Positions 1 to 64,000 of a stretch of DNA of 64,000 nucleotides are shown one piece after another. Position 1 is the stretch's first letter, and the number at the start of each line of letters is the position of its first letter. The DNA comes from an uncultured virus (IMG/VR IMGVR_UViG_2778261060_000013). Lineage: Duplodnaviria > Heunggongvirae > Uroviricota > Caudoviricetes. The stretch is from IMG/VR virus record IMGVR_UViG_2778261060_000013; one strand, given 5' to 3'. A program made the translations under genes and the position numbers. Below the pieces are notes generated by a model. The model did no database searches. It saw nothing but the letters and a program-made list of their open reading frames with translations, and was not told the DNA's origin.

Positions 1-137
1 TCAAAGCAGGAGCGACTCCCCTAACTTAATTGAATATTACCCTGACTGCAAAAAAAGGATTGGTAAAATATGGAGATCTGTTTTTCAAAAATAAATTTTC
101 AAAAATACTCGTAATCGCCTATAATAAGATAGTAACA

Positions 138-368
138 ATGAAAAGATGTACCTCATGTAAGATAGATAAACCGTTCGAGGACTTTCGGAGGCAGTCTAAA
201 ACCAAAGACGGTTATAAATATAGATGTAAAGCTTGCGATAACTCGGCCGCTAGAGAATATTACCAAAGAAAAAAGAAAAAGATTATTGAAAACGCGCTAG
301 AATGGCAGAAAAATAACCCAGATAAGGTGAAAGAGTATAAAAAAAGATATTACAGCAAAGATAATTAA
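138..368 (+). CDS. Small Zn-finger protein (CxxC...CxxC, resembling the N-terminal finger of phage HNH/endoVII nucleases; no catalytic domain visible)
   Basis: MKRCTSCKIDKPFEDF...DGYKYRCKAC followed by a basic helix; ATG at 138 preferred over the track's TTG at 30. Confidence 0.65.
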   Translation: MKRCTSCKIDKPFEDFRRQSKTKDGYKYRCKACDNSAAREYYQRKKKKIIENALEWQKNNPDKVKEYKKRYYSKDN

Positions 369-542
369 TCTTTTTTACATTCGCCTTTGCAAGTATCTTC
401 GAAGCAGTCTTTATTCGTGCACATTATTTCATGTCCCTTTCAGAATTATACATTTTATATTTATTCCCATTAGGAAGTAGTATTTTTACAAAAAAATCCA
501 CTACGGTTAGTACATGATATATAAATTTACCAATTAACTCTT

Positions 543-863
543 TCATGGTTTATTATATCTTCGCGGCTTTGCATCACTAATCCTTTTAATACTAGTGACT
601 TCATAGCCCGCGTCTTTTACTATCTTAAGAATTTTCTGATTAGATATCCAATAAACTCTACCGGAGTCACTTTCTTTAAGGTCAACTAGAGCTAATTGCT
701 TCTTGACATCAAATTTAACGTCATTGACGTTAAATTGACGTTTAAATCCGCGCTTGATACCAATCCCGCAAGAAGAACACACTAAACCATTAATTTTTAT
801 CTCTAAATCATGATTAAAAGCTGAAAATGATAGAACGGCCGCTAGTAAAAGTGACTTAACCAT
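543..863 (-). CDS. Exported heavy-metal-associated (HMA) domain protein
   Basis: Signal-peptide-like MVKSLLLAAVLSFSA, then IxGLVCSSC (GMxCxxC-type metal motif) and a C-terminal IVKDAGYEV typical of HMA domains; start trimmed to ATG at 863. Confidence 0.75.
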   Translation of the reverse strand: MVKSLLLAAVLSFSAFNHDLEIKINGLVCSSCGIGIKRGFKRQFNVNDVKFDVKKQLALVDLKESDSGRVYWISNQKILKIVKDAGYEVTSIKRISDAKPRRYNKP

Positions 864-1149
864 TTTTCTTATCTTCGGCGTGGTGTTTGGCCAAGTCAAT
901 TTCAATTTGTCTTAACCTTGTGTTGAGATCTCTGATTGCTTGAGAATTGTCGGAAGTATCTTTTTGAAGTATGGTAATTTCTGTTATTTTCTTATCCATT
1001 TGAATCAGATGATCTTCCAATTTTTCAAACTCTATCTTACTTGGGAACAAAGTTTGAAGATAGGCTAGAATACCTATGCCGATAATGGGCGCGAACTTTA
1101 GAAAGCCATCTAAGTCCGCAAAGCTAATTTTTTTGTTGCCTTCACCCAT
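856..1149 (-). CDS. Membrane protein, one TM helix plus coiled coil
   Basis: FAPIIGIGILAYLQTLF followed by a heptad-rich helix; GTGTAA motif at 1167-1162. Confidence 0.6.
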   Translation of the reverse strand: MGEGNKKISFADLDGFLKFAPIIGIGILAYLQTLFPSKIEFEKLEDHLIQMDKKITEITILQKDTSDNSQAIRDLNTRLRQIEIDLAKHHAEDKKNG

Positions 1150-1269
1150 CTGCGAAAATAATTACACGTAATTTGTAAATACTTACCAAATTATATGGTA
1201 AATAGCGCCCAAAATAAAATAAAAAAATATTTTAAAGAAAAAAATCCTAACGTTTTTACAAATTTCACA

Positions 1270-1286
1270 TTGGCACGTTTCTTGCA
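1270..1286 (+). promoter_or_regulatory. Sigma54 (RpoN) -24/-12 promoter
   Basis: TTGGCACG-TTTC-TTGCA matches the YTGGCACG-N4-TTGCW consensus exactly, 15 nt before ATG 1301. Confidence 0.75.
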
Positions 1287-1300
1287 TAAAGATTTTAGTC

Positions 1301-1816
1301 ATGTTGACAAAAAATCTACTTAAAATTGGGCTGGTCGCGATTATTGCAGCAGCGTTAACCACCGTTCAGGCAAAACCTGATAAAAAGAAGGATAAGCCAG
1401 AAAAACCTCGTCCGGAAAAGAAAATTGACCGCGAAAAGATGAAGGAGCGCCTCAAGGCTGCTTTTGATAAGAGAAAGAAGCGTCGTGGCGACGCAAAGAA
1501 GCGCGGACACAAGGTTCATCATAAAGGAAGAGCTTTTGGCAAGTTGATTAGGGATGATGCCAAAATCAAGGAGCTTAGAGATGCATTTAAGAAGGCCGCA
1601 GATAAGCACTGGGCGGGTTTTGATAAAGATACATGGAAAGATGCCTCTGACGAAGAAAAGAAGGCTTTGAGAGAAAAATTGGCCGCTTCAAAGAAAGAGT
1701 GGATGGAGCAAATGAAATCTCATCGCAAAGAAGTTGGCAAACGGATTGCCGAGATCAGAGAGGAGTTCAAAAATAATCGCGACAAGGTTATCGACGGAAA
1801 TAAACCCGGAGAATAA
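1301..1816 (+). CDS. Secreted/periplasmic highly charged helical protein
   Basis: Sec signal peptide ending TTVQA, then a K/R/E-rich helical body. Confidence 0.75.
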   Translation: MLTKNLLKIGLVAIIAAALTTVQAKPDKKKDKPEKPRPEKKIDREKMKERLKAAFDKRKKRRGDAKKRGHKVHHKGRAFGKLIRDDAKIKELRDAFKKAADKHWAGFDKDTWKDASDEEKKALREKLAASKKEWMEQMKSHRKEVGKRIAEIREEFKNNRDKVIDGNKPGE

Positions 1817-1838
1817 TTGATTATATAAATTAAATTAA

Positions 1839-1866
1839 GCCACTCTCGAAAGAGAGTGGTTTTTTT
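1839..1866 (+). terminator. Rho-independent terminator
   Basis: GCCACTCTC-GAAA-GAGAGTGGT followed by a T tract. Confidence 0.85.
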
Positions 1867-1892
1867 GTGTAAAATTACTATAATACATAGGG

Positions 1893-2621
1893 ATGGCACA
1901 ATTAAACGCTAATACTCCTTACATTCAGTGTTACATCAGAAATAGTTATATATTCGGCCCCGAAGATACCGGATTGACCGAAGGTTATATATTTGGTGTA
2001 AAGTCTATGATCAACCGCCCTATGCACTTTCATTTTCAAGCGCAATTTGGGGCGGTTTTTTGGCAAATGCCGATTTCGGCGTTTTGTCATAAAGAGGACT
2101 ATGACGCGCTATCTGAAAACGAAGAAAAACGACTTTCTCTTTTGCAAACATGGGATTGTCAGGATAATGATATCGCAGTTACAACATTCGGCTTTCTGCA
2201 AAACCGCAGGGTTGACGTATTCTGCCGCGACAGAGTATGGCGTTCTGGTAAGTATGTTTTTACTATTGACGACTACGAGGGAGACCTTAATGAACTCAAT
2301 ATTGGGTACGCGAACGATCAGGATTCAAAATGCTACCACTTTTTGGAATTGGATGATGGAAACTATGCCATACCTCCCAATAATCTTTTGCGCTGGCATA
2401 ATCCTGACTTTATTGTACCGTACTCTAAAGATGAACCCCCTAAAGTAAAGATATTTAATAATCCTCTTACTTCAGAAGATATAGATAGATCATATGGTAA
2501 TAGCCCTTATTTTTTTTATAACCATTATCCGGAAGAAGATAAAAAAGAGACTGAAAAGCATTCTCCGCTAAGATCTAAAATTTACAGAGAAGACAACATT
2601 CCAGAATATCCATCAGCATGA
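1893..2621 (+). CDS. Conserved hypothetical phage protein
   Basis: 242 aa; MAxLNANxP start and GAxFxxxPISAF motif resemble a family I recall from aquatic phages; function unknown. Confidence 0.6.
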   Translation: MAQLNANTPYIQCYIRNSYIFGPEDTGLTEGYIFGVKSMINRPMHFHFQAQFGAVFWQMPISAFCHKEDYDALSENEEKRLSLLQTWDCQDNDIAVTTFGFLQNRRVDVFCRDRVWRSGKYVFTIDDYEGDLNELNIGYANDQDSKCYHFLELDDGNYAIPPNNLLRWHNPDFIVPYSKDEPPKVKIFNNPLTSEDIDRSYGNSPYFFYNHYPEEDKKETEKHSPLRSKIYREDNIPEYPSA

Positions 2622-3154
2622 AAACATTATTAGTTGCAGCATTATATAAAGAAATTCACACGATCAGCTGTCCAAGATTACTAATAACAGGAATAGGTAA
2701 AACAAATGCGGCTTTGAAGCTGTCTAAGTATCTCGGCGAGAACCCTGAAGTAGAGAGAGTTATAAATTTTGGCACGGCTTGTGGCATCAACTATAAGATA
2801 GGCGATGTTATAGAATGTACAGAGTTTATTAACGGCGGTTTCTCTTATCCGGGTATAGATGACAACCCAGACGACAAAGTGATCGAGACGGCCGATTATG
2901 GCTCATCAGTGGCATCTTTTGATTCGTTCGTAACAGAGTTCCCAGAAGAAGCTTGGGACAGAGCTATTGATTGTGTGGATATGGAAGCTTACGCATATGC
3001 TAGAGTGTGCGCAGAGTTTGGCGTAGAGTTTATATGCCACAAATACATCACAGACTCCTGCGAAGAAGACGAGCAAGAATCTAATTGGGAAGAAAGAGTG
3101 TCAGATGGCTCTAACTTGTTTGAGATAGTTTGGGAAAACGTAAGAAAGTCTTAA
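2618..3154 (+). CDS. MTA/SAH nucleosidase-like (purine/uridine phosphorylase superfamily) protein
   Basis: TGIGKTNAA, VINFGTACG, VDMEAYA and KYITD motifs. Confidence 0.8.
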   Translation: MKTLLVAALYKEIHTISCPRLLITGIGKTNAALKLSKYLGENPEVERVINFGTACGINYKIGDVIECTEFINGGFSYPGIDDNPDDKVIETADYGSSVASFDSFVTEFPEEAWDRAIDCVDMEAYAYARVCAEFGVEFICHKYITDSCEEDEQESNWEERVSDGSNLFEIVWENVRKS

Positions 3155-3504
3155 GCTGTTACTTCTGGAGATACTCTAACTAAACCTTGCTGTATACGGG
3201 TCACATTTGAACCACTAGTGACTTCTACATCATATCTTAAGTCACCAACAATTAAATCGGCCGTTTGAGTTGCGGTTAGTGACAAGTCAACTAATCCGCT
3301 GACATAAGCAGCGCCGTTTGTACCAGACTGGATACTAGCGGTGAAATCTACTAGGGAAGTACCTGTACTATAGTTGTATTTGATTTTACCAGCTACGGTG
3401 TGGCCAGTAAGGTTCAGCAGGTTGCCATCAACATCATAACCAGTTATAGTGGTAGAAAACGTTGACCCTTGATCTATTAGTAAATTTGATTTTGTATATG
3501 CCAT
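3151..3504 (-). CDS. Virion structural protein (Ig-like adaptor family)
   Basis: IDQGSTF...NLTG...LSLTATQT...YDVEV...RIQQGLVRVSPEVT pattern typical of small virion proteins of aquatic phages. Confidence 0.65.
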   Translation of the reverse strand: MAYTKSNLLIDQGSTFSTTITGYDVDGNLLNLTGHTVAGKIKYNYSTGTSLVDFTASIQSGTNGAAYVSGLVDLSLTATQTADLIVGDLRYDVEVTSGSNVTRIQQGLVRVSPEVTA

Positions 3505-3506
3505 TC

Positions 3507-3827
3507 TTATCCTCCTATTGCGAAAGCAGCTGCTTCGGGCGCGTCTGAACTAGACTCGCCTATTGACCACCACATTCTAAATTTAGTCGTGCTATAATTT
3601 CCTACTTCCAGACCTGAGTTTTGGCTTCCTTGCTGTGAGGATCCAAATGCTGCATACTCATCATTAGGCAAGGCAGTATCAAAGTTGACATCGACATAAC
3701 TACCACCGTCAGTTATAGAAGAAACGTTATAACTTCTATTTACTGCGCCTGTACCCGGATAAGTATAAAAACTTACCCATGCCTTGATAGAGTCTTTTTT
3801 GCCTTTGTATACGTCGTTATATGCCAT
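3507..3827 (-). CDS. Stand-alone fibre-tip domain (KAW...SYNVSSITD family)
   Basis: IKAWVSF...SYNVSSITD...VNFDTAL matches the C-terminal domain of the LamG cassette proteins in this window. Confidence 0.7.
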   Translation of the reverse strand: MAYNDVYKGKKDSIKAWVSFYTYPGTGAVNRSYNVSSITDGGSYVDVNFDTALPNDEYAAFGSSQQGSQNSGLEVGNYSTTKFRMWWSIGESSSDAPEAAAFAIGG

Positions 3828-3840
3828 ATTTAATATTAAA

Positions 3841-4182
3841 TTATGATTGGTCGCCTAAAACACATTGCATAGAGATGTTGTCTAAATCGTGGTATCCCAC
3901 ACCATTTCTCCAAGAATGCACCTCTACATAGGTGGAAGTGCGGCTTGCGATACCTATAAACCAGCCATTGTCAGAGTTATCATTTTTGGTCCCGACTGTA
4001 ACAGTATAAGGAACGTTACTGCCTAGTCCTACGATAGCGTTTGCAAAGTTAACTCTCCATTTGCCCGTAGCGACATCAGTTAGAGACCCTATATTTATCT
4101 CGCCGTTGGTGCTTCCGCTACTTTCCATATTGAGTTGGCAAGCTGCAAATATAGCTTCTTTATATCCTTTGTAAGCGCTCAC
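3841..4182 (-). CDS. Divergent stand-alone fibre-tip domain
   Basis: NIGSLTDVATGKWRVNFANA aligns with NVSSITDxxTGxYxVNF; GTGTAA motif 16 nt upstream. Confidence 0.6.
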   Translation of the reverse strand: MSAYKGYKEAIFAACQLNMESSGSTNGEINIGSLTDVATGKWRVNFANAIVGLGSNVPYTVTVGTKNDNSDNGWFIGIASRTSTYVEVHSWRNGVGYHDLDNISMQCVLGDQS

Positions 4183-4201
4183 TTTTCAATAATTACACTA
4201 A

Positions 4202-4228
4202 AAAGCCCCGCCGTTTTGACGGGGCTTT
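4202..4228. terminator. Intrinsic terminator, probably bidirectional
   Basis: AAAGCCCCG...CGGGGCTTT hairpin with A/T tracts on both sides. Confidence 0.75.
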
Positions 4229-4247
4229 AATGTATTTAAACTTATTA

Positions 4248-4484
4248 TTACGGAATCAAAGATTCCAGTATTTTATCTTTGGCTTTATCTTTGGCTTTTT
4301 CTGCTGCCTTATCCACCACTTCGTCTACGGCGGTGTCTACTGCCTGTTTCACGACTTTCTCTTTAAGCTCCTGCCCAAAAGACTTCTCTACTACGTTAGT
4401 AGTTACCGGAGTTTCTGGGGTAGCTTCATTGTCTTTGCAGGCGACAGTCAAAGCTATTGCGGCCATTAAAGCGTATTTTTTCAT
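4248..4484 (-). CDS. Lipoprotein
   Basis: MKKYALMAAIALTVAC lipobox; start reassigned to ATG 4484, 16 nt after GTGTAA (4500-4495). Confidence 0.75.
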   Translation of the reverse strand: MKKYALMAAIALTVACKDNEATPETPVTTNVVEKSFGQELKEKVVKQAVDTAVDEVVDKAAEKAKDKAKDKILESLIP

Positions 4485-4634
4485 ACAGTATATATTACAC
4501 TNATTTANNCAACGGAGGTTTGCTAAGTCTAGCAATGTGTAAATAATAGTATGAAACGTAAAAANTACGANATTATACCAGAAGATTGTGAGGANNTCTA
4601 NATGGTTTGGTTTTGGTAATGTGTAATTAANNAT

Positions 4635-6185
4635 ATGGGAGAACTACATACTTTTGCGTGCGCTGGGAACTTAAAAGGTATAAAGAAAGCTCTGGCGAAT
4701 AAAAAACTGCTCCTCGCTCTAGACAAAGAGAAAGGCTGGAGCCCGCTTCATTACGCTTCTCATTATAGCAAAGCTAAAATAGTCCAAGTGATACTAGACG
4801 CAGGAATTAGCCCAAATATAAAAAGCAGCCCGCCCCAAGGCAAAAAGCAGAATGATTGGAATCTAGCTTTAGAAGATAACAAAGAAAACAAGATTCCCAT
4901 AGTATATCCGATGGACGTGGCTGAAGGACCTTTCCGTACTAAAATAATAAATAATCTTATAGCTAAAGGTGGAAGATTCTATGGAGAGGACTTAAGCTTA
5001 CATCAAGCTGTACAAATGCAGGATATTGATGAAATAGAATGTTTGTTGGAAGACGACGGCGTAAAAATAAACGCTAGAGACATAAGAGGCTGGATGGCTA
5101 TACATTACGCAGTAGAAGTAGGTAATATGGAAATACTTAAATTACTTGTCGATAATAAAGCTAATGTAAACGGTTCAACATTTGAACCGGAGCTAGACCA
5201 ACTTAATCCTTGGGAGATAGCTAATGATAATGAAAACGAAGAAATGTTAAAGTATCTAGTTTCAAAAGGCGCGATGAAGCATAGCTCCAGAGGTCAAGTA
5301 AAATATAAAAAATCTATAGACCAAGTTCAAGTCGGCGGGAATAGTGAACCAGAATTTAAAGGTTATGAATACGAGGACACTCCTAAGCAGCCAGAAGGAC
5401 TACTGGGCAAATTATTCGAGTCTAAATCTGACAAAATAAAGAGACTAGAGGCGGCAGCCGCGCAGATGAAACAAAAAGAGGATCAGGCCGCCGAAGTTAG
5501 AAAGAAAATCCAACAAGAAGAAGAAAAAAAGAAAAGACAGCGAGTTATTAAATGGAAGTGGGGAGAAGACCCTTTTAAACTGAAAGGAGAGTCTTTGGTT
5601 TACGATAGCCCCTGCGAAGCCCATACATATTTCATGGATATTGTCGGGTACTCAAAAAAGAGTACAGCCGAACAGAAAAAAGTCACAGACGAGCTCATAT
5701 CTTACGTTAAAGGCACTGAAGGATTCCAACAGGCAAACAGACAGGGTAAGTTAATAATATTGCCTACAGGGGACGGTATGGCGCTCGTATTCTTTAATTC
5801 TGTCCACGCTGCGTTCAAGTGTGCGGTGGATGTCGGAAAAAAGACCTATAAGCACCCACAGATAGGATTGCGCAACGGAGTCTACTCTGGTCCTGTTGTT
5901 CCAGTTAAAGATATCAACGACAATCCAAATGTTTCTGGTTCAGGTATAAATATGGCTCAGAGATGTATGGACGCTGGAGATAACGACCACATACTAATAT
6001 CCAACGGAGTACATCAATATGTTAATCAAATGGACATTCCGGGATTAAAGTTTGACGACTGGGGTCCAGTTATAGTAAAACATGGCTCGACAGTTCATAT
6101 GTGGACTGCCTACGGCCCTAACTTTGGCAGAACTGAATTTCCGGATTGGAGAGGTACAAAGAAAGCGGAGTTTAAAACTGAATGA
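4635..6185 (+). CDS. Ankyrin-repeat + coiled-coil + class III nucleotide cyclase protein
   Basis: Ankyrin motifs GWSPLHYA, LSLHQAV, GWMAIHYAV; cyclase motifs FMDIVGYS, PTGDGMALVF, LRNGVYSGPV, GINMAQR. Confidence 0.85.
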   Translation: MGELHTFACAGNLKGIKKALANKKLLLALDKEKGWSPLHYASHYSKAKIVQVILDAGISPNIKSSPPQGKKQNDWNLALEDNKENKIPIVYPMDVAEGPFRTKIINNLIAKGGRFYGEDLSLHQAVQMQDIDEIECLLEDDGVKINARDIRGWMAIHYAVEVGNMEILKLLVDNKANVNGSTFEPELDQLNPWEIANDNENEEMLKYLVSKGAMKHSSRGQVKYKKSIDQVQVGGNSEPEFKGYEYEDTPKQPEGLLGKLFESKSDKIKRLEAAAAQMKQKEDQAAEVRKKIQQEEEKKKRQRVIKWKWGEDPFKLKGESLVYDSPCEAHTYFMDIVGYSKKSTAEQKKVTDELISYVKGTEGFQQANRQGKLIILPTGDGMALVFFNSVHAAFKCAVDVGKKTYKHPQIGLRNGVYSGPVVPVKDINDNPNVSGSGINMAQRCMDAGDNDHILISNGVHQYVNQMDIPGLKFDDWGPVIVKHGSTVHMWTAYGPNFGRTEFPDWRGTKKAEFKTE

Positions 6186-6259
6186 GACTATTAACAGACA
6201 TCACAAAAGCAATTATAGCTATGCTTATAGCGTTTTTAATATATTATGCAACAGCATGA
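6182..6259 (+). CDS. 25-aa single-TM microprotein (absent from the ORF track)
   Basis: MRLLTDITKAIIAMLIAFLIYYATA; ATGA overlaps with both neighbours. Confidence 0.55.
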   Translation: MRLLTDITKAIIAMLIAFLIYYATA

Positions 6260-6522
6260 ATCTTGACAAAGAAATAAAATTTTTAGAAAGGTGGACTTTG
6301 CGTATTCCGATAGGTGGATTGATTTTATGCTTCATTCTTCTTTTTCTTTCTACTGGCTGCAGCGGTACTTGGGTGTGGCAGGAAGACTATCCTAAGCATA
6401 GAACGATGTCTTTTAAATGTCCGCGCTGGAACTACGACGAAGCCTATGACGAGCTTCACCACATTTATACAACTAGACAACATGAACGAATCAAAATTAA
6501 TGACAAGAAGTCAAGTAAGTGA
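6256..6522 (+). CDS. Putative lipoprotein
   Basis: Hydrophobic stretch ending LLFLSTGC; start at 6256 by ATGA coupling. Confidence 0.55.
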   Translation: MNLDKEIKFLERWTLRIPIGGLILCFILLFLSTGCSGTWVWQEDYPKHRTMSFKCPRWNYDEAYDELHHIYTTRQHERIKINDKKSSK

Positions 6523-6715
6523 AGAGCTTCTAAAAAGAGGTTATACTAAAAATGAATACCCCGGTGTTTGGGACACTCCAGATGGAGGAAAGGCGGCTTG
6601 GTTTATAGCCGCGAAAAGAGAGGGATTAGATTTTGATAGAAAAAGTTGGGGGCCAGAAATAACTAAAGCCAAACAAGAGTGGAGGGAGAAAAAGAAAAGT
6701 GGCCGCGCAATTTAA
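6482..6715 (+). CDS. Hypothetical protein
   Basis: ORF in an operon-like run; no recognised motif. Confidence 0.5.
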   Translation: MNESKLMTRSQVSEELLKRGYTKNEYPGVWDTPDGGKAAWFIAAKREGLDFDRKSWGPEITKAKQEWREKKKSGRAI

Positions 6716-7055
6716 TACTTATATAAAAGAGCTTCGGTCAAAAAAGTTCAAGCAGATTCCAAAACTAGCTGCGATTCTAAAAATAAAATATGAAATGTGG
6801 AGGAAAATAGAAAGAGGTATTAATCCACCTCCTAAAAAAAGTCTGTTAGTTAAGTTTTGCAACTTAGTAGGAGCTAAAGAATACGAAAAGAACCAACTTT
6901 TCACATTAGCTAAAAGATGGACGCCTCACCCAGACACAGGATCTTTAAGGCACCCGGTTTATCACGAAGGGCTAGACAGAGATTGGACCGAGGCAGTCTT
7001 AGCAGAAAATACCCCTGACTATACTATTCCTAAAGAATGGTCTAAATCAAATTAA
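6699..7055 (+). CDS. XRE-family helix-turn-helix regulator
   Basis: IKELR...LAAILKIKYEMWRKIERGINPPP...LVKFCNLVG. Confidence 0.7.
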   Translation: MAAQFNTYIKELRSKKFKQIPKLAAILKIKYEMWRKIERGINPPPKKSLLVKFCNLVGAKEYEKNQLFTLAKRWTPHPDTGSLRHPVYHEGLDRDWTEAVLAENTPDYTIPKEWSKSN

Positions 7056-8011
7056 CTATCAGGGAAAGCTGAAGAGGGAGCAGTGAAAGCTGCTGTGTAT
7101 CTAGCGACACCTTTTGTAATTCTTATTTCGTCAATGTAGCCGCCAAAATAATCATTACCCCCGTCATATTCTTTTCGACCTATATTAATACTATCGTTTA
7201 GACCACAGGGTCCTGACGATGTCGCTGATGCCTCCTCCGAACCGTTTATATATAATTTACAAGACGTACCGTTTCTTACAGCTGCAAAATGATACCAAGT
7301 ATTAGTCGAAAGTGTTGACGAGCTTAACAAAAGTACTCTCCCGCCAGATGTCTCAAAGTCAAATCTAAATTTACCTGAAGTCAAAACAAAAGCTTCCCAA
7401 GCACCCACAGAAGGGGTTGCAGTTGGCCACTGAGACATTACGGTGCGATGATCGTCCAAATTTTCAAACCTAAACCATCCTTCGTAGGTAAAGTCTCCTG
7501 AACCCATTTGAAAATCTGAGCTAGACGCAATATCTAAGAAATCATTTACTCCATCAAATTCAGCACTAGCTCCGCCGAATTTAGATTGAGTTGTAGATAT
7601 AACTGCGCCGCTTCTAGAAACGGATCGGGAATCGGGACCGCTATCGGTAAATGTCGTAGAGCCATTAGATCCGTCAAAATGCAATAACGCTAATATAGAG
7701 GAGAAATGTGGGTCCCCGCTACTACCGCCCGGAGTCCCCTCGTAAAGCCCAGTTAAAGTTATAGGTCTAAATGAACCATCAACAGAATCACCAATTAAAC
7801 TATCTAGCCCAGCATAATGCAACGAGCTGTAATACACTCTACCTAAATGATTTCTAAGAAAAGCGTCGTCAGTAGCATCTCCAGAAGTCAAGACTCCCGT
7901 GATGTAAGGTTTGTACCCTGTCAACTCGGCTTTATTTGGCGCCGAGTGAATCATATTGAGAAGAGTAGTTTTCCCCTCGCCGTTATAAGTTGGATTAGTT
8001 CCTTGGCTCAT
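7052..8011 (-). CDS. LamG/concanavalin-A-like domain virion protein
   Basis: DPHFSSILALLHFDGSNGSTTFTD, QSKFGG, DFTYEGW, WYHFAAVR, GYIDEIRITKGVARY. Confidence 0.8.
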   Translation of the reverse strand: MSQGTNPTYNGEGKTTLLNMIHSAPNKAELTGYKPYITGVLTSGDATDDAFLRNHLGRVYYSSLHYAGLDSLIGDSVDGSFRPITLTGLYEGTPGGSSGDPHFSSILALLHFDGSNGSTTFTDSGPDSRSVSRSGAVISTTQSKFGGASAEFDGVNDFLDIASSSDFQMGSGDFTYEGWFRFENLDDHRTVMSQWPTATPSVGAWEAFVLTSGKFRFDFETSGGRVLLLSSSTLSTNTWYHFAAVRNGTSCKLYINGSEEASATSSGPCGLNDSINIGRKEYDGGNDYFGGYIDEIRITKGVARYTAAFTAPSSAFPDS

Positions 8012-8016
8012 TTAAA

Positions 8017-8511
8017 TTATTTCCTTGTAGTTCTTTTGTTGTTTTCTTTCTCAACAACTTCTACTTTCATAGGTGACTGCGGTAGAGGTACTTCTTCCCA
8101 GCCTACAAATCCCGGATCGCTAGCTTTAGGTAAATATGGCTCTCCGCCATTCTTAGGAAGAGTCTTTTCAATCGTAAGTTGTTTTAACTGTTCGTTAGGC
8201 ACCAACATCTTAGTTTTGCGATCTGTCATGTAAAAAACCGTATTACGAATTCCGACGCGAACTATACGCGCTTGTCGTCCAGAAATATAAATGATGTCAT
8301 CATTATTAAAATCATTTCCCATAAACACGAGAACACCTTGAACAAAATTCATAATCATGTCTTTCGCCATAATTGTTATTATCGCAACGAGAAGTAGCCA
8401 GCCGTAATCACCCACCATTTGCTGAGCGAATGTTTCTGCTTGCTCTTTTGAAATACCTTCCCCTATAACGTTAACGACGTCCGAAGGTTGAATGTTTGTA
8501 ATCCCGTTCAT
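8017..8511 (-). CDS. Minimal MscS-family mechanosensitive-channel-like protein
   Basis: TM helix, AKDMIMNFVQGV, FNNDDIIYI, IVRVGIRNT, MLVPNEQL resemble the MscS TM3/beta-domain; start at 8511, after GTGTAA 8531-8526. Confidence 0.65.
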   Translation of the reverse strand: MNGITNIQPSDVVNVIGEGISKEQAETFAQQMVGDYGWLLLVAIITIMAKDMIMNFVQGVLVFMGNDFNNDDIIYISGRQARIVRVGIRNTVFYMTDRKTKMLVPNEQLKQLTIEKTLPKNGGEPYLPKASDPGFVGWEEVPLPQSPMKVEVVEKENNKRTTRK

Positions 8512-8525
8512 AACTTTTATAGTAA

Positions 8526-8545
8526 TTACACGAAAACAAGTGTAA
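8526..8545. promoter_or_regulatory. Back-to-back divergent GTGTAA motifs (putative phage promoters)
   Basis: TTACAC at 8526-8531 and GTGTAA at 8540-8545, 20 and 16 nt from the divergent ATGs at 8511 and 8556. Confidence 0.7.
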
Positions 8546-8555
8546 AATATAAACG

Positions 8556-9314
8556 ATGGCAAAAGTTAAACGTGCAGGAGACTTTGAATCTCTTGAAGTA
8601 ACGGACGGTAAGGTCAAAATTCACCAAAGAGAACCTATTAAGCCAAAAGATAATTTTTATATAGATGAACTTCCTTGGACAGAAAAACAAAAACGATTTA
8701 TAGAGTTATCTCTTAGTAAAAACACAAGACTAATACTATGTAAAGGCCCAGCCGGAAGCTCTAAGACTTTAACCGCAGTTTATTCTGCGCTTCAGTTATT
8801 AAATAACTCTAAAGTATCAGATGTTATATATATGCGTTCTGCTGTAGAAAGCTCGGATTCCCGTTTAGGTTTTCTTCCCGGAGATGCAGATGAAAAACTT
8901 CATTATTACAACTTACCTTTCATGGACAAGCTAGATGAGCTTTTAAGTGAAGAAACTGTAAAAAAGCTACAGAAAGAAAAAAGAGTATCTATTCATCCTG
9001 TAAACTTCGCTAGAGGTATGAGTTGGAACAGCAAGGCTATACTTCTTGACGAAGCTCAAAACAGTTCCTTTCGAGAGATAGTCACAGTTCTTACGAGAAT
9101 AGGGAAATACTCGCGTTGTTTTATTATGGCAGACCCAATGCAGACTGATTTAAAAAACGGTAACAGAGGGGGTTTTGAGAGACTTTACGATGCTTTTGAT
9201 GACGATGAGAGTAGGTCTATGGGTATTCATACTTTCGAATTCGACGAAAGTGATATTGTCAGGTCCGAACTTACAAAGTTTATAGTGACAAAAGTTAATC
9301 AGATCCCTCTTTAG
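8556..9314 (+). CDS. phoH: PhoH-family ATPase
   Basis: GPAGSSKT, LGFLPGD, ARG, LLDEAQN, LTRIG, DPMQTD, DIVRS. Confidence 0.92.
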   Translation: MAKVKRAGDFESLEVTDGKVKIHQREPIKPKDNFYIDELPWTEKQKRFIELSLSKNTRLILCKGPAGSSKTLTAVYSALQLLNNSKVSDVIYMRSAVESSDSRLGFLPGDADEKLHYYNLPFMDKLDELLSEETVKKLQKEKRVSIHPVNFARGMSWNSKAILLDEAQNSSFREIVTVLTRIGKYSRCFIMADPMQTDLKNGNRGGFERLYDAFDDDESRSMGIHTFEFDESDIVRSELTKFIVTKVNQIPL

Positions 9315-9582
9315 CCCAACCTGCTTTTTTAATAATCTTAGCTAATCTAGGAGCAAACTTCCTTACGTCTTTTTCTGGAATGTCCCAAAAGAAGGCGTGA
9401 GTAACTTCTTCTATTAAAACACTAAGAGTCCTGTTTTCCCTAAGAGTTGGGTCTATAAGTATCTTTGGGTCTTTTACTTGTGGATTACAGCAGAGGCCAT
9501 CAGCGTTATAGCTACGATGGGGTTTTCTCCACTTGATTTCATATTCCACACCTTCGCAGTTGGAAAACTTTATATTTTCCAT
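9295..9582 (-). CDS. Small zincin-like phage protein (degenerate HExxH)
   Basis: DGLC...ILIDP...LIEEVTHA; the first His is replaced by Glu. Confidence 0.5.
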   Translation of the reverse strand: MENIKFSNCEGVEYEIKWRKPHRSYNADGLCCNPQVKDPKILIDPTLRENRTLSVLIEEVTHAFFWDIPEKDVRKFAPRLAKIIKKAGWAKEGSD

Positions 9583-9649
9583 ACTAAAACTTACACTTTT
9601 TTTTGTATATTTTTAAAAAAGTTATAAAATATATAGTGTAAATAACTTT

Positions 9650-10009
9650 ATGAAGATTTATTGTAGTAGTTGTGGCGCCGGTACTTCCTATTCTATGCAG
9701 AAACCCAAGTTCTGCAGTAGTTGCGGGAAATCTTACATGGCTTCTACTGCGAAGACTAAACCCGTTAGAAAAGTAATCGAACAAACAATAGAAGAAGATT
9801 ACGATGACGAGGATAATTTTCAAGTAGGTATAGACTCGTTAGAGTTTGACTTTAAATCTTTTAACTCAAACGTACACAGATTGGGAGATATTGTGGGTAG
9901 TGCGACAGAGGGAGACGCAGGAGAATCTAGAGAAAGAGATGGAAGTTATACAAAAACAAATATTGAGAAGGACTTTCTGAATGATGCTGGGAGCATAAAG
10001 AAGTTCTAG
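9650..10009 (+). CDS. Zinc-ribbon protein with acidic C-terminal part
   Basis: YCSSCG...PKFCSSCG, then EEDYDDED. Confidence 0.7.
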   Translation: MKIYCSSCGAGTSYSMQKPKFCSSCGKSYMASTAKTKPVRKVIEQTIEEDYDDEDNFQVGIDSLEFDFKSFNSNVHRLGDIVGSATEGDAGESRERDGSYTKTNIEKDFLNDAGSIKKF

Positions 10010-10010
10010 C

Positions 10011-10691
10011 ATGCCAAGAAAAAAGAAGCTAAAGTTCGAAGACTGTATAGAAAAAATAGACCTCGAAATAAACAAGAGGAGAAGTCGTTGGAACTTAACG
10101 GCTTTATCTTGGATGGATTTTGATGATGTTTCTCAAATTATCAGAATACATATTTTTAAAAAATGGCACCTATATGATCAATCCAAATCTCTTGCGCCTT
10201 GGATAAATACTCTGATTTCAAATCAGATTAAAAACTTAATAAGAAACAATTATGGAAATTATTGCAGGCCATGCTTAAAGTGCGCGGCAGCAGAGTCAGA
10301 TTCTTTGTGTTATATCTACGGCACTCAATGTTCTTCATGTCCTTTATTTGCGCAATGGGAAAAAACTAAAAAAGCAGCTTATCTGACTAAATTACCAACG
10401 CCCCTAGAATCAGTTCAGCAAGAAACAGAGAAACTTGAGCTTCAAGAGTTTGACTTTAACACTGTACTAAAAAGGCTAAACCTTAAACTTAAAAAAGTCT
10501 TAAAATCAAATGAGTGGACAGTTTATGAAAACTTATATTTAAAAAACAAGACTGAGCAGGAGGTAGCTAAAATTTTAGGATATAAAACCTCAGAGAAAAA
10601 TCGCAGCCCGGGCTATAAGCAAATAAAAAACATTAAAAAATCTATTATCGAAAAAGCTAAAGAAATTATTTCCGAGGATGTAAACATATGA
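10011..10691 (+). CDS. Phage ECF-like sigma factor with a Cys-rich insertion
   Basis: Region 2-like DFDDVSQ...WHLYDQSKSLAPWINTLISNQIKNLIR; region 4-like LKSNEWTVYENLYLKNKTEQEVAKILG; CRPCLKC...C...CSSC between them. Confidence 0.75.
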   Translation: MPRKKKLKFEDCIEKIDLEINKRRSRWNLTALSWMDFDDVSQIIRIHIFKKWHLYDQSKSLAPWINTLISNQIKNLIRNNYGNYCRPCLKCAAAESDSLCYIYGTQCSSCPLFAQWEKTKKAAYLTKLPTPLESVQQETEKLELQEFDFNTVLKRLNLKLKKVLKSNEWTVYENLYLKNKTEQEVAKILGYKTSEKNRSPGYKQIKNIKKSIIEKAKEIISEDVNI

Positions 10692-11782
10692 AAAAGAAAG
10701 ACGAAATCATTTTAACCAAAGAGCAGCAAACTCAGATAGACGACTTGTATGATAACGGAGGCGTTACTGCTATTAAAGAGTTAGTTGCTTTAGTCTTTCC
10801 TAATATAGATGAAAAATATAGAGACGGAAGAAGTGTTTATGGAAAGGCTATAAAAACCTACCTAGCTTCTAGAGGTAAAAAAACTGTCGCCACCTCAGAT
10901 AAAAAAGAAGCTTACGAGCTATCTCAAGAAGAAAGAGACTTCTTGTATAATAACTGTACTACGATGAAAGTTTCTGACATGTGCGAAACTTTGTATGGAG
11001 AGAAAATAAACCCTTCTGAAATGAGATTTAGGGCATGTAGCGCATTTGTAAAAACTATTGATGATAAAGTAGTCCTGTCGGAAGTAGTAAGAGAAGTATC
11101 TCCTAGCGACTATTTGCCACCCAAAAACGAAACCAAAGCTATCGCCAGAATTAATAAGTACGTGCACGAAGGGATAGATAAAAACAATTTAAAAGCTTCT
11201 GATAAAAAAAATATTTCTAGACTTATTGCTTACATGCATACTTACAGATTTTTACATCAAATATCAAACTATGCATCTCAAGATAATAGAGAACTTTTCG
11301 AAAGTAGTTTTGTAAGATATACTCATGATAAGCCAGACTTGACACAAGAAGAAGTAGACCAGTATATTGTTCTGTCCGCAGAGGTGGTGATAGCTTCAAA
11401 TATTCAAGTTAGAGTAGAAAGACTTCAAGAGCTTCTAGATCAAGCTGCCGAAGAAACTGAAGGTAAAAGAATGGCCATGAGTTTAGTTGAGTCTATCAAC
11501 ACAGCGCAAACAGAATATAATCAGTGTGTCAACAGACAAACAAAGCTTCTGAATGAGCTGAAAGAAAAAAGAAGCCAAAGACTTAGTAAGCAGATTAAAG
11601 AAAACGCATCCATACTCAACTTAGTAGAAATGTGGAAGGACGAAGAATCTCGCCATAAGATGATTAAACTGGCCGAAATCAGAAAGAAAGCTTTAGAGGA
11701 AGAAGTCGAAAGACTTTCTACCATGGACGAAATTAAATGTAGGATTATGGGCCTAACAGAAGAGGAGGTCTTGAATGGTTAA
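10688..11782 (+). CDS. Conserved phage protein, C-terminal coiled coil (possible small terminase or packaging accessory)
   Basis: 364 aa in the operon upstream of TerL; function inferred from position only. Confidence 0.4.
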   Translation: MKKKDEIILTKEQQTQIDDLYDNGGVTAIKELVALVFPNIDEKYRDGRSVYGKAIKTYLASRGKKTVATSDKKEAYELSQEERDFLYNNCTTMKVSDMCETLYGEKINPSEMRFRACSAFVKTIDDKVVLSEVVREVSPSDYLPPKNETKAIARINKYVHEGIDKNNLKASDKKNISRLIAYMHTYRFLHQISNYASQDNRELFESSFVRYTHDKPDLTQEEVDQYIVLSAEVVIASNIQVRVERLQELLDQAAEETEGKRMAMSLVESINTAQTEYNQCVNRQTKLLNELKEKRSQRLSKQIKENASILNLVEMWKDEESRHKMIKLAEIRKKALEEEVERLSTMDEIKCRIMGLTEEEVLNG

Positions 11783-12713
11783 GTGCGAGGAATGCGGCAA
11801 AGAATTTCCATCTGAGAGAAGTCTTCACGCTCATTTAAAAAGCCATAAGCTAAAAATAAAAGATTATTACTATAAGTATTTTCCGCGTAGAGACAAGTAT
11901 AATAACGAGCTAATAAAGTTTGTTAATAAAGAGAGTTATTTTGCTACTGATTTTAATAATAAAAATAATTTAAAAAAATGGATGTCTCACGTAGAACCTC
12001 CTGTAGCAAAAGAATATTTTAAGAATTTTCTCATAGGTAGAAAAGAGAAAAAAGATTTAGAGTTTGCGCCTTGTCAAGTAGAGCTTAGGTCTTTAATGAG
12101 TCCATCTGTAGCTTACTATCAAAAAGTTTTTGGTGACTACAATAAAATTTGCGAAGAAGTAGGGCTTTCTACGAAATACAAAACAATATCAGAACCTTTA
12201 GGTTACTATCCAGAAAAATATAAAAATGAAAAAATTTATATAGATACAAGAGAGCAGCAGCCTTTAGATATCATAGGGGTCAATACAGAAGTGAAAGGTT
12301 TAAAGTATGGAGACTATGCCCTAAGCAATAAAGAATTAGCTTGTAATTGTTACATAGAAAGAAAGTCCATACAAGATTTAATAGGTACTCTAAGTGGAGG
12401 ATACGAAAGGTTTTGTAATGAAATAGAAAGGGCCGAATCAGAAAATGCTAATCTTATAGTTTTAATCGAGAACGATTATAATTCAAGCTTAATGTTTCAC
12501 AAGATGAAGAGGACTTACAAGAAAAATGTAAGGACTAATCCCCAGCACATATTTCATAATATCAGAACTTTGATACAAGAATATCCAAACATTCAATTTT
12601 TATTTGTTAAAGATAGAATAGAATCAGAAAGAGTTATGAAAAGAATATTTTTTAGCAACTGCGAGTACAAAGATGTAGACCTGCAGTATGCTTACGATTT
12701 GAAATTGTTATGA
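11775..12713 (+). CDS. C2H2 zinc finger + ERCC4/XPF-family nuclease
   Basis: CEECGKEF...LHAHLKSH; IDTREQ, GDY, IERKS, RFCNEIER. Confidence 0.85.
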   Translation: MVKCEECGKEFPSERSLHAHLKSHKLKIKDYYYKYFPRRDKYNNELIKFVNKESYFATDFNNKNNLKKWMSHVEPPVAKEYFKNFLIGRKEKKDLEFAPCQVELRSLMSPSVAYYQKVFGDYNKICEEVGLSTKYKTISEPLGYYPEKYKNEKIYIDTREQQPLDIIGVNTEVKGLKYGDYALSNKELACNCYIERKSIQDLIGTLSGGYERFCNEIERAESENANLIVLIENDYNSSLMFHKMKRTYKKNVRTNPQHIFHNIRTLIQEYPNIQFLFVKDRIESERVMKRIFFSNCEYKDVDLQYAYDLKLL

Positions 12714-12790
12714 GAGGTAAAATTGAGCTAACTTATGAGCAAGCTTTGATTCTTTTATTCTTAATTATTCTTATAGCTTATTTAGACTAA
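12710..12790 (+). CDS. 26-aa single-TM microprotein (absent from the ORF track)
   Basis: MRGKIELTYEQALILLFLIILIAYLD fills the gap between the nuclease and TerL with an ATGA overlap. Confidence 0.5.
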   Translation: MRGKIELTYEQALILLFLIILIAYLD

Positions 12791-12791
12791 G

Positions 12792-14615
12792 ATGTGGTAC
12801 GTGCATGAAAAATATAAAAGAGAAGTAACGGACACAAATCTGGAGCTTTTGGATTTAAAAGGCGAGCTAGATTCTAAACAAGCTAAGATATCTCTTGCTA
12901 AGTTTTTAAGAGCAAACTTGGGTTTTACTGTAGAGTTAATCTCAGGAATAAAACTTGCGCCGTTTCAAGAAGTTACTCTCAAAGGTTTCTTTAATAGGAA
13001 CTTTAATATGTGTGTCTGGGGGCGCGGATGCGGTAAGACTTTTATCGCATCCGTGTACTGTTTTTTACAATGCATCTTCGAGCCGAATACAAAAATCCTT
13101 ATAGCTGGCCCGACATTTCGTACTGCTAGATTTATATTTCAAAACCTTGAAAAGATAGTAGAGACTAAGGGCGCAGAGCTGCTAGCTCAAGCTTTCGGGG
13201 CTAAATCTAAACGTAACGATCAGTTCGAATGGAGGATAAACGGCGGAAGCATCACAGCGATTCCTTTGAGCGGCGAAAAGATTCGTGGTTTCCGTGCGAA
13301 CATTCTTGTACTTGACGAGTACCTGCTATTACCAGAAGAGACTATTAAAACAGTTCTTATGCCGTTCTTGGTTGCACCGCAAGACATGGCAGAAAGAATT
13401 AGAGTTAGAGAAATAGAAGACTCTTTAATCAAGAACGGTAAGATGGAAGAAAAAGATAGGATGGTGTTTGAAAACAAATCAAAAATGATAGCGCTATCTT
13501 CTGCAAGCTACAGTTTCGAGAATCTTTATAAAACATACAAAGAGTGGATGGGTAATATCTACTCCGATGATATGCTTGATTCTAAATATTTTATATCTCA
13601 AATGGGGTTTGACTCTGTTCCAGAAGATATGATTGATAAAACTGTTATTGAAGAAGCTCAATCAGGAGGTAGTTCTAACTCTTCTTTCCAAAGAGAATAT
13701 AGAGCGCAATTTACAGACGGAAGTGATAGTTATTTTAGCGCAAAAAAGATGCACGAGTGCACTGTGCCGGACGGAGAAGCCCCGCACACTTTAATTGCTG
13801 GCAATCCAGAAAAAGAGTACATACTTGGTATAGACCCTAGTTTTAGTAATAGCCCTAGCTCTGATTATTTTGCGATGTCGCTTATTGAGTTAGATGAAGA
13901 CTCTTATACTTTAGTTCATTCATACGCTGTCGCAGGAGGCGATCTAAAAAATCATATCAAATATCTTTTTTACTTATATAAAAATTTTAATATCAAGATG
14001 ATAATTATTGATAATGCTGGATATCAATTTATCGATAGTGCTAATGAGTCTGAAATATTTAGAGAAGCTGGGTTAGAGATTAAGTTTTTTGACTTTAATA
14101 CAGAAAAACAAGGCGTGGCTTACGATCAAGAACTTAAAAAAGTTAAAAGAACTTACAGCCCCAAAGACAACGTAGTTTGTTTTAAGCAAGTGTTTAGTTC
14201 TGATTTTTTAAGAAACGCTAATGAATACTTACAATCTTGCATAGATCATAAGAAAATATTTTTTGCTTCTAGAACTGCTGCATCGGGAAGCTTCTTCTCA
14301 AGGTTGTCATCCACTAAGATACCGCTAAAGCTAACTCACTTTAACGATATAGGAGAAATGATAGAAACTCAGGATGACTTGATCTATCAAACTAAGAAAC
14401 AATGCGCGCTAATTGAAGTTAAGTCTACCGCAAAAGGTACGCAAAGTTTTGACCTGCCACAACATCTTCGTAGGAGCAACTCTGCCAATCGCGCAAGAAA
14501 AGATAATTACACAACATTAATGTTAGGCAATTGGGCAGTGAAAGCATATAATGATATGAGGAATGTAAAAGTTGAAGAAGTTAACGCGACTTTTGTTCCA
14601 AGAATGATTGATTAA
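12792..14615 (+). CDS. terL: Terminase large subunit
   Basis: Walker A GRGCGKT, IRGFRA, Walker B LVLDE, coupling motif ALSS, RNase H-like nuclease GIDPS / IIIDN / KDNYT. Confidence 0.92.
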   Translation: MWYVHEKYKREVTDTNLELLDLKGELDSKQAKISLAKFLRANLGFTVELISGIKLAPFQEVTLKGFFNRNFNMCVWGRGCGKTFIASVYCFLQCIFEPNTKILIAGPTFRTARFIFQNLEKIVETKGAELLAQAFGAKSKRNDQFEWRINGGSITAIPLSGEKIRGFRANILVLDEYLLLPEETIKTVLMPFLVAPQDMAERIRVREIEDSLIKNGKMEEKDRMVFENKSKMIALSSASYSFENLYKTYKEWMGNIYSDDMLDSKYFISQMGFDSVPEDMIDKTVIEEAQSGGSSNSSFQREYRAQFTDGSDSYFSAKKMHECTVPDGEAPHTLIAGNPEKEYILGIDPSFSNSPSSDYFAMSLIELDEDSYTLVHSYAVAGGDLKNHIKYLFYLYKNFNIKMIIIDNAGYQFIDSANESEIFREAGLEIKFFDFNTEKQGVAYDQELKKVKRTYSPKDNVVCFKQVFSSDFLRNANEYLQSCIDHKKIFFASRTAASGSFFSRLSSTKIPLKLTHFNDIGEMIETQDDLIYQTKKQCALIEVKSTAKGTQSFDLPQHLRRSNSANRARKDNYTTLMLGNWAVKAYNDMRNVKVEEVNATFVPRMID

Positions 14616-14633
14616 GTGTAATTTAAAGTTAAA

Positions 14634-16562
14634 ATGGCAGTTAAGAGAAAAGCTAAGAACGAAAACACCGCTAACGAACCACTAATGGCTGGCGGAGATT
14701 TGATTGAGACTGTCGCTTCTACTAGATCGCGGCGCAACAAGGCTGGATCTATTGAACGGACCGATAGATATAGAAACATTGATGATGGCATAATCCCGTT
14801 CAGGTACTCCCAAGGAGTAACAAATAATTCTAGCCTAGATATTAGAGACACTATAGTTTTGTGTCAGAAAGCTTACTATAATTTTTCTGTTTTTAGAAAT
14901 ACTATCGATCTAATGACAGAGTTCTCTATGAGCGACATCTATTTTACTGGAGGGAGTAAAAAAGCAAAAGATTTTTTTGATGCTCTTTTAAAAAAAATAA
15001 ATATTAATAATTTACAAAGTAAGTTCTTTAGAGAGTATTACAGATCTGGTAATGTTTTCATCCATAGATTTGATGCAAATGTTACTCAGTCGGACGTAAC
15101 TAGAATGACTCAAACTTTTGGGCTCACTTCGAACGCATCTTTTACAATACCTGCTAGATACATAATTTTAAACCCTGCTGATATACAGATTTCAGGTAAT
15201 ATAACTTTTGCAACCGGAGAGTTCAGAAAGATACTTTCGGACTATGAATTAGAAAGACTTCGCAACCCAAAAACAGAAGAAGATAGACAAGTATTAGAAA
15301 GTCTAGACCCAGAAGCCATAAAACAGATTAAAGGCCAAGGGGGCAGAAAGCCCGGATATAATGCGGTATCTATTCGCCTACCTATGGACAAAATGACCGC
15401 TGTTTTTTACAAGAAGCAAGACTATGAACCTTTCGCGGTACCGATGGGCTATCCTGTTTTAGAGGACATTAACTGGAAACAGGAAATGAAGAAGATGGAT
15501 ATGGCTCTAACTAGAACCACGAATCAATCTATTCTTCTCGTTACTATGGGGACAGAGCCTGAAAAAGGCGGAGTGAATCAAAAGAATCTTCTGGCTATGC
15601 AGAAGCTATTTGAAAATGAGTCTGTAGGACGTGTTCTTATTTCTGATTATACAACTCAAGCAAAATTTGTTATTCCTGATATCGCTGGTATTCTTGATCC
15701 TAAAAAATATGAAGTATGTAATCATGACATACAAATGGGGTTAAACAACATTCTGTTAAGTGATGAGAAGTTTGCTAACTCTAGCATCAAAGTGCAGGTG
15801 TTTATGGAAAGACTTAACGAAGGTAGAAAAGTTTTTATCCATGACTTCCTAATGCCGGAGATAAAAAGAATCTCTAAGGAGATGGGCTTCAAAAACTATC
15901 CTACTCCTAACTTCGAAGACTTAGATCTAAGAGATAATTCTGTTTACGCAAGAGTTTATAGCAGGTTAATTGAACTAGGAGTACTAACACCAGAAGAAGG
16001 TATACAAGCCATCGAATCTGGACGTATGCCAACTATGGAAGAATCTGTGGAATCTCAGCAAAAATTCAGAGTGTTAAAAGACGACGGATTGTACGAGCCA
16101 GTCTTAGGTAATAAACCTCCAAAAGAATTACCAAAAGATAAAGCTAAACCAGTGCCTCAACCCAAAGGCAGACCTGAAGGCACTGGCAGGCCAAAAGAAA
16201 CAGACACTAAAAACCCTATTGGGTTAACTGCAAACAAACAAACTAGATTTAGTTTAAGTAAGGTAAGAGATAATTTAAATTTAGCGGACAAACTTAATTT
16301 AGAAGTTGAAGCTTCACTTAGACAGCTACATAATCGCAAAAGATTAAATAAAGGTCAAAAAGAAATAGCTCAACAAATTTCTAACATTGTTATACATAAT
16401 GAGGACCCAGAAAACTGGTTAGCTAAAGCTGGTAGATACGCTGCTGAACCGATAGATAGAAATGAGGAAAGAGTAAAAGAAATACAGTCTATTGCTTACG
16501 AGCATCAAGTAGATGATTTTCTAGCTGGTATACTTTATTGCAGTAAGTATGATGGAGACTAA
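14634..16562 (+). CDS. Portal protein
   Basis: 642 aa directly after TerL; FRNTIDLMTEF, FFREYYRSGNVF, LNP motifs. Confidence 0.8.
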   Translation: MAVKRKAKNENTANEPLMAGGDLIETVASTRSRRNKAGSIERTDRYRNIDDGIIPFRYSQGVTNNSSLDIRDTIVLCQKAYYNFSVFRNTIDLMTEFSMSDIYFTGGSKKAKDFFDALLKKININNLQSKFFREYYRSGNVFIHRFDANVTQSDVTRMTQTFGLTSNASFTIPARYIILNPADIQISGNITFATGEFRKILSDYELERLRNPKTEEDRQVLESLDPEAIKQIKGQGGRKPGYNAVSIRLPMDKMTAVFYKKQDYEPFAVPMGYPVLEDINWKQEMKKMDMALTRTTNQSILLVTMGTEPEKGGVNQKNLLAMQKLFENESVGRVLISDYTTQAKFVIPDIAGILDPKKYEVCNHDIQMGLNNILLSDEKFANSSIKVQVFMERLNEGRKVFIHDFLMPEIKRISKEMGFKNYPTPNFEDLDLRDNSVYARVYSRLIELGVLTPEEGIQAIESGRMPTMEESVESQQKFRVLKDDGLYEPVLGNKPPKELPKDKAKPVPQPKGRPEGTGRPKETDTKNPIGLTANKQTRFSLSKVRDNLNLADKLNLEVEASLRQLHNRKRLNKGQKEIAQQISNIVIHNEDPENWLAKAGRYAAEPIDRNEERVKEIQSIAYEHQVDDFLAGILYCSKYDGD

Positions 16563-18013
16563 TGTCAAGGATAATTTACAACGCGGAAGGTCTTTTTGTA
16601 GGACCATCGGGTTCTAACTTCCTAGATTATGTAGGAGGAGAACCTCACGACAGTTACGCTAATCCTTTAACCACTCACAACTTAATAAAACAGATAGACA
16701 GAGTGCAAGCTTTGTCGTATGACATATCTGTTCCTCATACTCAAGTTACGCAATTTAATACTAGGTCTGTTGTAAGTAGGCCTATAATAAATGCGCCTGA
16801 AGTAAGTTTTTCTTTTTCGTATCTTGTTTCAGATGTATCTAACGAAGCTAAGATGGGGCTATATGTAAACTACGCACAGTTTGAAGAGCCCTACTCAGGC
16901 TCACCTTTCTTTTCTAACAATACTGGGCAAAGTCTGATATCAGGGTTTGCGGCAGAAGACGAAACTAATAAACAACATTATCAAGAGGGGACCTCTGACC
17001 CTTATTTTCCAAATCAATCTTTTAGAGACAAAAAAAATTACTACCTTGCAGTCAGGTCAGATAAAGAAGATTTATATACTGGAACTAATTTAGAGGACTT
17101 GACGAAAAGAGATAATCAAGACTTTGTAGACACTGATGCGCCAAATCATAATTTAATATCTTTTGGTCGCTGCTATATGAACTCATATTCCACAGAAGCT
17201 TCTGTGGGAGATTTTCCACTAGCGAATGTTTCTTTTGTAGCTGAGAATGTTATGTTTGAAACTAGCGGTAGCGGTTTTTTAAGCCCTATGATAGAACCTA
17301 AAAGTGGCAATCAATTTAACAATTTAAATTCTGTCTTGCCCAAAAGGCAAAGCAGAAACCCTATATCTGTTGTCCGACCGGGAGATATAAATTTTACTAC
17401 TGATTCTTTTTCTGGGCTGGGCGTTGATTTTGCTAATCTACATTTAGAATCTTATGTTATATCATTCGATATACCTAGGGGGGCAGAAGCTAATTTAGGG
17501 CACAAGTTTCCTATTAGCAGAAAAGTAAATTTTCCCGTGCCTGTTCAACTAAGCATCAATGGAATCGTTGAGAACATGAGTTCGGGATCTTTAATAGATT
17601 TAGTTAATCTAAACCAAGATTATGATTTCTCTATAACTTTAAGTATGCCTAGAAATTGTGACACTCCATCTACTGGAGAGCCGATACAGGCAGGTAGCAC
17701 TACATTTGAAAACAGAGATGACCCTTTAATCAAATATTCTTTTAATAAGGCCAAGCTAGACGCTTTTAATTACGACACGGCTATTGGTGATAATAAAAAT
17801 TTCTCAGCTTCTTTTAGCACAGAGCTAGACCCAGATGATTTAACCAGAGGGTTTTTTATTAGCGGGCTTTTAGGGGACAGAAAACTAGAAGACTTTCACC
17901 TACTAGAGACAACTGATGCCATGGACGGCGGCACAGGAGACTTTGAAAGGTTCCATTTAGAACTAGAAGAATCTAATGGATTGTTGGTAGACAACTACAT
18001 ACCATTGTACTAA
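16562..18013 (+). CDS. Tail-tube-like protein, paralogue of 55480..56721
   Basis: RIIYNAEGLFVG...IKQIDRVQ aligns with RVIYQSEALFVG...IKQLHRVQ; shared RPGDI, R.V.FPV.V.LS, IGDNK. Confidence 0.7.
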   Translation: MSRIIYNAEGLFVGPSGSNFLDYVGGEPHDSYANPLTTHNLIKQIDRVQALSYDISVPHTQVTQFNTRSVVSRPIINAPEVSFSFSYLVSDVSNEAKMGLYVNYAQFEEPYSGSPFFSNNTGQSLISGFAAEDETNKQHYQEGTSDPYFPNQSFRDKKNYYLAVRSDKEDLYTGTNLEDLTKRDNQDFVDTDAPNHNLISFGRCYMNSYSTEASVGDFPLANVSFVAENVMFETSGSGFLSPMIEPKSGNQFNNLNSVLPKRQSRNPISVVRPGDINFTTDSFSGLGVDFANLHLESYVISFDIPRGAEANLGHKFPISRKVNFPVPVQLSINGIVENMSSGSLIDLVNLNQDYDFSITLSMPRNCDTPSTGEPIQAGSTTFENRDDPLIKYSFNKAKLDAFNYDTAIGDNKNFSASFSTELDPDDLTRGFFISGLLGDRKLEDFHLLETTDAMDGGTGDFERFHLELEESNGLLVDNYIPLY

Positions 18014-18041
18014 AAAGTGTATAATAATATAGGAATAAGGA

Positions 18042-20759
18042 ATGCCAAATAAAAAGATATCTCAGCTTTCTACGATTTCTCCGGTACCAACTGGAGGGCT
18101 TATGCTCGTTTCTAATGGTGGGGTTAGTAGGAGCGCGACAGTAAAAGATGTTGCAGAGGCTATAACTGACTCTGTTACTACGTTTACAGGCATGTCCGAC
18201 ACTCCAGATGCCATCAGCGGAAATATGTTTGTCGTTGGCAATCCCGGAGGAACAGAATTAATTTTTACAAAAAACCTAAATTTAGGAACAGGAACTTTTG
18301 TAGAAACTTCGCAGACTGGTGATTTTATAGATACTTCAGACACCGGGAACTTTCTTTTCGAATCATCGCTTTCTGGAACATATTCTACACAGTTTGACGT
18401 AACAGCAGCCGGTGGAAAGTATTTGATTAGCGAAGTGACCGCAGGTAGTCACACAACTACAACACAAGTCCAACAATTACAGATAAACTTACAAAGGGGC
18501 AACACTTATAAATTTAGAACAGATTCTAGTACAAACGGTCATCCTTTTATTTTTGTCACCGAAGGGTTAGGCGGTGGATATACTTACGAGTACACTTCGG
18601 GTATTACCAACTCTAGGGCTCAAAATGGAACTGCTCTATATTTCAGAGTGCCTCAGTCTGCCCCCAGTAATTTATTCTATCAATGCGGCGTTCATTCAAA
18701 CATGGGCGCAAGAGTAAATATATATGACAATACAGGTAACCTAGTCGACACTTCTATGACTGGGTCATTTTTAACTTCGGCAAACACAGGTATTTTAATC
18801 GGAACGAATCAAACTGGAGACTTTTTAACTTCAGCGAACACAGGAATACTTGTAGGCGTCAATCAAACAGGCGATTTCGTAAGCACTTCTATCACGGGAA
18901 ATATTTTAGTCGGTAAGGAAGAAACAGGAGTTTTTCCAACGGGCGAAGGTACTAGTGGTTATTTCGCAAAGTGGATAGAATCTGGAGTCTTAACCACAGG
19001 GCTGGTATTAGAAGACAGCGCAAGTTTTCACCCCTATATTGATAAAAATTTAGGTAAGTCAAATAAGAGGTGGGGCAGGCTTTTTTGCAAAACTGTAGAT
19101 GCTGTAAATGATGGATTTACTTTCATAGAATCAGAAACCACTAGCGCTACAAGCAGGGCAGTTGTTAGGTCTGTAAATAGCGATGGAAACTATTTAAATT
19201 TAAGAGCTGCTTCTACGGGAGATTCAACTTTAAATATCGGGTCAGGTCACTACGCTATTTATGGCACGCAGTCTGGCAAGAAGATGTTTATAGGTAACCA
19301 ACAAGATATAAACTTTCACGCTTCTTCTCAATCTATAACTAGCAGCGGTATTTCTTTTATAGCACAATTTTTAAAGACTGGGCATATAAAACTAAATGAA
19401 AAAGTAACTTTTAGTGACGCCTATACATTTCCAACAAGCGATGGGTCTGCGAAAAATTTCTTGGCTACGGACGGAGCTGGCAATATATCATTCTCTGGAG
19501 CAGCAGGTATAACGGGTGGCTTAGCAGCATCTTTCATAGAGCTTGACGACACGCCTTCTTCACTAGGATCTGCCGGGCAAGTCGTGACAGTAACCGCAGA
19601 CGGTACAAGCTTAACTTTTTCTGGTATTAGTCCTGCAGGCGGAGATGCTTTCACAGGAAACTTTTTAGATTCATTAACAGATACTCCATCCACTTATGCT
19701 GGTAATGCTGGTAGTATCGTAGTTGTTAAGACTGGTATTGATGGATTAGAGTTTAAGGCTTCTGGAGATTTCGTTGGTGCTTCTGAGACTGGAAATTTTG
19801 TAGACACAGCTTCTACAGGAATCTTAGTTGGCACTAATCAAACTGGCGAGTTTGTAGATAAAACTACAACGGGGAGTCTTTTGGTTGGCATTAACATGAC
19901 AGGAAACCTTGTTAACACTGCCATGACAGGAAGTCTGGTAAGCACAAGCATGACAGGGAATAGTTTGTTAGGCTCAGATTTTTCGGGGACAATTACAAGT
20001 CAGGTTGATTCTGGTATATACTCAGATTACTCTGCGGAATATAATGTTAACATAAACACTAGCGCAAACGCTATAGAAATTATAGAAACTAGTCCTTTAA
20101 ATTCTGGCCAGCGTGAAGTTTTAACTAAACCAGAATTAGTCTTACATAAAGGGAACACTTACAAATTTAATATTACAGGCGGAACTGGAGTATTTTTTGG
20201 AATATCTACAGGACTGAATGAATATAGTAACGTTGCTTTATTTAACTCTGGCCAAGACGAAGTAGGCGTCGCTAAAGGTATAACAGAAAGCTACTTTTTC
20301 AGAGTCCCACAAGATGCACCTAAGTACTTGGCTTACAATGCCTTTAGTACAAGGACGCCTTCCATAGCTGGCCATGGTCTTAATAATATGGGAAATCTTA
20401 TTAAGACTTCAGATGACGCAGTAAAGGTTATAAGCGGTGTTCATTCTGGGATACATTGGGACAGCGGAAATATTCAGTACGTTACTATAGGCACCGGGTC
20501 CTCTGTCCCTAGTAGCGTAGATTTTTTATTCCATAACGTAAAAGAAGGTGAAACACTTAAGATGTACATTCAGAATAAGCATACTTCTGAAATGAACTGC
20601 AACTTTGTGTCAGGCAGCCCTAATCAAGTATTTGCTCCTACTACAGCAAACGGCGATAACGTCTTCCCAACAGTAGGTGCTGGCAAGACTAATTTCTACG
20701 AGTTCACAAGAATACATACTGGTATATTTGTTCAGTATAATACAGGTTACATTTACTAA
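18042..20759 (+). CDS. Fibre-like virion protein with TG repeats and a cupredoxin-like domain
   Basis: KKISQL N-terminus, LxDTP and TGDF repeats, GHP...[10 protein letters not shown]. Confidence 0.7.
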   Translation: MPNKKISQLSTISPVPTGGLMLVSNGGVSRSATVKDVAEAITDSVTTFTGMSDTPDAISGNMFVVGNPGGTELIFTKNLNLGTGTFVETSQTGDFIDTSDTGNFLFESSLSGTYSTQFDVTAAGGKYLISEVTAGSHTTTTQVQQLQINLQRGNTYKFRTDSSTNGHPFIFVTEGLGGGYTYEYTSGITNSRAQNGTALYFRVPQSAPSNLFYQCGVHSNMGARVNIYDNTGNLVDTSMTGSFLTSANTGILIGTNQTGDFLTSANTGILVGVNQTGDFVSTSITGNILVGKEETGVFPTGEGTSGYFAKWIESGVLTTGLVLEDSASFHPYIDKNLGKSNKRWGRLFCKTVDAVNDGFTFIESETTSATSRAVVRSVNSDGNYLNLRAASTGDSTLNIGSGHYAIYGTQSGKKMFIGNQQDINFHASSQSITSSGISFIAQFLKTGHIKLNEKVTFSDAYTFPTSDGSAKNFLATDGAGNISFSGAAGITGGLAASFIELDDTPSSLGSAGQVVTVTADGTSLTFSGISPAGGDAFTGNFLDSLTDTPSTYAGNAGSIVVVKTGIDGLEFKASGDFVGASETGNFVDTASTGILVGTNQTGEFVDKTTTGSLLVGINMTGNLVNTAMTGSLVSTSMTGNSLLGSDFSGTITSQVDSGIYSDYSAEYNVNINTSANAIEIIETSPLNSGQREVLTKPELVLHKGNTYKFNITGGTGVFFGISTGLNEYSNVALFNSGQDEVGVAKGITESYFFRVPQDAPKYLAYNAFSTRTPSIAGHGLNNMGNLIKTSDDAVKVISGVHSGIHWDSGNIQYVTIGTGSSVPSSVDFLFHNVKEGETLKMYIQNKHTSEMNCNFVSGSPNQVFAPTTANGDNVFPTVGAGKTNFYEFTRIHTGIFVQYNTGYIY

Positions 20760-21187
20760 TGTCCTACAGGAGATACGCAGGAGATAAGTTTATAGGTCCA
20801 ACTGGGATAGATAATTTCCCAACTGACGTGGCCGATGGTGCTACTCTTACTACAACAGGAGTTGCTTCCGCAGAGTACGGTCAATATATAAAAGCTGGCG
20901 GAGTATGGAGAAAACTAACAGAATCTGAGTTTGTTCAACTTACTGGAACTACTAGCAGTCAAACCAGCACCATAACCCTAACTGGACTAAGCAGCATTTA
21001 CGACATTAGAGGAGTGTATTCTGGTCAGGGAGCTTTTGAATCTAGTTCTCAAGTAAGATGTTTTGTGGGAGGCGTTTTGCAAAATCCCGCTAATTATAAC
21101 TTAGAACAAGTTGGTAGTATTTCTAATATAGTGTTCGACCATGACGTTCTTTCTGGCGTTAGAACTCAAGTTCTCTATCATATTTAG
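20759..21187 (+). CDS. Small virion/fibre accessory protein
   Basis: C-terminal FVGGVLQNPANY...VLSGVRTQVLY resembles the FTGDG repeat domains of the long fibres. Confidence 0.55.
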   Translation: MSYRRYAGDKFIGPTGIDNFPTDVADGATLTTTGVASAEYGQYIKAGGVWRKLTESEFVQLTGTTSSQTSTITLTGLSSIYDIRGVYSGQGAFESSSQVRCFVGGVLQNPANYNLEQVGSISNIVFDHDVLSGVRTQVLYHI

Positions 21188-21207
21188 GCCGTGTAATAGA
21201 TTTTGGT

Positions 21208-21414
21208 ATGAAAGCACTTTCAGGCAAAAAAACTTACTTTACCGCTGGTGCAGCGGTTTTGACGGCTCTCGGCGCATATTTCGCTGGAGAGGTAGATCTG
21301 CAGACAACTATATCTGCTCTTTTCGCATCGCTAATGGCTATTTTCCTTAGAAAAGGAATTACTTCCGAGGCTAAAAAGGCCGCGGCCCCAGCAGAAGAAA
21401 AGCCAGCAGAGTAA
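21208..21414 (+). CDS. Putative holin
   Basis: 68 aa, two TM helices, GKKTY start and LRKGI end, first gene of a lysis-like trio. Confidence 0.6.
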   Translation: MKALSGKKTYFTAGAAVLTALGAYFAGEVDLQTTISALFASLMAIFLRKGITSEAKKAAAPAEEKPAE

Positions 21415-21626
21415 TGTCTTGGCTCAAGTCTATCTTAGCTATACTTGGTTCTCTGTTCAAAGTAATAGATAAAAAAACTTTGTCTTACGAGGAAAAAGTA
21501 GATAAGATAAATAGAGACAAGAAGGAACAAATAAAAGATGATTGGAAAGATACTCAAAACGAAATTGATCGTGCCTTTCGCGCTGCTAAGTCTCGCAACA
21601 GGATGCAAGACAGCAAAACCGAATAG
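21414..21626 (+). CDS. Putative inner-membrane spanin (Rz-like)
   Basis: N-terminal hydrophobic/amphipathic anchor plus a charged helix; overlapped by a lipoprotein gene. Confidence 0.5.
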   Translation: MSWLKSILAILGSLFKVIDKKTLSYEEKVDKINRDKKEQIKDDWKDTQNEIDRAFRAAKSRNRMQDSKTE

Positions 21627-21786
21627 TAATATTTCCATTCCTCAAGTTCCTCAAGATATAGTCCAGAGGTTGATGACTCACCCTCAAATTGATAAAGCTT
21701 GGGAGCATGTTCCAGAATTTACTCGTGATGTATTAAAAACAATTTCAGATCAATCTGCAGAGATTGAGCTTCTGAAAACTAAATAA
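21538..21786 (+). CDS. Putative outer-membrane spanin lipoprotein (Rz1-like)
   Basis: Lipobox LLSLATGC with a Pro-rich segment after the Cys; overlaps the preceding gene in another frame. Confidence 0.6.
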   Translation: MIGKILKTKLIVPFALLSLATGCKTAKPNSNISIPQVPQDIVQRLMTHPQIDKAWEHVPEFTRDVLKTISDQSAEIELLKTK

Positions 21787-21789
21787 ATT

Positions 21790-22095
21790 ATGAAAAAACT
21801 ATTAGTATTCATGATCGCATTGGTAGTCTTCTCCGTTCCGGTAGAAGCTAAAGAGAAGAAAGAAAAGTGGTTTGGTGCTGGCGTAAAACCAGACCCAACC
21901 TTAACAATCCCCTTTGTGGGAGTAAAGGCACCGCTTCCAACTGCCTGTATCGGCAAGGACGTGTCTGCTTCTTTTGACTTTAAATGCGATAAAAAAAGTA
22001 TCTCTTTTAAATTGCCGTACTTCAAGTTCGAGTGGGATTTTCCCGGTCTTTCTTTAGGGCGCGGCGATAAAAAGATTACGCTAGGTAATAAGTAA
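21790..22095 (+). CDS. Secreted small beta-rich protein
   Basis: Signal peptide MKKLLVFMIALVVFSVPVEA. Confidence 0.6.
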   Translation: MKKLLVFMIALVVFSVPVEAKEKKEKWFGAGVKPDPTLTIPFVGVKAPLPTACIGKDVSASFDFKCDKKSISFKLPYFKFEWDFPGLSLGRGDKKITLGNK

Positions 22096-22170
22096 AGTAT
22101 TAAATGCACTTTAAACGTGCTACACTCTAGAAGTGTTTTAACGACGATCTGCAAAGATACTTAGAATCGC

Positions 22171-22197
22171 ACCCGCTCTTTATGAGCGGGTTTTTTT
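22171..22197 (+). terminator. Rho-independent terminator
   Basis: ACCCGCTC...GAGCGGGT followed by a T tract. Confidence 0.85.
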
Positions 22198-22232
22198 CTA
22201 AAAACGCATAAATACGTGTATAAATATACTAA

Positions 22233-22646
22233 GTGGCAAATAACAATCACATTATATTAGAGATTACTTCCGCAGAAAAGGAAGTTACTCAAGACCCTTT
22301 TATAAATTATTCGCTGAAAGTAAAGAAATACTTAGAAACAAAAGCCACTGAAGTTAAAGGCGTGGGTATAGAAACTTTAATAAAAGTTTTTAAATCTGCC
22401 GGAAGAGATTGTAGTGATATTAAATATTGCGCCGCAAGAATAAATAACTTTTTAGAAGTGTTCTCTGATTACAAAAATTTTAAAACTGCTGTTGCAAACA
22501 ACTTTGAACCAAGCGAAGAATGTTTAGCGGTCGCTATAATAGAATGCAAAGATCACGATATAGATGAAATTGAATTTGAAGACGTAGATCAGTTTTATCT
22601 AGAAACAAAAGACGAATTTAAAAACTCAATAGATATAGAAATATGA
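22233..22646 (+). CDS. Hypothetical protein of the head module
   Basis: First gene after GTGTAT at 22216; YCAARINNFL echoes WAMARVNMFL in the next gene. Confidence 0.5.
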   Translation: MANNNHIILEITSAEKEVTQDPFINYSLKVKKYLETKATEVKGVGIETLIKVFKSAGRDCSDIKYCAARINNFLEVFSDYKNFKTAVANNFEPSEECLAVAIIECKDHDIDEIEFEDVDQFYLETKDEFKNSIDIEI

Positions 22647-23863
22647 TTGTTGATTTTACAGATAAAATACTCGAGGCTAAAGAAAAGAAAACTTTAAATA
22701 AGCCCTTTCGCACCCCGGGTGGACCTAAGAAGTTTTCTGTCTATGTTAAAAATGAAAAAGGTAACGTAGTTAAAGTTAACTTCGGCGATCCTAATATGGA
22801 AATTAAACGCGACGATCCTGCTAGGCGTAAAAGCTTTCGTGCTCGTCATAACTGCGACAACCCCGGTCCAAAGACAAAAGCTCGCTATTGGTCTTGCCAG
22901 CAATGGCGCGCCGGTAAAAGAGTTCAGGGGTCAGAAATAGATTACGAGTGGGACGGTCAAACTTTTTTCGACCACGACGAGTTATTAACGATTAACCCTG
23001 CTCTAGCTTTTGTCGAAGAGGAAGTTGCTGATGACGGTGACTGCGGATGCGGTAATTGTGATTGCGATGAGATTGAAGCTAAGCACGACATGAAAAAGTA
23101 TAGCTTCAATAACCCCGGTCAAGCTATGCAAATGGCAAAGAAGATGGGATTCGATGATATTCACACTCATGGCGAAGGTGACGATACAGTGTTTATGCCC
23201 GGTCCGAGTCATGAAGCTTTGATGAAAAAGCTTGGCGAATCTAAAGCTGAAGAGGAATACGCTAGCCTTTGGGAAAATATCAAAAAGAAACGCGACAGAA
23301 TCAAAAAAGGTTCTGGAGAAAAAATGAGAAAAAAGGGTGCTAAAGGTGCACCCACTTCAGAGCAGATGGAGAAGGCTAAGAAAGCTTCTAAAATAAAGAA
23401 GAAAAGCTATGGCTCAGAAGAGTACGTGATGTCTCAAGAAGAGTTTGAAGAAGTCATGGATTTGGAAGAGATGGAGTTTTGGAAAGAAGAATCTGATGCA
23501 GCTAAAAGACCGGGAAGAAAGTCCGGCGCGCAAACTCCCGCTAAACCTAGCGAGAGAAGAAAAGGTTCTTCTAAGAATAAACCGGGCAGCGCAGGAAAGG
23601 GTGGTCCTTCCATTACTTTCTCAGAGAAAGTGACAAAGTCTTTAAAAGAAAAAGTTAAAAACCATAACGCAAAGAGCAAAAAGAAAGTTACTCTTTCTCA
23701 GCTTAAAAAAGTCTATAGAAGAGGAGCAGGCGCGTTCTCTTCTTCTCACCGTCCCGGCATGAGCCGTGGTGGCTGGGCAATGGCACGCGTTAATATGTTC
23801 TTAAAAATGAAGCGCGGTGGCAAAGTAAAAGATTCTTATAGAAAAGCTGACGGAGATATTTAA
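22643..23863 (+). CDS. Multi-module basic protein of the head module (probable internal/core protein)
   Basis: Concatenated basic modules (LNKPFRTPGGPKKF...RKSFRARHNC; SLWENIKKKR...; LKKVYRRGAGAF...WAMARVN) separated by acidic linkers. Confidence 0.6.
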   Translation: MIVDFTDKILEAKEKKTLNKPFRTPGGPKKFSVYVKNEKGNVVKVNFGDPNMEIKRDDPARRKSFRARHNCDNPGPKTKARYWSCQQWRAGKRVQGSEIDYEWDGQTFFDHDELLTINPALAFVEEEVADDGDCGCGNCDCDEIEAKHDMKKYSFNNPGQAMQMAKKMGFDDIHTHGEGDDTVFMPGPSHEALMKKLGESKAEEEYASLWENIKKKRDRIKKGSGEKMRKKGAKGAPTSEQMEKAKKASKIKKKSYGSEEYVMSQEEFEEVMDLEEMEFWKEESDAAKRPGRKSGAQTPAKPSERRKGSSKNKPGSAGKGGPSITFSEKVTKSLKEKVKNHNAKSKKKVTLSQLKKVYRRGAGAFSSSHRPGMSRGGWAMARVNMFLKMKRGGKVKDSYRKADGDI

Positions 23864-23865
23864 AA

Positions 23866-25308
23866 ATGAAAACTAAGTATACGACTATTTTTAGTTCCCA
23901 TATTAGGCCGCTAGTGTCTGAAGAAAAAGACCAGCATCTAGCGTTAGCCTCTATGGTTGATTTAGAAAAGTTCGTCCCAGAAGTAGACACAGACGCCAAC
24001 TATGATTTGTTGCCTGTAGCGTTTAACGCTTTCGTTGCAAACAGAGTTAATAAAAATGGCGATGTAGTAGATACTGAGACAGCTATAGCGATGCACAAAA
24101 ACTTTGTTAACAAGCCTGTTAACATTGAGCATAATCGTAAATCTGTAATTGGCACTATCCTCACAGCAGGTTTTTCTTCTTTTGGAGACGACAAACCTTT
24201 GTCTGAAGAAGAAGTTAAAGACATGAAAGGTCCTTTCAATGTAACTCTTGGCGGAGTTATCTGGAAGATTACAGATAAAGAGCTCGCCGATAAAATAGAA
24301 AATTCTAGCGACCCAACTAGCGACGATTACATGAATATTAGCGCTAGCTGGGAACTTGGCTTTAACGAATATAACATTGTTGTTCTCGAGGCCGAAGAGA
24401 AAAATATTGAAAATGCTAGAATTATTTCTGACCCGCAAGAAGTCGAAGCCTACCAAGGCAAGCTAAGAGGCTTCGGCGGCGAAGGTAAGTTGGACGACGG
24501 GTCTCATGTTTACAGAAAAGTAGTAAACAAGGTAGTTCCTCTAGGGATTGGCTTGACTGAAAATCCCGCGGCCGATGTAAAAGGCGTTCTGGTAGCATCG
24601 GAAGATACACAAATTGAAGCCGAAGTTGCCGAACAAAATGAAGAAAAAATTTCCCAAAATACTAAAACAAATGTAAGTATTCAAAAGGTGGAAGCTATGA
24701 AAATAGAAAATATCACAGACATCAATGACGAGTCCTTGCAGACTCTTAAAGCTTCTGCGATTCATGAGTACATTCAAGAGAGTCTGAAGGATGCCTCTGA
24801 GAAGTTCACTTCTGAGAAGCAAGAAAAAGAAGACGCTCTTGCTGAAGCTAATGAAAAGCATGAAGGTCTGCTGAAAGAGCACGAAACTCTTAAGGCAGAG
24901 CTAGAGTCCGTCAAGGAGAAGTTAGCTTCTCTTGAAACTGAAAAGGTAGAGAGAGAAATGCTAGAGCAGTTCAATCAAAGAATGGCCTCCTTCGACGAGC
25001 GTTATGACTTGACTGACGAAGACCGCAAGGTTCTCGCTAGTCAGATCAAGGACTTGACCGAAGAGGATTTCACCGCCTTTGATCAGAACATGACGGTTCT
25101 TCTTTCCTCTAAAGTGAAAACTGAAGAGACTGAAGAAGTTGTAGAAGAAGTAGAAGCCTCTGTTGCTGAAGAAGTAGTCGAGTCTGCTGTTGAAAACGCA
25201 GAAGTCGAAAAGGAAACTGTTCCTGTTTCTTCTCCGGCTGAAGAACCTTCTATTACTGAAAAGTATAGTAAAGCTTTTAGTATCGAAAACTTCGATATCA
25301 AACTCTAA
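23866..25308 (+). CDS. Prohead protease fused to a C-terminal scaffold
   Basis: NKNGD, NIEH, SASWE, GIGLTENPAA motifs followed by an acidic coiled coil; position upstream of the capsid genes. Confidence 0.8.
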   Translation: MKTKYTTIFSSHIRPLVSEEKDQHLALASMVDLEKFVPEVDTDANYDLLPVAFNAFVANRVNKNGDVVDTETAIAMHKNFVNKPVNIEHNRKSVIGTILTAGFSSFGDDKPLSEEEVKDMKGPFNVTLGGVIWKITDKELADKIENSSDPTSDDYMNISASWELGFNEYNIVVLEAEEKNIENARIISDPQEVEAYQGKLRGFGGEGKLDDGSHVYRKVVNKVVPLGIGLTENPAADVKGVLVASEDTQIEAEVAEQNEEKISQNTKTNVSIQKVEAMKIENITDINDESLQTLKASAIHEYIQESLKDASEKFTSEKQEKEDALAEANEKHEGLLKEHETLKAELESVKEKLASLETEKVEREMLEQFNQRMASFDERYDLTDEDRKVLASQIKDLTEEDFTAFDQNMTVLLSSKVKTEETEEVVEEVEASVAEEVVESAVENAEVEKETVPVSSPAEEPSITEKYSKAFSIENFDIKL

Positions 25309-25326
25309 TAGGAAAACCAAAATATT

Positions 25327-25896
25327 ATGGCAAATGAAAGACTAATGCCCTTCCGGGATTATGATGAGCACGATGTCATCAATTTGTTTGCGTTTGGTGA
25401 TACAGCTGTTGTTCTTAATGATTCAACCACCGTTGAGGCTGGTTCAGTCGTTAAGATTAAGACTGGCTGGAAAAACACCGACGAAACGCAACTTTTGACT
25501 GACGTTGGAGCTTCTTACAATAACGTTGTTTCTCAACGTTATGGCGTTAACGCAGAGGTCGAGTACGCAAATGGTGGCGATGAGACACCACTTGGTATTC
25601 TTCTTTATGACGTTAGAGAGTTCGACGAAAATGGCGAAAGACTTAAATTCAATCCGCAGAAAGCTGCTGAACTTAACGCAGCTATCAGTGGTCAGGCCGT
25701 GCCGATTGCTACGAGAGGTATTTTCCTCTTCGCTACTGGCGCGTTCACTGCTGCTGGCTCTGTTGGTGCTGGGTCTAACCTTTACGCTAGTGGTGATGGC
25801 AAATTAACCTCGACAGTTGCTGAAAACACGAAGGTTGGTAAAGCTATTGGTGACCCTGATGCTGATGGTAGCGTCTTGGTGAAACTTGAACTGTAA
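25327..25896 (+). CDS. Head decoration/cement protein
   Basis: 189 aa between scaffold and MCP; PLGILL, GQAVPIATRG, VGKAIG, LVKLEL. Confidence 0.7.
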   Translation: MANERLMPFRDYDEHDVINLFAFGDTAVVLNDSTTVEAGSVVKIKTGWKNTDETQLLTDVGASYNNVVSQRYGVNAEVEYANGGDETPLGILLYDVREFDENGERLKFNPQKAAELNAAISGQAVPIATRGIFLFATGAFTAAGSVGAGSNLYASGDGKLTSTVAENTKVGKAIGDPDADGSVLVKLEL

Positions 25897-25915
25897 TTAA
25901 TAGGAGAATTATAAA

Positions 25916-27055
25916 ATGAAGTTAAAATTTAAAGAAACTCCAGAACAAGTTGAATTGATCAAAGCGATGGGCTCTAAACGCCCAGAGGTTTCTCGCGAAG
26001 CTTCCGAGGCTTTTGCAGCTTTTATTGGCCCTGTTATCCAGCAGGTGCTTCTTCAAGCTGACACAGCTTCGTCTGTTTATTCCGACGTTGTTTACGACGA
26101 AGACGACAATCCGAGCTACCCGCTCGATTTGTTTTTCGAGCAGAGAAATGCTGATAACTACGTTTCTGTAGTGCAGCAGAATATCGCTGGTGGTCTTCCG
26201 AGCTCTCAAATTGCTGGCGCAAACGAGTTGAAGGTAGCTACCTACAAGCTCGACGCTGCCGTTAGCTTTTTGAAGAAGTATGCTCGCCGCGGTCGTCTTG
26301 ACGTAGTTAGCAAGGCTGTTGAGCGTATGGCTCAGGAAGTCTTGGTGAAGCAAGAGCGCAATGCGTGGGCGGTTATCCTTAAAGCTCTCTCTGAGGGTAA
26401 AGGTACTGGTTCTAGCAATGGTGCTCACATTGTTAATAACGTTGGTAGCACTGAAACCTTCCAGCTCGATACCTTGAATGCGATGATTACTCGTATGAAG
26501 CGCATCAACAAGTCGTTCGCTGGCGGTACTGCTGCTCAGGTCTACTCCGAAGGCATCACTGATCTCTTCGTCAGCCCTGAAGTTAAGCAAGATATCAGAG
26601 CGTTCTCATATTCTCCGATTGGTAATAACGCTAATCAGAACATTCCTGATGACGCGAAGAGCGACGCTTATAGAGCTGCTGGTATTGCTAATATCTTCGG
26701 TATTAACATTATCGACTTGCAGGAACTCGGTGTTGGTCAGAAGTACAATACATTGTACGAGACCTTCAGTGACTCCGCTGGTTTGGCTGGCGCTGTTAAC
26801 GAGGCTGGTGCTACAACCACTTCCGCGTTTAACGACGGTTCTAGCCACGAGTTGGTGCTCGGTGTGGATGCTAGCCGCGAGGCTCTTATTCGCCCAGTTG
26901 CTCGTAACTCTGAGTCTGGCGCAACGTTCAGCGCATTGCCGGATGACCAGTTCACTCAACGTGCCGATAAGACCGGTTTCTACGGTTCTGTCGAAGAGGG
27001 TCGTGTTTGTATCGACGCTCGCGTGCTTGTTGGTGGTCACCTCAAGCGTTCTTAA
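25916..27055 (+). CDS. Major capsid protein
   Basis: 379 aa, strong high-expression codon bias, GGAG RBS, follows protease and decoration genes, ends at a strong terminator. Confidence 0.85.
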   Translation: MKLKFKETPEQVELIKAMGSKRPEVSREASEAFAAFIGPVIQQVLLQADTASSVYSDVVYDEDDNPSYPLDLFFEQRNADNYVSVVQQNIAGGLPSSQIAGANELKVATYKLDAAVSFLKKYARRGRLDVVSKAVERMAQEVLVKQERNAWAVILKALSEGKGTGSSNGAHIVNNVGSTETFQLDTLNAMITRMKRINKSFAGGTAAQVYSEGITDLFVSPEVKQDIRAFSYSPIGNNANQNIPDDAKSDAYRAAGIANIFGINIIDLQELGVGQKYNTLYETFSDSAGLAGAVNEAGATTTSAFNDGSSHELVLGVDASREALIRPVARNSESGATFSALPDDQFTQRADKTGFYGSVEEGRVCIDARVLVGGHLKRS

Positions 27056-27076
27056 TAAAACGTTAAATAATTCAAA

Positions 27077-27105
27077 GCCCGTCGACTTCGGTCGGCGGGG
27101 TTTTT
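27077..27105 (+). terminator. Rho-independent terminator with C(UUCG)G tetraloop
   Basis: CCCGTCGAC-TTCG-GTCGGCGGG followed by a T tract. Confidence 0.9.
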
Positions 27106-27163
27106 ATTTCTATTTATTAGATTATTTGTGTATTTTATATATAATAAGGAAAGGTTAAAGGTT

Positions 27164-27523
27164 ATGGCAGTTAAAAGGAAAAAGAAAAGTTTAGATAGTA
27201 TTAATCAAACTCATGCTAAGGTAGAAAAGAAGTTTGAACCAACAACTCTAGATCAAATCTGGGGAGATGATGGAGCTTCTGAATACGGAACTTTAGATTA
27301 CCAAAGCTATCAAGAAAAAATCTTCGACATGAATATGTCGGATCTTCAAGCTCACGCTTCTCGTGTTGGTATTGTTCCCATCGACAATAGAAATATGTTA
27401 ACAGATAGACTTTTAAGAGAGTTTAGTAAACATGTTTCATCTTTTAGGAAACCTGTCGAAGACTTGGGGGAACAGCAAAACATTCCTAAGAAAATTAAAG
27501 ATATCTTAGCAGAGGGAAGGTAG
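27164..27523 (+). CDS. Hypothetical protein
   Basis: MAVKRKKK start after AAGG; the track's GTG start at 27128 coincides with the GTGTA motif. Confidence 0.6.
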   Translation: MAVKRKKKSLDSINQTHAKVEKKFEPTTLDQIWGDDGASEYGTLDYQSYQEKIFDMNMSDLQAHASRVGIVPIDNRNMLTDRLLREFSKHVSSFRKPVEDLGEQQNIPKKIKDILAEGR

Positions 27524-27526
27524 TAA

Positions 27527-28009
27527 ATGCCCGTCAATAATCTAGATAAAATTGATGCTAGATACATAGACGGCACCCGGGCTAGTCACACGCAGGTACT
27601 TAGGGTTGACTCTAATCTAGATGTAGATTTTGAAGATTCGATCAGAATCACTAATCCCTCTGGTACCACCGGCGACAACGGAACATATTACTTTACTCCT
27701 AGTGGAGAGTTTCAAACTTTTATATTAAATCATAACAACTCAAACATATACTTTTCAGGAATTAGCTCAGACAGTTTAGCTATGGAAAGAGGAGCGTATC
27801 AAGTTAGAGTATATAACAATCAAGGTAACGGCAGTATAACGGTAGAAGAGTTTGAAAAGTTTGCTTGGCACGGGCAAAAACCTCCGTCGACCGTAACTGT
27901 TCCTAGCGGACAACATTACGTTTATGCAGTTACTTATCACGGAGATTACAGTTCTTCTTATCCAGACCTAAAAGACTGGTCTGCTGTTTTTGTTTCAGAA
28001 AGTGCTTAA
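27527..28009 (+). CDS. Putative fibre accessory protein
   Basis: 160 aa beta-rich; short N-terminal LDKIDARYIDG peptide like those of the cassette proteins. Confidence 0.5.
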   Translation: MPVNNLDKIDARYIDGTRASHTQVLRVDSNLDVDFEDSIRITNPSGTTGDNGTYYFTPSGEFQTFILNHNNSNIYFSGISSDSLAMERGAYQVRVYNNQGNGSITVEEFEKFAWHGQKPPSTVTVPSGQHYVYAVTYHGDYSSSYPDLKDWSAVFVSESA

Positions 28010-28032
28010 AAAAGTGTAATAATTAAAACATA

Positions 28033-30051
28033 ATGAGTATCAAATATCAGCCCAAAAAAATTATTGAGATACCCGAGATAGAGTTTAATAGATCTGTTCA
28101 AGGTAAGTATAAGACTTCTGTGATTAACCCCGACGGAAGTGTTGCCAACGAAAACGACTGGCATAAGAACCTTATTTTAGATTGTGGACTAGACAAAATT
28201 GCATATATGCCTTGGGCTCAGGTATTTCAGTTTTGCGTTGCTGGCAACAAACCTTCAGGAGATGTTACTCCTGCGGCTGTAACAGATACTCAGCTAGAAC
28301 AGCCTCTGATGATGAATTCGTTCTATCTTCCCGGTAGTGGAAACTGCGGAGACGAACTTTATCAAAGTGGCGACTATAGATACTTAAGACTGTTTAGAAC
28401 TTTTGATTTTTTACATGTAAAGCAAAATACAATTGTTACAGAGCTAGGCTTTAAAGAGACGCCCGGTGCGAAAAAGCTTTTTTCTAGGGTCGTGCTGGAT
28501 GGAAACACAGGAGTAGGAAGACCTGATCCAGAGTTATTGCGCCCGGGTCAATTTTTAAGAGTTAAATACGAACTCAATGTTCAGTTAGATCCTGTTACTC
28601 CAAATTCGACAGGAATAGTGCCAACAGGTTCAGATGGAAACTTGCCAACTATTTCTTGGAGCGGCGCGGCTTCTTCTGGAGACAGACATGGCTTGCAGCA
28701 CGTTGGCATGGTGGGTATTAATGAATCTGGTGTAGCAGTACCCTATGATGCAGGCGGAGCTTCTAATGAACCTTTCTCTGTTGGCGCGGTAGATTTTGGA
28801 CCCGGCTTTGGTTATGTTAACAGATGGCAAAACGGAGATGGAATCTTACAAGAAACAGGAGCAGCGGGTAATGTTATTGGATATATGCAGCCGTCGGGCG
28901 CGCAAAGACTAGCTGACAGGCCGGGGCCTTTACTACAGTTGATGGACCACCAAGACATGAACAGGTTCATAAATCACGATGCTATAACAGGCAGTGGTTT
29001 TGTGGGTAACGCTTTTGTAAACTCTCATAAAAATATGAGCGGTCAATCTGCTATCGCTACAAATATTTCGGACTTGGTATCCGATGCTTCTGGGTATTGG
29101 CCATGGGGCAACTATCTTCGCAGACAACAACTAGCAGATTTTGCAACAGCCTATGGTCTTTCGTTAGGAAATGTGACGTCTAATAGTAGCACTGATTATG
29201 GCTATAATAGATTATTTGTTACGCAAAATTCACAAAATTATTACTCTAACACTTTCAGGACGCCGTTTTTTACATACGGCCCCTTAAGTTTTGTTATGCG
29301 TCCGGTGTCTAGATATGGAGTCGAAAACATTTTTAACAACTGGGACTATTTTAGCCCTGATAACGACAATGATGCAGCAGATGCAAATACTAACGTCAGT
29401 ACGACCAGCGCATCATATTCTCATTTGCACAATCTTTTCGCCACGGAGATAGGCACTACGACCGAGATGGGGTCAGATCATGATTCAGACCTTACAAAAT
29501 ATAGTCAATATTTTAACGTCGCAGATTTTTATGCGCCTGACCAAAATTCTAACGTAGGATCTTATTTAACTTTCGATGAACCTGTGACGACTAGAGGATT
29601 CTCAAGCCCAGAAAAAAGCGTATTGTGGGACTCTTGGCAAATGAGGGGAGCTTCTTGCTTCTTGTCTACAAGCACAGGGGCAGTTCAAGCTTTTGGTGAC
29701 ACTGGAGTCGCTTACGATAGATCAGCAGGAGAAGACTTCTTTGAGTTGCCTCTAAGAAAAGCTGAGTACAATACAGGCCAAGCAGGTGATTCGAGATCGC
29801 TGTTTAAGTTCTGTTTCTTTGACAACGCCGTAGCTAATACTATAGCTAACGGAGTCCGTCAACACGATGCGTGGAAAACTATAGGAGTTGGCGCGACAAC
29901 AGACTGGTCAATCAACCCTGCTACCATGAGCGGTGCTGCCAGAGACAACGGCTATGTTTACAGATTTGATACTGCAAGAGAGAAAGACAACGATCATATC
30001 TTAAAGGTTTCTTTCAAATATACGTGGACTAGAAATACTGGACAGTTATAA
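28033..30051 (+). CDS. Putative tail/baseplate structural protein
   Basis: 672 aa; NLILDCGLD, TDTQL, TELGF, LFSRVVL, KDNDHILKVSFKYTW typical of fibre-anchoring proteins. Confidence 0.55.
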   Translation: MSIKYQPKKIIEIPEIEFNRSVQGKYKTSVINPDGSVANENDWHKNLILDCGLDKIAYMPWAQVFQFCVAGNKPSGDVTPAAVTDTQLEQPLMMNSFYLPGSGNCGDELYQSGDYRYLRLFRTFDFLHVKQNTIVTELGFKETPGAKKLFSRVVLDGNTGVGRPDPELLRPGQFLRVKYELNVQLDPVTPNSTGIVPTGSDGNLPTISWSGAASSGDRHGLQHVGMVGINESGVAVPYDAGGASNEPFSVGAVDFGPGFGYVNRWQNGDGILQETGAAGNVIGYMQPSGAQRLADRPGPLLQLMDHQDMNRFINHDAITGSGFVGNAFVNSHKNMSGQSAIATNISDLVSDASGYWPWGNYLRRQQLADFATAYGLSLGNVTSNSSTDYGYNRLFVTQNSQNYYSNTFRTPFFTYGPLSFVMRPVSRYGVENIFNNWDYFSPDNDNDAADANTNVSTTSASYSHLHNLFATEIGTTTEMGSDHDSDLTKYSQYFNVADFYAPDQNSNVGSYLTFDEPVTTRGFSSPEKSVLWDSWQMRGASCFLSTSTGAVQAFGDTGVAYDRSAGEDFFELPLRKAEYNTGQAGDSRSLFKFCFFDNAVANTIANGVRQHDAWKTIGVGATTDWSINPATMSGAARDNGYVYRFDTAREKDNDHILKVSFKYTWTRNTGQL

Positions 30052-30060
30052 TGAAATTAA

Positions 30061-30702
30061 ATGAGCTACGTATACAGTTATCCAAACATTTTCGTTAATG
30101 AGATAAATAGCGGGAATACAGCAAACGACGGTGAGGGCGATCCTCTAAGAACTGCGTTTTGGAAATTATTTGCGAACGACTCTGGCATTAGTGGTCACTT
30201 AGAACATATTAGCGGTTCTGTTGTCACTATAGGAAACCGCGTGGACGACGCTGGGATAAAAAAAGTTACTCACTATACAACTGGCAACTTAAACTCAGGA
30301 GAGTATGCAGACATAAGTTTTACTCAAGGAACTAGCGCGTCTAAAAACGGTAAGTTTGAAGTAGACTTAACAGAAAGCCACTACGGCACAGGTACACCTT
30401 ATTCTAGTCGTTCAGATATATTGTATTCTGGCGGTGCAGTTTTTCACCCCGGCGGCTTTGGAAACTTTACACAATGGCGGACAGACTTTCCTGTAGATAA
30501 AATAGGTAATCCTTTTAACAGCGGCGAACTAGATTATACTGTTAGAGTTGTTAACTCTGGAAATGCTAGCAATGCTCAAGCTCCTCTAGTTAGAATCACT
30601 AGAACTTCTGACCCTATAAATGAAGCCGTATCTGGAGCCGACAGAACCGACCAATACGGACAAAGTTATCATAAGCTTCATATTAGATTAACGGAGTACT
30701 AA
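30061..30702 (+). CDS. Virion protein with a T4 gp9/gp10-like N-terminal motif
   Basis: INSGNTANDGEGDPLRTAFWKL. Confidence 0.6.
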   Translation: MSYVYSYPNIFVNEINSGNTANDGEGDPLRTAFWKLFANDSGISGHLEHISGSVVTIGNRVDDAGIKKVTHYTTGNLNSGEYADISFTQGTSASKNGKFEVDLTESHYGTGTPYSSRSDILYSGGAVFHPGGFGNFTQWRTDFPVDKIGNPFNSGELDYTVRVVNSGNASNAQAPLVRITRTSDPINEAVSGADRTDQYGQSYHKLHIRLTEY

Positions 30703-30703
30703 T

Positions 30704-32428
30704 ATGAGTACATATTATACAGCGCCTGCGATATATAATACTGGTGGCTGGGGCACTCGTGGCGATACTCCTTCTTTTAACCCTACTGGGATAGTTGTCC
30801 CTACTGGAGAGACAGGGAAAGCCTTTCTCGCTGTAAGTAGAGCAGATTACTATTTTGACAGTAAACGCAGATTTAATTTTGAGCTATCTTCTTCTTTTAC
30901 TCAATTAAAACATACTATACTTCGTAAAGTAAATTATGAAATTGACCCTAGTTTTAATCTAATTACTTCTCAAAAACTAAGAAGCTTCAATTACTCTTTT
31001 GCACCTAGCAGAATTCAACAAAAAAGTAAAAAATCAGAATCTTTTAGTACGTTTAATTTACCTAAGCTTAATTATAGATATAGGAGAGAAGATTATTTTA
31101 AAAATTATAGAAACATAGAAGAGATTTATTATATTAGAAGCTCAATTTATAGACCTAGGGCAACAATAAGTATAGAATCTTTAATTAATCAATACAAAGA
31201 TTTTTTTCAAAGATTTAATACTTACGGAAGAGTTTCTGCAAGTCTGTTTGGTTCCAAAGTTTTTCGACAAGATTTTTTAAGTAGGCCAGCAGTTGGCGCT
31301 TCGTTGTTTGGTAAGAGAAGAGTTTATATAAATAACGTTGTTGAATTAAGTCAAGCAAGTTATTTTTCAGGGGATTATAAATTTGAGAAATTTAAAACAA
31401 GTATATTACCAAATTTTCATATTTTTCAAAAGGAAAAATATAATAATACCTTTAAAGCTTTTAATACTTCAGATGTCCAATATTATATTTCTCAGATGGC
31501 GTTTAAGCAGAAGGTAGATACTTCTATAAAACTTAATCTTTTCGGCAATAAAAACCCTAAAGTAAAAAATCAGATAACGAGTTCTATAAATCAGTTCAGG
31601 CAGGCTTTGTCTAAAGGTAGCTCAAATAGATCTATAAACTCTACCCTTTTTAGAAGAATAAAAGGAAGGCATAGCTTCTCTACAAGTTTGTCAAATATTG
31701 ACCAATTTAAAAGTTCACTTTATATACCTAAATCAACATTAAGGCAAAACTTATCTGAAATTTACGAGATAAAAAAAAGTCTAGCTAAAGTTAAAGGAAG
31801 GTTTTCTTTTGAAAAGATAAATTATTACGATATAGACAACTCACAAGAAAATTTTACAAAAACTAATAATTTAAATTTATTAAATTACAATACCGACCCC
31901 GTAAGAAAAGAAGCTAAAATAAGCAATAATTTTCCTACGGGACTGCATTTCCCAAAGATAAGATATCAGACGGCAGAGCCTAATTATTCAGTCAAGTCTA
32001 CAGGCGCTAATAATCAAGATTACGCAACTTCAGACCCAAACGACCCCAACTATAATTATGGCTACTTAATTTATGAGGGTGTAGGTTATGGTAATTTATT
32101 CTCCTACGAACCTGATCAAGATGCAATGTATTGGGACTATTTTGATTATGACATCAGAAGCGGTATTTTCAATCCTTGTGAGTTTCCAGAAACTGCAGAC
32201 AGGACTTTGGACCCTGTGCAAATTAGTTCTAGATCAAATAAAGGCGACAATCCTTTTTGGTACTTACCAGACCTTTTAACTGTAGATTCTACTATTCATA
32301 CGGCAGATGGAGCACCGTGTCAGTATATAGCTCAGGAAAATAGTAGATTTGCAGAAATATTTTTAGAAGATGGACAACTACTTCTCCCAGAAAACTATAC
32401 CCAAACAGGTCAATTATTTACGGTATGA
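30704..32428 (+). CDS. Hypothetical virion adaptor with a long basic F/S/K-rich central region
   Basis: 574-aa open frame; acidic C-terminus with TAD and LEDG motifs. Confidence 0.55.
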   Translation: MSTYYTAPAIYNTGGWGTRGDTPSFNPTGIVVPTGETGKAFLAVSRADYYFDSKRRFNFELSSSFTQLKHTILRKVNYEIDPSFNLITSQKLRSFNYSFAPSRIQQKSKKSESFSTFNLPKLNYRYRREDYFKNYRNIEEIYYIRSSIYRPRATISIESLINQYKDFFQRFNTYGRVSASLFGSKVFRQDFLSRPAVGASLFGKRRVYINNVVELSQASYFSGDYKFEKFKTSILPNFHIFQKEKYNNTFKAFNTSDVQYYISQMAFKQKVDTSIKLNLFGNKNPKVKNQITSSINQFRQALSKGSSNRSINSTLFRRIKGRHSFSTSLSNIDQFKSSLYIPKSTLRQNLSEIYEIKKSLAKVKGRFSFEKINYYDIDNSQENFTKTNNLNLLNYNTDPVRKEAKISNNFPTGLHFPKIRYQTAEPNYSVKSTGANNQDYATSDPNDPNYNYGYLIYEGVGYGNLFSYEPDQDAMYWDYFDYDIRSGIFNPCEFPETADRTLDPVQISSRSNKGDNPFWYLPDLLTVDSTIHTADGAPCQYIAQENSRFAEIFLEDGQLLLPENYTQTGQLFTV

Positions 32429-32456
32429 TTAAAAAGTGTAATATATTTAGCTAAGT

Positions 32457-35400
32457 ATGGCCGGTACAAGGATAACACAATTTCCCAGTTTACCATCTGG
32501 GAGTTTGGCTTCGGAAGACGTTTTATTAGTAGTAGACGTCAGTGATACTTTTTATTCTCCTAGCGGCACTAACAAAGCCACCACTGTAGGCGACCTATCA
32601 AACTTTTTCAATAGCCAAGACACTTTTATAGGCTTAGGAGACACTCCCGGATCCTTTGGCAGTGCAGGGCAATCAGTTGTAGTATCTGCAGACGGAAACT
32701 CTTTAATATTTTCTGGAGTGACTGGAGTGGGCGCAGGAGGAGGGGGAGCCACAAGTTTCATAGAACTTACTGACACCGCAGATTCTTTAGGGTCTGAGGG
32801 TCAAGTAACCGTAGTTTCTGGAAGTGAGATAGTATTTTCTGGGATAGGGCATTTAGTTTCTAGAAGCGAACTTTCTAGCTATGTAACCACTTCCCAAACA
32901 GGTGATTTTATAACCAGTGATCAGACTGGAGATTTTGCAGGAGCAAGGACGACATTCGCTAGTTTAGATGATACTCCAGATTTAATAGGTTCTCCCGGGC
33001 AAGTTCTTGTTGTCTCTGATGCAGGTGGTACCTTGCAATTTTCTGACACCGCAGGAGAAGGAGCTGTAGCTTTTACCGGTCTTAATGATACCCCTTCTGG
33101 ATTAGGAATAGAAGGGCAGGCTGTTGTTGTTTCTGGTACTGGGTTAGCTTTTTCTGGAATAACATTAACGAGCACAACTGTCGTATCAGGCACAGGAGCT
33201 TTCACCGCTTTTTCACAACTAAATGACACACCTTCAGTCATACCAGAAAGTCAGCTAGTTATTGGCGGACCCACGGGCAACCTAGTTTTTTCTGGAGTAG
33301 AGTCTTTCGTCCTTACTGGAGAAACAGGAAATTTTGCAGATACAGCAACATTAGAAAGCTTCACTGAAGGTCTTAACGTAGGTACAGATTCGAGCTTGTC
33401 AGGAAGAAAACTTCATGTGGTAGGCGACGTTGAAATCTCAGGAACAATTTTTCAAAGCGGATCGATATTTGAAGGTGGGGGTGGATCTAGCACTTTTACT
33501 GGTCTTTCAGACACTCCTTCTAGCTTGGGTTCAGCCGGACAGTCAGTCGTCGTTTCCGCTGATGGAAACTCTCTAATATTTTCTGGCATAACTGGAAGTA
33601 GCGGCGGAGGCGGAACTACCATTATCTCTGGAGAAACTACTGCTAACAGTGGAATATTAGGAAACGACTTATTTACTGGCGACGGAGTAAAAACTGGGTT
33701 CATGATGACTCGGGCTCCGCTAAACGCTTTTAGCATAACAGTAGCAGTAAACGGTTTGCTACAAGCACCGGGAACCAACTATGATTTAATAAGCGGTAGA
33801 AGTGGGTTATTGTTTCCAGAAGCTCCTTCTAGCGGCGTAGAAATAGATGTACGTCATTTGGGAGGTTTAGTAGGTCCGTCTGGAGAACAGGGTATACAAG
33901 GAGAAGTAGGGGCGATTGGACCAACAGGATCGACTGGGCCAACTGGGCCAACCGGGCCGACAGGCCCAACTGGACCAACCGGGCCGACTGGACCAACTGG
34001 CCCATCCGGAGCGACAGGCGCAACTGGTCCTACAGGGCCAATAGGGCCGTCTGGAGCTACCGGCGAAAGAGGTCCCCAAGGGTCTGGCGTAGTGGGAGCT
34101 TTAGCCTCTGACATATTTACTGGCGATGGGTCGACAGTAAGTTATAATTTAACAAACAGTATAGGTGAAGCTAAGAATATTATAGTAAGCATTAACGGAT
34201 TGCTACAATCGCCGATAACCAACTATACAATTAGTGGCTCAGGCTTAACTTTCCCAGAAGCTCCGTCTAGTGGACTAGAGATAGAAGTTCGTCATCTTCA
34301 AGGTATACAAGGCCCTACCGGTGCTACCGGTCCCTCAGGGTCTGGAGGAGCTACTTCTTTTGTCGGTCTTAGCGACACTGTAGGGAGTCTAGGTATAGAA
34401 GGTCAAGTACCAGTCGTATCTGGTACAACTTTAGCGTTCTCAGGAATAACGGCAGGCACTACTTCTTTTGTAGGTCTTAGTGATACTGTAGGGAGCTTAG
34501 GCTCAGAAGGTCAAGTGCCAGTTGTGTCCGGCAGCACTTTGGCATTCTCAGGAATAACAGCAGGGTCAAGTGTGGATCTTTCGGCTGTTGATCAAAATAT
34601 CGTTCCTGACGCTACAAATACTCGAGACCTAGGAACAACAGGTAAAAGATGGAGAGACCTTTATTTATCCGGCACTTCTATATACTTAGGCCAACAAGTA
34701 CTTCAAGAGTCTGGCGGAGCTTTGAAGCTAAGCAGCGATGACGGATCAACGTTTTCAAATGTTACCACTAAAGCAGTCGCTGATGATGATTATGTCTCAA
34801 TAGCAAGTTCATCCAGTCAAGCCGTTTACGATTTTGATAGTACAGCTAACTTTAATAATACTTCTGCCGCATTTTCGGCTGGGATGTTGAATCCCGCAAC
34901 TGGCGGAAGACTGGAGCTAGATTTAGCTACCGGCATGTTTATAGAAGAGTATAGCAATACAAATAATATAGATACAGATAATAGTAGTAGCTATGCAATA
35001 GATGGGAAAGCAAAAATAGAACAGCAGTTAAATACGGGAGACGGGTCAGACGGAGATGTAACTGTTTCAACATCGGGAACTTACACGATGGATACAGACA
35101 GTTTGATAGCGGGAAGAACAGTCGCAGATGCGGTGGCTTTTAACGCTGATTCATTTACCACTAATACTGTTGTTTTGACCGACACTCCGAGTGGTATTGC
35201 CGCGGGGGACGAAGTAATAATTTATTGCGCGCAAGGTTACGGAACTCATAGTCGAACTTCTGGAAATACTGCGCCGAATAGCAGAAGAGTTAACGTAGGC
35301 AATTATGAATTCTTGACAGTAGATTCTGTAGATTCTAGTAGCAAGACAATAACTTTTACTACTACTAAGGAAAAATATTACGGAAACGCATCAGGCTCAG

Positions 35401-37256
35401 ATAGTACTATAGGAACAGGAGGCAGTGAAATGAAAGTCATTGTCCAACGAGTTCCTCATTACGCGAACTTAACCGTAGGTGAAAGTGCCACTATGACTGC
35501 CAGCAAGTGGAACGGCACTAAAGGAGGTTTGATGATTTTTAGAGTAGGAGGGACTCTTACAAATAATGGAACTATAGATGCTGGGGGTATTGGGTATAGA
35601 GGGGGTTTTGCTGGAGCTGCGTTTAGCGCTAGGTCTTCAGCTGGAGAAAGTATAATGGGCGGCCCATTTGAGTACAGTTCAGATAGCGTAGCCCGTAACG
35701 ATGCTGGAGGAGGATCTCATGACTGGAAGGGAACAGGCGGAAATCATCACGGGGATGATGAGATGGTAGACAATAACAATCATGGCAATTATTATAATTA
35801 TACTAATCCTTATGATTATTTGGATTTCTCAGGGAATGTATTAAGTTCTATAACGGATTACTCAAAATTGCTTTTTGGTTCTGGAGGAGGGCAGTTTAGA
35901 AACGGTAACGGTGGAGATGGCGGAGGTATTATATATTTTCATGCTAACGTTTATATTCAAGACGGAACAGCTAACATAAGGTCAAGTTATCATAACGGAG
36001 GTCAGAGTAATGGAAGTAATGGCAACAGCGGTTATGGCGCTGGTGGTGAAATTCAAATTTTTGTAAATTCAGTAACCTTAACAGGGAACTCTTTTTCTGT
36101 TTCCGGAGCAAGTTATACAAACAACGGACGTGTGACTAGATCTAGTTCTGGTAGATTTAGAATGACTTACGTAAGTTTGTCTGGAAGCATCTACTCTGGC
36201 ACTTACTTTTATTCTAGCCAGATAGCCGGAGCTTTTTCTGCGAGCGCTATAATACAATCAACTAACGTGCTCTCTAGCGCTGGACAGGTTGATTCAATCA
36301 ACAGACTTCTAACAACTGTTACTAGTTTGCCCGGAGGGTCACAAGCTTTAATACAGTTTGCTACGGGAACTGGAGCAGGTTTTTACTGGCAAGATGCAAC
36401 GGGAGGTTCTGGTTTAAGTACAGCTTTGACAGCAGGAACAGATACGGTGACGGACCTATCTTCTTTGAATTGGTCTGGTACTAATTTCTATTACAAATTA
36501 ACTTTAACTGGGAACGGAACTAGCACTCCAGAGCTAGATACTCTCAAAGTAGATTACGACCCTGATTTGTTTATCGGCACCGAACAAACTTGGACATCGC
36601 AAGCTTTAGGAGATGGCACAAAAAGAATTACCCCGACTTCTTTTACAGCTTTTTGGACAGATGATTCGGACAATATAAAACCAAAATATCAATTACTTGG
36701 TTCTGATACGTCTGATTTTTCTTCTATTAACTATTATCCGGGAGTTAGCGACTATTATCAAGATGGCGGTACGTATGATATAGACAACGAAACTGCATTT
36801 GATTTAACGACAGCCATCACCCAGTATAATAAATACTGGAAAGTAAAAGTCTATATTTCAAGTGGCCCCACAGCTGCGGATGCTCCAACAGTAGATAGAG
36901 TAAAGTTAAACGCTAATTTAGCAGATGATTTTGATCAAAAAGGCATTGCAAAAGCATGGGTTAATTTTATAGGAGTAACTGGAGGCGATGCCACTTTAAC
37001 AGATAGCTTAAACGTAACCAGCGTTAGTAGAATATCGACAGGAGTTTATACTGTTAATTTTAGCGGCCATTTTGACGATACTAATTATATGTTTACGGCC
37101 GGTGGATATCAAAATGAAGGTGGTTATGCAGTTATGCCGGTACGTGACGCTACGGGGACTACTTCGGTCTCAGGTTATCAAATAGCAATAGTTTCTGGTC
37201 AAAGTAGAATAGATTCAACAGGACAAGGAGTTTACTTAAGTTTCTTAGGAAGTTAA
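32457..37256 (+). CDS. Long fibre protein (LxDTP repeats, collagen GPT, FTGDG domains, Gly-rich domain, KAW tip domain)
   Basis: 1599-aa ORF with these motifs visible. Confidence 0.8.
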
Positions 37257-37278
37257 TAGTGTAATAAAGGAATAAGAA

Positions 37279-39294
37279 GTGTCAAATATTAAGAAAATAT
37301 TACCAAGCTTAGTAGATAGCGGAAATTTTACTTCCGACCTAGTTCCTGATGGTAGCGGCACTAGAGACTTAGGTAGCTCTGCTAAACCATGGAAGGATTT
37401 ATATGTAACTTCGGGCACGATCAACATTGGCGGCGAAACTATTAGTGTTGACGATGATGGCATATCTTTTTCTAGACCTATTAAAGTTAGAGAAGGTGGG
37501 CAAACGAGAAGATTAAGAGCAACTAACTCAGATTTTATAACTACAGGAGACACTGGCAATTTCGCCGATGTAAGTTCTTTGGAAAGTTTTCCACGGGGTT
37601 TAAATGTAGGAACTAGTACAAACTTAGCTAGCAGAACTTTGCAAGTGGTGGGCGATGTAGAAATCTCTGGCACTATATTTCAGAGTGGTTCTGTGTTTGA
37701 AGGCGGTGGTGGCGGAGGCGGAGGAGGAGGATCTTCGACTTTTACCGGTTTAAGCGACACTCCTAGTTCATTTACCGCAAATAAATATTTGTCAGTAAAT
37801 TCAGCAGGCAATGCTATTGAGATGGTAGATGCTGTTCAGTCTGGTCATCAGTCTGTCGAACAGGGATACTTTACCGGTCTAACTTTAAATGGAACAGGGA
37901 CTGGGATCCTGCAAAACGCAAGTGGCACAATTTCTAATTTAGATCTCGCCGATAATAAGTTTGATGTTAGTGTCATAGAGGAAAGAGACAGCACTACCGG
38001 AGATGCATATCTTAGTTCGGTGGAGCTGCAGTGTACTTACGAAACTAATATTAACGATGAGAGTGATAATGCTGTAACAGCCACAGCAGTAGGCTCTGCC
38101 GCGAGAAGCACCTCCCAAGCCAAAGAAGGAAGCGCTAGTTTAGATACAAATGGTGACTACATAACATTTCCATATAGTGCCGACTATACGAAAATGAGTG
38201 GTGATTTTACTATAGAAGTATGGTTTTACTATCAAGGTGATGAAGGCATGATAGCATCTGCCGGTAACGGATCAAATGGTTGGGGCTTTTACGTAAACAC
38301 CTCAGGAGACGGCGGAAATCATGGAATAAGGTGGCAGACTTATGGCAGCCAGAGCATGAACGTTTACCAACGCCTTGGCGGCAGTTTTTCAAGTTCTACT
38401 TGGTACCACGCAGCTGTGGTTAGAAGTGGTAATAGCGTAAAAGTTTATTTAAATGGTGTTTCTAGTCATGGAGCTTCGTCCATGACTTCTGGTTTGGAAA
38501 ACGGTAGCAATACTTTGCTCTATGTTGGTACTTATAGCGGCACGGGACAACAGAATCTACAACGCCTAGATGCATTTTTAGACCTGTTCCGAATTACCAC
38601 AGCTGCTAGATACACATCTAATTTTACTCCACCCACCAGCTTTCAAGGAAATGTAACAGAAGCTAAATATATCGGGCAGATAGGCGGTATAGATGATAGC
38701 GATGTAGACTACGGAATACAGAAATTATCTAACTCGCAGTTGATGATTAAAAAGTTGTCGAGTAATGATTTTACTCCCGACAGACTTTATGTAAACGTAA
38801 ATAAATTAGGCGCGCTGGGACAAGGCATAGCTTTTGATCAGCTTTATACTGGAGATGGCACGACTACTAATTACGCACTTTCAGAGAACGTTTCTAACGC
38901 AAGAGATGTACTAGTATCGGTTGAAGGTCTAATACAAACGCCGATAACCGACTATACTCTTTTAGGTCAGACGGGAGTTTCGTTTACAACCGGCGTTACA
39001 AGTGGTCACGAAATTAGTTTCCGACACTTGGCTTTAGGGCCTTCAGGCGCAACTGGCCCAGCAGGAGCTTCGGCGAATATTAGTTATCTAACTAACAGAT
39101 TTACCGGCAACGGAGTTGTTAGTGGTTTTGAAATGACGAGATCAATTTCAACTGCAGATCAAATTTTTGTTTTTGTGAACGGATTAGTGCAAGATAGTGG
39201 AGAGAACTTTAGCGTTACTAACGGAACAGGGTTATTTTTCTCCAGCGGAGAAATAGCTAGCGGAGATAAAATCATGGTGAGGCATATATACTAA
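37279..39294 (+). CDS. Fibre protein with a LamG domain and two FTGDG domains
   Basis: RDLGSSAKPWKDLY, GDFTIEVW, WYHAAVVR, ARYTSNFTPP. Confidence 0.8.
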   Translation: MSNIKKILPSLVDSGNFTSDLVPDGSGTRDLGSSAKPWKDLYVTSGTINIGGETISVDDDGISFSRPIKVREGGQTRRLRATNSDFITTGDTGNFADVSSLESFPRGLNVGTSTNLASRTLQVVGDVEISGTIFQSGSVFEGGGGGGGGGGSSTFTGLSDTPSSFTANKYLSVNSAGNAIEMVDAVQSGHQSVEQGYFTGLTLNGTGTGILQNASGTISNLDLADNKFDVSVIEERDSTTGDAYLSSVELQCTYETNINDESDNAVTATAVGSAARSTSQAKEGSASLDTNGDYITFPYSADYTKMSGDFTIEVWFYYQGDEGMIASAGNGSNGWGFYVNTSGDGGNHGIRWQTYGSQSMNVYQRLGGSFSSSTWYHAAVVRSGNSVKVYLNGVSSHGASSMTSGLENGSNTLLYVGTYSGTGQQNLQRLDAFLDLFRITTAARYTSNFTPPTSFQGNVTEAKYIGQIGGIDDSDVDYGIQKLSNSQLMIKKLSSNDFTPDRLYVNVNKLGALGQGIAFDQLYTGDGTTTNYALSENVSNARDVLVSVEGLIQTPITDYTLLGQTGVSFTTGVTSGHEISFRHLALGPSGATGPAGASANISYLTNRFTGNGVVSGFEMTRSISTADQIFVFVNGLVQDSGENFSVTNGTGLFFSSGEIASGDKIMVRHIY

Positions 39295-40373
39295 TGAAAG
39301 AATTTAAACTAGATAAAATTAAAGCCACTGGCACGACGCTCGGAGACTTACATTTTCCGAAAGTGAGGTTGTTACTGCCTCTTGATGGGAGCAACGGGGC
39401 GACTGCCACGTCTGACTCTAGTAATGATAATAGAACTATAACTTTTGTAGGTTCTGATAGTGAAATTTCCACAGCACAAAGTAAATTTGGCGAGAGTAGT
39501 TTGTCAATAACCGGTGGTAGTAGCAGAATCACCACTCCCGGAACTAGTAACCTGAGCGCGACAGGAGATTTTACCATGGAAGTGTGGATTTACAATTCAA
39601 GCACTTCGGACTATCCATGCTTAATCACTAATGGTGCTTCTTCTAACGAATTAAGTCTATATTTGGCTAGCACAGCCTCTAACCAAATTCTTAGAATGTG
39701 GAATAACGGTTCCGTAACTAACTTTTCTACAACGCTACCTCAAAATCAGTGGTATCATTTTGCTCTAGTTAGAAGCGGAAGCACTGTAAAGTTATATGTA
39801 AACGGCACGGCGGATTCAACTACTAGAAGCGACTCGGGGACTTATGGATGGGGCAGCCAAAGCAACTTGCATATAGGGGGCTATCCGACAAGAACGGATT
39901 ATAATTTTGAAGGTTACCTAGATGATTTTCGCCTTACGGTTGGAACGGCTCGCTACACAACAAACTTCACCCCACCAACAACCGCTCATTTAACTTCGGC
40001 CGGAGACGTTAACAAACACATCGTCGTCAACTCGGACGCTGATGGGGTAGCGATTGGCACGGGTGGCATTAATCAAGCACGGATTGCTCATGCGTGGTGC
40101 AATTGGGACGGCACTCAAGCTGCCGCAAGTATGATAGACGGCTCTTATAACATATCAAGTATAACCGACAGCGGCACAGGAGACTATACTCTTAATTTTT
40201 CTACAGCAGCGTCAGATGCTAATTTTGCTGCAACTTCTTGTGGTATAGGGACTACAAATCAAAGTGATGTGCTTTGCCGCCCTTCGAGCGCATCTGCTAT
40301 TCGGCATTTCTCTAGACATAATGGATCAGCTTACGACAATCCTGATGCAGCAATAATAGTTTTCGGGAATTAA
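39294..40373 (+). CDS. LamG adhesin cassette 1
   Basis: GDxxFP/LPxDG start, LamG core, 37-aa hinge, KAW-type tip, ends FGN. Confidence 0.85.
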   Translation: MKEFKLDKIKATGTTLGDLHFPKVRLLLPLDGSNGATATSDSSNDNRTITFVGSDSEISTAQSKFGESSLSITGGSSRITTPGTSNLSATGDFTMEVWIYNSSTSDYPCLITNGASSNELSLYLASTASNQILRMWNNGSVTNFSTTLPQNQWYHFALVRSGSTVKLYVNGTADSTTRSDSGTYGWGSQSNLHIGGYPTRTDYNFEGYLDDFRLTVGTARYTTNFTPPTTAHLTSAGDVNKHIVVNSDADGVAIGTGGINQARIAHAWCNWDGTQAAASMIDGSYNISSITDSGTGDYTLNFSTAASDANFAATSCGIGTTNQSDVLCRPSSASAIRHFSRHNGSAYDNPDAAIIVFGN

Positions 40374-40376
40374 AAA

Positions 40377-41501
40377 ATGAATTTACAAAAATTAAGACTA
40401 GGACAACTGAAACCAGCGGACGGAGCGACGACGCTTGGGGATGTGTATTATCCTCAAACTGTCCTACTGACACCTTTCGAGGGAACAAACGGTTCCACGT
40501 CTATTAGCGATTTAAGCACAAGGAACCACTCCTCAACTTTTAGCGGTAGCAGCCTTTCGATTTCTACATCTCAAAGTAAATTTGGATCAAGTAGCTTATT
40601 TCATAATAATCAAAGCTCGACTACCGACCACGTAAGTTTGGGATCAAATAGCGACTTTTTAATAAATCAAAATACAGAATACACTCTTGAATTTTGGTAT
40701 CGTGCTTTAGATACTACTGCTAATATCCCCTTTCTTGGTTATGGAACATACAGTAGCGCTATTCAATTCCAAATGTACGCTACTGGAGATGGAGCCGTAA
40801 TTTTTAAGCAGGGTAGCGGGTCTTGGGGTTGGGGAAGTATAACTATTACGGGCGGAACCTTGACCGTAGATACTTGGAAGCATATAGCAGTAGTAAGAAA
40901 TGCCGGAACATTAACAGTATATGTGGATGGAACAAGCGTTGGAAGTGCGAGCACGGCAAATTGGGGAGGTAGTACAGGGACGCTGAGAATTGGGACTTAC
41001 TTTGGAAATTCACGAGTTGGTTATTTTTATATGGATGATCTTCGGATCACTAAAGGTATCGCTCGTTACACTGGTAATTTTACCCCGCCAACAACCGCCC
41101 ATTTAACTTCCTCCGGAGACGCAAATAAACAAATCGTCGTCAACTCCGATGCGGATGGAGTGGCAATCGGAACTGGCGGCATTAACCAAGCGCGGGTTGC
41201 GAAAGCGTGGGTTAGATTTGATCAGACGGGGAGTCAGTCTATAGACTCTAGCTATAATATATCAAGTGTAACTGATACAAATACAGGAATAAGCACTTTA
41301 AATTTTTCAACAGCGATGAGTGACGCAAACTACTCTGTCGTCGCTACTGGCGGAAGCACTAATGCAAGATATTATGCTAGTACATGGTCAATAGGAACAA
41401 GTAGTTTTCAGGTAAGAAATTTTTCAGTTTATAATGGAAGCTCTTTAGGAGAGCATTATATAGATAGAGCAGATTGCTCAGCAATAGTTTTCGGAAATTA
41501 A
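40377..41501 (+). CDS. LamG adhesin cassette 2
   Basis: Same architecture as cassette 1. Confidence 0.85.
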   Translation: MNLQKLRLGQLKPADGATTLGDVYYPQTVLLTPFEGTNGSTSISDLSTRNHSSTFSGSSLSISTSQSKFGSSSLFHNNQSSTTDHVSLGSNSDFLINQNTEYTLEFWYRALDTTANIPFLGYGTYSSAIQFQMYATGDGAVIFKQGSGSWGWGSITITGGTLTVDTWKHIAVVRNAGTLTVYVDGTSVGSASTANWGGSTGTLRIGTYFGNSRVGYFYMDDLRITKGIARYTGNFTPPTTAHLTSSGDANKQIVVNSDADGVAIGTGGINQARVAKAWVRFDQTGSQSIDSSYNISSVTDTNTGISTLNFSTAMSDANYSVVATGGSTNARYYASTWSIGTSSFQVRNFSVYNGSSLGEHYIDRADCSAIVFGN

Positions 41502-41527
41502 AAAAAAGTGTAATTAAACTCTAAGGA

Positions 41528-44500
41528 ATGGCAACGGAAATTAAAAAGTTAAGACCGGAAAGTATAAGGACCACAGGTGCATCGGCTAATGACGTGCTCA
41601 CTATTAGTGGCGGCGAAACAGTTTTCGCAAATGAACTTTCTTTGTCTGGCTTGAATATCGGCACTTCTGAGTCGGTAGCTGGTAAAAAACTCAATATAGT
41701 TGGTGATGTAGAGATTTCCGGAACTCTTTTCCAAAGCGGTGATATTTTCACTTCAAGCCCAGATTTAACCCAATCTGGATTCCTTACCGAAGAAAGTACT
41801 TCTGGTACATACTCTACTCAATTTAATGTAACTGCAGGAGGAGGTGTCTATTACGTAAGTGAGATAACTGCGGGAAGCCATACAACAACTTCACAAGTTC
41901 AACAGTTGGAGCTGTATTTACAAAGAGGAAACTCCTACAAATTTACTACTGACTCCAGCACTAATGGCCATCCTCTTATTGTTGTTACCCAAGGCGGAGG
42001 AGGAGGTTATACATATGAGTACACTTCCGGGGTAACAAATTCCAGAGCTCAAAACGGCGGAATACTTTATTTCAGAGTTCCTCAATCTGCCCCTGACACT
42101 CTTTATTATCAATGTGGCGTTCATAGTAATATGGGCGCAGCTATCAATATCGTAGGGGCAAGTGGGGCTACGGGACCTACTGGACCTACTGGACCTACAG
42201 GTCCTACTGGCCCAACGGGTCCTACTGGACCAACTGGCCCAACCGGCCCTGCTGGCTCAGATGGCTCAGATGGAGCTACAGGACCAACCGGACCAACTGG
42301 GCCAACCGGACCAACTGGACCGACTGGGCCATCCGGAGCAACAGGTGCAACTGGTCCTGCAGGTCCTACAGGACCAACCGGTCCCACCGGCCCATCAGGC
42401 GCGACAGAAAACCTTTCTGCTTCAGGCTTTGTAGATTCATCGACAAATCAAACAATCGGTGGCAATAAGACTTTCATAAATGATGTTTCTATTAATAATT
42501 TAACTGTAACAGGAACTACGACGACAGTAAATACTACTGACCTTAATGTTAAAGATAATATAATTAAGATAAACAGCGGTGAGGCTGGCGCAGGTATTAG
42601 TTTAAATTCTGGAGGACTAGTAATAGATAGAGGTAGCGCTACTGATGCAAATATTTTATTTAATGATACTACTGATAGGTTTGAAGTAAACTTCCCTATA
42701 GCTACAGAAGGAACTTTAATACCGACTGCTTTTACTGGATTAACTGATACTCCCGGTTCAATTACAGCTGGGCAAGTTTTAGTAGGTAGCGGAAGTAGTA
42801 TTACTTTTTCTGGTACAGACGCTCTTGTTGGCCCAGCAGGATCTACGGGTCCGACTGGACCAACGGGACCAACAGGTCCTAGCGGCGCAACTGGCGCAGC
42901 TGGCTCGACTGGCCCTACTGGCCCTACTGGTCCAACAGGGCCTACAGGTCCAACAGGCCCAACGGGTCCGACTGGGCCTGCGGGAGCAGGTGGAGGCGGA
43001 GGAGCTTCGGCAACTCTAACCTCAGATACTTTTACAGCTAACGGAGCGCTTACTGGATTTTCACTTTCTCTTACTCCTTCAGGAGTAAACAGTATATTAG
43101 TAAGTATTGGTGGCATACTTCAAACCCCAACTACAAACTATGTATTAGATGGTAGCACTCTTAATTTAACAAGTGCACCTCCTTCTGGAGCAGAAATAGA
43201 AGTAAGAAATTTAGACTATCAAGGTGCTAGTGGCGCGACTGGCGCAACTGGTCCAGCCGGTCCGACAGGCCCAACGGGTCCTACCGGCCCAGCGGGTGCG
43301 ACTGGCCCTAGTGGCGCGACAGGCGCTACAGGTCCCGCCGGTCCCGCCGGAGCAGACGGCGCAACAGTAACTGGCGTCGGGATAGCTTTCAGTCAAACTT
43401 TTACAGGTGACGGAACTACAGCAAATTACGCTCTTAATGCAGGGATTAACACTACTAAAGACGTATTAGTTTCAATTCAAGGATACGTTCAAACTCCAGA
43501 TATAGATTATACTTTATTAGGGACTACAGGAATATCCTTTAGCACGGGTGTTATGAATGGGCATGAAGTAAACATTCGTCATCTTGCTATGGGGCCAAGC
43601 GGCGTTGCGGGAGCGACAGGTCCAACAGGCCCAGCGGGTTCGACAGGGCCTAGCGGTGCGACTGGCGCGGCTGGCCCAACGGGTCCAACAGGCCCTGCAG
43701 GTTCAACTGGTCCGACTGGCCCAACTGGTCCTACGGGGCCAACCGGTCCCACCGGCCCATCAGGAGCGACAGAAAATTTGTCTGCTTCTGGCTTTATAAC
43801 AACTGGAGACACAGGGAATTTTGCTGATACGACCATATTAGAAAGTTTTTCTCAGGGGTTAAACGTTGGTACTAGTTCTAATTTAGCAAGCAGAAAATTG
43901 CACGTCGTTGGTGACGTAGAGATTTCAGGAACTATCTTCCAAAGTGGCTCAGTATTTGAAGGCGGCGGTGGAGGCGGTGGCTCATCTACTTTCGTAGGGT
44001 TAAGTGATACCCCGGGAAGCTTTACAGCCAATAAATATGTTAGAGTTAATTCGGCAGGCAACGCTTTAGAATTTACAGAAACTGTTGGAGGTATAAATAG
44101 TACTGATATTTTCACAGGAGATGGATCAGTTTCAGGATTTTTGCTAACTCCTACCGCAGTCACTTCTACAAAAGATTTACTAGTATCTATAAATGGTGTT
44201 CTTCAAAGACCAGATACTGACTATAGTATTGTAGGTAATACTGGATTATTTTTTAATACTAGTGTTACTAGTGGGTATTTTGTAGAGGCTAGGCATATAG
44301 TTGGAGTGAGCGGCGCGGCAGGTCCAGCGGGTCCAGCGGGTCCAGCGGGTCCATCGGGCGCAAGCGTAACTGGCGTGGGAATAGCTTTTGATCAGTCTTA
44401 TACAGGCAACGGGTCAACTACTAACTATGCTTTATCTAGCAGCGTTTCTCATGTTAGGGACTTGTTGGTAGTAGTTGAGGGCATGGTCCAATCTCCAACT

Positions 44501-46450
44501 ATAGATTATACTTTAACTGGTAATACAGGCATAGTTTTTACCACCGGAGTTCCAAGCGGGCAAGAATTAAATATTCGTCATCTTGCGATGGGACCGAGCG
44601 GTGTGGCAGGCCCAACGGGTCCGACCGGCCCAGCAGGTTCCACAGGTCCAAGTGGAGCGGATGGGGCTGCGGGGCCAACTGGACCTACAGGTCCTACGGG
44701 TCCGACTGGCCCTAGTGGCGCGACAGGCGCTACAGGTCCCGCCGGTCCCGCCGGAGCAGACGGCGCAACAGTAACTGGTGTTGGGATAGCTTTTAGCCAA
44801 ACATTTACAGGTGACGGAGCTACATCAAATTATGCTCTTAGCGCAGGAGTCAGTGCTACTAAAGACATACTGGTAACAATTCAAGGATTTGCTCAAACGC
44901 CTGACATAGATTATAACTTATTAGGGACAACTGGTATTTCTTTTAATGGAAGTATAATAAGTGGACAAGAAGTTAATGTTAGACATCTTGCAATGGGGCC
45001 AAGCGGCGTTGCGGGAGCGACAGGTCCAACAGGCCCAGCGGGTTCGACAGGGCCAAGTGGCGCGACTGGCGCGGCTGGCCCTACCGGTCCGACCGGCCCT
45101 ACCGGCCCTACCGGTCCGACTGGCCCAAGTGGCGCTACTGGTCCTACGGGTCCGACTGGGCCAACGGGTCCTACTGGCCCTTCAGCCGCCGCCGCTGTCG
45201 AAGGAACGGGAGTTTCTGGCTATGTGGCAAGGTGGGCTAGCGCCGATACTTTAACAAGTGGAGCGCTTTTTGATAATGGAACGAATGTTAGTATAGGAAC
45301 AACAAACGCTAAAGATAAATTTCATGTAAATGGTGGTAATATAATGATTACTGACACTTCGCCAGAACTCACTTTTGAAACGTCTAATAGTAGTCATTAC
45401 AACTGGCAAATTGCCGCTCAAGAAAATGTAAGTGATACTCTAGAGTTTTCTGTTGGTAGCGCTGACGCAGATGCATCAAACGACACATTTTCGCCAAAAA
45501 TGGTTATTGCACAGGGAGGCAATATTGGCATAAATCAGACAAATCCGCAAAGAAGGCTCCACGTCGTTGGCGATGTAGAAATTTCAGGAACTATATTCCA
45601 AAGCGGCTCTGTATTTGAAGGAGGCGGAGGCGGAGGAGGCGGATCGTCTACGTTCGTTGGCTTGAGCGACACTCCTGCCAACTTTACAAGTTCTGCTAAT
45701 AAATTCTTAAGAGTTAACGCAGCAGCTAACGCAGTAGAGTTCGCAGACGGAAATGGATTGCTAGATATAACTAGCACGAAGTTCACAGGAGATGGATCAA
45801 CTTCAGGCTATGCTTTGTCTTCGACAGTCAACAGCGCTAGTAACCTAATTGTTACAGTTGGTGGTCTTGTTCAAACTCCAGTAGAAGATTATACAATAGT
45901 TGATGGCACTGGAGTATTTCTAGACGAAAATGTAGTAAGCGGAGCAGTAGTAGAAGTAAGAAAAATATCACAAAATTCTTTTTCTTCTGACGATTCTGTA
46001 GCAGATGCATTCACAGGAGACGGCTCAACTTCAGGCTTCGCTTTGTCATTTAGTCCTAATGATAAAGCCGCAAACGTACTTGTGTCTCTTAATGGCATTA
46101 TTCAGCAACCAGATACGGCGTATGTAGTAAATGGGACTACTCTTAATTTTGCTTCTGGCACTGTAGCAAGCGGAGATGTAATTGATGCTAGACATATAAC
46201 AATTGGCCAGTCTGGCGCTTCCGCAGGTTCGGCGAGCATTAGCTATCATCAAGATATATTTACAGGTAACGGAGTCGTATCCGGCTTTTCAATGGGAAGA
46301 ACAGTTTCTAATATTCTAGAAACAACTGTATTTGTAAATGGCTTAGCTCAGATATCTGACGTAAACTATTTTGTAGATGGAACAGGGTTGACTTTTGCTT
46401 CTGGTGATATAGCCAGCGGCGATTTAATAATGGTTAGACATGTATACTAA
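41528..46450 (+). CDS. Collagen-like scaffold fibre with eight FTGDG domains and a cupredoxin-like domain
   Basis: 1640 aa; multiple (GPT)n tracts between repeated ~70-aa domains. Confidence 0.85.
43299..45054 (+). repeat. Identical direct repeats at 1404-bp offset (43299-43374 = 44703-44778; 43589-43650 = 44993-45054)
   Basis: 76-bp and 62-bp matches read by eye in the collagen-coding flanks. Confidence 0.8.
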
Positions 46451-47559
46451 TGAAGTTACCTAAATTAACAAATTTATCAGTTACCGGAACGACGGTTGGA
46501 GATGTGCATTTTCCGAAAGTGAAGCTGTTGCTGCCTTTTGATGGTTCGAACGGCGCAACGTCAACTACTGATAGTAGCAACGCTAATAACTCAGTGACTT
46601 TTGTCGGTACTGCTCAGTTGTCTACGGCGCAAAGTAAGTTTGGTGGGAGTAGCCTTCTACTGGATGGTAATAGCGACTACATATATATAGCTAACGATGA
46701 CTTAGATTTTTCAAGTACTGAAAGTTTTACTCTTGAATTTTGGATCTATTTTAATGATATAGACGATGGAAATATAGTAAATTTTTACTCTGATTATTCT
46801 GGAGCCAGCAACGGAATGTCAATTGATAAGAGTACTAGTAATGTGCTTAGAGCTCACAATGGAGACTCGACCCGTATTACTGGAACAACAACAGTTTCAG
46901 CTGGCCAATGGTATCACATAGCGCTGTCTGGTACTTCTGGGAGTTATAAATTATTTCTAAACGGAACTCAAGAAGGTAGCACTAGCAGTAACGGCTTCAC
47001 AGGCGGCACTACTAATAAGTATATAGGGACTTTCTATTGGGCAGGTCTAGGAGGGGCTGTTCGTCTTGTAAACGGGTATATTGAAGATTTTCGTATCACG
47101 AAAGGTGAAGCACGCTATACTTCAAACTTCACCCCGCCGACTTCCGCCCATTTAACTTCCGCCGGAGACGTTAACAAGCACATCGTTGTAAACTCGGGCG
47201 CTGACGGCGTGGCGATAGGAACTGGCGGCATTTCTCAAGCGCGGATTGCGAAAGCGTGGGCTGATATTGATGGAAGTCAAGCGGCGGCGAACATGATTGC
47301 GTCAAGTTATAACATCAGCAGTATAACCGATAATGCCACAGGGGTATTTTCATTTAACTTTTCGACAGCTATGACCGACGCTAACTATAGCGCTGTAACA
47401 AGCCTCGGATTAGATGGCGGACTCGCTACCTCTGTAGCTAGTTGTAAATTACAAGACAAGACAACTGCCTTAACTAAAGTAAGATGTACTTATCGTAGTT
47501 CAGGAGCAGCAACTGATTATGATTATAATATTATATGTTTGATAGTTTTTGGGAATTAA
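46450..47559 (+). CDS. LamG adhesin cassette 3
   Basis: Same architecture as cassette 1. Confidence 0.85.
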   Translation: MKLPKLTNLSVTGTTVGDVHFPKVKLLLPFDGSNGATSTTDSSNANNSVTFVGTAQLSTAQSKFGGSSLLLDGNSDYIYIANDDLDFSSTESFTLEFWIYFNDIDDGNIVNFYSDYSGASNGMSIDKSTSNVLRAHNGDSTRITGTTTVSAGQWYHIALSGTSGSYKLFLNGTQEGSTSSNGFTGGTTNKYIGTFYWAGLGGAVRLVNGYIEDFRITKGEARYTSNFTPPTSAHLTSAGDVNKHIVVNSGADGVAIGTGGISQARIAKAWADIDGSQAAANMIASSYNISSITDNATGVFSFNFSTAMTDANYSAVTSLGLDGGLATSVASCKLQDKTTALTKVRCTYRSSGAATDYDYNIICLIVFGN

Positions 47560-47565
47560 AAAAAT

Positions 47566-48732
47566 ATGGCTTTATCAAAATTAAGACTAGGACAGTTAAA
47601 ACCAGCCGACGGATCAACGACGGTTGGAGATGTTTACTTCCCTCAGACAAGTTTATTGTTGCCTTTTGATGGGTCGGACGCAGCCACTAGCACTAGTGAC
47701 TTAAGTAACAGAAATGCAACTGTTACTTTTGCTGGCACGGCTCAATTATCTACTGGACAAAGTAAATTTGGCGGATCCAGTTTGCTATTAGATGGTAACA
47801 GCGACTATGTATCAATTTCTGACAGCTATTGGAATACCGCTTTCGACAGTGGAGATTTTACTGTTGAATGTTGGGTAAGATTTGATTCGGGAGTTCTTGA
47901 TGGCTCCACTTCTGTTGAATTTATGGCGACTAGGGGAAACAGCGGCGGTTCATCAACTAATGGCTGGGGCCTTAGGAAGTATAATGATAATTTTATAGCT
48001 TGGTATATGCGTATAGGTAGTAGCTGGGTTTATCTTAATTATTCTCAAGGAACTAAAACAACCGTATCAGCGGACACTTGGTATCACGTTGCGGTAACAA
48101 GAAGTGGTAATACTTGGAAACTATTTTTAAATGGAACAGCCGAAGATACAATCACTAATTCAGGCAGCATAACTTCTGCCAATGGCGATAGATTCGTTAT
48201 AGGAGCCTTGGCTGGCGGCAACTTCAGTGGAGATCTCTATATGGATGGCTATATAGAGGACGTTAGAGTCACTATAGGACATGCTCGTTATACTTCAAAT
48301 TTCACAGCGCCAACTTCTGCACACTTAACTTCCGCCGGAGACGTCAACAAACACATCGTCGTCAACTCGGACGCTGATGGAGTGGCGATCGGCACGGGTG
48401 GGATAAACCAAGCGCGGATCGCGAAAGCGTGGGCAGAGTTTGATGGGTCAGGTATTACTCTAAACGCATCTTATAACGTAAGCAGTATTACTGATCATGG
48501 TAATAGAGATTATACTATAAACTTTGGTACAGCAATGGCAGACACAAATTATAGTATAGTAGGATCAAACATAGGGCAAAGCTCATCCATTTCGTATTAT
48601 TGGTCTGTGGTCACATCGAGCGGGAATGCAAAAACCACAAGCGGAGTAAGAATAAATATACCACATATTGAGGACAGTAGTTTGACAAGTAACGACCCAG
48701 ACGCAGTAAACGTAATAGCCTTCGGCAATTAA
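47566..48732 (+). CDS. LamG adhesin cassette 4
   Basis: Same architecture as cassette 1. Confidence 0.85.
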   Translation: MALSKLRLGQLKPADGSTTVGDVYFPQTSLLLPFDGSDAATSTSDLSNRNATVTFAGTAQLSTGQSKFGGSSLLLDGNSDYVSISDSYWNTAFDSGDFTVECWVRFDSGVLDGSTSVEFMATRGNSGGSSTNGWGLRKYNDNFIAWYMRIGSSWVYLNYSQGTKTTVSADTWYHVAVTRSGNTWKLFLNGTAEDTITNSGSITSANGDRFVIGALAGGNFSGDLYMDGYIEDVRVTIGHARYTSNFTAPTSAHLTSAGDVNKHIVVNSDADGVAIGTGGINQARIAKAWAEFDGSGITLNASYNVSSITDHGNRDYTINFGTAMADTNYSIVGSNIGQSSSISYYWSVVTSSGNAKTTSGVRINIPHIEDSSLTSNDPDAVNVIAFGN

Positions 48733-48734
48733 AA

Positions 48735-49892
48735 ATGAAAAAGTTACCAATAGATTATTTAGGAGCTTTTGGATCGACAGTTGGAGACGTACATTTTCCG
48801 AAAGTTAAATGGCTGTCGCCTTTCGATGGAACGAACGGCGCGACGACAACGACTGACTCGAGCAACTCTAACTCTTCATTAACTTTGCAAGGTTCAACTC
48901 AGATTTCTACAGCACAAAGCAAATTCGGCGGTAGTAGTATGTATGTGCCAAACAGTGCTCAACAAGGAGTTTACGCTAATGTTGCTGGGACTACAGTTAA
49001 TTTAACGGGAGACTTTACTATTGAATGGTGGATAAGAAGAGTGCAGGTTTCGTATGCTAATAGTATGGCGCAACTAATATATGGAATGCCATTGGCAGAC
49101 GATTTAACCGGATATGCTATGGTAGTAGGATACTATGGTTCAAGCGCAAGCACGACTCAGGGTCTTATGTATGTTAGTAGTAATGGATCTAGTTGGAACG
49201 TGGCTTCAGCAGTTCAACTTGGTACCGGCAGCTTAGGGACTGTTGGTCAATGGGTGCATATGGCATTGGTCAGATCTGGTTCTGACTGGAGTTATTATGT
49301 TGATGGTACAAGGACTTACACTGGGTCTCTTGGTTCTGCTACAATATCGACTCCCGGAAGCTACATGTACCTAGGTAGAGCTTGGGGCGACGTAAGCTCA
49401 ATGGAAGCTTACTACGATGACTTTAGGGTTACTCAAGGGCTTGCTCGATACACCGGAGCCTCTTTTACAGTTCCTACTACAGCGCATCTGACTTCGGCTG
49501 GAGACGTCAATAAGCAGATCGTCGTCAACTCGGACGCGGACGGTGTAGCGATTGGCACAGGCGGAATAAACCAAGCGCGGGTTGCGAAAGCTTGGATAAA
49601 CTTTAACGGGTCTGGAACAGTTGCTATAAGAGATAGTTATAATTTCAGCAGCTTGACTGACGATGGAACAGGCTTGTATAAAGCTAATTTTTCTACCGTT
49701 ATGTCTGATACTAATTATTCGTTCGTGGCCGAGTCATGTGGCACATTAAATGGTATAAATAATGAAAACGGGTTTACAAACCACGCGAGGAGAGCTGCCA
49801 TGTCTACAGATTATATTGGAATAGGCACTAGTGCACACGACGGTACTTTTTATGACGCTACGATAGTAATGGCGCAAGTTTTCGGGAATTAA
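48735..49892 (+). CDS. LamG adhesin cassette 5
   Basis: Same architecture as cassette 1. Confidence 0.85.
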   Translation: MKKLPIDYLGAFGSTVGDVHFPKVKWLSPFDGTNGATTTTDSSNSNSSLTLQGSTQISTAQSKFGGSSMYVPNSAQQGVYANVAGTTVNLTGDFTIEWWIRRVQVSYANSMAQLIYGMPLADDLTGYAMVVGYYGSSASTTQGLMYVSSNGSSWNVASAVQLGTGSLGTVGQWVHMALVRSGSDWSYYVDGTRTYTGSLGSATISTPGSYMYLGRAWGDVSSMEAYYDDFRVTQGLARYTGASFTVPTTAHLTSAGDVNKQIVVNSDADGVAIGTGGINQARVAKAWINFNGSGTVAIRDSYNFSSLTDDGTGLYKANFSTVMSDTNYSFVAESCGTLNGINNENGFTNHARRAAMSTDYIGIGTSAHDGTFYDATIVMAQVFGN

Positions 49893-49895
49893 AAA

Positions 49896-51032
49896 ATGAA
49901 TATAACTAAACCAAGATTAGATCAATTTAAAATAACCGGAAGCACGGTTGGAGATTTGTATTTTCCGAACGTCATCTTTCTTGCCAAGTTTGATGGCTCA
50001 AATGGCAGCACCAGCATCACAGATTCCAGCAACAAAAATAATTCAATAACTGTAAACGGAGGCGCTCAAATTTCGACGGCGGCTAGTAAGTTCGGCGGGA
50101 GTAGTCTTAAACTTGACTATGAAAATGCTGGGACAGGAGATAGATTAGTTGCCGATACAGTGGCGGATAATTTAACGTCAACTACTCATACTATAGAGTT
50201 TTGGTTTAAAACTGATATGGCAGATGGTCATATCACTAGCCAAAATCCTGCCTTTTTTGGATTTAATGATGCTGGTAGCAGTTACGATAATAGACTCGTA
50301 CTACTAATGTATAGCAAAACCGAACTTCGCTTTTATCGTGGCGTTAGTTATACAGCTTTGACAGTCAGCGCTTTAAATGATGACGCATGGCATCATATAG
50401 CAATTGTTTCTGACGGAACAGATTATGATATATATTTAGATGGCAGCAGAATAAGTTCAGATGCAGGGGATTCTAGGCAAATAAATTCAAACGATACTTT
50501 TATTATCGGCGCAGAACTGGATTCTGGTCCAAGTACAGGTAATTATTTTAGCGGCTATATAGATGATTTTAGAATTACTAACGCAGTAGCTAGATATAGT
50601 GGAGCTTCTTTCGCTTTACCTACAACGCATCTGACTTCCGAGGGAGATGTCAATAAACACATCGTCGTCAACTCCGATGCGGATGGAGTGGCGATTGGAA
50701 CAGGCGGCATTAACCAAGCGCGGATTGCAAAAGCATGGATAAATCTTGACTCAACTCAAGCAGCAGCAAGTATGATAAGGGAAAGCTATAATGTTAGTAG
50801 CATGACGGACACAGCTACAGGCAGATATACTATTAATTTTTCGACTGCTTTATCTAATGCAAACTATTGTTTTGCAGGTAGCGCAGGAAATAATGCGAGC
50901 ACAACTACAAACGGTAGGGACATTACAAATGACGGGACAAGAACAACTTCTGCATTGCCGATAAGAGTGACTCGTGACAATGACGTAGCCGTAGAAGATT
51001 CTTATGTAGGAATAATAGTTTTCGGGAATTAA
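49896..51032 (+). CDS. LamG adhesin cassette 6
   Basis: Same architecture as cassette 1. Confidence 0.85.
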   Translation: MNITKPRLDQFKITGSTVGDLYFPNVIFLAKFDGSNGSTSITDSSNKNNSITVNGGAQISTAASKFGGSSLKLDYENAGTGDRLVADTVADNLTSTTHTIEFWFKTDMADGHITSQNPAFFGFNDAGSSYDNRLVLLMYSKTELRFYRGVSYTALTVSALNDDAWHHIAIVSDGTDYDIYLDGSRISSDAGDSRQINSNDTFIIGAELDSGPSTGNYFSGYIDDFRITNAVARYSGASFALPTTHLTSEGDVNKHIVVNSDADGVAIGTGGINQARIAKAWINLDSTQAAASMIRESYNVSSMTDTATGRYTINFSTALSNANYCFAGSAGNNASTTTNGRDITNDGTRTTSALPIRVTRDNDVAVEDSYVGIIVFGN

Positions 51033-51035
51033 AAA

Positions 51036-51248
51036 ATGAAAAAAATTTTACTAACTTTTACTTTAATTTTCTCCGGTTGTTCAACCGTAGACGATCAAGG
51101 TAGGTTGGAAAAAGTCAGAATCGCCGTACCAGCTTTCTTCCAAATAGAAATGGACTACTATAAAGATAAAGAGAACAAAGGCAAGGGAAGTGTAAGTACT
51201 GATACTGTTAACGGTTATCCTAAATTAATGGACATGATAAGAAAATGA
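51036..51248 (+). CDS. Small lipoprotein inside the cassette array
   Basis: MKKILLTFTLIFSGC lipobox. Confidence 0.75.
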   Translation: MKKILLTFTLIFSGCSTVDDQGRLEKVRIAVPAFFQIEMDYYKDKENKGKGSVSTDTVNGYPKLMDMIRK

Positions 51249-52348
51249 GTTTTAACGCGCCAGATATAAGACAGTTTAAGTTGACCGGAAGTACGGTTGG
51301 AGATGTACACTTTCCAAAAGTGAAGCTTCTTTTACCTTTCAATGGCTCAAACGGTGCAACGTCAACGACTGATAGTAGTAATAGTAATAATTCAGTGACT
51401 TTCGTTGGTACTGCTCAAATATCCACGGCGCAAAGCAAGTTCGGCGGCAGCAGTATGTTGTTCGACGGTGATAGCGATTATTTAACTGTAACTAATAGTA
51501 GTTTTAGCACTTTTAATGCGTCCGGTGCGACGTTTACTATAGAATTTTGGGTTTATTTTAACTCCATAAGTGGACAACAAGACTTTGTAATGAATTATGC
51601 TAGTTCTAGTGGTGGGCTAATAATTAGAAAAACTAGCGGGCATGTCATACAGACAAACTTATCGGGAGATGGTGCTGATATAACTGGTACGACTACGGTG
51701 TCAACTGGCCAGTGGTATCATGTAGCATTATCTGGTTCTAGTGGAAGTTATAAGTTGTTTTTAAATGGTACCCAAGAAGGCAGTACTTATACGGGGGCAC
51801 TTGGGGCTGGTAGTAGTACTTATCAAATAGGAGCCTTTTACTGGTCGAGCACTCTTTATAATCCCCTGAATGGGTACTTGGATGATATGCGTTTCACCGC
51901 TGGTCTAGCAAGATATACTTCAAACTTTACTCCGCCAACTTCTGCCCATTCAACTTCCGCCGGAGATGCAAATAAACAAATAATTGTAAACTCCGACGCG
52001 GATGGAGTTGATGTAGGAACCGGCGGAATAAACCAAGCACGGATTGCAAAAGCTTGGGTTAATTTTGAGGGAACGGATACCTCTAATATAAGGGGTTCTT
52101 ATAATGTGAGTAGCATTTCTGACAGAGGTACTGGACTATTTACGGTTAATTTTTCGACAGCGATGACTGACGCAAATTATGCCGTTAATGCTACGAGTGG
52201 TCACGGCAGCGATACTGCTACGACGGCAACCGCTCGTACAGGAGGAACTATTTCGACGACGGCTTGCCATATAAGTACTGGTTACAGATCAAGCTCTTCG
52301 GTGCTTGCAGATATGAACTATAACGCGGTAACATTTTTCGGGAATTAA
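51245..52348 (+). CDS. LamG adhesin cassette 7
   Basis: Same architecture as cassette 1. Confidence 0.85.
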   Translation: MSFNAPDIRQFKLTGSTVGDVHFPKVKLLLPFNGSNGATSTTDSSNSNNSVTFVGTAQISTAQSKFGGSSMLFDGDSDYLTVTNSSFSTFNASGATFTIEFWVYFNSISGQQDFVMNYASSSGGLIIRKTSGHVIQTNLSGDGADITGTTTVSTGQWYHVALSGSSGSYKLFLNGTQEGSTYTGALGAGSSTYQIGAFYWSSTLYNPLNGYLDDMRFTAGLARYTSNFTPPTSAHSTSAGDANKQIIVNSDADGVDVGTGGINQARIAKAWVNFEGTDTSNIRGSYNVSSISDRGTGLFTVNFSTAMTDANYAVNATSGHGSDTATTATARTGGTISTTACHISTGYRSSSSVLADMNYNAVTFFGN

Positions 52349-52353
52349 AAAAA

Positions 52354-52389
52354 TTGACTTTTAGCAAAAAAAATCTATAATAAGTGTAA
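52354..52389 (+). promoter_or_regulatory. Sigma70-type promoter directly followed by a GTGTAA motif
   Basis: TTGACT (52354-59), 16 nt, TATAAT (52376-81), then GTGTAA (52384-89). Confidence 0.6.
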
Positions 52390-52398
52390 TATAATAAA

Positions 52399-52635
52399 AT
52401 GGACATCACAGGAAGAATCATTTATCCGACAGCTCCCGCAGAAGGAGAAAGCCATAGCGGTGTCGCAGTAGTTGTCCCGGCTCCTCAGGCCGTCGAACGA
52501 GGCGAAACCCATGAAGAGTTTATGGCTAGAATTGCCGCTAAAGACGTACCCGCAGGAGTTCCTTATCAAATTATCCCTATCGGCGACCTCCCTGCCGACA
52601 GGTATTTCAGAAACGCTTGGGAGTATTCGGAGTAA
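52399..52635 (+). CDS. Tail fibre assembly protein
   Basis: IAAKDVPAGVPYQII...DLPADRYFRNAWE. Confidence 0.7.
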   Translation: MDITGRIIYPTAPAEGESHSGVAVVVPAPQAVERGETHEEFMARIAAKDVPAGVPYQIIPIGDLPADRYFRNAWEYSE

Positions 52636-52641
52636 TAAATT

Positions 52642-52914
52642 ATGCCAATCGGAGTAAATATCCCAAAAGCTAAGGAGCTCCAGAAGGAGCGCTTTCGCCA
52701 AGTTCGCAAGCCGCTTTTAGAGGCACTAGATATTGATTATCAACGTGCTGACGAAGCAGGGGACGCATCCAAGAAAACAGAAATCGCCACTAAAAAGCAA
52801 GCTTTGAGAGATGTGACAAATAGCACTGCTCTTAATGACGCTACTACAGAAGCCGAAGTTCGCGCTGTGTGGGACACTGATGTTCTTGGAACTAGACCTG
52901 CCGAACATACTTAA
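52642..52914 (+). CDS. Tail fibre assembly chaperone
   Basis: RQVRKPLLEALD...KKQALRDVT...W (R..LL...D / RQALRD-type motif). Confidence 0.75.
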   Translation: MPIGVNIPKAKELQKERFRQVRKPLLEALDIDYQRADEAGDASKKTEIATKKQALRDVTNSTALNDATTEAEVRAVWDTDVLGTRPAEHT

Positions 52915-52952
52915 TTTTCCAAAAAAACTTCATATAGTGTAATTTATACTAT

Positions 52953-53507
52953 ATGAAAGTTGTCGATATCGCTGACGAAATCTTCAGAGAACTCTCTGAA
53001 CCTTCAACTTTGTCTATTCCCGCTATTGCTTACTGGGTTAGGAGCAATGTCGGAGAATTAAATAATTATTTAAACACTTCTTTTCGAGTAAGTCATTCTA
53101 CTTTTGAAATAGAAGAAAGAGTAGATGTCACAGGAAGGCAGCCTGTTTCTTTTAATAGCTCTGTAGATAATGACACTTTAGAACTTCAGTTTGAGGAAAA
53201 GGCTGTCCTTAAAAAAATGTATAACGTGCACTATTACGACCAGCAACTAAGATCGACTTTAGGAGCTGCTTCTAATGACCCGGTAGTGGAAGTAGTTTCT
53301 GATGGATCTAAAGTTCGCAAAATTAACAAAAACGAACTTAGCAAAACTTACGCATCTTTAAAAAGACAAGAGTACGAAGAGCTGAGTGATATGATTAATG
53401 CGTACAAACTAAGACTTTCGGCGCCGGTTCAAGTCGCAGGAGATGATACCACAGTTGGCGCGCACGATCCTTTCAGAACACAGCACTTTAATAGATCTAC
53501 AATCTAA
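52953..53507 (+). CDS. Putative head-tail adaptor
   Basis: Helical 184-aa protein opening the neck cluster. Confidence 0.5.
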   Translation: MKVVDIADEIFRELSEPSTLSIPAIAYWVRSNVGELNNYLNTSFRVSHSTFEIEERVDVTGRQPVSFNSSVDNDTLELQFEEKAVLKKMYNVHYYDQQLRSTLGAASNDPVVEVVSDGSKVRKINKNELSKTYASLKRQEYEELSDMINAYKLRLSAPVQVAGDDTTVGAHDPFRTQHFNRSTI

Positions 53508-53509
53508 AT

Positions 53510-53947
53510 ATGGCTTCTTTAATACCAGAGTCAAGTAAGACGGATTTCATCAATGCTTTGAACGATCACTTCGATACTTTTAAAGAAACTATAACTATAT
53601 TTAAAGAACCAAAAAAAGTTATCACTAATCAGTCTCAGAGTATATATGCTGGATATGGAGCGCAAAAAGAAATCGTTGAATATCAAACAGTTAGCAATAC
53701 TTTTGATGCTTTAGTAAATTTTAAAGAAAGACAAAACGAAGAAGTCGTCGACGATATAAAAGTAGAAGATATTAGAGGTGAAGTAAGAATTAAAGTAGAA
53801 CAAGACTGCAGAGATTATATAAAAAATAATGGCAAAACTCAGTCTATAGTTGTCCAAGGCAAGAACTACAATGTAATCACAGATGATGGCACAAGAGAAT
53901 ATCTGGGTCAGAAATATTTTGTGTTTTATTTAGAAGCTACAACCTAA
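53510..53947 (+). CDS. Putative head-closure (stopper) protein
   Basis: Size, beta-rich pattern and position. Confidence 0.5.
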   Translation: MASLIPESSKTDFINALNDHFDTFKETITIFKEPKKVITNQSQSIYAGYGAQKEIVEYQTVSNTFDALVNFKERQNEEVVDDIKVEDIRGEVRIKVEQDCRDYIKNNGKTQSIVVQGKNYNVITDDGTREYLGQKYFVFYLEATT

Positions 53948-54549
53948 TGGCAAGAAAACTTAAGTTAAATCTCCAGCAAATGCTCAAAAAACAGTTTGAC
54001 CCGAGCAAATCAAAAGCTTTGGAGAATCTAGCTTACGCCTCTGCATCTAAAAAAGTAAAGACGGCGCAGCAAATGTTGCTTCAGGAAATAGACGAGCATG
54101 AAGTTACGCAAAGCTTGGAGAACGGAACTAAAAGTTCTGCGTTAGGGTATCAAGCTAATATTTTCGAATTTTTAGGATTTAATAGAGGAGACAAGCCTGT
54201 TGAGGTATTGAGATCTGCGTACTCAAACTTCATACATCTAAAAAGGGTACCGCTTAAAAAGAAAGTAAGCGCAACTAAGATAAATTATGATTTTACAGTA
54301 AGTTATCCAAGTTTGACAGAGATATACGCACAAACTCCGTTACCTTGGGGCGGCGGACGAAGTTGGGTGAGAGCTATCGAAAAAGGTGGGGTTAGCAATT
54401 TTAATTTTACTTTGGCTAATTCAAGATTTACAACGAGCAGGTCTGGCACTGCCATTCAGTCAAAATATCAAGTAAGAGATTTTAATTATAAACCAGTTCC
54501 ATACTTATCTCCTATAATAAATAAATTTAGAGCTAACTTAGGATTATGA
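53947..54549 (+). CDS. Putative neck/tail completion protein
   Basis: Basic 200-aa protein in the neck cluster. Confidence 0.45.
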   Translation: MARKLKLNLQQMLKKQFDPSKSKALENLAYASASKKVKTAQQMLLQEIDEHEVTQSLENGTKSSALGYQANIFEFLGFNRGDKPVEVLRSAYSNFIHLKRVPLKKKVSATKINYDFTVSYPSLTEIYAQTPLPWGGGRSWVRAIEKGGVSNFNFTLANSRFTTSRSGTAIQSKYQVRDFNYKPVPYLSPIINKFRANLGL

Positions 54550-55415
54550 AGCCACAATTTGATAACAAGGTAATGTCTAGTTTTTTCTTATGGTTTGACA
54601 ACAAACTATTAGATAAAGGCGAAGCTTTTGAAAACGTAACTGGTAAATTTTATGACGCATCTGAAGAATACCAAGGTTTTAGTACGTATGCTAGTTCGTA
54701 TTCTCAGTTCGTAGCAGATGCATCTATAACTGGAGCGACAATCCCTACGGGCATTTATGTTGGCGAAAACAATCTAGTAAATCGCGGAGAAGGTGGCGCA
54801 ACCGGTCTTTTTGATATTAATTATCTAGATGGAAAAGTATATTTTTCCGGAGATCAAACAGCAGACATAACAGGTTCATTTGCCATCAAAGATTTTAATG
54901 TATACCTAACTAATCAACCAGAAGACAAGATTCTTTTTGAAACAAAATACACAGAAAGAAATAAAATTGACATAACACCAACTGGTCTGGAAGCAGGTAC
55001 TAAAACATACCCAGTTGTATATTTAAAAAGTATGGGCAGTTCTAATGAACCGATAGCTTTTGGCGGCCAAGATCAGACAACTGTAAATGTTAGGGCTATA
55101 GTATTAGCGCAGAGTCAGTTCGAGTTAGACGCAGTTGGGTCTATATTTAGAGATACTCAAAAGACTTTAGTGCCACTCTTCGACGAAAACGAGATGCCAT
55201 TTAACTCTTTTGGTGGATACAAAGATGGAGACCAGTACAATTTCTCAACTTCTACAGCTTCTAAAGGTTCAGCTAACTCTTGCTTTATAGAAGAAGTATT
55301 TGTGTCAAATTTAGAAAGAGGGGTGCAAAGTAGGATACGAGACCTTAATCCTGATATTTTTACTAATATTATTGATTTCGAGCTTACTAAGTTCAGATAT
55401 CCCCGAGATTGTTGA
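54546..55415 (+). CDS. Putative tail terminator protein
   Basis: YPVVYL...EPIAFGG motif; directly precedes the tube gene. Confidence 0.5.
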   Translation: MKPQFDNKVMSSFFLWFDNKLLDKGEAFENVTGKFYDASEEYQGFSTYASSYSQFVADASITGATIPTGIYVGENNLVNRGEGGATGLFDINYLDGKVYFSGDQTADITGSFAIKDFNVYLTNQPEDKILFETKYTERNKIDITPTGLEAGTKTYPVVYLKSMGSSNEPIAFGGQDQTTVNVRAIVLAQSQFELDAVGSIFRDTQKTLVPLFDENEMPFNSFGGYKDGDQYNFSTSTASKGSANSCFIEEVFVSNLERGVQSRIRDLNPDIFTNIIDFELTKFRYPRDC

Positions 55416-55479
55416 TTTTTATTTCTCTTTTGGCGATATTAACTGTAATATCAAATAACAACTTTAAAAAGGTTTTAAC

Positions 55480-56721
55480 ATGGCTAGAAACAGAGTAATT
55501 TATCAAAGTGAGGCTTTATTCGTAGGCCAGAAGACTGGTGTGACAGACGCTCATACTTCTGCAGGCGACATTAAGCAGCTTCATAGAGTCCAGTCGGCCA
55601 ACTACGCTTTCAGCGTAGCCCGAACTGATGTCAATCAATTCGGCGAACTCGCTGCTATTGATAGAGTAGTATTAGACACTCCAACAGTAAGTTTGGACTA
55701 TTCTTACTTATTGTCGAATATGTCTAATGAAGAAAACATGGGCTTTTTTGTTAACACAAAAGAAGTAGGTACAAGCAGTCTAGTTTCTGCTCTTTCTGGT
55801 ATTCTTAATAAGACAGAAGATGAAAGAAACTACTTCATTCAAACTTCTCGCGAAGGTGAAGATGCGGTCGGAGACACTACTAGAGATAACGCAGGCGTAG
55901 CAAGAGGTAGCACAATAGGAATTGGTAACGGATTTGTAACTTCTTATAGCTCAGAAGCTTCTGTAGGAGGTTTTCCAACCGTTTCTGTTGCTGTAGAAGG
56001 TATGAACATGCTTTTCTCTACAGGAACTCAGAACGTTCCTAACCCCGGCATAAATAGAACAGATGGCTCCGCGTCTACCACAAAGATTAGCTTGCCGACT
56101 GTCAGCGGAGACTTTAAAGATTCTAGCGAGCAAAGTGGTATACTTTCTATCAGTACTCTTCGCCCGGGAGACATCACTATTAAAATAGCAGAACATTCTA
56201 CAGATGGTTCATTTGGAAGTGATGACTATGATCTCGGAGGCGCTAAGCTTCCAGCAGCTGACGGAGACACGACAAACTCCGCAAACATTCAAAGCTATAA
56301 CATTTCTTTTGACTTAGGCAGAACACCAATTCAAAGACTTGGTAATAGATTTGCATTTGCTCGTGAGGTTGACTTTCCTGTTAATGTTAGCTTGAGTCTT
56401 GACGCTATCATGACAGACCTTACAACTGGTAACCTTAACGATCTAGTTGATTGTGAAAAGTCTTACGACATTCAAATACAACTTAAGGGAATCACGGGAT
56501 CTGCTTGCGATACAGTTAAGACTGATGTCGCAGCTTATGTTCTGAAAAATATGAAGCCAGATTCACAATCTTATAGTTCTTCAATCGGAGACAATAAGAC
56601 TGTTACTTTAGACTTCTCAACTCAAATCGGTGGGCCAAGAGATACAAACGCAGGTGTATTCTTCAAGGGCGTTACTCAAACTCAAGCTCCTTCTGATATG
56701 GACGGATCCTTCGCAAGCTAA
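55480..56721 (+). CDS. Major tail tube protein (internally duplicated fold)
   Basis: Position between neck and chaperones/TMP; halves QSANYAFSVARTDVNQFG and QSYNISFDLGRTPIQRLG. Confidence 0.75.
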   Translation: MARNRVIYQSEALFVGQKTGVTDAHTSAGDIKQLHRVQSANYAFSVARTDVNQFGELAAIDRVVLDTPTVSLDYSYLLSNMSNEENMGFFVNTKEVGTSSLVSALSGILNKTEDERNYFIQTSREGEDAVGDTTRDNAGVARGSTIGIGNGFVTSYSSEASVGGFPTVSVAVEGMNMLFSTGTQNVPNPGINRTDGSASTTKISLPTVSGDFKDSSEQSGILSISTLRPGDITIKIAEHSTDGSFGSDDYDLGGAKLPAADGDTTNSANIQSYNISFDLGRTPIQRLGNRFAFAREVDFPVNVSLSLDAIMTDLTTGNLNDLVDCEKSYDIQIQLKGITGSACDTVKTDVAAYVLKNMKPDSQSYSSSIGDNKTVTLDFSTQIGGPRDTNAGVFFKGVTQTQAPSDMDGSFAS

Positions 56722-56741
56722 TATTTAGGAGATAAAACATT

Positions 56742-56957
56742 ATGGCAAGAGACGCAGAGTATTGGAGAAGAAGACATGGTGCGAAAACGGAGGCGGAACT
56801 TTCCGCCCCGGCACCAGAACCGACCCCGGAGCCACCCGCTCCCGCACCGGAACCAGAGCCAACGCCGGAACCAGAGCCCGAGCCAGAGCCACCCGCTCCT
56901 GAGCCAGCTCCAGAGCCGCCTGCTCCGGAACCAGCTCCGGAAGCTCCTGAGGAGTAA
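56742..56957 (+). CDS. Pro/Glu-rich microprotein
   Basis: AGGAG RBS; MARDAEYWRRRHG followed by PE/PAP repeats; ends before a terminator. Confidence 0.7.
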   Translation: MARDAEYWRRRHGAKTEAELSAPAPEPTPEPPAPAPEPEPTPEPEPEPEPPAPEPAPEPPAPEPAPEAPEE

Positions 56958-56963
56958 AGTTAG

Positions 56964-56989
56964 AAAAGCCCCCGAAAGGGGGCTTTTTT
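56964..56989 (+). terminator. Rho-independent terminator
   Basis: AAAAGCCCCC-GAAA-GGGGGCTTTTTT. Confidence 0.9.
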
Positions 56990-57041
56990 ATTATTTTTGT
57001 GTGTAATTATTTATAGGTAAAAGGTACAGTAAAGGTATATT

Positions 57042-57272
57042 ATGGAAAAAGATATTGTCGAAAACTTTTTCTCGTTTCAGTTAAAGAGAAAAATTACAGG
57101 ATTATACAAGTCCTTCTTCTTCATTCTAGAAGATTTAAATTCAGAAGGTATAAAGATTCCCGAAGAAAACTATAAAAGAATACGCAAACGTATCCTTGAT
57201 CAAGGGAACGATACTATTCGCGAGCTAGAAGAATATTTTGACAAATATCTTGAATTCCATAAAAATAAATAA
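57042..57272 (+). CDS. Hypothetical protein
   Basis: 76-aa ORF after GTGTAA at 57001 and AAGG. Confidence 0.6.
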   Translation: MEKDIVENFFSFQLKRKITGLYKSFFFILEDLNSEGIKIPEENYKRIRKRILDQGNDTIRELEEYFDKYLEFHKNK

Positions 57273-57273
57273 G

Positions 57274-58053
57274 ATGAAAAGGTTATACGAGTTTACTCTT
57301 AAAAAGAAAGAGCAAGTTGAAAAGGAAGTCCCGGACGTAAATAAGGACGGCGAGGAAATTACAGCTAAGAAAACTGTAGAAGAAGAAGTTGAGAAGAAGT
57401 TCTTTTTACGCAGACCTACTCGCGCGATGTTAGACGAGGGAGAACTTTATTATGGTGTTGAGTTAGGTAAAGCTATCCGCGCTGGAATGATAACTCGGCC
57501 GCTACTTCACAAACGTTATACTAACGATGGTGGTATAATGAATGAACTTCAGCAGAAAGCTTTTGACGAAATAACAAAAGAGCTGCGAGAGATATATGCT
57601 GAGCAGGAAGTAATCAATCAAATTGATGAAAAGAAAAGAACCAACGCTCAGAAGAAAAAGCATAAAGAGCTAGAAGACAAAGCCAAGCCATATCTTGAAA
57701 CTATGAGAAGATATAACATGGCAGAAGAATCTATTTTTGAAGATACTGCAGAATCCCGCGCCAGAAACAAAGCTATCCTATGGTGGGTATTGTTCATGTC
57801 ATATAATGATGACGAAACACCATTTTTTGATAAGGGAGACTTTGACGATAGAATCGAAAAATACGATGAAATCGACGAAGGCCAAGACCCTTTTCTGACT
57901 TCTGCTGTAGCAGAGTTTACCTATAATATTAGTTTGTGGTACTTTGCGCGTCCTAATAGCACCGAACAGTTCGAAGAGTTAAAGAAAGGTGTTAACGAAT
58001 TAGAAGAAGAAGAGGAGGAGCCAAAGGAAGACAAAAAGGCTAAAAAGAAGTAA
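57274..58053 (+). CDS. Putative tail assembly chaperone
   Basis: Between tube and TMP; FFLRRPTR; start trimmed to ATG 57274. Confidence 0.55.
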   Translation: MKRLYEFTLKKKEQVEKEVPDVNKDGEEITAKKTVEEEVEKKFFLRRPTRAMLDEGELYYGVELGKAIRAGMITRPLLHKRYTNDGGIMNELQQKAFDEITKELREIYAEQEVINQIDEKKRTNAQKKKHKELEDKAKPYLETMRRYNMAEESIFEDTAESRARNKAILWWVLFMSYNDDETPFFDKGDFDDRIEKYDEIDEGQDPFLTSAVAEFTYNISLWYFARPNSTEQFEELKKGVNELEEEEEEPKEDKKAKKK

Positions 58054-58075
58054 TTTAGTTGTGTTAAAACCAAAT

Positions 58076-58099
58076 GCCCCCCTTAACCGGGGGGCTTTT
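58076..58099 (+). terminator. Intrinsic terminator/attenuator
   Basis: GCCCCCC-TTAACC-GGGGGGC-TTTT. Confidence 0.7.
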
Positions 58100-58103
58100 C
58101 TTT

Positions 58104-59102
58104 ATGGAAAAACAGTATCTAAAGTTAATATTTTCTGAAATTATAGAAGGGTATTCTTTAGTAAACTCTAAACTGTTTGGGGAACTAAAGATTAAACATA
58201 TTAATAACTTCGATGCTGCAAAAACAGATATAAAAAATCATTACTACTTTGAGAAAGCTGTAGATCAAGGACTGCCAAAACGAGAAGAAAAGATAGAGTA
58301 TTTAATTAAAGAGAAACTGTGGGATCCTGAAAAAGATAAAGAAGCTACTCGTTTAGAAGAGATGCTAAAAGGCATGAGAAAGACTAAATCTAAACTCATA
58401 CTTCAAACCCAGATAGACGCAATAAAAAAAGAAATAGAGGAAAACGAAAAAAACCTAAATCAAATCTTAGCAGAAAAAGAATCTATTATAGGTTTTACCG
58501 CAGAAGAATACGCAAATAGAAGAATAAACGAGTATTATATGCATGTGTCTATTTTAGACAAAGATGAAAATCAGTTGTTTAAAGAAGATGAGTTTGATGA
58601 ACTAGAGGAAAACCAAGTTCAGGAGATAATGTATGTATACGGCAAAAACAATGAAAAGTTTAAAGCAGAAATTTTAAAAAAAATAGCTCTGTCAGACTTT
58701 TTTACAAATATCTTTTATCTATGCGATGACAATCTCTACAACTTCTACGGAAAGCCTGTAATAAATCTCACTTTTTACCAGATAGAAATATATAGTTATG
58801 GTAGATATTTTAAGAGTATTATTCAGAACTCTGAGGATAAGATTCCAGACCACATAGTAGAAGATCCCGAAAAACTAATAGAGTGGGCACAGTCTAGCAA
58901 GAACGTCAAAGAAGCCCTAGAAAGAAGTTCTGTGGGCGATCAAGAGGGCGCCGCGTCTAGTATCGTAGGAGCTACGACGCAAGACCTAGCAAAAGCAGGT
59001 ATCAACAAAGACGAGGATGTTATAGATATATCTAAAGCCGCGCAAGAAAAAGGCGGTAGATTGACTATGGAAGATATGATGAAATTACACGGTGTTAAGT
59101 AA
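58104..59102 (+). CDS. Putative second tail assembly chaperone
   Basis: Directly upstream of TMP; GKPVINLTFYQ, IVEDPEKL; start MEKQYLK. Confidence 0.55.
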   Translation: MEKQYLKLIFSEIIEGYSLVNSKLFGELKIKHINNFDAAKTDIKNHYYFEKAVDQGLPKREEKIEYLIKEKLWDPEKDKEATRLEEMLKGMRKTKSKLILQTQIDAIKKEIEENEKNLNQILAEKESIIGFTAEEYANRRINEYYMHVSILDKDENQLFKEDEFDELEENQVQEIMYVYGKNNEKFKAEILKKIALSDFFTNIFYLCDDNLYNFYGKPVINLTFYQIEIYSYGRYFKSIIQNSEDKIPDHIVEDPEKLIEWAQSSKNVKEALERSSVGDQEGAASSIVGATTQDLAKAGINKDEDVIDISKAAQEKGGRLTMEDMMKLHGVK

Positions 59103-59121
59103 AAAAAGTGTAATTTAATAC

Positions 59122-62100
59122 GTGGCTACAGAAAAGTTACGGGCAGAATTAGAGATATTAACGGCAAAGGCTGAGAAGGATTTGGCAAGGGTTGACAGGT
59201 CCTTAGCTGGTGTCGAAAAAAGAGTTGCGTCTATAGGAGGTAAAGGGGGCAAGTCCCTTAAGCCTTTGGGCGAAGGTTTGTCGGCCGCGACTGTAAACGC
59301 CAATGAGTTTGAGAAGTCAATGGCAGCAGCGAATGCCCGTGTTATCGCGTTCGGTGCTTCTGCGGGATTAATTTTACAAGTCCAAAGAGCTTTAAAAGAA
59401 ACTGTTCGTGCTACTATAGAAGTAGAAAAATCTTTAACCGATATTAACGTAGTATTAAATACTAATACTAAAGGTCTGCAAAAATTTGGAGATAGTTTAT
59501 TTAAGATAGCTGGTCAGACTGGACAAGGATTTAAAACTGTAGCCGTAGCTGCAACAGAACTTGCTAGGCAAGGCTTGAGTATGGAGAAAACTCTTCTTCG
59601 TACTAAAGACGCTTTAATCTTAACAAGGCTGACTGGAATGGGAGCTGAAGAAGCTGTATCATCTCTAACTGCAGCAGTCAACTCTTTTAATAAAGCTGGT
59701 ATTACCTCTGCTCAGGTAGTTAATAAAATGGCAAAGGTCGATCAGGCTTTTGCTGTTAGTTCTGACGACTTAGCTAAAGCTATTTCTCGTGTTGGTTCGT
59801 CTGCTGTTGATGCAGGAGTTAGCATGGATGAACTTCTTGCTATTACTACCGCTGTGCAGCAGAGAACTGCTCGTGGTGGCGCTGTCATTGGTAACGCCTT
59901 CAAAACTATTTTTACTAGGATTGGCAGAACTGACGTTCAGAAAAAACTAGCTGGTATAGGAGTTGCAACGAGAGATATGCAAGGACAAATGCTCCCTGCT
60001 ACAAGAGTTTTGGAAAACTTGTCAACAAAATTTCAAGAGCTAAGTAAAAGTCAGCAAAACCAAATAGCAGAAAGCGTCGCTGGTGTTTTCCAAGTTAATA
60101 TTTTACGTGCGGCTTTGGGCGATCTTTCTAGTAAGTATGGCGTTTATAACAGAGCGCTAAAAGAATCTGCTAGCGCAACAAATGAAGCTTACTTAAAAAA
60201 CCAGCAGTTAAATCAAACACTTGATGCTTTAGTAAATAAAACTTTAGCTAATCTTACCAAAGCAGGAGCTGCGATAGGCGGCGCGACTTTGAAGCCTGCT
60301 ATTGAGAATGTTTTAGGTTTGGTTAATAGCGCTATAGGGGCTTTTGGGGAAGGAGGAAGATTCGAAGAGTTTGGTAAAGGAATAGGAAAAGATATAATGA
60401 AGGGCATCGGTAATTTTATAGCCGGTCCCGGATTAGTTGTGGTAACTGCAGGTATAGCCAAGTTAGCTTTTAGTTTCGCAAAATTTGCTGGAGATGCTTT
60501 AAAAGGATTTGCTGACATAGGTAGACAAGCTGCAAATAGAAAAGCTTTAGAAGCACAAATAACCGCAGAACTGCAAAGACAGCCAAATATAATAAGACAA
60601 ATAGAAAGAGGGGAGCTGTCTGCTGCTAACGCTGCTAAGGACATGCTAGCAGCGATGAAAGCTTCAAATCTAGAAGCTTCGAAACTTGCTGTAACTACTT
60701 CAAGAATATCTGCTAGTATGATGGGGATGGGTGCTCTTAGAAGACCCGGTCGAGCCCAAGGCTTTATTCCTAACTTCGCCGATCCGAATGCAGAAAGAGC
60801 TTCCGCCGCTATGGGCGGATATAAAGCTGGAGCTATTAAAACTATGAACATCCCGGGGCAAGGCTCCGTTATGTATAATAGCGCAGAAACTGTTAAGAGA
60901 TTCCCGGGTATGCAGCAGCCTGCTATTATGCCACCGCAAGGAAGCCGCGCTGGTTCTAATTATCAAAAAGCTTTCGGCGCTGCACACGGCTTTGATCCTT
61001 ACGCCGCTGGTGGATTTGTCCCTAACTTCAACAAGATGAGCGTAAAGCAACTTTTTGGATTAGATAGAAACGCTAAAATTAGAGATATAAATGTAAACGA
61101 ACAAAGGTCAAAGCAACTAGAAGATGCTGCGGCAGCAGGAAAATTAAGGTTCGATGATTATAGCGATAATCCAGCGATAGCAGCTGCTGTAACAAGAGGT
61201 AAATTAAGAGCTCAAGGCGCTAAAACAGAGCAAGTAGGTAAGAACTATACTCACAACGCAAGTTACCTAGGACTTTTAGGATTAGAAGGATCGCATCTGG
61301 GCACGAGCACAACATCTCTTGGTAAAATAGCTAGATTTGCTGATGCAGGGCTAGATCCTAGATTATTAAATAGAAAAGTTACCTTTACCAACATGCAAGC
61401 TAACTCTATAGATGAGATAACTAAAGGTAGCACTCAGGTAAATAAATCTAAATTTTCTGATCTCATTTCGGAAAAAATGACAACCCCGGTGTCTCAAATA
61501 GCGAATGAGATCTTTAAAAAAGGTTTAGGAGACGATCATAAAGTCGCAGTAGCTGATTTACAAAAACAATTTAAAGGAAATCACCAATTACTGCCTCCGG
61601 GCGCAGAAGGAAGTATATTTGAAGCGGCCGTTAACTTAGGGTTATTAACAACTAAAAAAAGTCCGAAGGCAAGATTAGATGCCTTTGACCAAAGCACTAA
61701 AGGAGCCCAAAAACCTTTTGACTTTGAAGAGTCAGGAAGAGCTAAACCTCCTTTTAGAGATATCTTTCACTTTGAGGATAACCTTCTCTACGCAGACGCT
61801 AAAAGAACTATAGATAATAAGAGCATGGGCACGCTAATTAAAAAGGCCTACAATCAAGGCGTACCCGGGCTGCCCGGATTAGAGCTACTCGAAGGGGGAG
61901 CAACTGTCGCAAAGGGCGCGAAAAAAGTTAAAGCTTTCGGCCATGTGCCAAACTTCTCTCCGTTAGGAGACGCCATCACAAGAGAAAGAGCGGCCGGTGT
62001 TCCTAGGTCTGCTATTAGAGTTGGCGCAAGCGCTTCATTGAAAAGTGCGGGTAATCCCGCCGGACTGGGAGTATACAATACTATAGACGAACCAGCAGGT

Positions 62101-64000
62101 TTACACCAAGGAATTAGCAGGTCTAGAAGAATGGGCGTAAATCCAAAAGCTCATGGAGTGCCTAATTTTGCTAAGCCCTTTATAGACATGCCAGCGGGTT
62201 ATGTGATGCCGGGAGCTTCTCCAGTCGCAGAATCTAGGACTCGAATAGAAGGCAGAGAAGGTCCTAAAAAAATAAATGAGGGTGGGACAAAGATAAAAAA
62301 AGCTGCTGACACGATGAAAGCAGCTACGGATAAGCTAACGGGCGCTGGAGGATTGATGGCTCTATCTAGTATAGGCTATATGGCAGCCCCTGCCTTACAG
62401 CGAGCTACTGGCATGGATCCGCGCATAATGGACACTGGAATGATGGCGTTAGGAGGTCTAGGCGCAGCTCAAATGTTCTTGGGTTCAGACGCTGAAGGAG
62501 ATAGTAAGAGAAGAGGAGCTAGAGAGTCTTTCTCTAGGTCAAGACGTGCCGCTCAGCTTAGAGCTACAAGAGCTGGGGCTACTGCTGGGAGAGGAGCAGG
62601 CGTCATGAGAGGGCTTAAGGCTGCTGGCGCCAGCATACTAGGCCTGCCTAAAGGAAAGGTCACTCCCGGAGGAGCTTTGAAAGGTTTAGCAAGGAGAGCG
62701 GCCTTGCCTGTAACCGCTTACGCCGCAACAGCGGCATATTTCAAAGGGGCAAATGAAAGTGAAGAAGAGAGAAACTTTAGATTAGCCCAAGAAGCTTTAA
62801 CGAAAGCTCAAGAGTCGGACTCTAGGCCTATTCTAGAACAATTAGGAGCAGGAGTAAGCCAGTTTTCTGGAGGGTTCCGAACTAGTTCTTCGAAAGTAAG
62901 GCAACAGCAGTTTGGTGATATTAGGAACATGGTTTATGGCAAAGGCGGGCTAATGGAAGGAGCGGACACGGAAACTTCTAATATCGTGGGAGAAGCTTTT
63001 TCTGAATTCACTAATTCCTTTACTAGAGGAGCGCTAGCTGTAGAGTCCGCAGGGGAAAAATTTAATAAAGCTATAGCTGACGTTGCCGATAACCTTAGCG
63101 ATAGGATGCGCGAGTTAGAGAATAGACAACTAATAACCGGTATACAGAAAGACTTCGCAGATCCTAAATTAGAGAGTAAGCCTATACCCGGGTTTACGCA
63201 GGTGCTAAAGCGCGGAAAATTCGTTGACGCAGGTCCAGACGGAGCTCCAGAAGGAGCTAGGACAAGAGAGTTTTTCTTCGAAGGAGCTGCTAACGTAAAA
63301 AGAAGAGGTAAGGATTTAGCAGAGCGGATTATGGGCATGGCCGCTTCCCCTGATGAAATATTTAGGAATATATTAGCAGCAGAACAACAACATGGCGGTA
63401 CATTAGAGCAAAATTTACAAAGAATAGATTTATTTGATGACCCAACTTATAAAAAAGTCGACCGAGGCGTTTTTGGCGGGCTTTTTGGCGCTGATCATAA
63501 AGCGGGCAGGGCGAATGATCCTAATCTAAAAGCAGGCAGATTTGGTTTGGCTATGCTAGGCATTAGCCCCAAAATACAGGATCAGTTAAATGTTATAGAT
63601 CCAGAAACTTTAAAAGCAGCAGAAGACGAGCTTCTTAAAATGTTCCAGAAGGGCGGTAGATTTGGACCCGGAGCTAACAGAGCTTTTAGGGCTGGCGGAG
63701 ACCTCAAGGGGGTTAGTGTAGCTGGAGTAGATACATTTATGGAAAGAAGTGACGCGATGAGTGCTTCTACAGCAATCCAAATAGAAAAGCGTCGCACTGC
63801 TATGCTTATAAGCGATTTAAAAATTAGCCAAAAAACTAATTTATTAAGGAGGCAACATCAGGACGCTTTAATTGCTAGCACTAGGGGTATTTATGCAGAG
63901 TCTGACATAAAACTTAGAGAAGCTAAATTACAGAATAAGATAGCACATGATATAGAAGCAGAAGATATAAAATCTAGAATAGAAATAGCTAAGCAGCAAC
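59122..64000 (+). CDS. Tape measure protein (partial, more than 1620 aa, runs off the window; missing from the ORF track)
   Basis: GTG start 14 nt after GTGTAA; VEKSLTDINVV, AATELARQG, VDQAFAVSSDDLA, RGGAVIGNAFKTIFTRI (TP901-type core); no stop in the segments I translated, and the track lists no closed ORF in this frame. Confidence 0.9.
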   Translation, partial: MATEKLRAELEILTAKAEKDLARVDRSLAGVEKRVASIGGKGGKSLKPLGEGLSAATVNANEFEKSMAAANARVIAFGASAGLILQVQRALKETVRATIEVEKSLTDINVVLNTNTKGLQKFGDSLFKIAGQTGQGFKTVAVAATELARQGLSMEKTLLRTKDALILTRLTGMGAEEAVSSLTAAVNSFNKAGITSAQVVNKMAKVDQAFAVSSDDLAKAISRVGSSAVDAGVSMDELLAITTAVQQRTARGGAVIGNAFKTIFTRIGRTDVQKKLAGIGVATRDMQGQMLPATRVLENLSTKFQELSKSQQNQIAESVAGVFQVNILRAALGDLSSKYGVYNRALKESASATNEAYLKNQQLNQTLDALVNKTLANLTKAGAAIGGATLKPAIENVLGLVNSAIGAFGEGGRFEEFGKGIGKDIMKGIGNFIAGPGLVVVTAGIAKLAFSFAKFAGDALKGFADIGRQAANRKALEAQITAELQRQPNIIRQIERGELSAANAAKDMLAAMKASNLEASKLAVTTSRISASMMGMGALRRPGRAQGFIPNFADPNAERASAAMGGYKAGAIKTMNIPGQGSVMYNSAETVKRFPGMQQPAIMPPQGSRAGSNYQKAFGAAHGFDPYAAGGFVPNFNKMSVKQLFGLDRNAKIRDINVNEQRSKQLEDAAAAGKLRFDDYSDNPAIAAAVTRGKLRAQGAKTEQVGKNYTHNASYLGLLGLEGSHLGTSTTSLGKIARFADAGLDPRLLNRKVTFTNMQANSIDEITKGSTQVNKSKFSDLISEKMTTPVSQIANEIFKKGLGDDHKVAVADLQKQFKGNHQLLPPGAEGSIFEAAVNLGLLTTKKSPKARLDAFDQSTKGAQKPFDFEESGRAKPPFRDIFHFEDNLLYADAKRTIDNKSMGTLIKKAYNQGVPGLPGLELLEGGATVAKGAKKVKAFGHVPNFSPLGDAITRERAAGVPRSAIRVGASASLKSAGNPAGLGVYNTIDEPAGLHQGISRSRRMGVNPKAHGVPNFAKPFIDMPAGYVMPGASPVAESRTRIEGREGPKKINEGGTKIKKAADTMKAATDKLTGAGGLMALSSIGYMAAPALQRATGMDPRIMDTGMMALGGLGAAQMFLGSDAEGDSKRRGARESFSRSRRAAQLRATRAGATAGRGAGVMRGLKAAGASILGLPKGKVTPGGALKGLARRAALPVTAYAATAAYFKGANESEEERNFRLAQEALTKAQESDSRPILEQLGAGVSQFSGGFRTSSSKVRQQQFGDIRNMVYGKGGLMEGADTETSNIVGEAFSEFTNSFTRGALAVESAGEKFNKAIADVADNLSDRMRELENRQLITGIQKDFADPKLESKPIPGFTQVLKRGKFVDAGPDGAPEGARTREFFFEGAANVKRRGKDLAERIMGMAASPDEIFRNILAAEQQHGGTLEQNLQRIDLFDDPTYKKVDRGVFGGLFGADHKAGRANDPNLKAGRFGLAMLGISPKIQDQLNVIDPETLKAAEDELLKMFQKGGRFGPGANRAFRAGGDLKGVSVAGVDTFMERSDAMSASTAIQIEKRRTAMLISDLKISQKTNLLRRQHQDALIASTRGIYAESDIKLREAKLQNKIAHDIEAEDIKSRIEIAKQQ

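Follow-up and report, generated by a model that had tools for sequence, protein, structure and literature searches.

The stretch of DNA analysed here (the window, 64,000 nt) spans the structural region of an uncultured tailed phage from the ocean, with genes for terminase, tape measure, lambda J/K/L-like tail-tip proteins and collagen-repeat fibres. Its ORF listing contains seven genes, all on the plus strand and encoding proteins of 359-388 aa, which we call cassettes c1 to c7. Their common plan is the one originally proposed: a short N-peptide, a LamG domain, a near-invariant 37-aa linker and a tip of about 100 aa ending in FGN (Table 1). The junctions are indeed stereotyped, since all seven genes end in TT[CT]GG[GAC]AATTAA followed by an A-run, and after five of them an ATG lies 3-7 nt past the stop (four cassette starts and the 69-aa ORF behind c6). 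The genes do not form one unbroken array across 39294..52348, as had been supposed, but are separated twice, by a large collagen-like fibre gene between c2 and c3 and by the 69-aa ORF, also kept in relatives, between c6 and c7.

Table 1. Cassette genes and neighbouring features of the locus.
Feature	Position	Strand	Length (aa)	Linker	Remarks
Collagen-repeat fibre protein	32457..37256	+	1599		C-terminal tip-like domain (IAKAWVNF...), without the linker
Fibre-like protein	37279..39294	+	671		Internal LamG, no linker and no tip; end ...MVRHIY adjoins c1
c1	39294..40373	+	359	39987-40097	N-peptide MKEFKLDKIKATGTT, LamG, linker, tip
c2	40377..41501	+	374	41100-41210	N-peptide MNLQKLRLGQLKPADG, LamG, linker, tip
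Collagen-repeat tail-fibre gene	41528..46450	+	1640		Collagen (2.5e-47), Phage_T7_tail (1.6e-24); end ...MVRHVY, stop overlaps ATG of c3
c3	46450..47559	+	369	47149-47259	
c4	47566..48732	+	388	48322-48432	
c5	48735..49892	+	385	49485-49595	
c6	49896..51032	+	378	50628-50738	
Lipoprotein-like ORF	51036..51245	+	69		Signal peptide, lipobox-like FSGC; no Pfam family match
c7	51245..52348	+	367	51947-52057	
Promoter-like site	52354-52381				Directly after c7

The cassettes are predicted to be paralogous proteins with two beta-sandwich domains, a concanavalin-A-like LamG and a C-terminal tip. All seven match Pfam PF13385 (Laminin_G_3) with 47.8-79.9 bits (E 2.3e-12 to 2.9e-22), well above the curated cut-off of 27.6 bits, and in an AlphaFold monomer of a cassette protein the LamG domain (residues 20-230) has a pLDDT above 90 and the tip is also confident. 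Foldseek matches of the LamG model are ConA-like jelly rolls of 10-20% identity, which is evidence of fold only. The tip of all seven matches phrog_11355 (E 6e-10 to 2.2e-16), from profile position 26 to 85-131 of 131, a family whose annotated name, 'tail fiber protein', does not itself test function. In VIA-align the tip comes closest to H-type lectins and to the C-terminal domains of phage tailspikes and fibres, namely the tailspikes of phiAB6 (Z 8.2) and Pam1 (8.1), SLL-2 (6.6), AP22 gp53 (6.4), Helix pomatia agglutinin (6.3) and the R2 pyocin fibre (6.2), although a best Z of about 8 is in the common range and, according to the tool, 7-8 is typical of models with no clear match. The best Foldseek E-value of the tip is 8e-3, and no solved chain matched it in sequence at E <= 0.1. 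The N-peptides, of about 13-15 aa, are flexible and come from a small repertoire.

What do these proteins do? Most likely they are receptor-binding or adhesin subunits on or beside the fibres. It is unlikely that they are instead accessory carbohydrate-binding decorations, directed to particles, mucus or non-host surfaces, with a diversity that reflects that role. Sugar binding is a generic property of LamG and H-type-lectin-like folds, the lambda J-like tip attachment protein of the contig could be the true receptor binder, and seven or more paralogues are many for essential receptor binders; against this, the genes lie within the fibre gene block, tightly packed against fibre genes, the PHROG match of every tip is annotated as tail fibre, the nearest structures are those of distal tailspike and fibre domains, and rapid module exchange of this kind is described for host-range determinants (PMC3157838).

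The linker (HLTS...AKAW, 111 nt) is free of indels in all seven cassettes and relatively GC-rich, as first noted, with a GC content of 0.547 against 0.40-0.42 elsewhere and a GC3 of 0.512 against 0.30-0.37. Its amino acid identity is 0.82-0.90 in 12-codon windows and its pairwise nucleotide identity 0.73-0.84. With dN of 0.076 and dS of 0.60-2.92 (median 1.23) among the seven copies, it is under strong purifying selection, and its synonymous divergence is high where a low value had been anticipated. Residues 240-265 have a pLDDT below 50 in the AlphaFold monomer. The linker is probably kept mainly for protein function, for example oligomerisation or docking, and its service as a recombination joint would follow from this conservation.

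Diversity-generating retroelements (DGRs) diversify phage receptor-binding tips, as do shufflons and the invertible segments of tail-fibre genes in Mu (G) and P1 (C). Among the 57 ORFs of the 77-kb contig from which the window comes, no reverse transcriptase, invertase or integrase was found: no RVT family of a DGR is among their Pfam matches, nor any resolvase, invertase or integrase family that Gin/Cin/Min-type or shufflon switching would use. Unlike such systems, the seven cassettes are complete ORFs on one strand, and their diversity lies between genomes and not within one. The relationships of LamG and tip had been thought to differ within the window, yet the trees of the seven are without supported conflict. 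The LamG domains of c3 and c7 are the closest, as claimed (tree support 99/97), and this pair is also recovered in the tip tree, which lacks resolution and is compatible with every LamG grouping tested (p-AU 0.305 and 0.325). Two motifs had been read as contrary affinities. The QAAA.MI patch is present in c1, c3 and c6, but its synonymous codons differ and the whole-tip tree does not group these three; KLRLGQLKPADG is common to c2 and c4, but it is an N-terminal peptide and not a tip motif. Neither demonstrates shuffling across the linker.

It could still be argued that halves are swapped within one genome by gene conversion during infection, in the manner of pilin or VSG switching, so that each stock would hold many variants. 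Seven direct-repeat copies with a common 111-nt segment would suit such programmed or frequent switching, and the longest exact match falls in the linker for 18 of the 21 pairs; it is, however, at most 35 nt. The PHI test gave p of about 0.002 for nucleotides, but the effect was tiny (0.476 vs 0.487) and the amino acid test was not significant (p 0.096). One cluster representative is 99% identical to c3, and the three residues at which it differs all lie in the linker, in its 3' half. A single short metagenome contig fuses the linkers of c4 (at 48320) and c3 (at 47245), one side of the joint being 36 nt. The sides of such contig joints are only 20-40 nt long and 92% alike, however, and joints of this sort, the tool warns, often come from other organisms. 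Set against switching are also the synonymous divergence and nucleotide identity (73-84%) of the linker, the lack of supported conflict between the trees, the failure to find a site-specific recombinase or reverse transcriptase among the 57 ORFs, and the recurrence of c5 and c6 with 100% identity and unchanged order on L038, an independent contig. As far as the sequences tell, the seven copies of this genome have had no recent exchange with one another, and such switching is very improbable. The linker is probably not a programmed switch within a single genome.

Between genomes, the picture is a different one, and there the linker is supported as a recombination joint, as originally proposed. 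Trees of LamG and tip for 41 non-redundant cassettes from the window and IMG/VR are in strongly supported conflict. Congruence was rejected in all seven AU tests that finished (p 0.0025 to 1.5e-46; one did not finish), for groups picked after the trees had been seen. A pair of cassettes was called mosaic if a breakpoint separated a part with at least 85% identity from one with at most 60%. In this first set, 53 of 820 pairs were mosaic, with breaks in the linker zone (15), at the N-terminus (37) and in the tip interior (1). When the set was enlarged to 111 distinct cassettes (57 sources), 493 of its 6105 pairs were mosaic, these pairs not being independent events, and the breakpoints fell in the N-peptide (118), the N-terminal conserved block (192), the LamG interior (11), the linker (157) and the tip interior (15). 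Three conserved zones therefore hold 467 of the 493 breakpoints, and the domain interiors 26. The 157 linker breakpoints lie within 30 nt of the linker, a zone that makes up 12% of the alignment length, and the pairs concerned span 83 cassettes, 54 loci and six of the seven window genes. Because a single-breakpoint search is pulled to the edges of conserved blocks, these positions mark the crossovers only approximately. The N-terminus, with 310 of the 493 breakpoints in N-peptide or block, is a second and busier exchange zone that the first reading of the sequence had missed.

Individual cassettes illustrate the pattern. Between c3 and L009_2991, identity falls from 98% in the front through 95% in the linker to 39% in the tip at the amino acid level (95.6%, 82% and 49.5% in nucleotides). 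c6 shares its front with L009_5238 (90.4% nt; tip 51.7%) and its tip with L010_607 (85.8%; front 45.5%), and c4 has a tip 84% identical to that of L009_8897 with a front of 49%. The backbone flanking the array is only 79-81% identical in nucleotides between the window and that relative, and the shared fronts therefore exceed the genomes in likeness. Several different tips are carried by eight database proteins whose LamG is 98-100% identical to that of c3; these proteins diverge inside the linker or just past AKAW. Clustering of 161 proteins, a set biased to relatives of c3, gave 34 LamG clusters and 44 tip clusters in 83 combinations. The combinatorial LamG x tip variants that had been foreseen thus occur, reassorted among related phages. 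In 12 of 12 IMG/VR loci examined, on 11 contigs, the cassettes stand in runs behind big fibre genes, with two to seven genes per run, and their number and order vary among related phages.

Could these combinations have been made by the assemblers? Nearly all comparison sequences are metagenome contigs, mostly short-read assemblies, and an assembler that switches between co-occurring related phages at the linker or the N-block would yield false combinations with breakpoints exactly where paths tend to change. Logan contigs over the region are fragmented as well (at most 702 nt among the matches listed), a fragmentation that cassette shuffling explains. Yet the L009_2991 combination, in which a c3-type LamG is joined to a different tip, shows 100% identity across five contigs with separate names, and 58 contigs from four sources are listed for its protein cluster. 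Likewise, three IMG/VR contigs have five to seven identical cassettes in the same order in common, L011 and L012 are identical, and the c5-c6 pair of the window is found again on L038. We consider an assembly artefact hardly credible as the source of the pattern.

We took supported conflict between module trees, together with breakpoints concentrated in conserved segments, as the mark of shuffling by homologous recombination, and both are present. N-peptide, LamG and tip occur in many combinations across the phage lineage, and exchange takes place where the sequence is conserved, namely at the gene junction together with the N-peptide, in the conserved block of the N-terminus and at the linker. 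We regard it as probable (roughly 80%) that the cassettes encode receptor-binding proteins and that homologous recombination at conserved joints reassorts their modules. The process is probably ordinary homologous recombination between co-infecting relatives, in which crossover would be possible only where nucleotide similarity survives and only crossovers between domains would leave a protein able to fold. Changes in copy number would be explained by unequal crossing-over at the stereotyped junctions. The pattern fits recombination anywhere, with inter-domain chimeras alone surviving, as well as recombination promoted by the linker. A more speculative, rather doubtful proposal is that the locus is a three-tier 'adhesin rack', with N-peptides as slot tags, LamG and tip as exchangeable payloads and joints kept alike in nucleotides. 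A small fixed set of N-peptides would then direct every protein to a docking site of its own on the fibres, and the joints, whose GC3 is raised and whose codons are frozen at the FGN junction, might stay alike because recombination-proficient lineages better track changes of the host surface. The linker might further let paralogues co-assemble into mixed oligomers, with more specificities than genes.

That receptor-binding modules are exchanged at conserved motifs is textbook knowledge for coliphages. The known case is the distal tail-fibre locus of T-even phages with its gp37/gp38 adhesins (Tetart et al. 1996, 1998, cited in Trojet et al. 2011, PMC3157838). As outlined there, variable specificity segments are set apart by highly conserved motifs and the result is chimeric adhesins with new combinations of determinants, as in the cassettes. 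No gp37/gp38 family is among the Pfam or PHROG matches of the cassettes, and the likeness to gp38 is one of mode of evolution, not of descent. The units here are whole folded domains, whereas those described for gp38 are loops between glycine-rich motifs, and there are two to seven tandem paralogous genes per run as opposed to the one adhesin gene of that account (PMC3157838). The system resembles the T-even principle, but in a new family and a new tandem layout. Ackermannviridae TSP1-4, as presented in PMC11414711, are likewise several receptor-binding proteins encoded side by side, with modules gained or exchanged and a conserved attachment part retained; those are large beta-helix depolymerase spikes with N-terminal anchors, whereas the cassettes encode small two-lectin proteins whose strongly conserved piece is mid-protein. 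The metaviromic islands of marine phages, a concept of under-recruiting regions (Mizuno et al. 2014, PMC3909814), are similar in that abundant marine phages differ in their host-recognition regions among co-occurring lineages, against an otherwise conserved genome, but the concept as set out there covers neither the cassette family nor its arrangement in tandem nor its joints.

The layout is unusually clean, with tandem two-lectin genes and three discrete joints, and offers a natural, sequence-defined system in which to measure recombination-driven evolution of host range in the ocean. It could also help to predict the specificity-setting parts of uncultured phage genomes. The family is very common in marine data, with at least 2769 clusters at 90% identity (E <= 1e-10), and its members are all unnamed or 'hypothetical' among the 120 matches listed.

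The seven cassettes (c1 to c7) are plus-strand ORFs of 359-388 aa with a common layout, in which a short N-peptide is followed by a LamG domain, a 37-aa linker (HLTS...AKAW, 111 nt) and a tip ending in FGN. All of them passed Pfam Laminin_G_3, and in all the C-terminal ~100 residues matched a PHROG tail-fibre family. The layout proposed from the sequence alone was borne out in each ORF. Two genes that the original prediction left unmentioned interrupt its span, a 1640-aa fibre gene between c2 and c3 and a 69-aa lipoprotein-like ORF between c6 and c7. What looks like a single array is thus a pair of runs, and a fibre-type gene immediately precedes each. Both upstream genes, encoding proteins of 671 aa (before c1) and 1640 aa (before c3), end in ...MVRH(I/V)Y, with a stop codon that overlaps the next start.

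Does the linker serve as a recombination platform for new LamG and tip combinations, as the original prediction claimed? Between any two copies in this genome the longest exact match is 35 nt, and the longest match falls in the linker for 18 of the 21 pairs. LamG trees join c3 and c7 (99/97), and trees of the first 40 residues join c2 and c4 (94/98). The tip tree of the seven is poorly supported; the c3+c7 grouping comes out weakly in it, and neither c2+c4 (p-AU 0.325) nor {c1, c3, c6} (p-AU 0.305) is rejected. The QAAA.MI patch is indeed shared by c1, c3 and c6, but its alanine codons differ in each gene, which indicates that the patch is old. The PHI test on the seven copies gave p about 0.002 with nucleotides, with a very small effect, and a non-significant p of 0.096 with residues. 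Judged by what the prediction itself named as counting against it (congruent LamG and tip trees, saturated synonymous divergence in the linker and a fixed arrangement across the population), shuffling among the seven copies inside this genome fails or is at best unshown. A database protein, P0001, is 99% identical to c3 and its 3 differing residues all lie in the 3′ half of the linker, which looks like a short conversion patch.

Scanning IMG/VR with the seven-gene alignment recovered 12 loci on 11 contigs, and in 12 of 12 a run of 2 to 7 cassettes comes after large fibre genes. One contig, holding loci L001 and L009, is syntenic with the window (tip-bearing fibre, LamG protein, two cassettes, giant fibre, four cassettes, gap, three cassettes), with a backbone identity of 79-81% nt. 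Despite this backbone value, the front of c3, that is the part before the linker, is 95.6% identical in nucleotides to that of the first cassette of this contig and its tip 49.5%; for c6 and the third cassette the values are 90.4% and 51.7%. The converse also occurs, with the tips of c4 and c6 being 84-86% identical in nucleotides to those of cassettes whose fronts reach only 46-49%. Identity strings locate the switch within the linker or at its edges. Across 41 non-redundant cassettes, the LamG tree and the tip tree contradict each other at branches supported at 96-100; L007, L008 and L012, which duplicate L009 and L011, were left out of this set. AU tests, for which groups were chosen after the trees had been seen, rejected the grouping of the other partition in all seven completed cases (p 0.0025 to 1.5e-46), one further test being unfinished. 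The predicted reassortment of LamG and tip is sustained by this conflict among relatives, and shuffling of modules between genomes is clear.

Scanning metagenome contigs brought in 75 more loci, and the 142 complete cassettes of the enlarged set reduce to 111 distinct proteins, which come from 56 loci besides the window. A pair was counted as mosaic if the best single breakpoint divided it into a part with nt identity of 85% or more and a part with no more than 60%; 493 of 6105 pairs were of this kind, and overall identity reached 85% in only 25 of the 6105. In these mosaic pairs, which are not independent events and whose single breakpoints are pulled to the edges of conserved blocks, breakpoints fell in the N-peptide and its junction (118 in 237 alignment nt), the N-terminal conserved block (192 in 189), the linker ± 30 nt (157 in 198), the LamG interior (11 in 606) and the tip interior (15 in 396). 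Pairs of the linker zone involve 83 cassettes, 54 loci and every window gene except c2 (6/7). Such counts show where exchange is possible and tolerated, without fixing exact crossover sites.

Protein searches point to a large family, with at least 2769 clusters at E <= 1e-10 among 8000 scored candidates; none of the 120 matches listed is named beyond 'hypothetical protein', and the Protein Atlas returned unnamed viral clusters only. Eight database proteins carry a LamG domain 98-100% identical to that of c3 together with tips of 33-49% identity. Divergence begins within the linker in two and just after AKAW in six, and 7/8 also have a different N-peptide, the switch being at about residue 13. 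Among 161 proteins, a set biased to c3 relatives, 34 LamG clusters and 44 tip clusters occur in 83 combinations. No longer proteins with linker plus tip were found at E <= 1e-5 among 1216 candidates, which is weak evidence.

Could these mosaics be assembly chimeras? Five contigs with separate names carry, at 100% identity, one form that combines the c3 LamG with another tip, and the cluster of this form has records on 58 contigs from four sources. Several entire cassette runs recur identically and the c5-c6 pair of the window is found again on another contig. Because the same forms and runs recur, chimeras cannot explain the main examples, although some of the remaining pairs in the tail of the counts may be due to them. 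Public reads (four runs from four studies) gave short contigs only, and parts that these do not cover are uninformative; depth was highest on the linkers, as expected of a conserved segment, and joints in the read-derived contigs have sides of 20-40 nt, too short to establish alternative junctions. Nineteen public runs contain 21-34% of the sampled words, and the read evidence given here draws on four runs.

The linker itself is free of indels in all seven cassettes, with a windowed amino acid identity of 0.82-0.90 and a nucleotide identity of only 73-84%. Its mean dN is 0.076, compared with 0.886 in the LamG core and 0.717 in the tip, and its median dS is 1.23 (range 0.60-2.92, one of 21 pairs undefined), compared with 1.75 and 1.67 (six of 21 undefined in each). 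This combination of low dN and high dS indicates that the linker is held by protein-level selection. Where two copies share a residue, the codon is identical at 406 of 743 sites in the linker (0.546, with 0.364 expected from codon usage) and at 1113 of 2512 elsewhere (0.443, expected 0.378); by these estimates, synonymous sites of the linker are old and slightly less diverged than elsewhere. GC3 in the seven cassettes is 0.512 in the linker versus 0.30-0.37 elsewhere, and the excess is smaller in the 41 cassettes (linker 0.37-0.51, N-terminal block 0.37-0.42, elsewhere 0.29-0.35). The raised GC3 coincides with the two main exchange zones, linker and N-terminal block. Since conserved columns outside these zones stay at only 0.29-0.35, residue conservation alone does not account for the excess, which may be due to biased repair, codon selection or chance, with no preference among the three.

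AlphaFold, run on c3 as a monomer (39-row alignment), gave confident models of the LamG domain (residues 20-230) and of the tip, whereas pLDDT is below 50 at linker residues 240-265 and low in the first 20 residues; a separate model of linker plus tip agrees. The LamG model matches ConA-like jelly rolls in a generic way only. The best structural neighbours of the tip are distal phage tailspike or fibre domains and H-type lectins, at a middling Z of 8.2-6.2. That the most conserved segment is the least foldable alone would fit an interface formed only through oligomerisation or through contact with a partner.

The N-peptides of the 142 cassettes fall into some seven common types. One always follows the giant fibre gene and another follows the lipoprotein gap; the order of the remaining types differs between genomes, and only three types go with a particular upstream neighbour. 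A rule separating N-peptides after a cassette from those after another gene failed under a crude classification. In one relative, no more than two cassettes come after the fibre end and the lipoprotein ORF. The 69-aa ORF is conserved, with nt identities of 91% and 82.5% to its counterparts in relatives, and it matched no Pfam family; its place beside receptor-binding genes recalls receptor-blocking lipoproteins such as T5 Llp.

At the gene junctions, the codons of the terminal F-G-N are almost fixed as TTC GG[GC] AAT (92%, 92% and 100% in the 41 non-redundant cassettes), and Phe outside it is mostly TTT in the same set. The near-fixed codons suggest a constraint at the nucleotide level, which could reflect an SD-like ribosome-binding role of GGGAA, located 7 nt ahead of the following start codon, or else frequent recombination at the junction. 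Scanning the array for promoters and terminators gave nothing above chance (9 terminator-like sites versus 12.6 expected); a strong promoter-like site lies immediately 3′ of the last cassette, before the downstream structural genes.

T-even phages are an established case of tail-fibre adhesins that exchange segments in or close to conserved motifs (PMC3157838, citing Tetart 1996 and 1998), and the exchange at cassette joints seen here resembles it in principle. Related ideas appear in PMC11414711 on multi-spike phages and in PMC3909814 on metaviromic islands. Full-text searches yielded no description of this cassette family or layout, although one may still exist; we rate the exchange process as familiar, and the protein family and tandem three-joint architecture as new.

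Features of the window and its contig
Feature	Position	Strand	Remarks
Ten N bases	4502-4632
Tip-like domain alone	3507-3827	-	HMM E 1e-11
Tip-like domain alone	3841-4182	-	HMM E 2e-7
Ankyrin-repeat protein	4635-6185
319-aa ORF	7052-8011	-	LamG (PF13385, E 6e-24) without linker or tip
MscS-like channel fragment	8017-8562	-
PhoH	8556-9314
Sigma-70 region-2-like protein	10011-10691
ERCC4 nuclease	11775-12713		C2H2 zinc finger
Large terminase	12792-14615
Collagen-repeat fibre gene	32457-37256
Collagen-repeat fibre gene	41528-46450
c3 linker	47149-47259		compared with P0001
F-G-N codons, example	47548-47556
69-aa ORF	51036-51245	+	signal peptide, lipobox-like FSGC; inside cassette run
Promoter-like site	52354-52381	+	TTGACT, 16 nt, TATAAT
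Tape measure	starts at 59122
Lambda-like J, K, L tail-tip genes	further along same 76,987-bp contig

The array lies in a phage structural module. The contig has a GC content of 40% versus 30% for its bin and is an outlier in tetranucleotide composition. A Photo_RC (photosystem reaction-centre) gene was not found in this 90%-complete bin, and cassette DNA was absent from the 100 related genomes searched, except for one 27-nt match. Isolate phage records held no near-identical DNA, bar one 39-nt chance match; at the protein level, isolates come closest with structural proteins of cyanophages, which are 35-41% identical and align along the LamG alone. Distant from the array and on the opposite strand, two small ORFs encode the tip-like domain alone and a third encodes a LamG domain.
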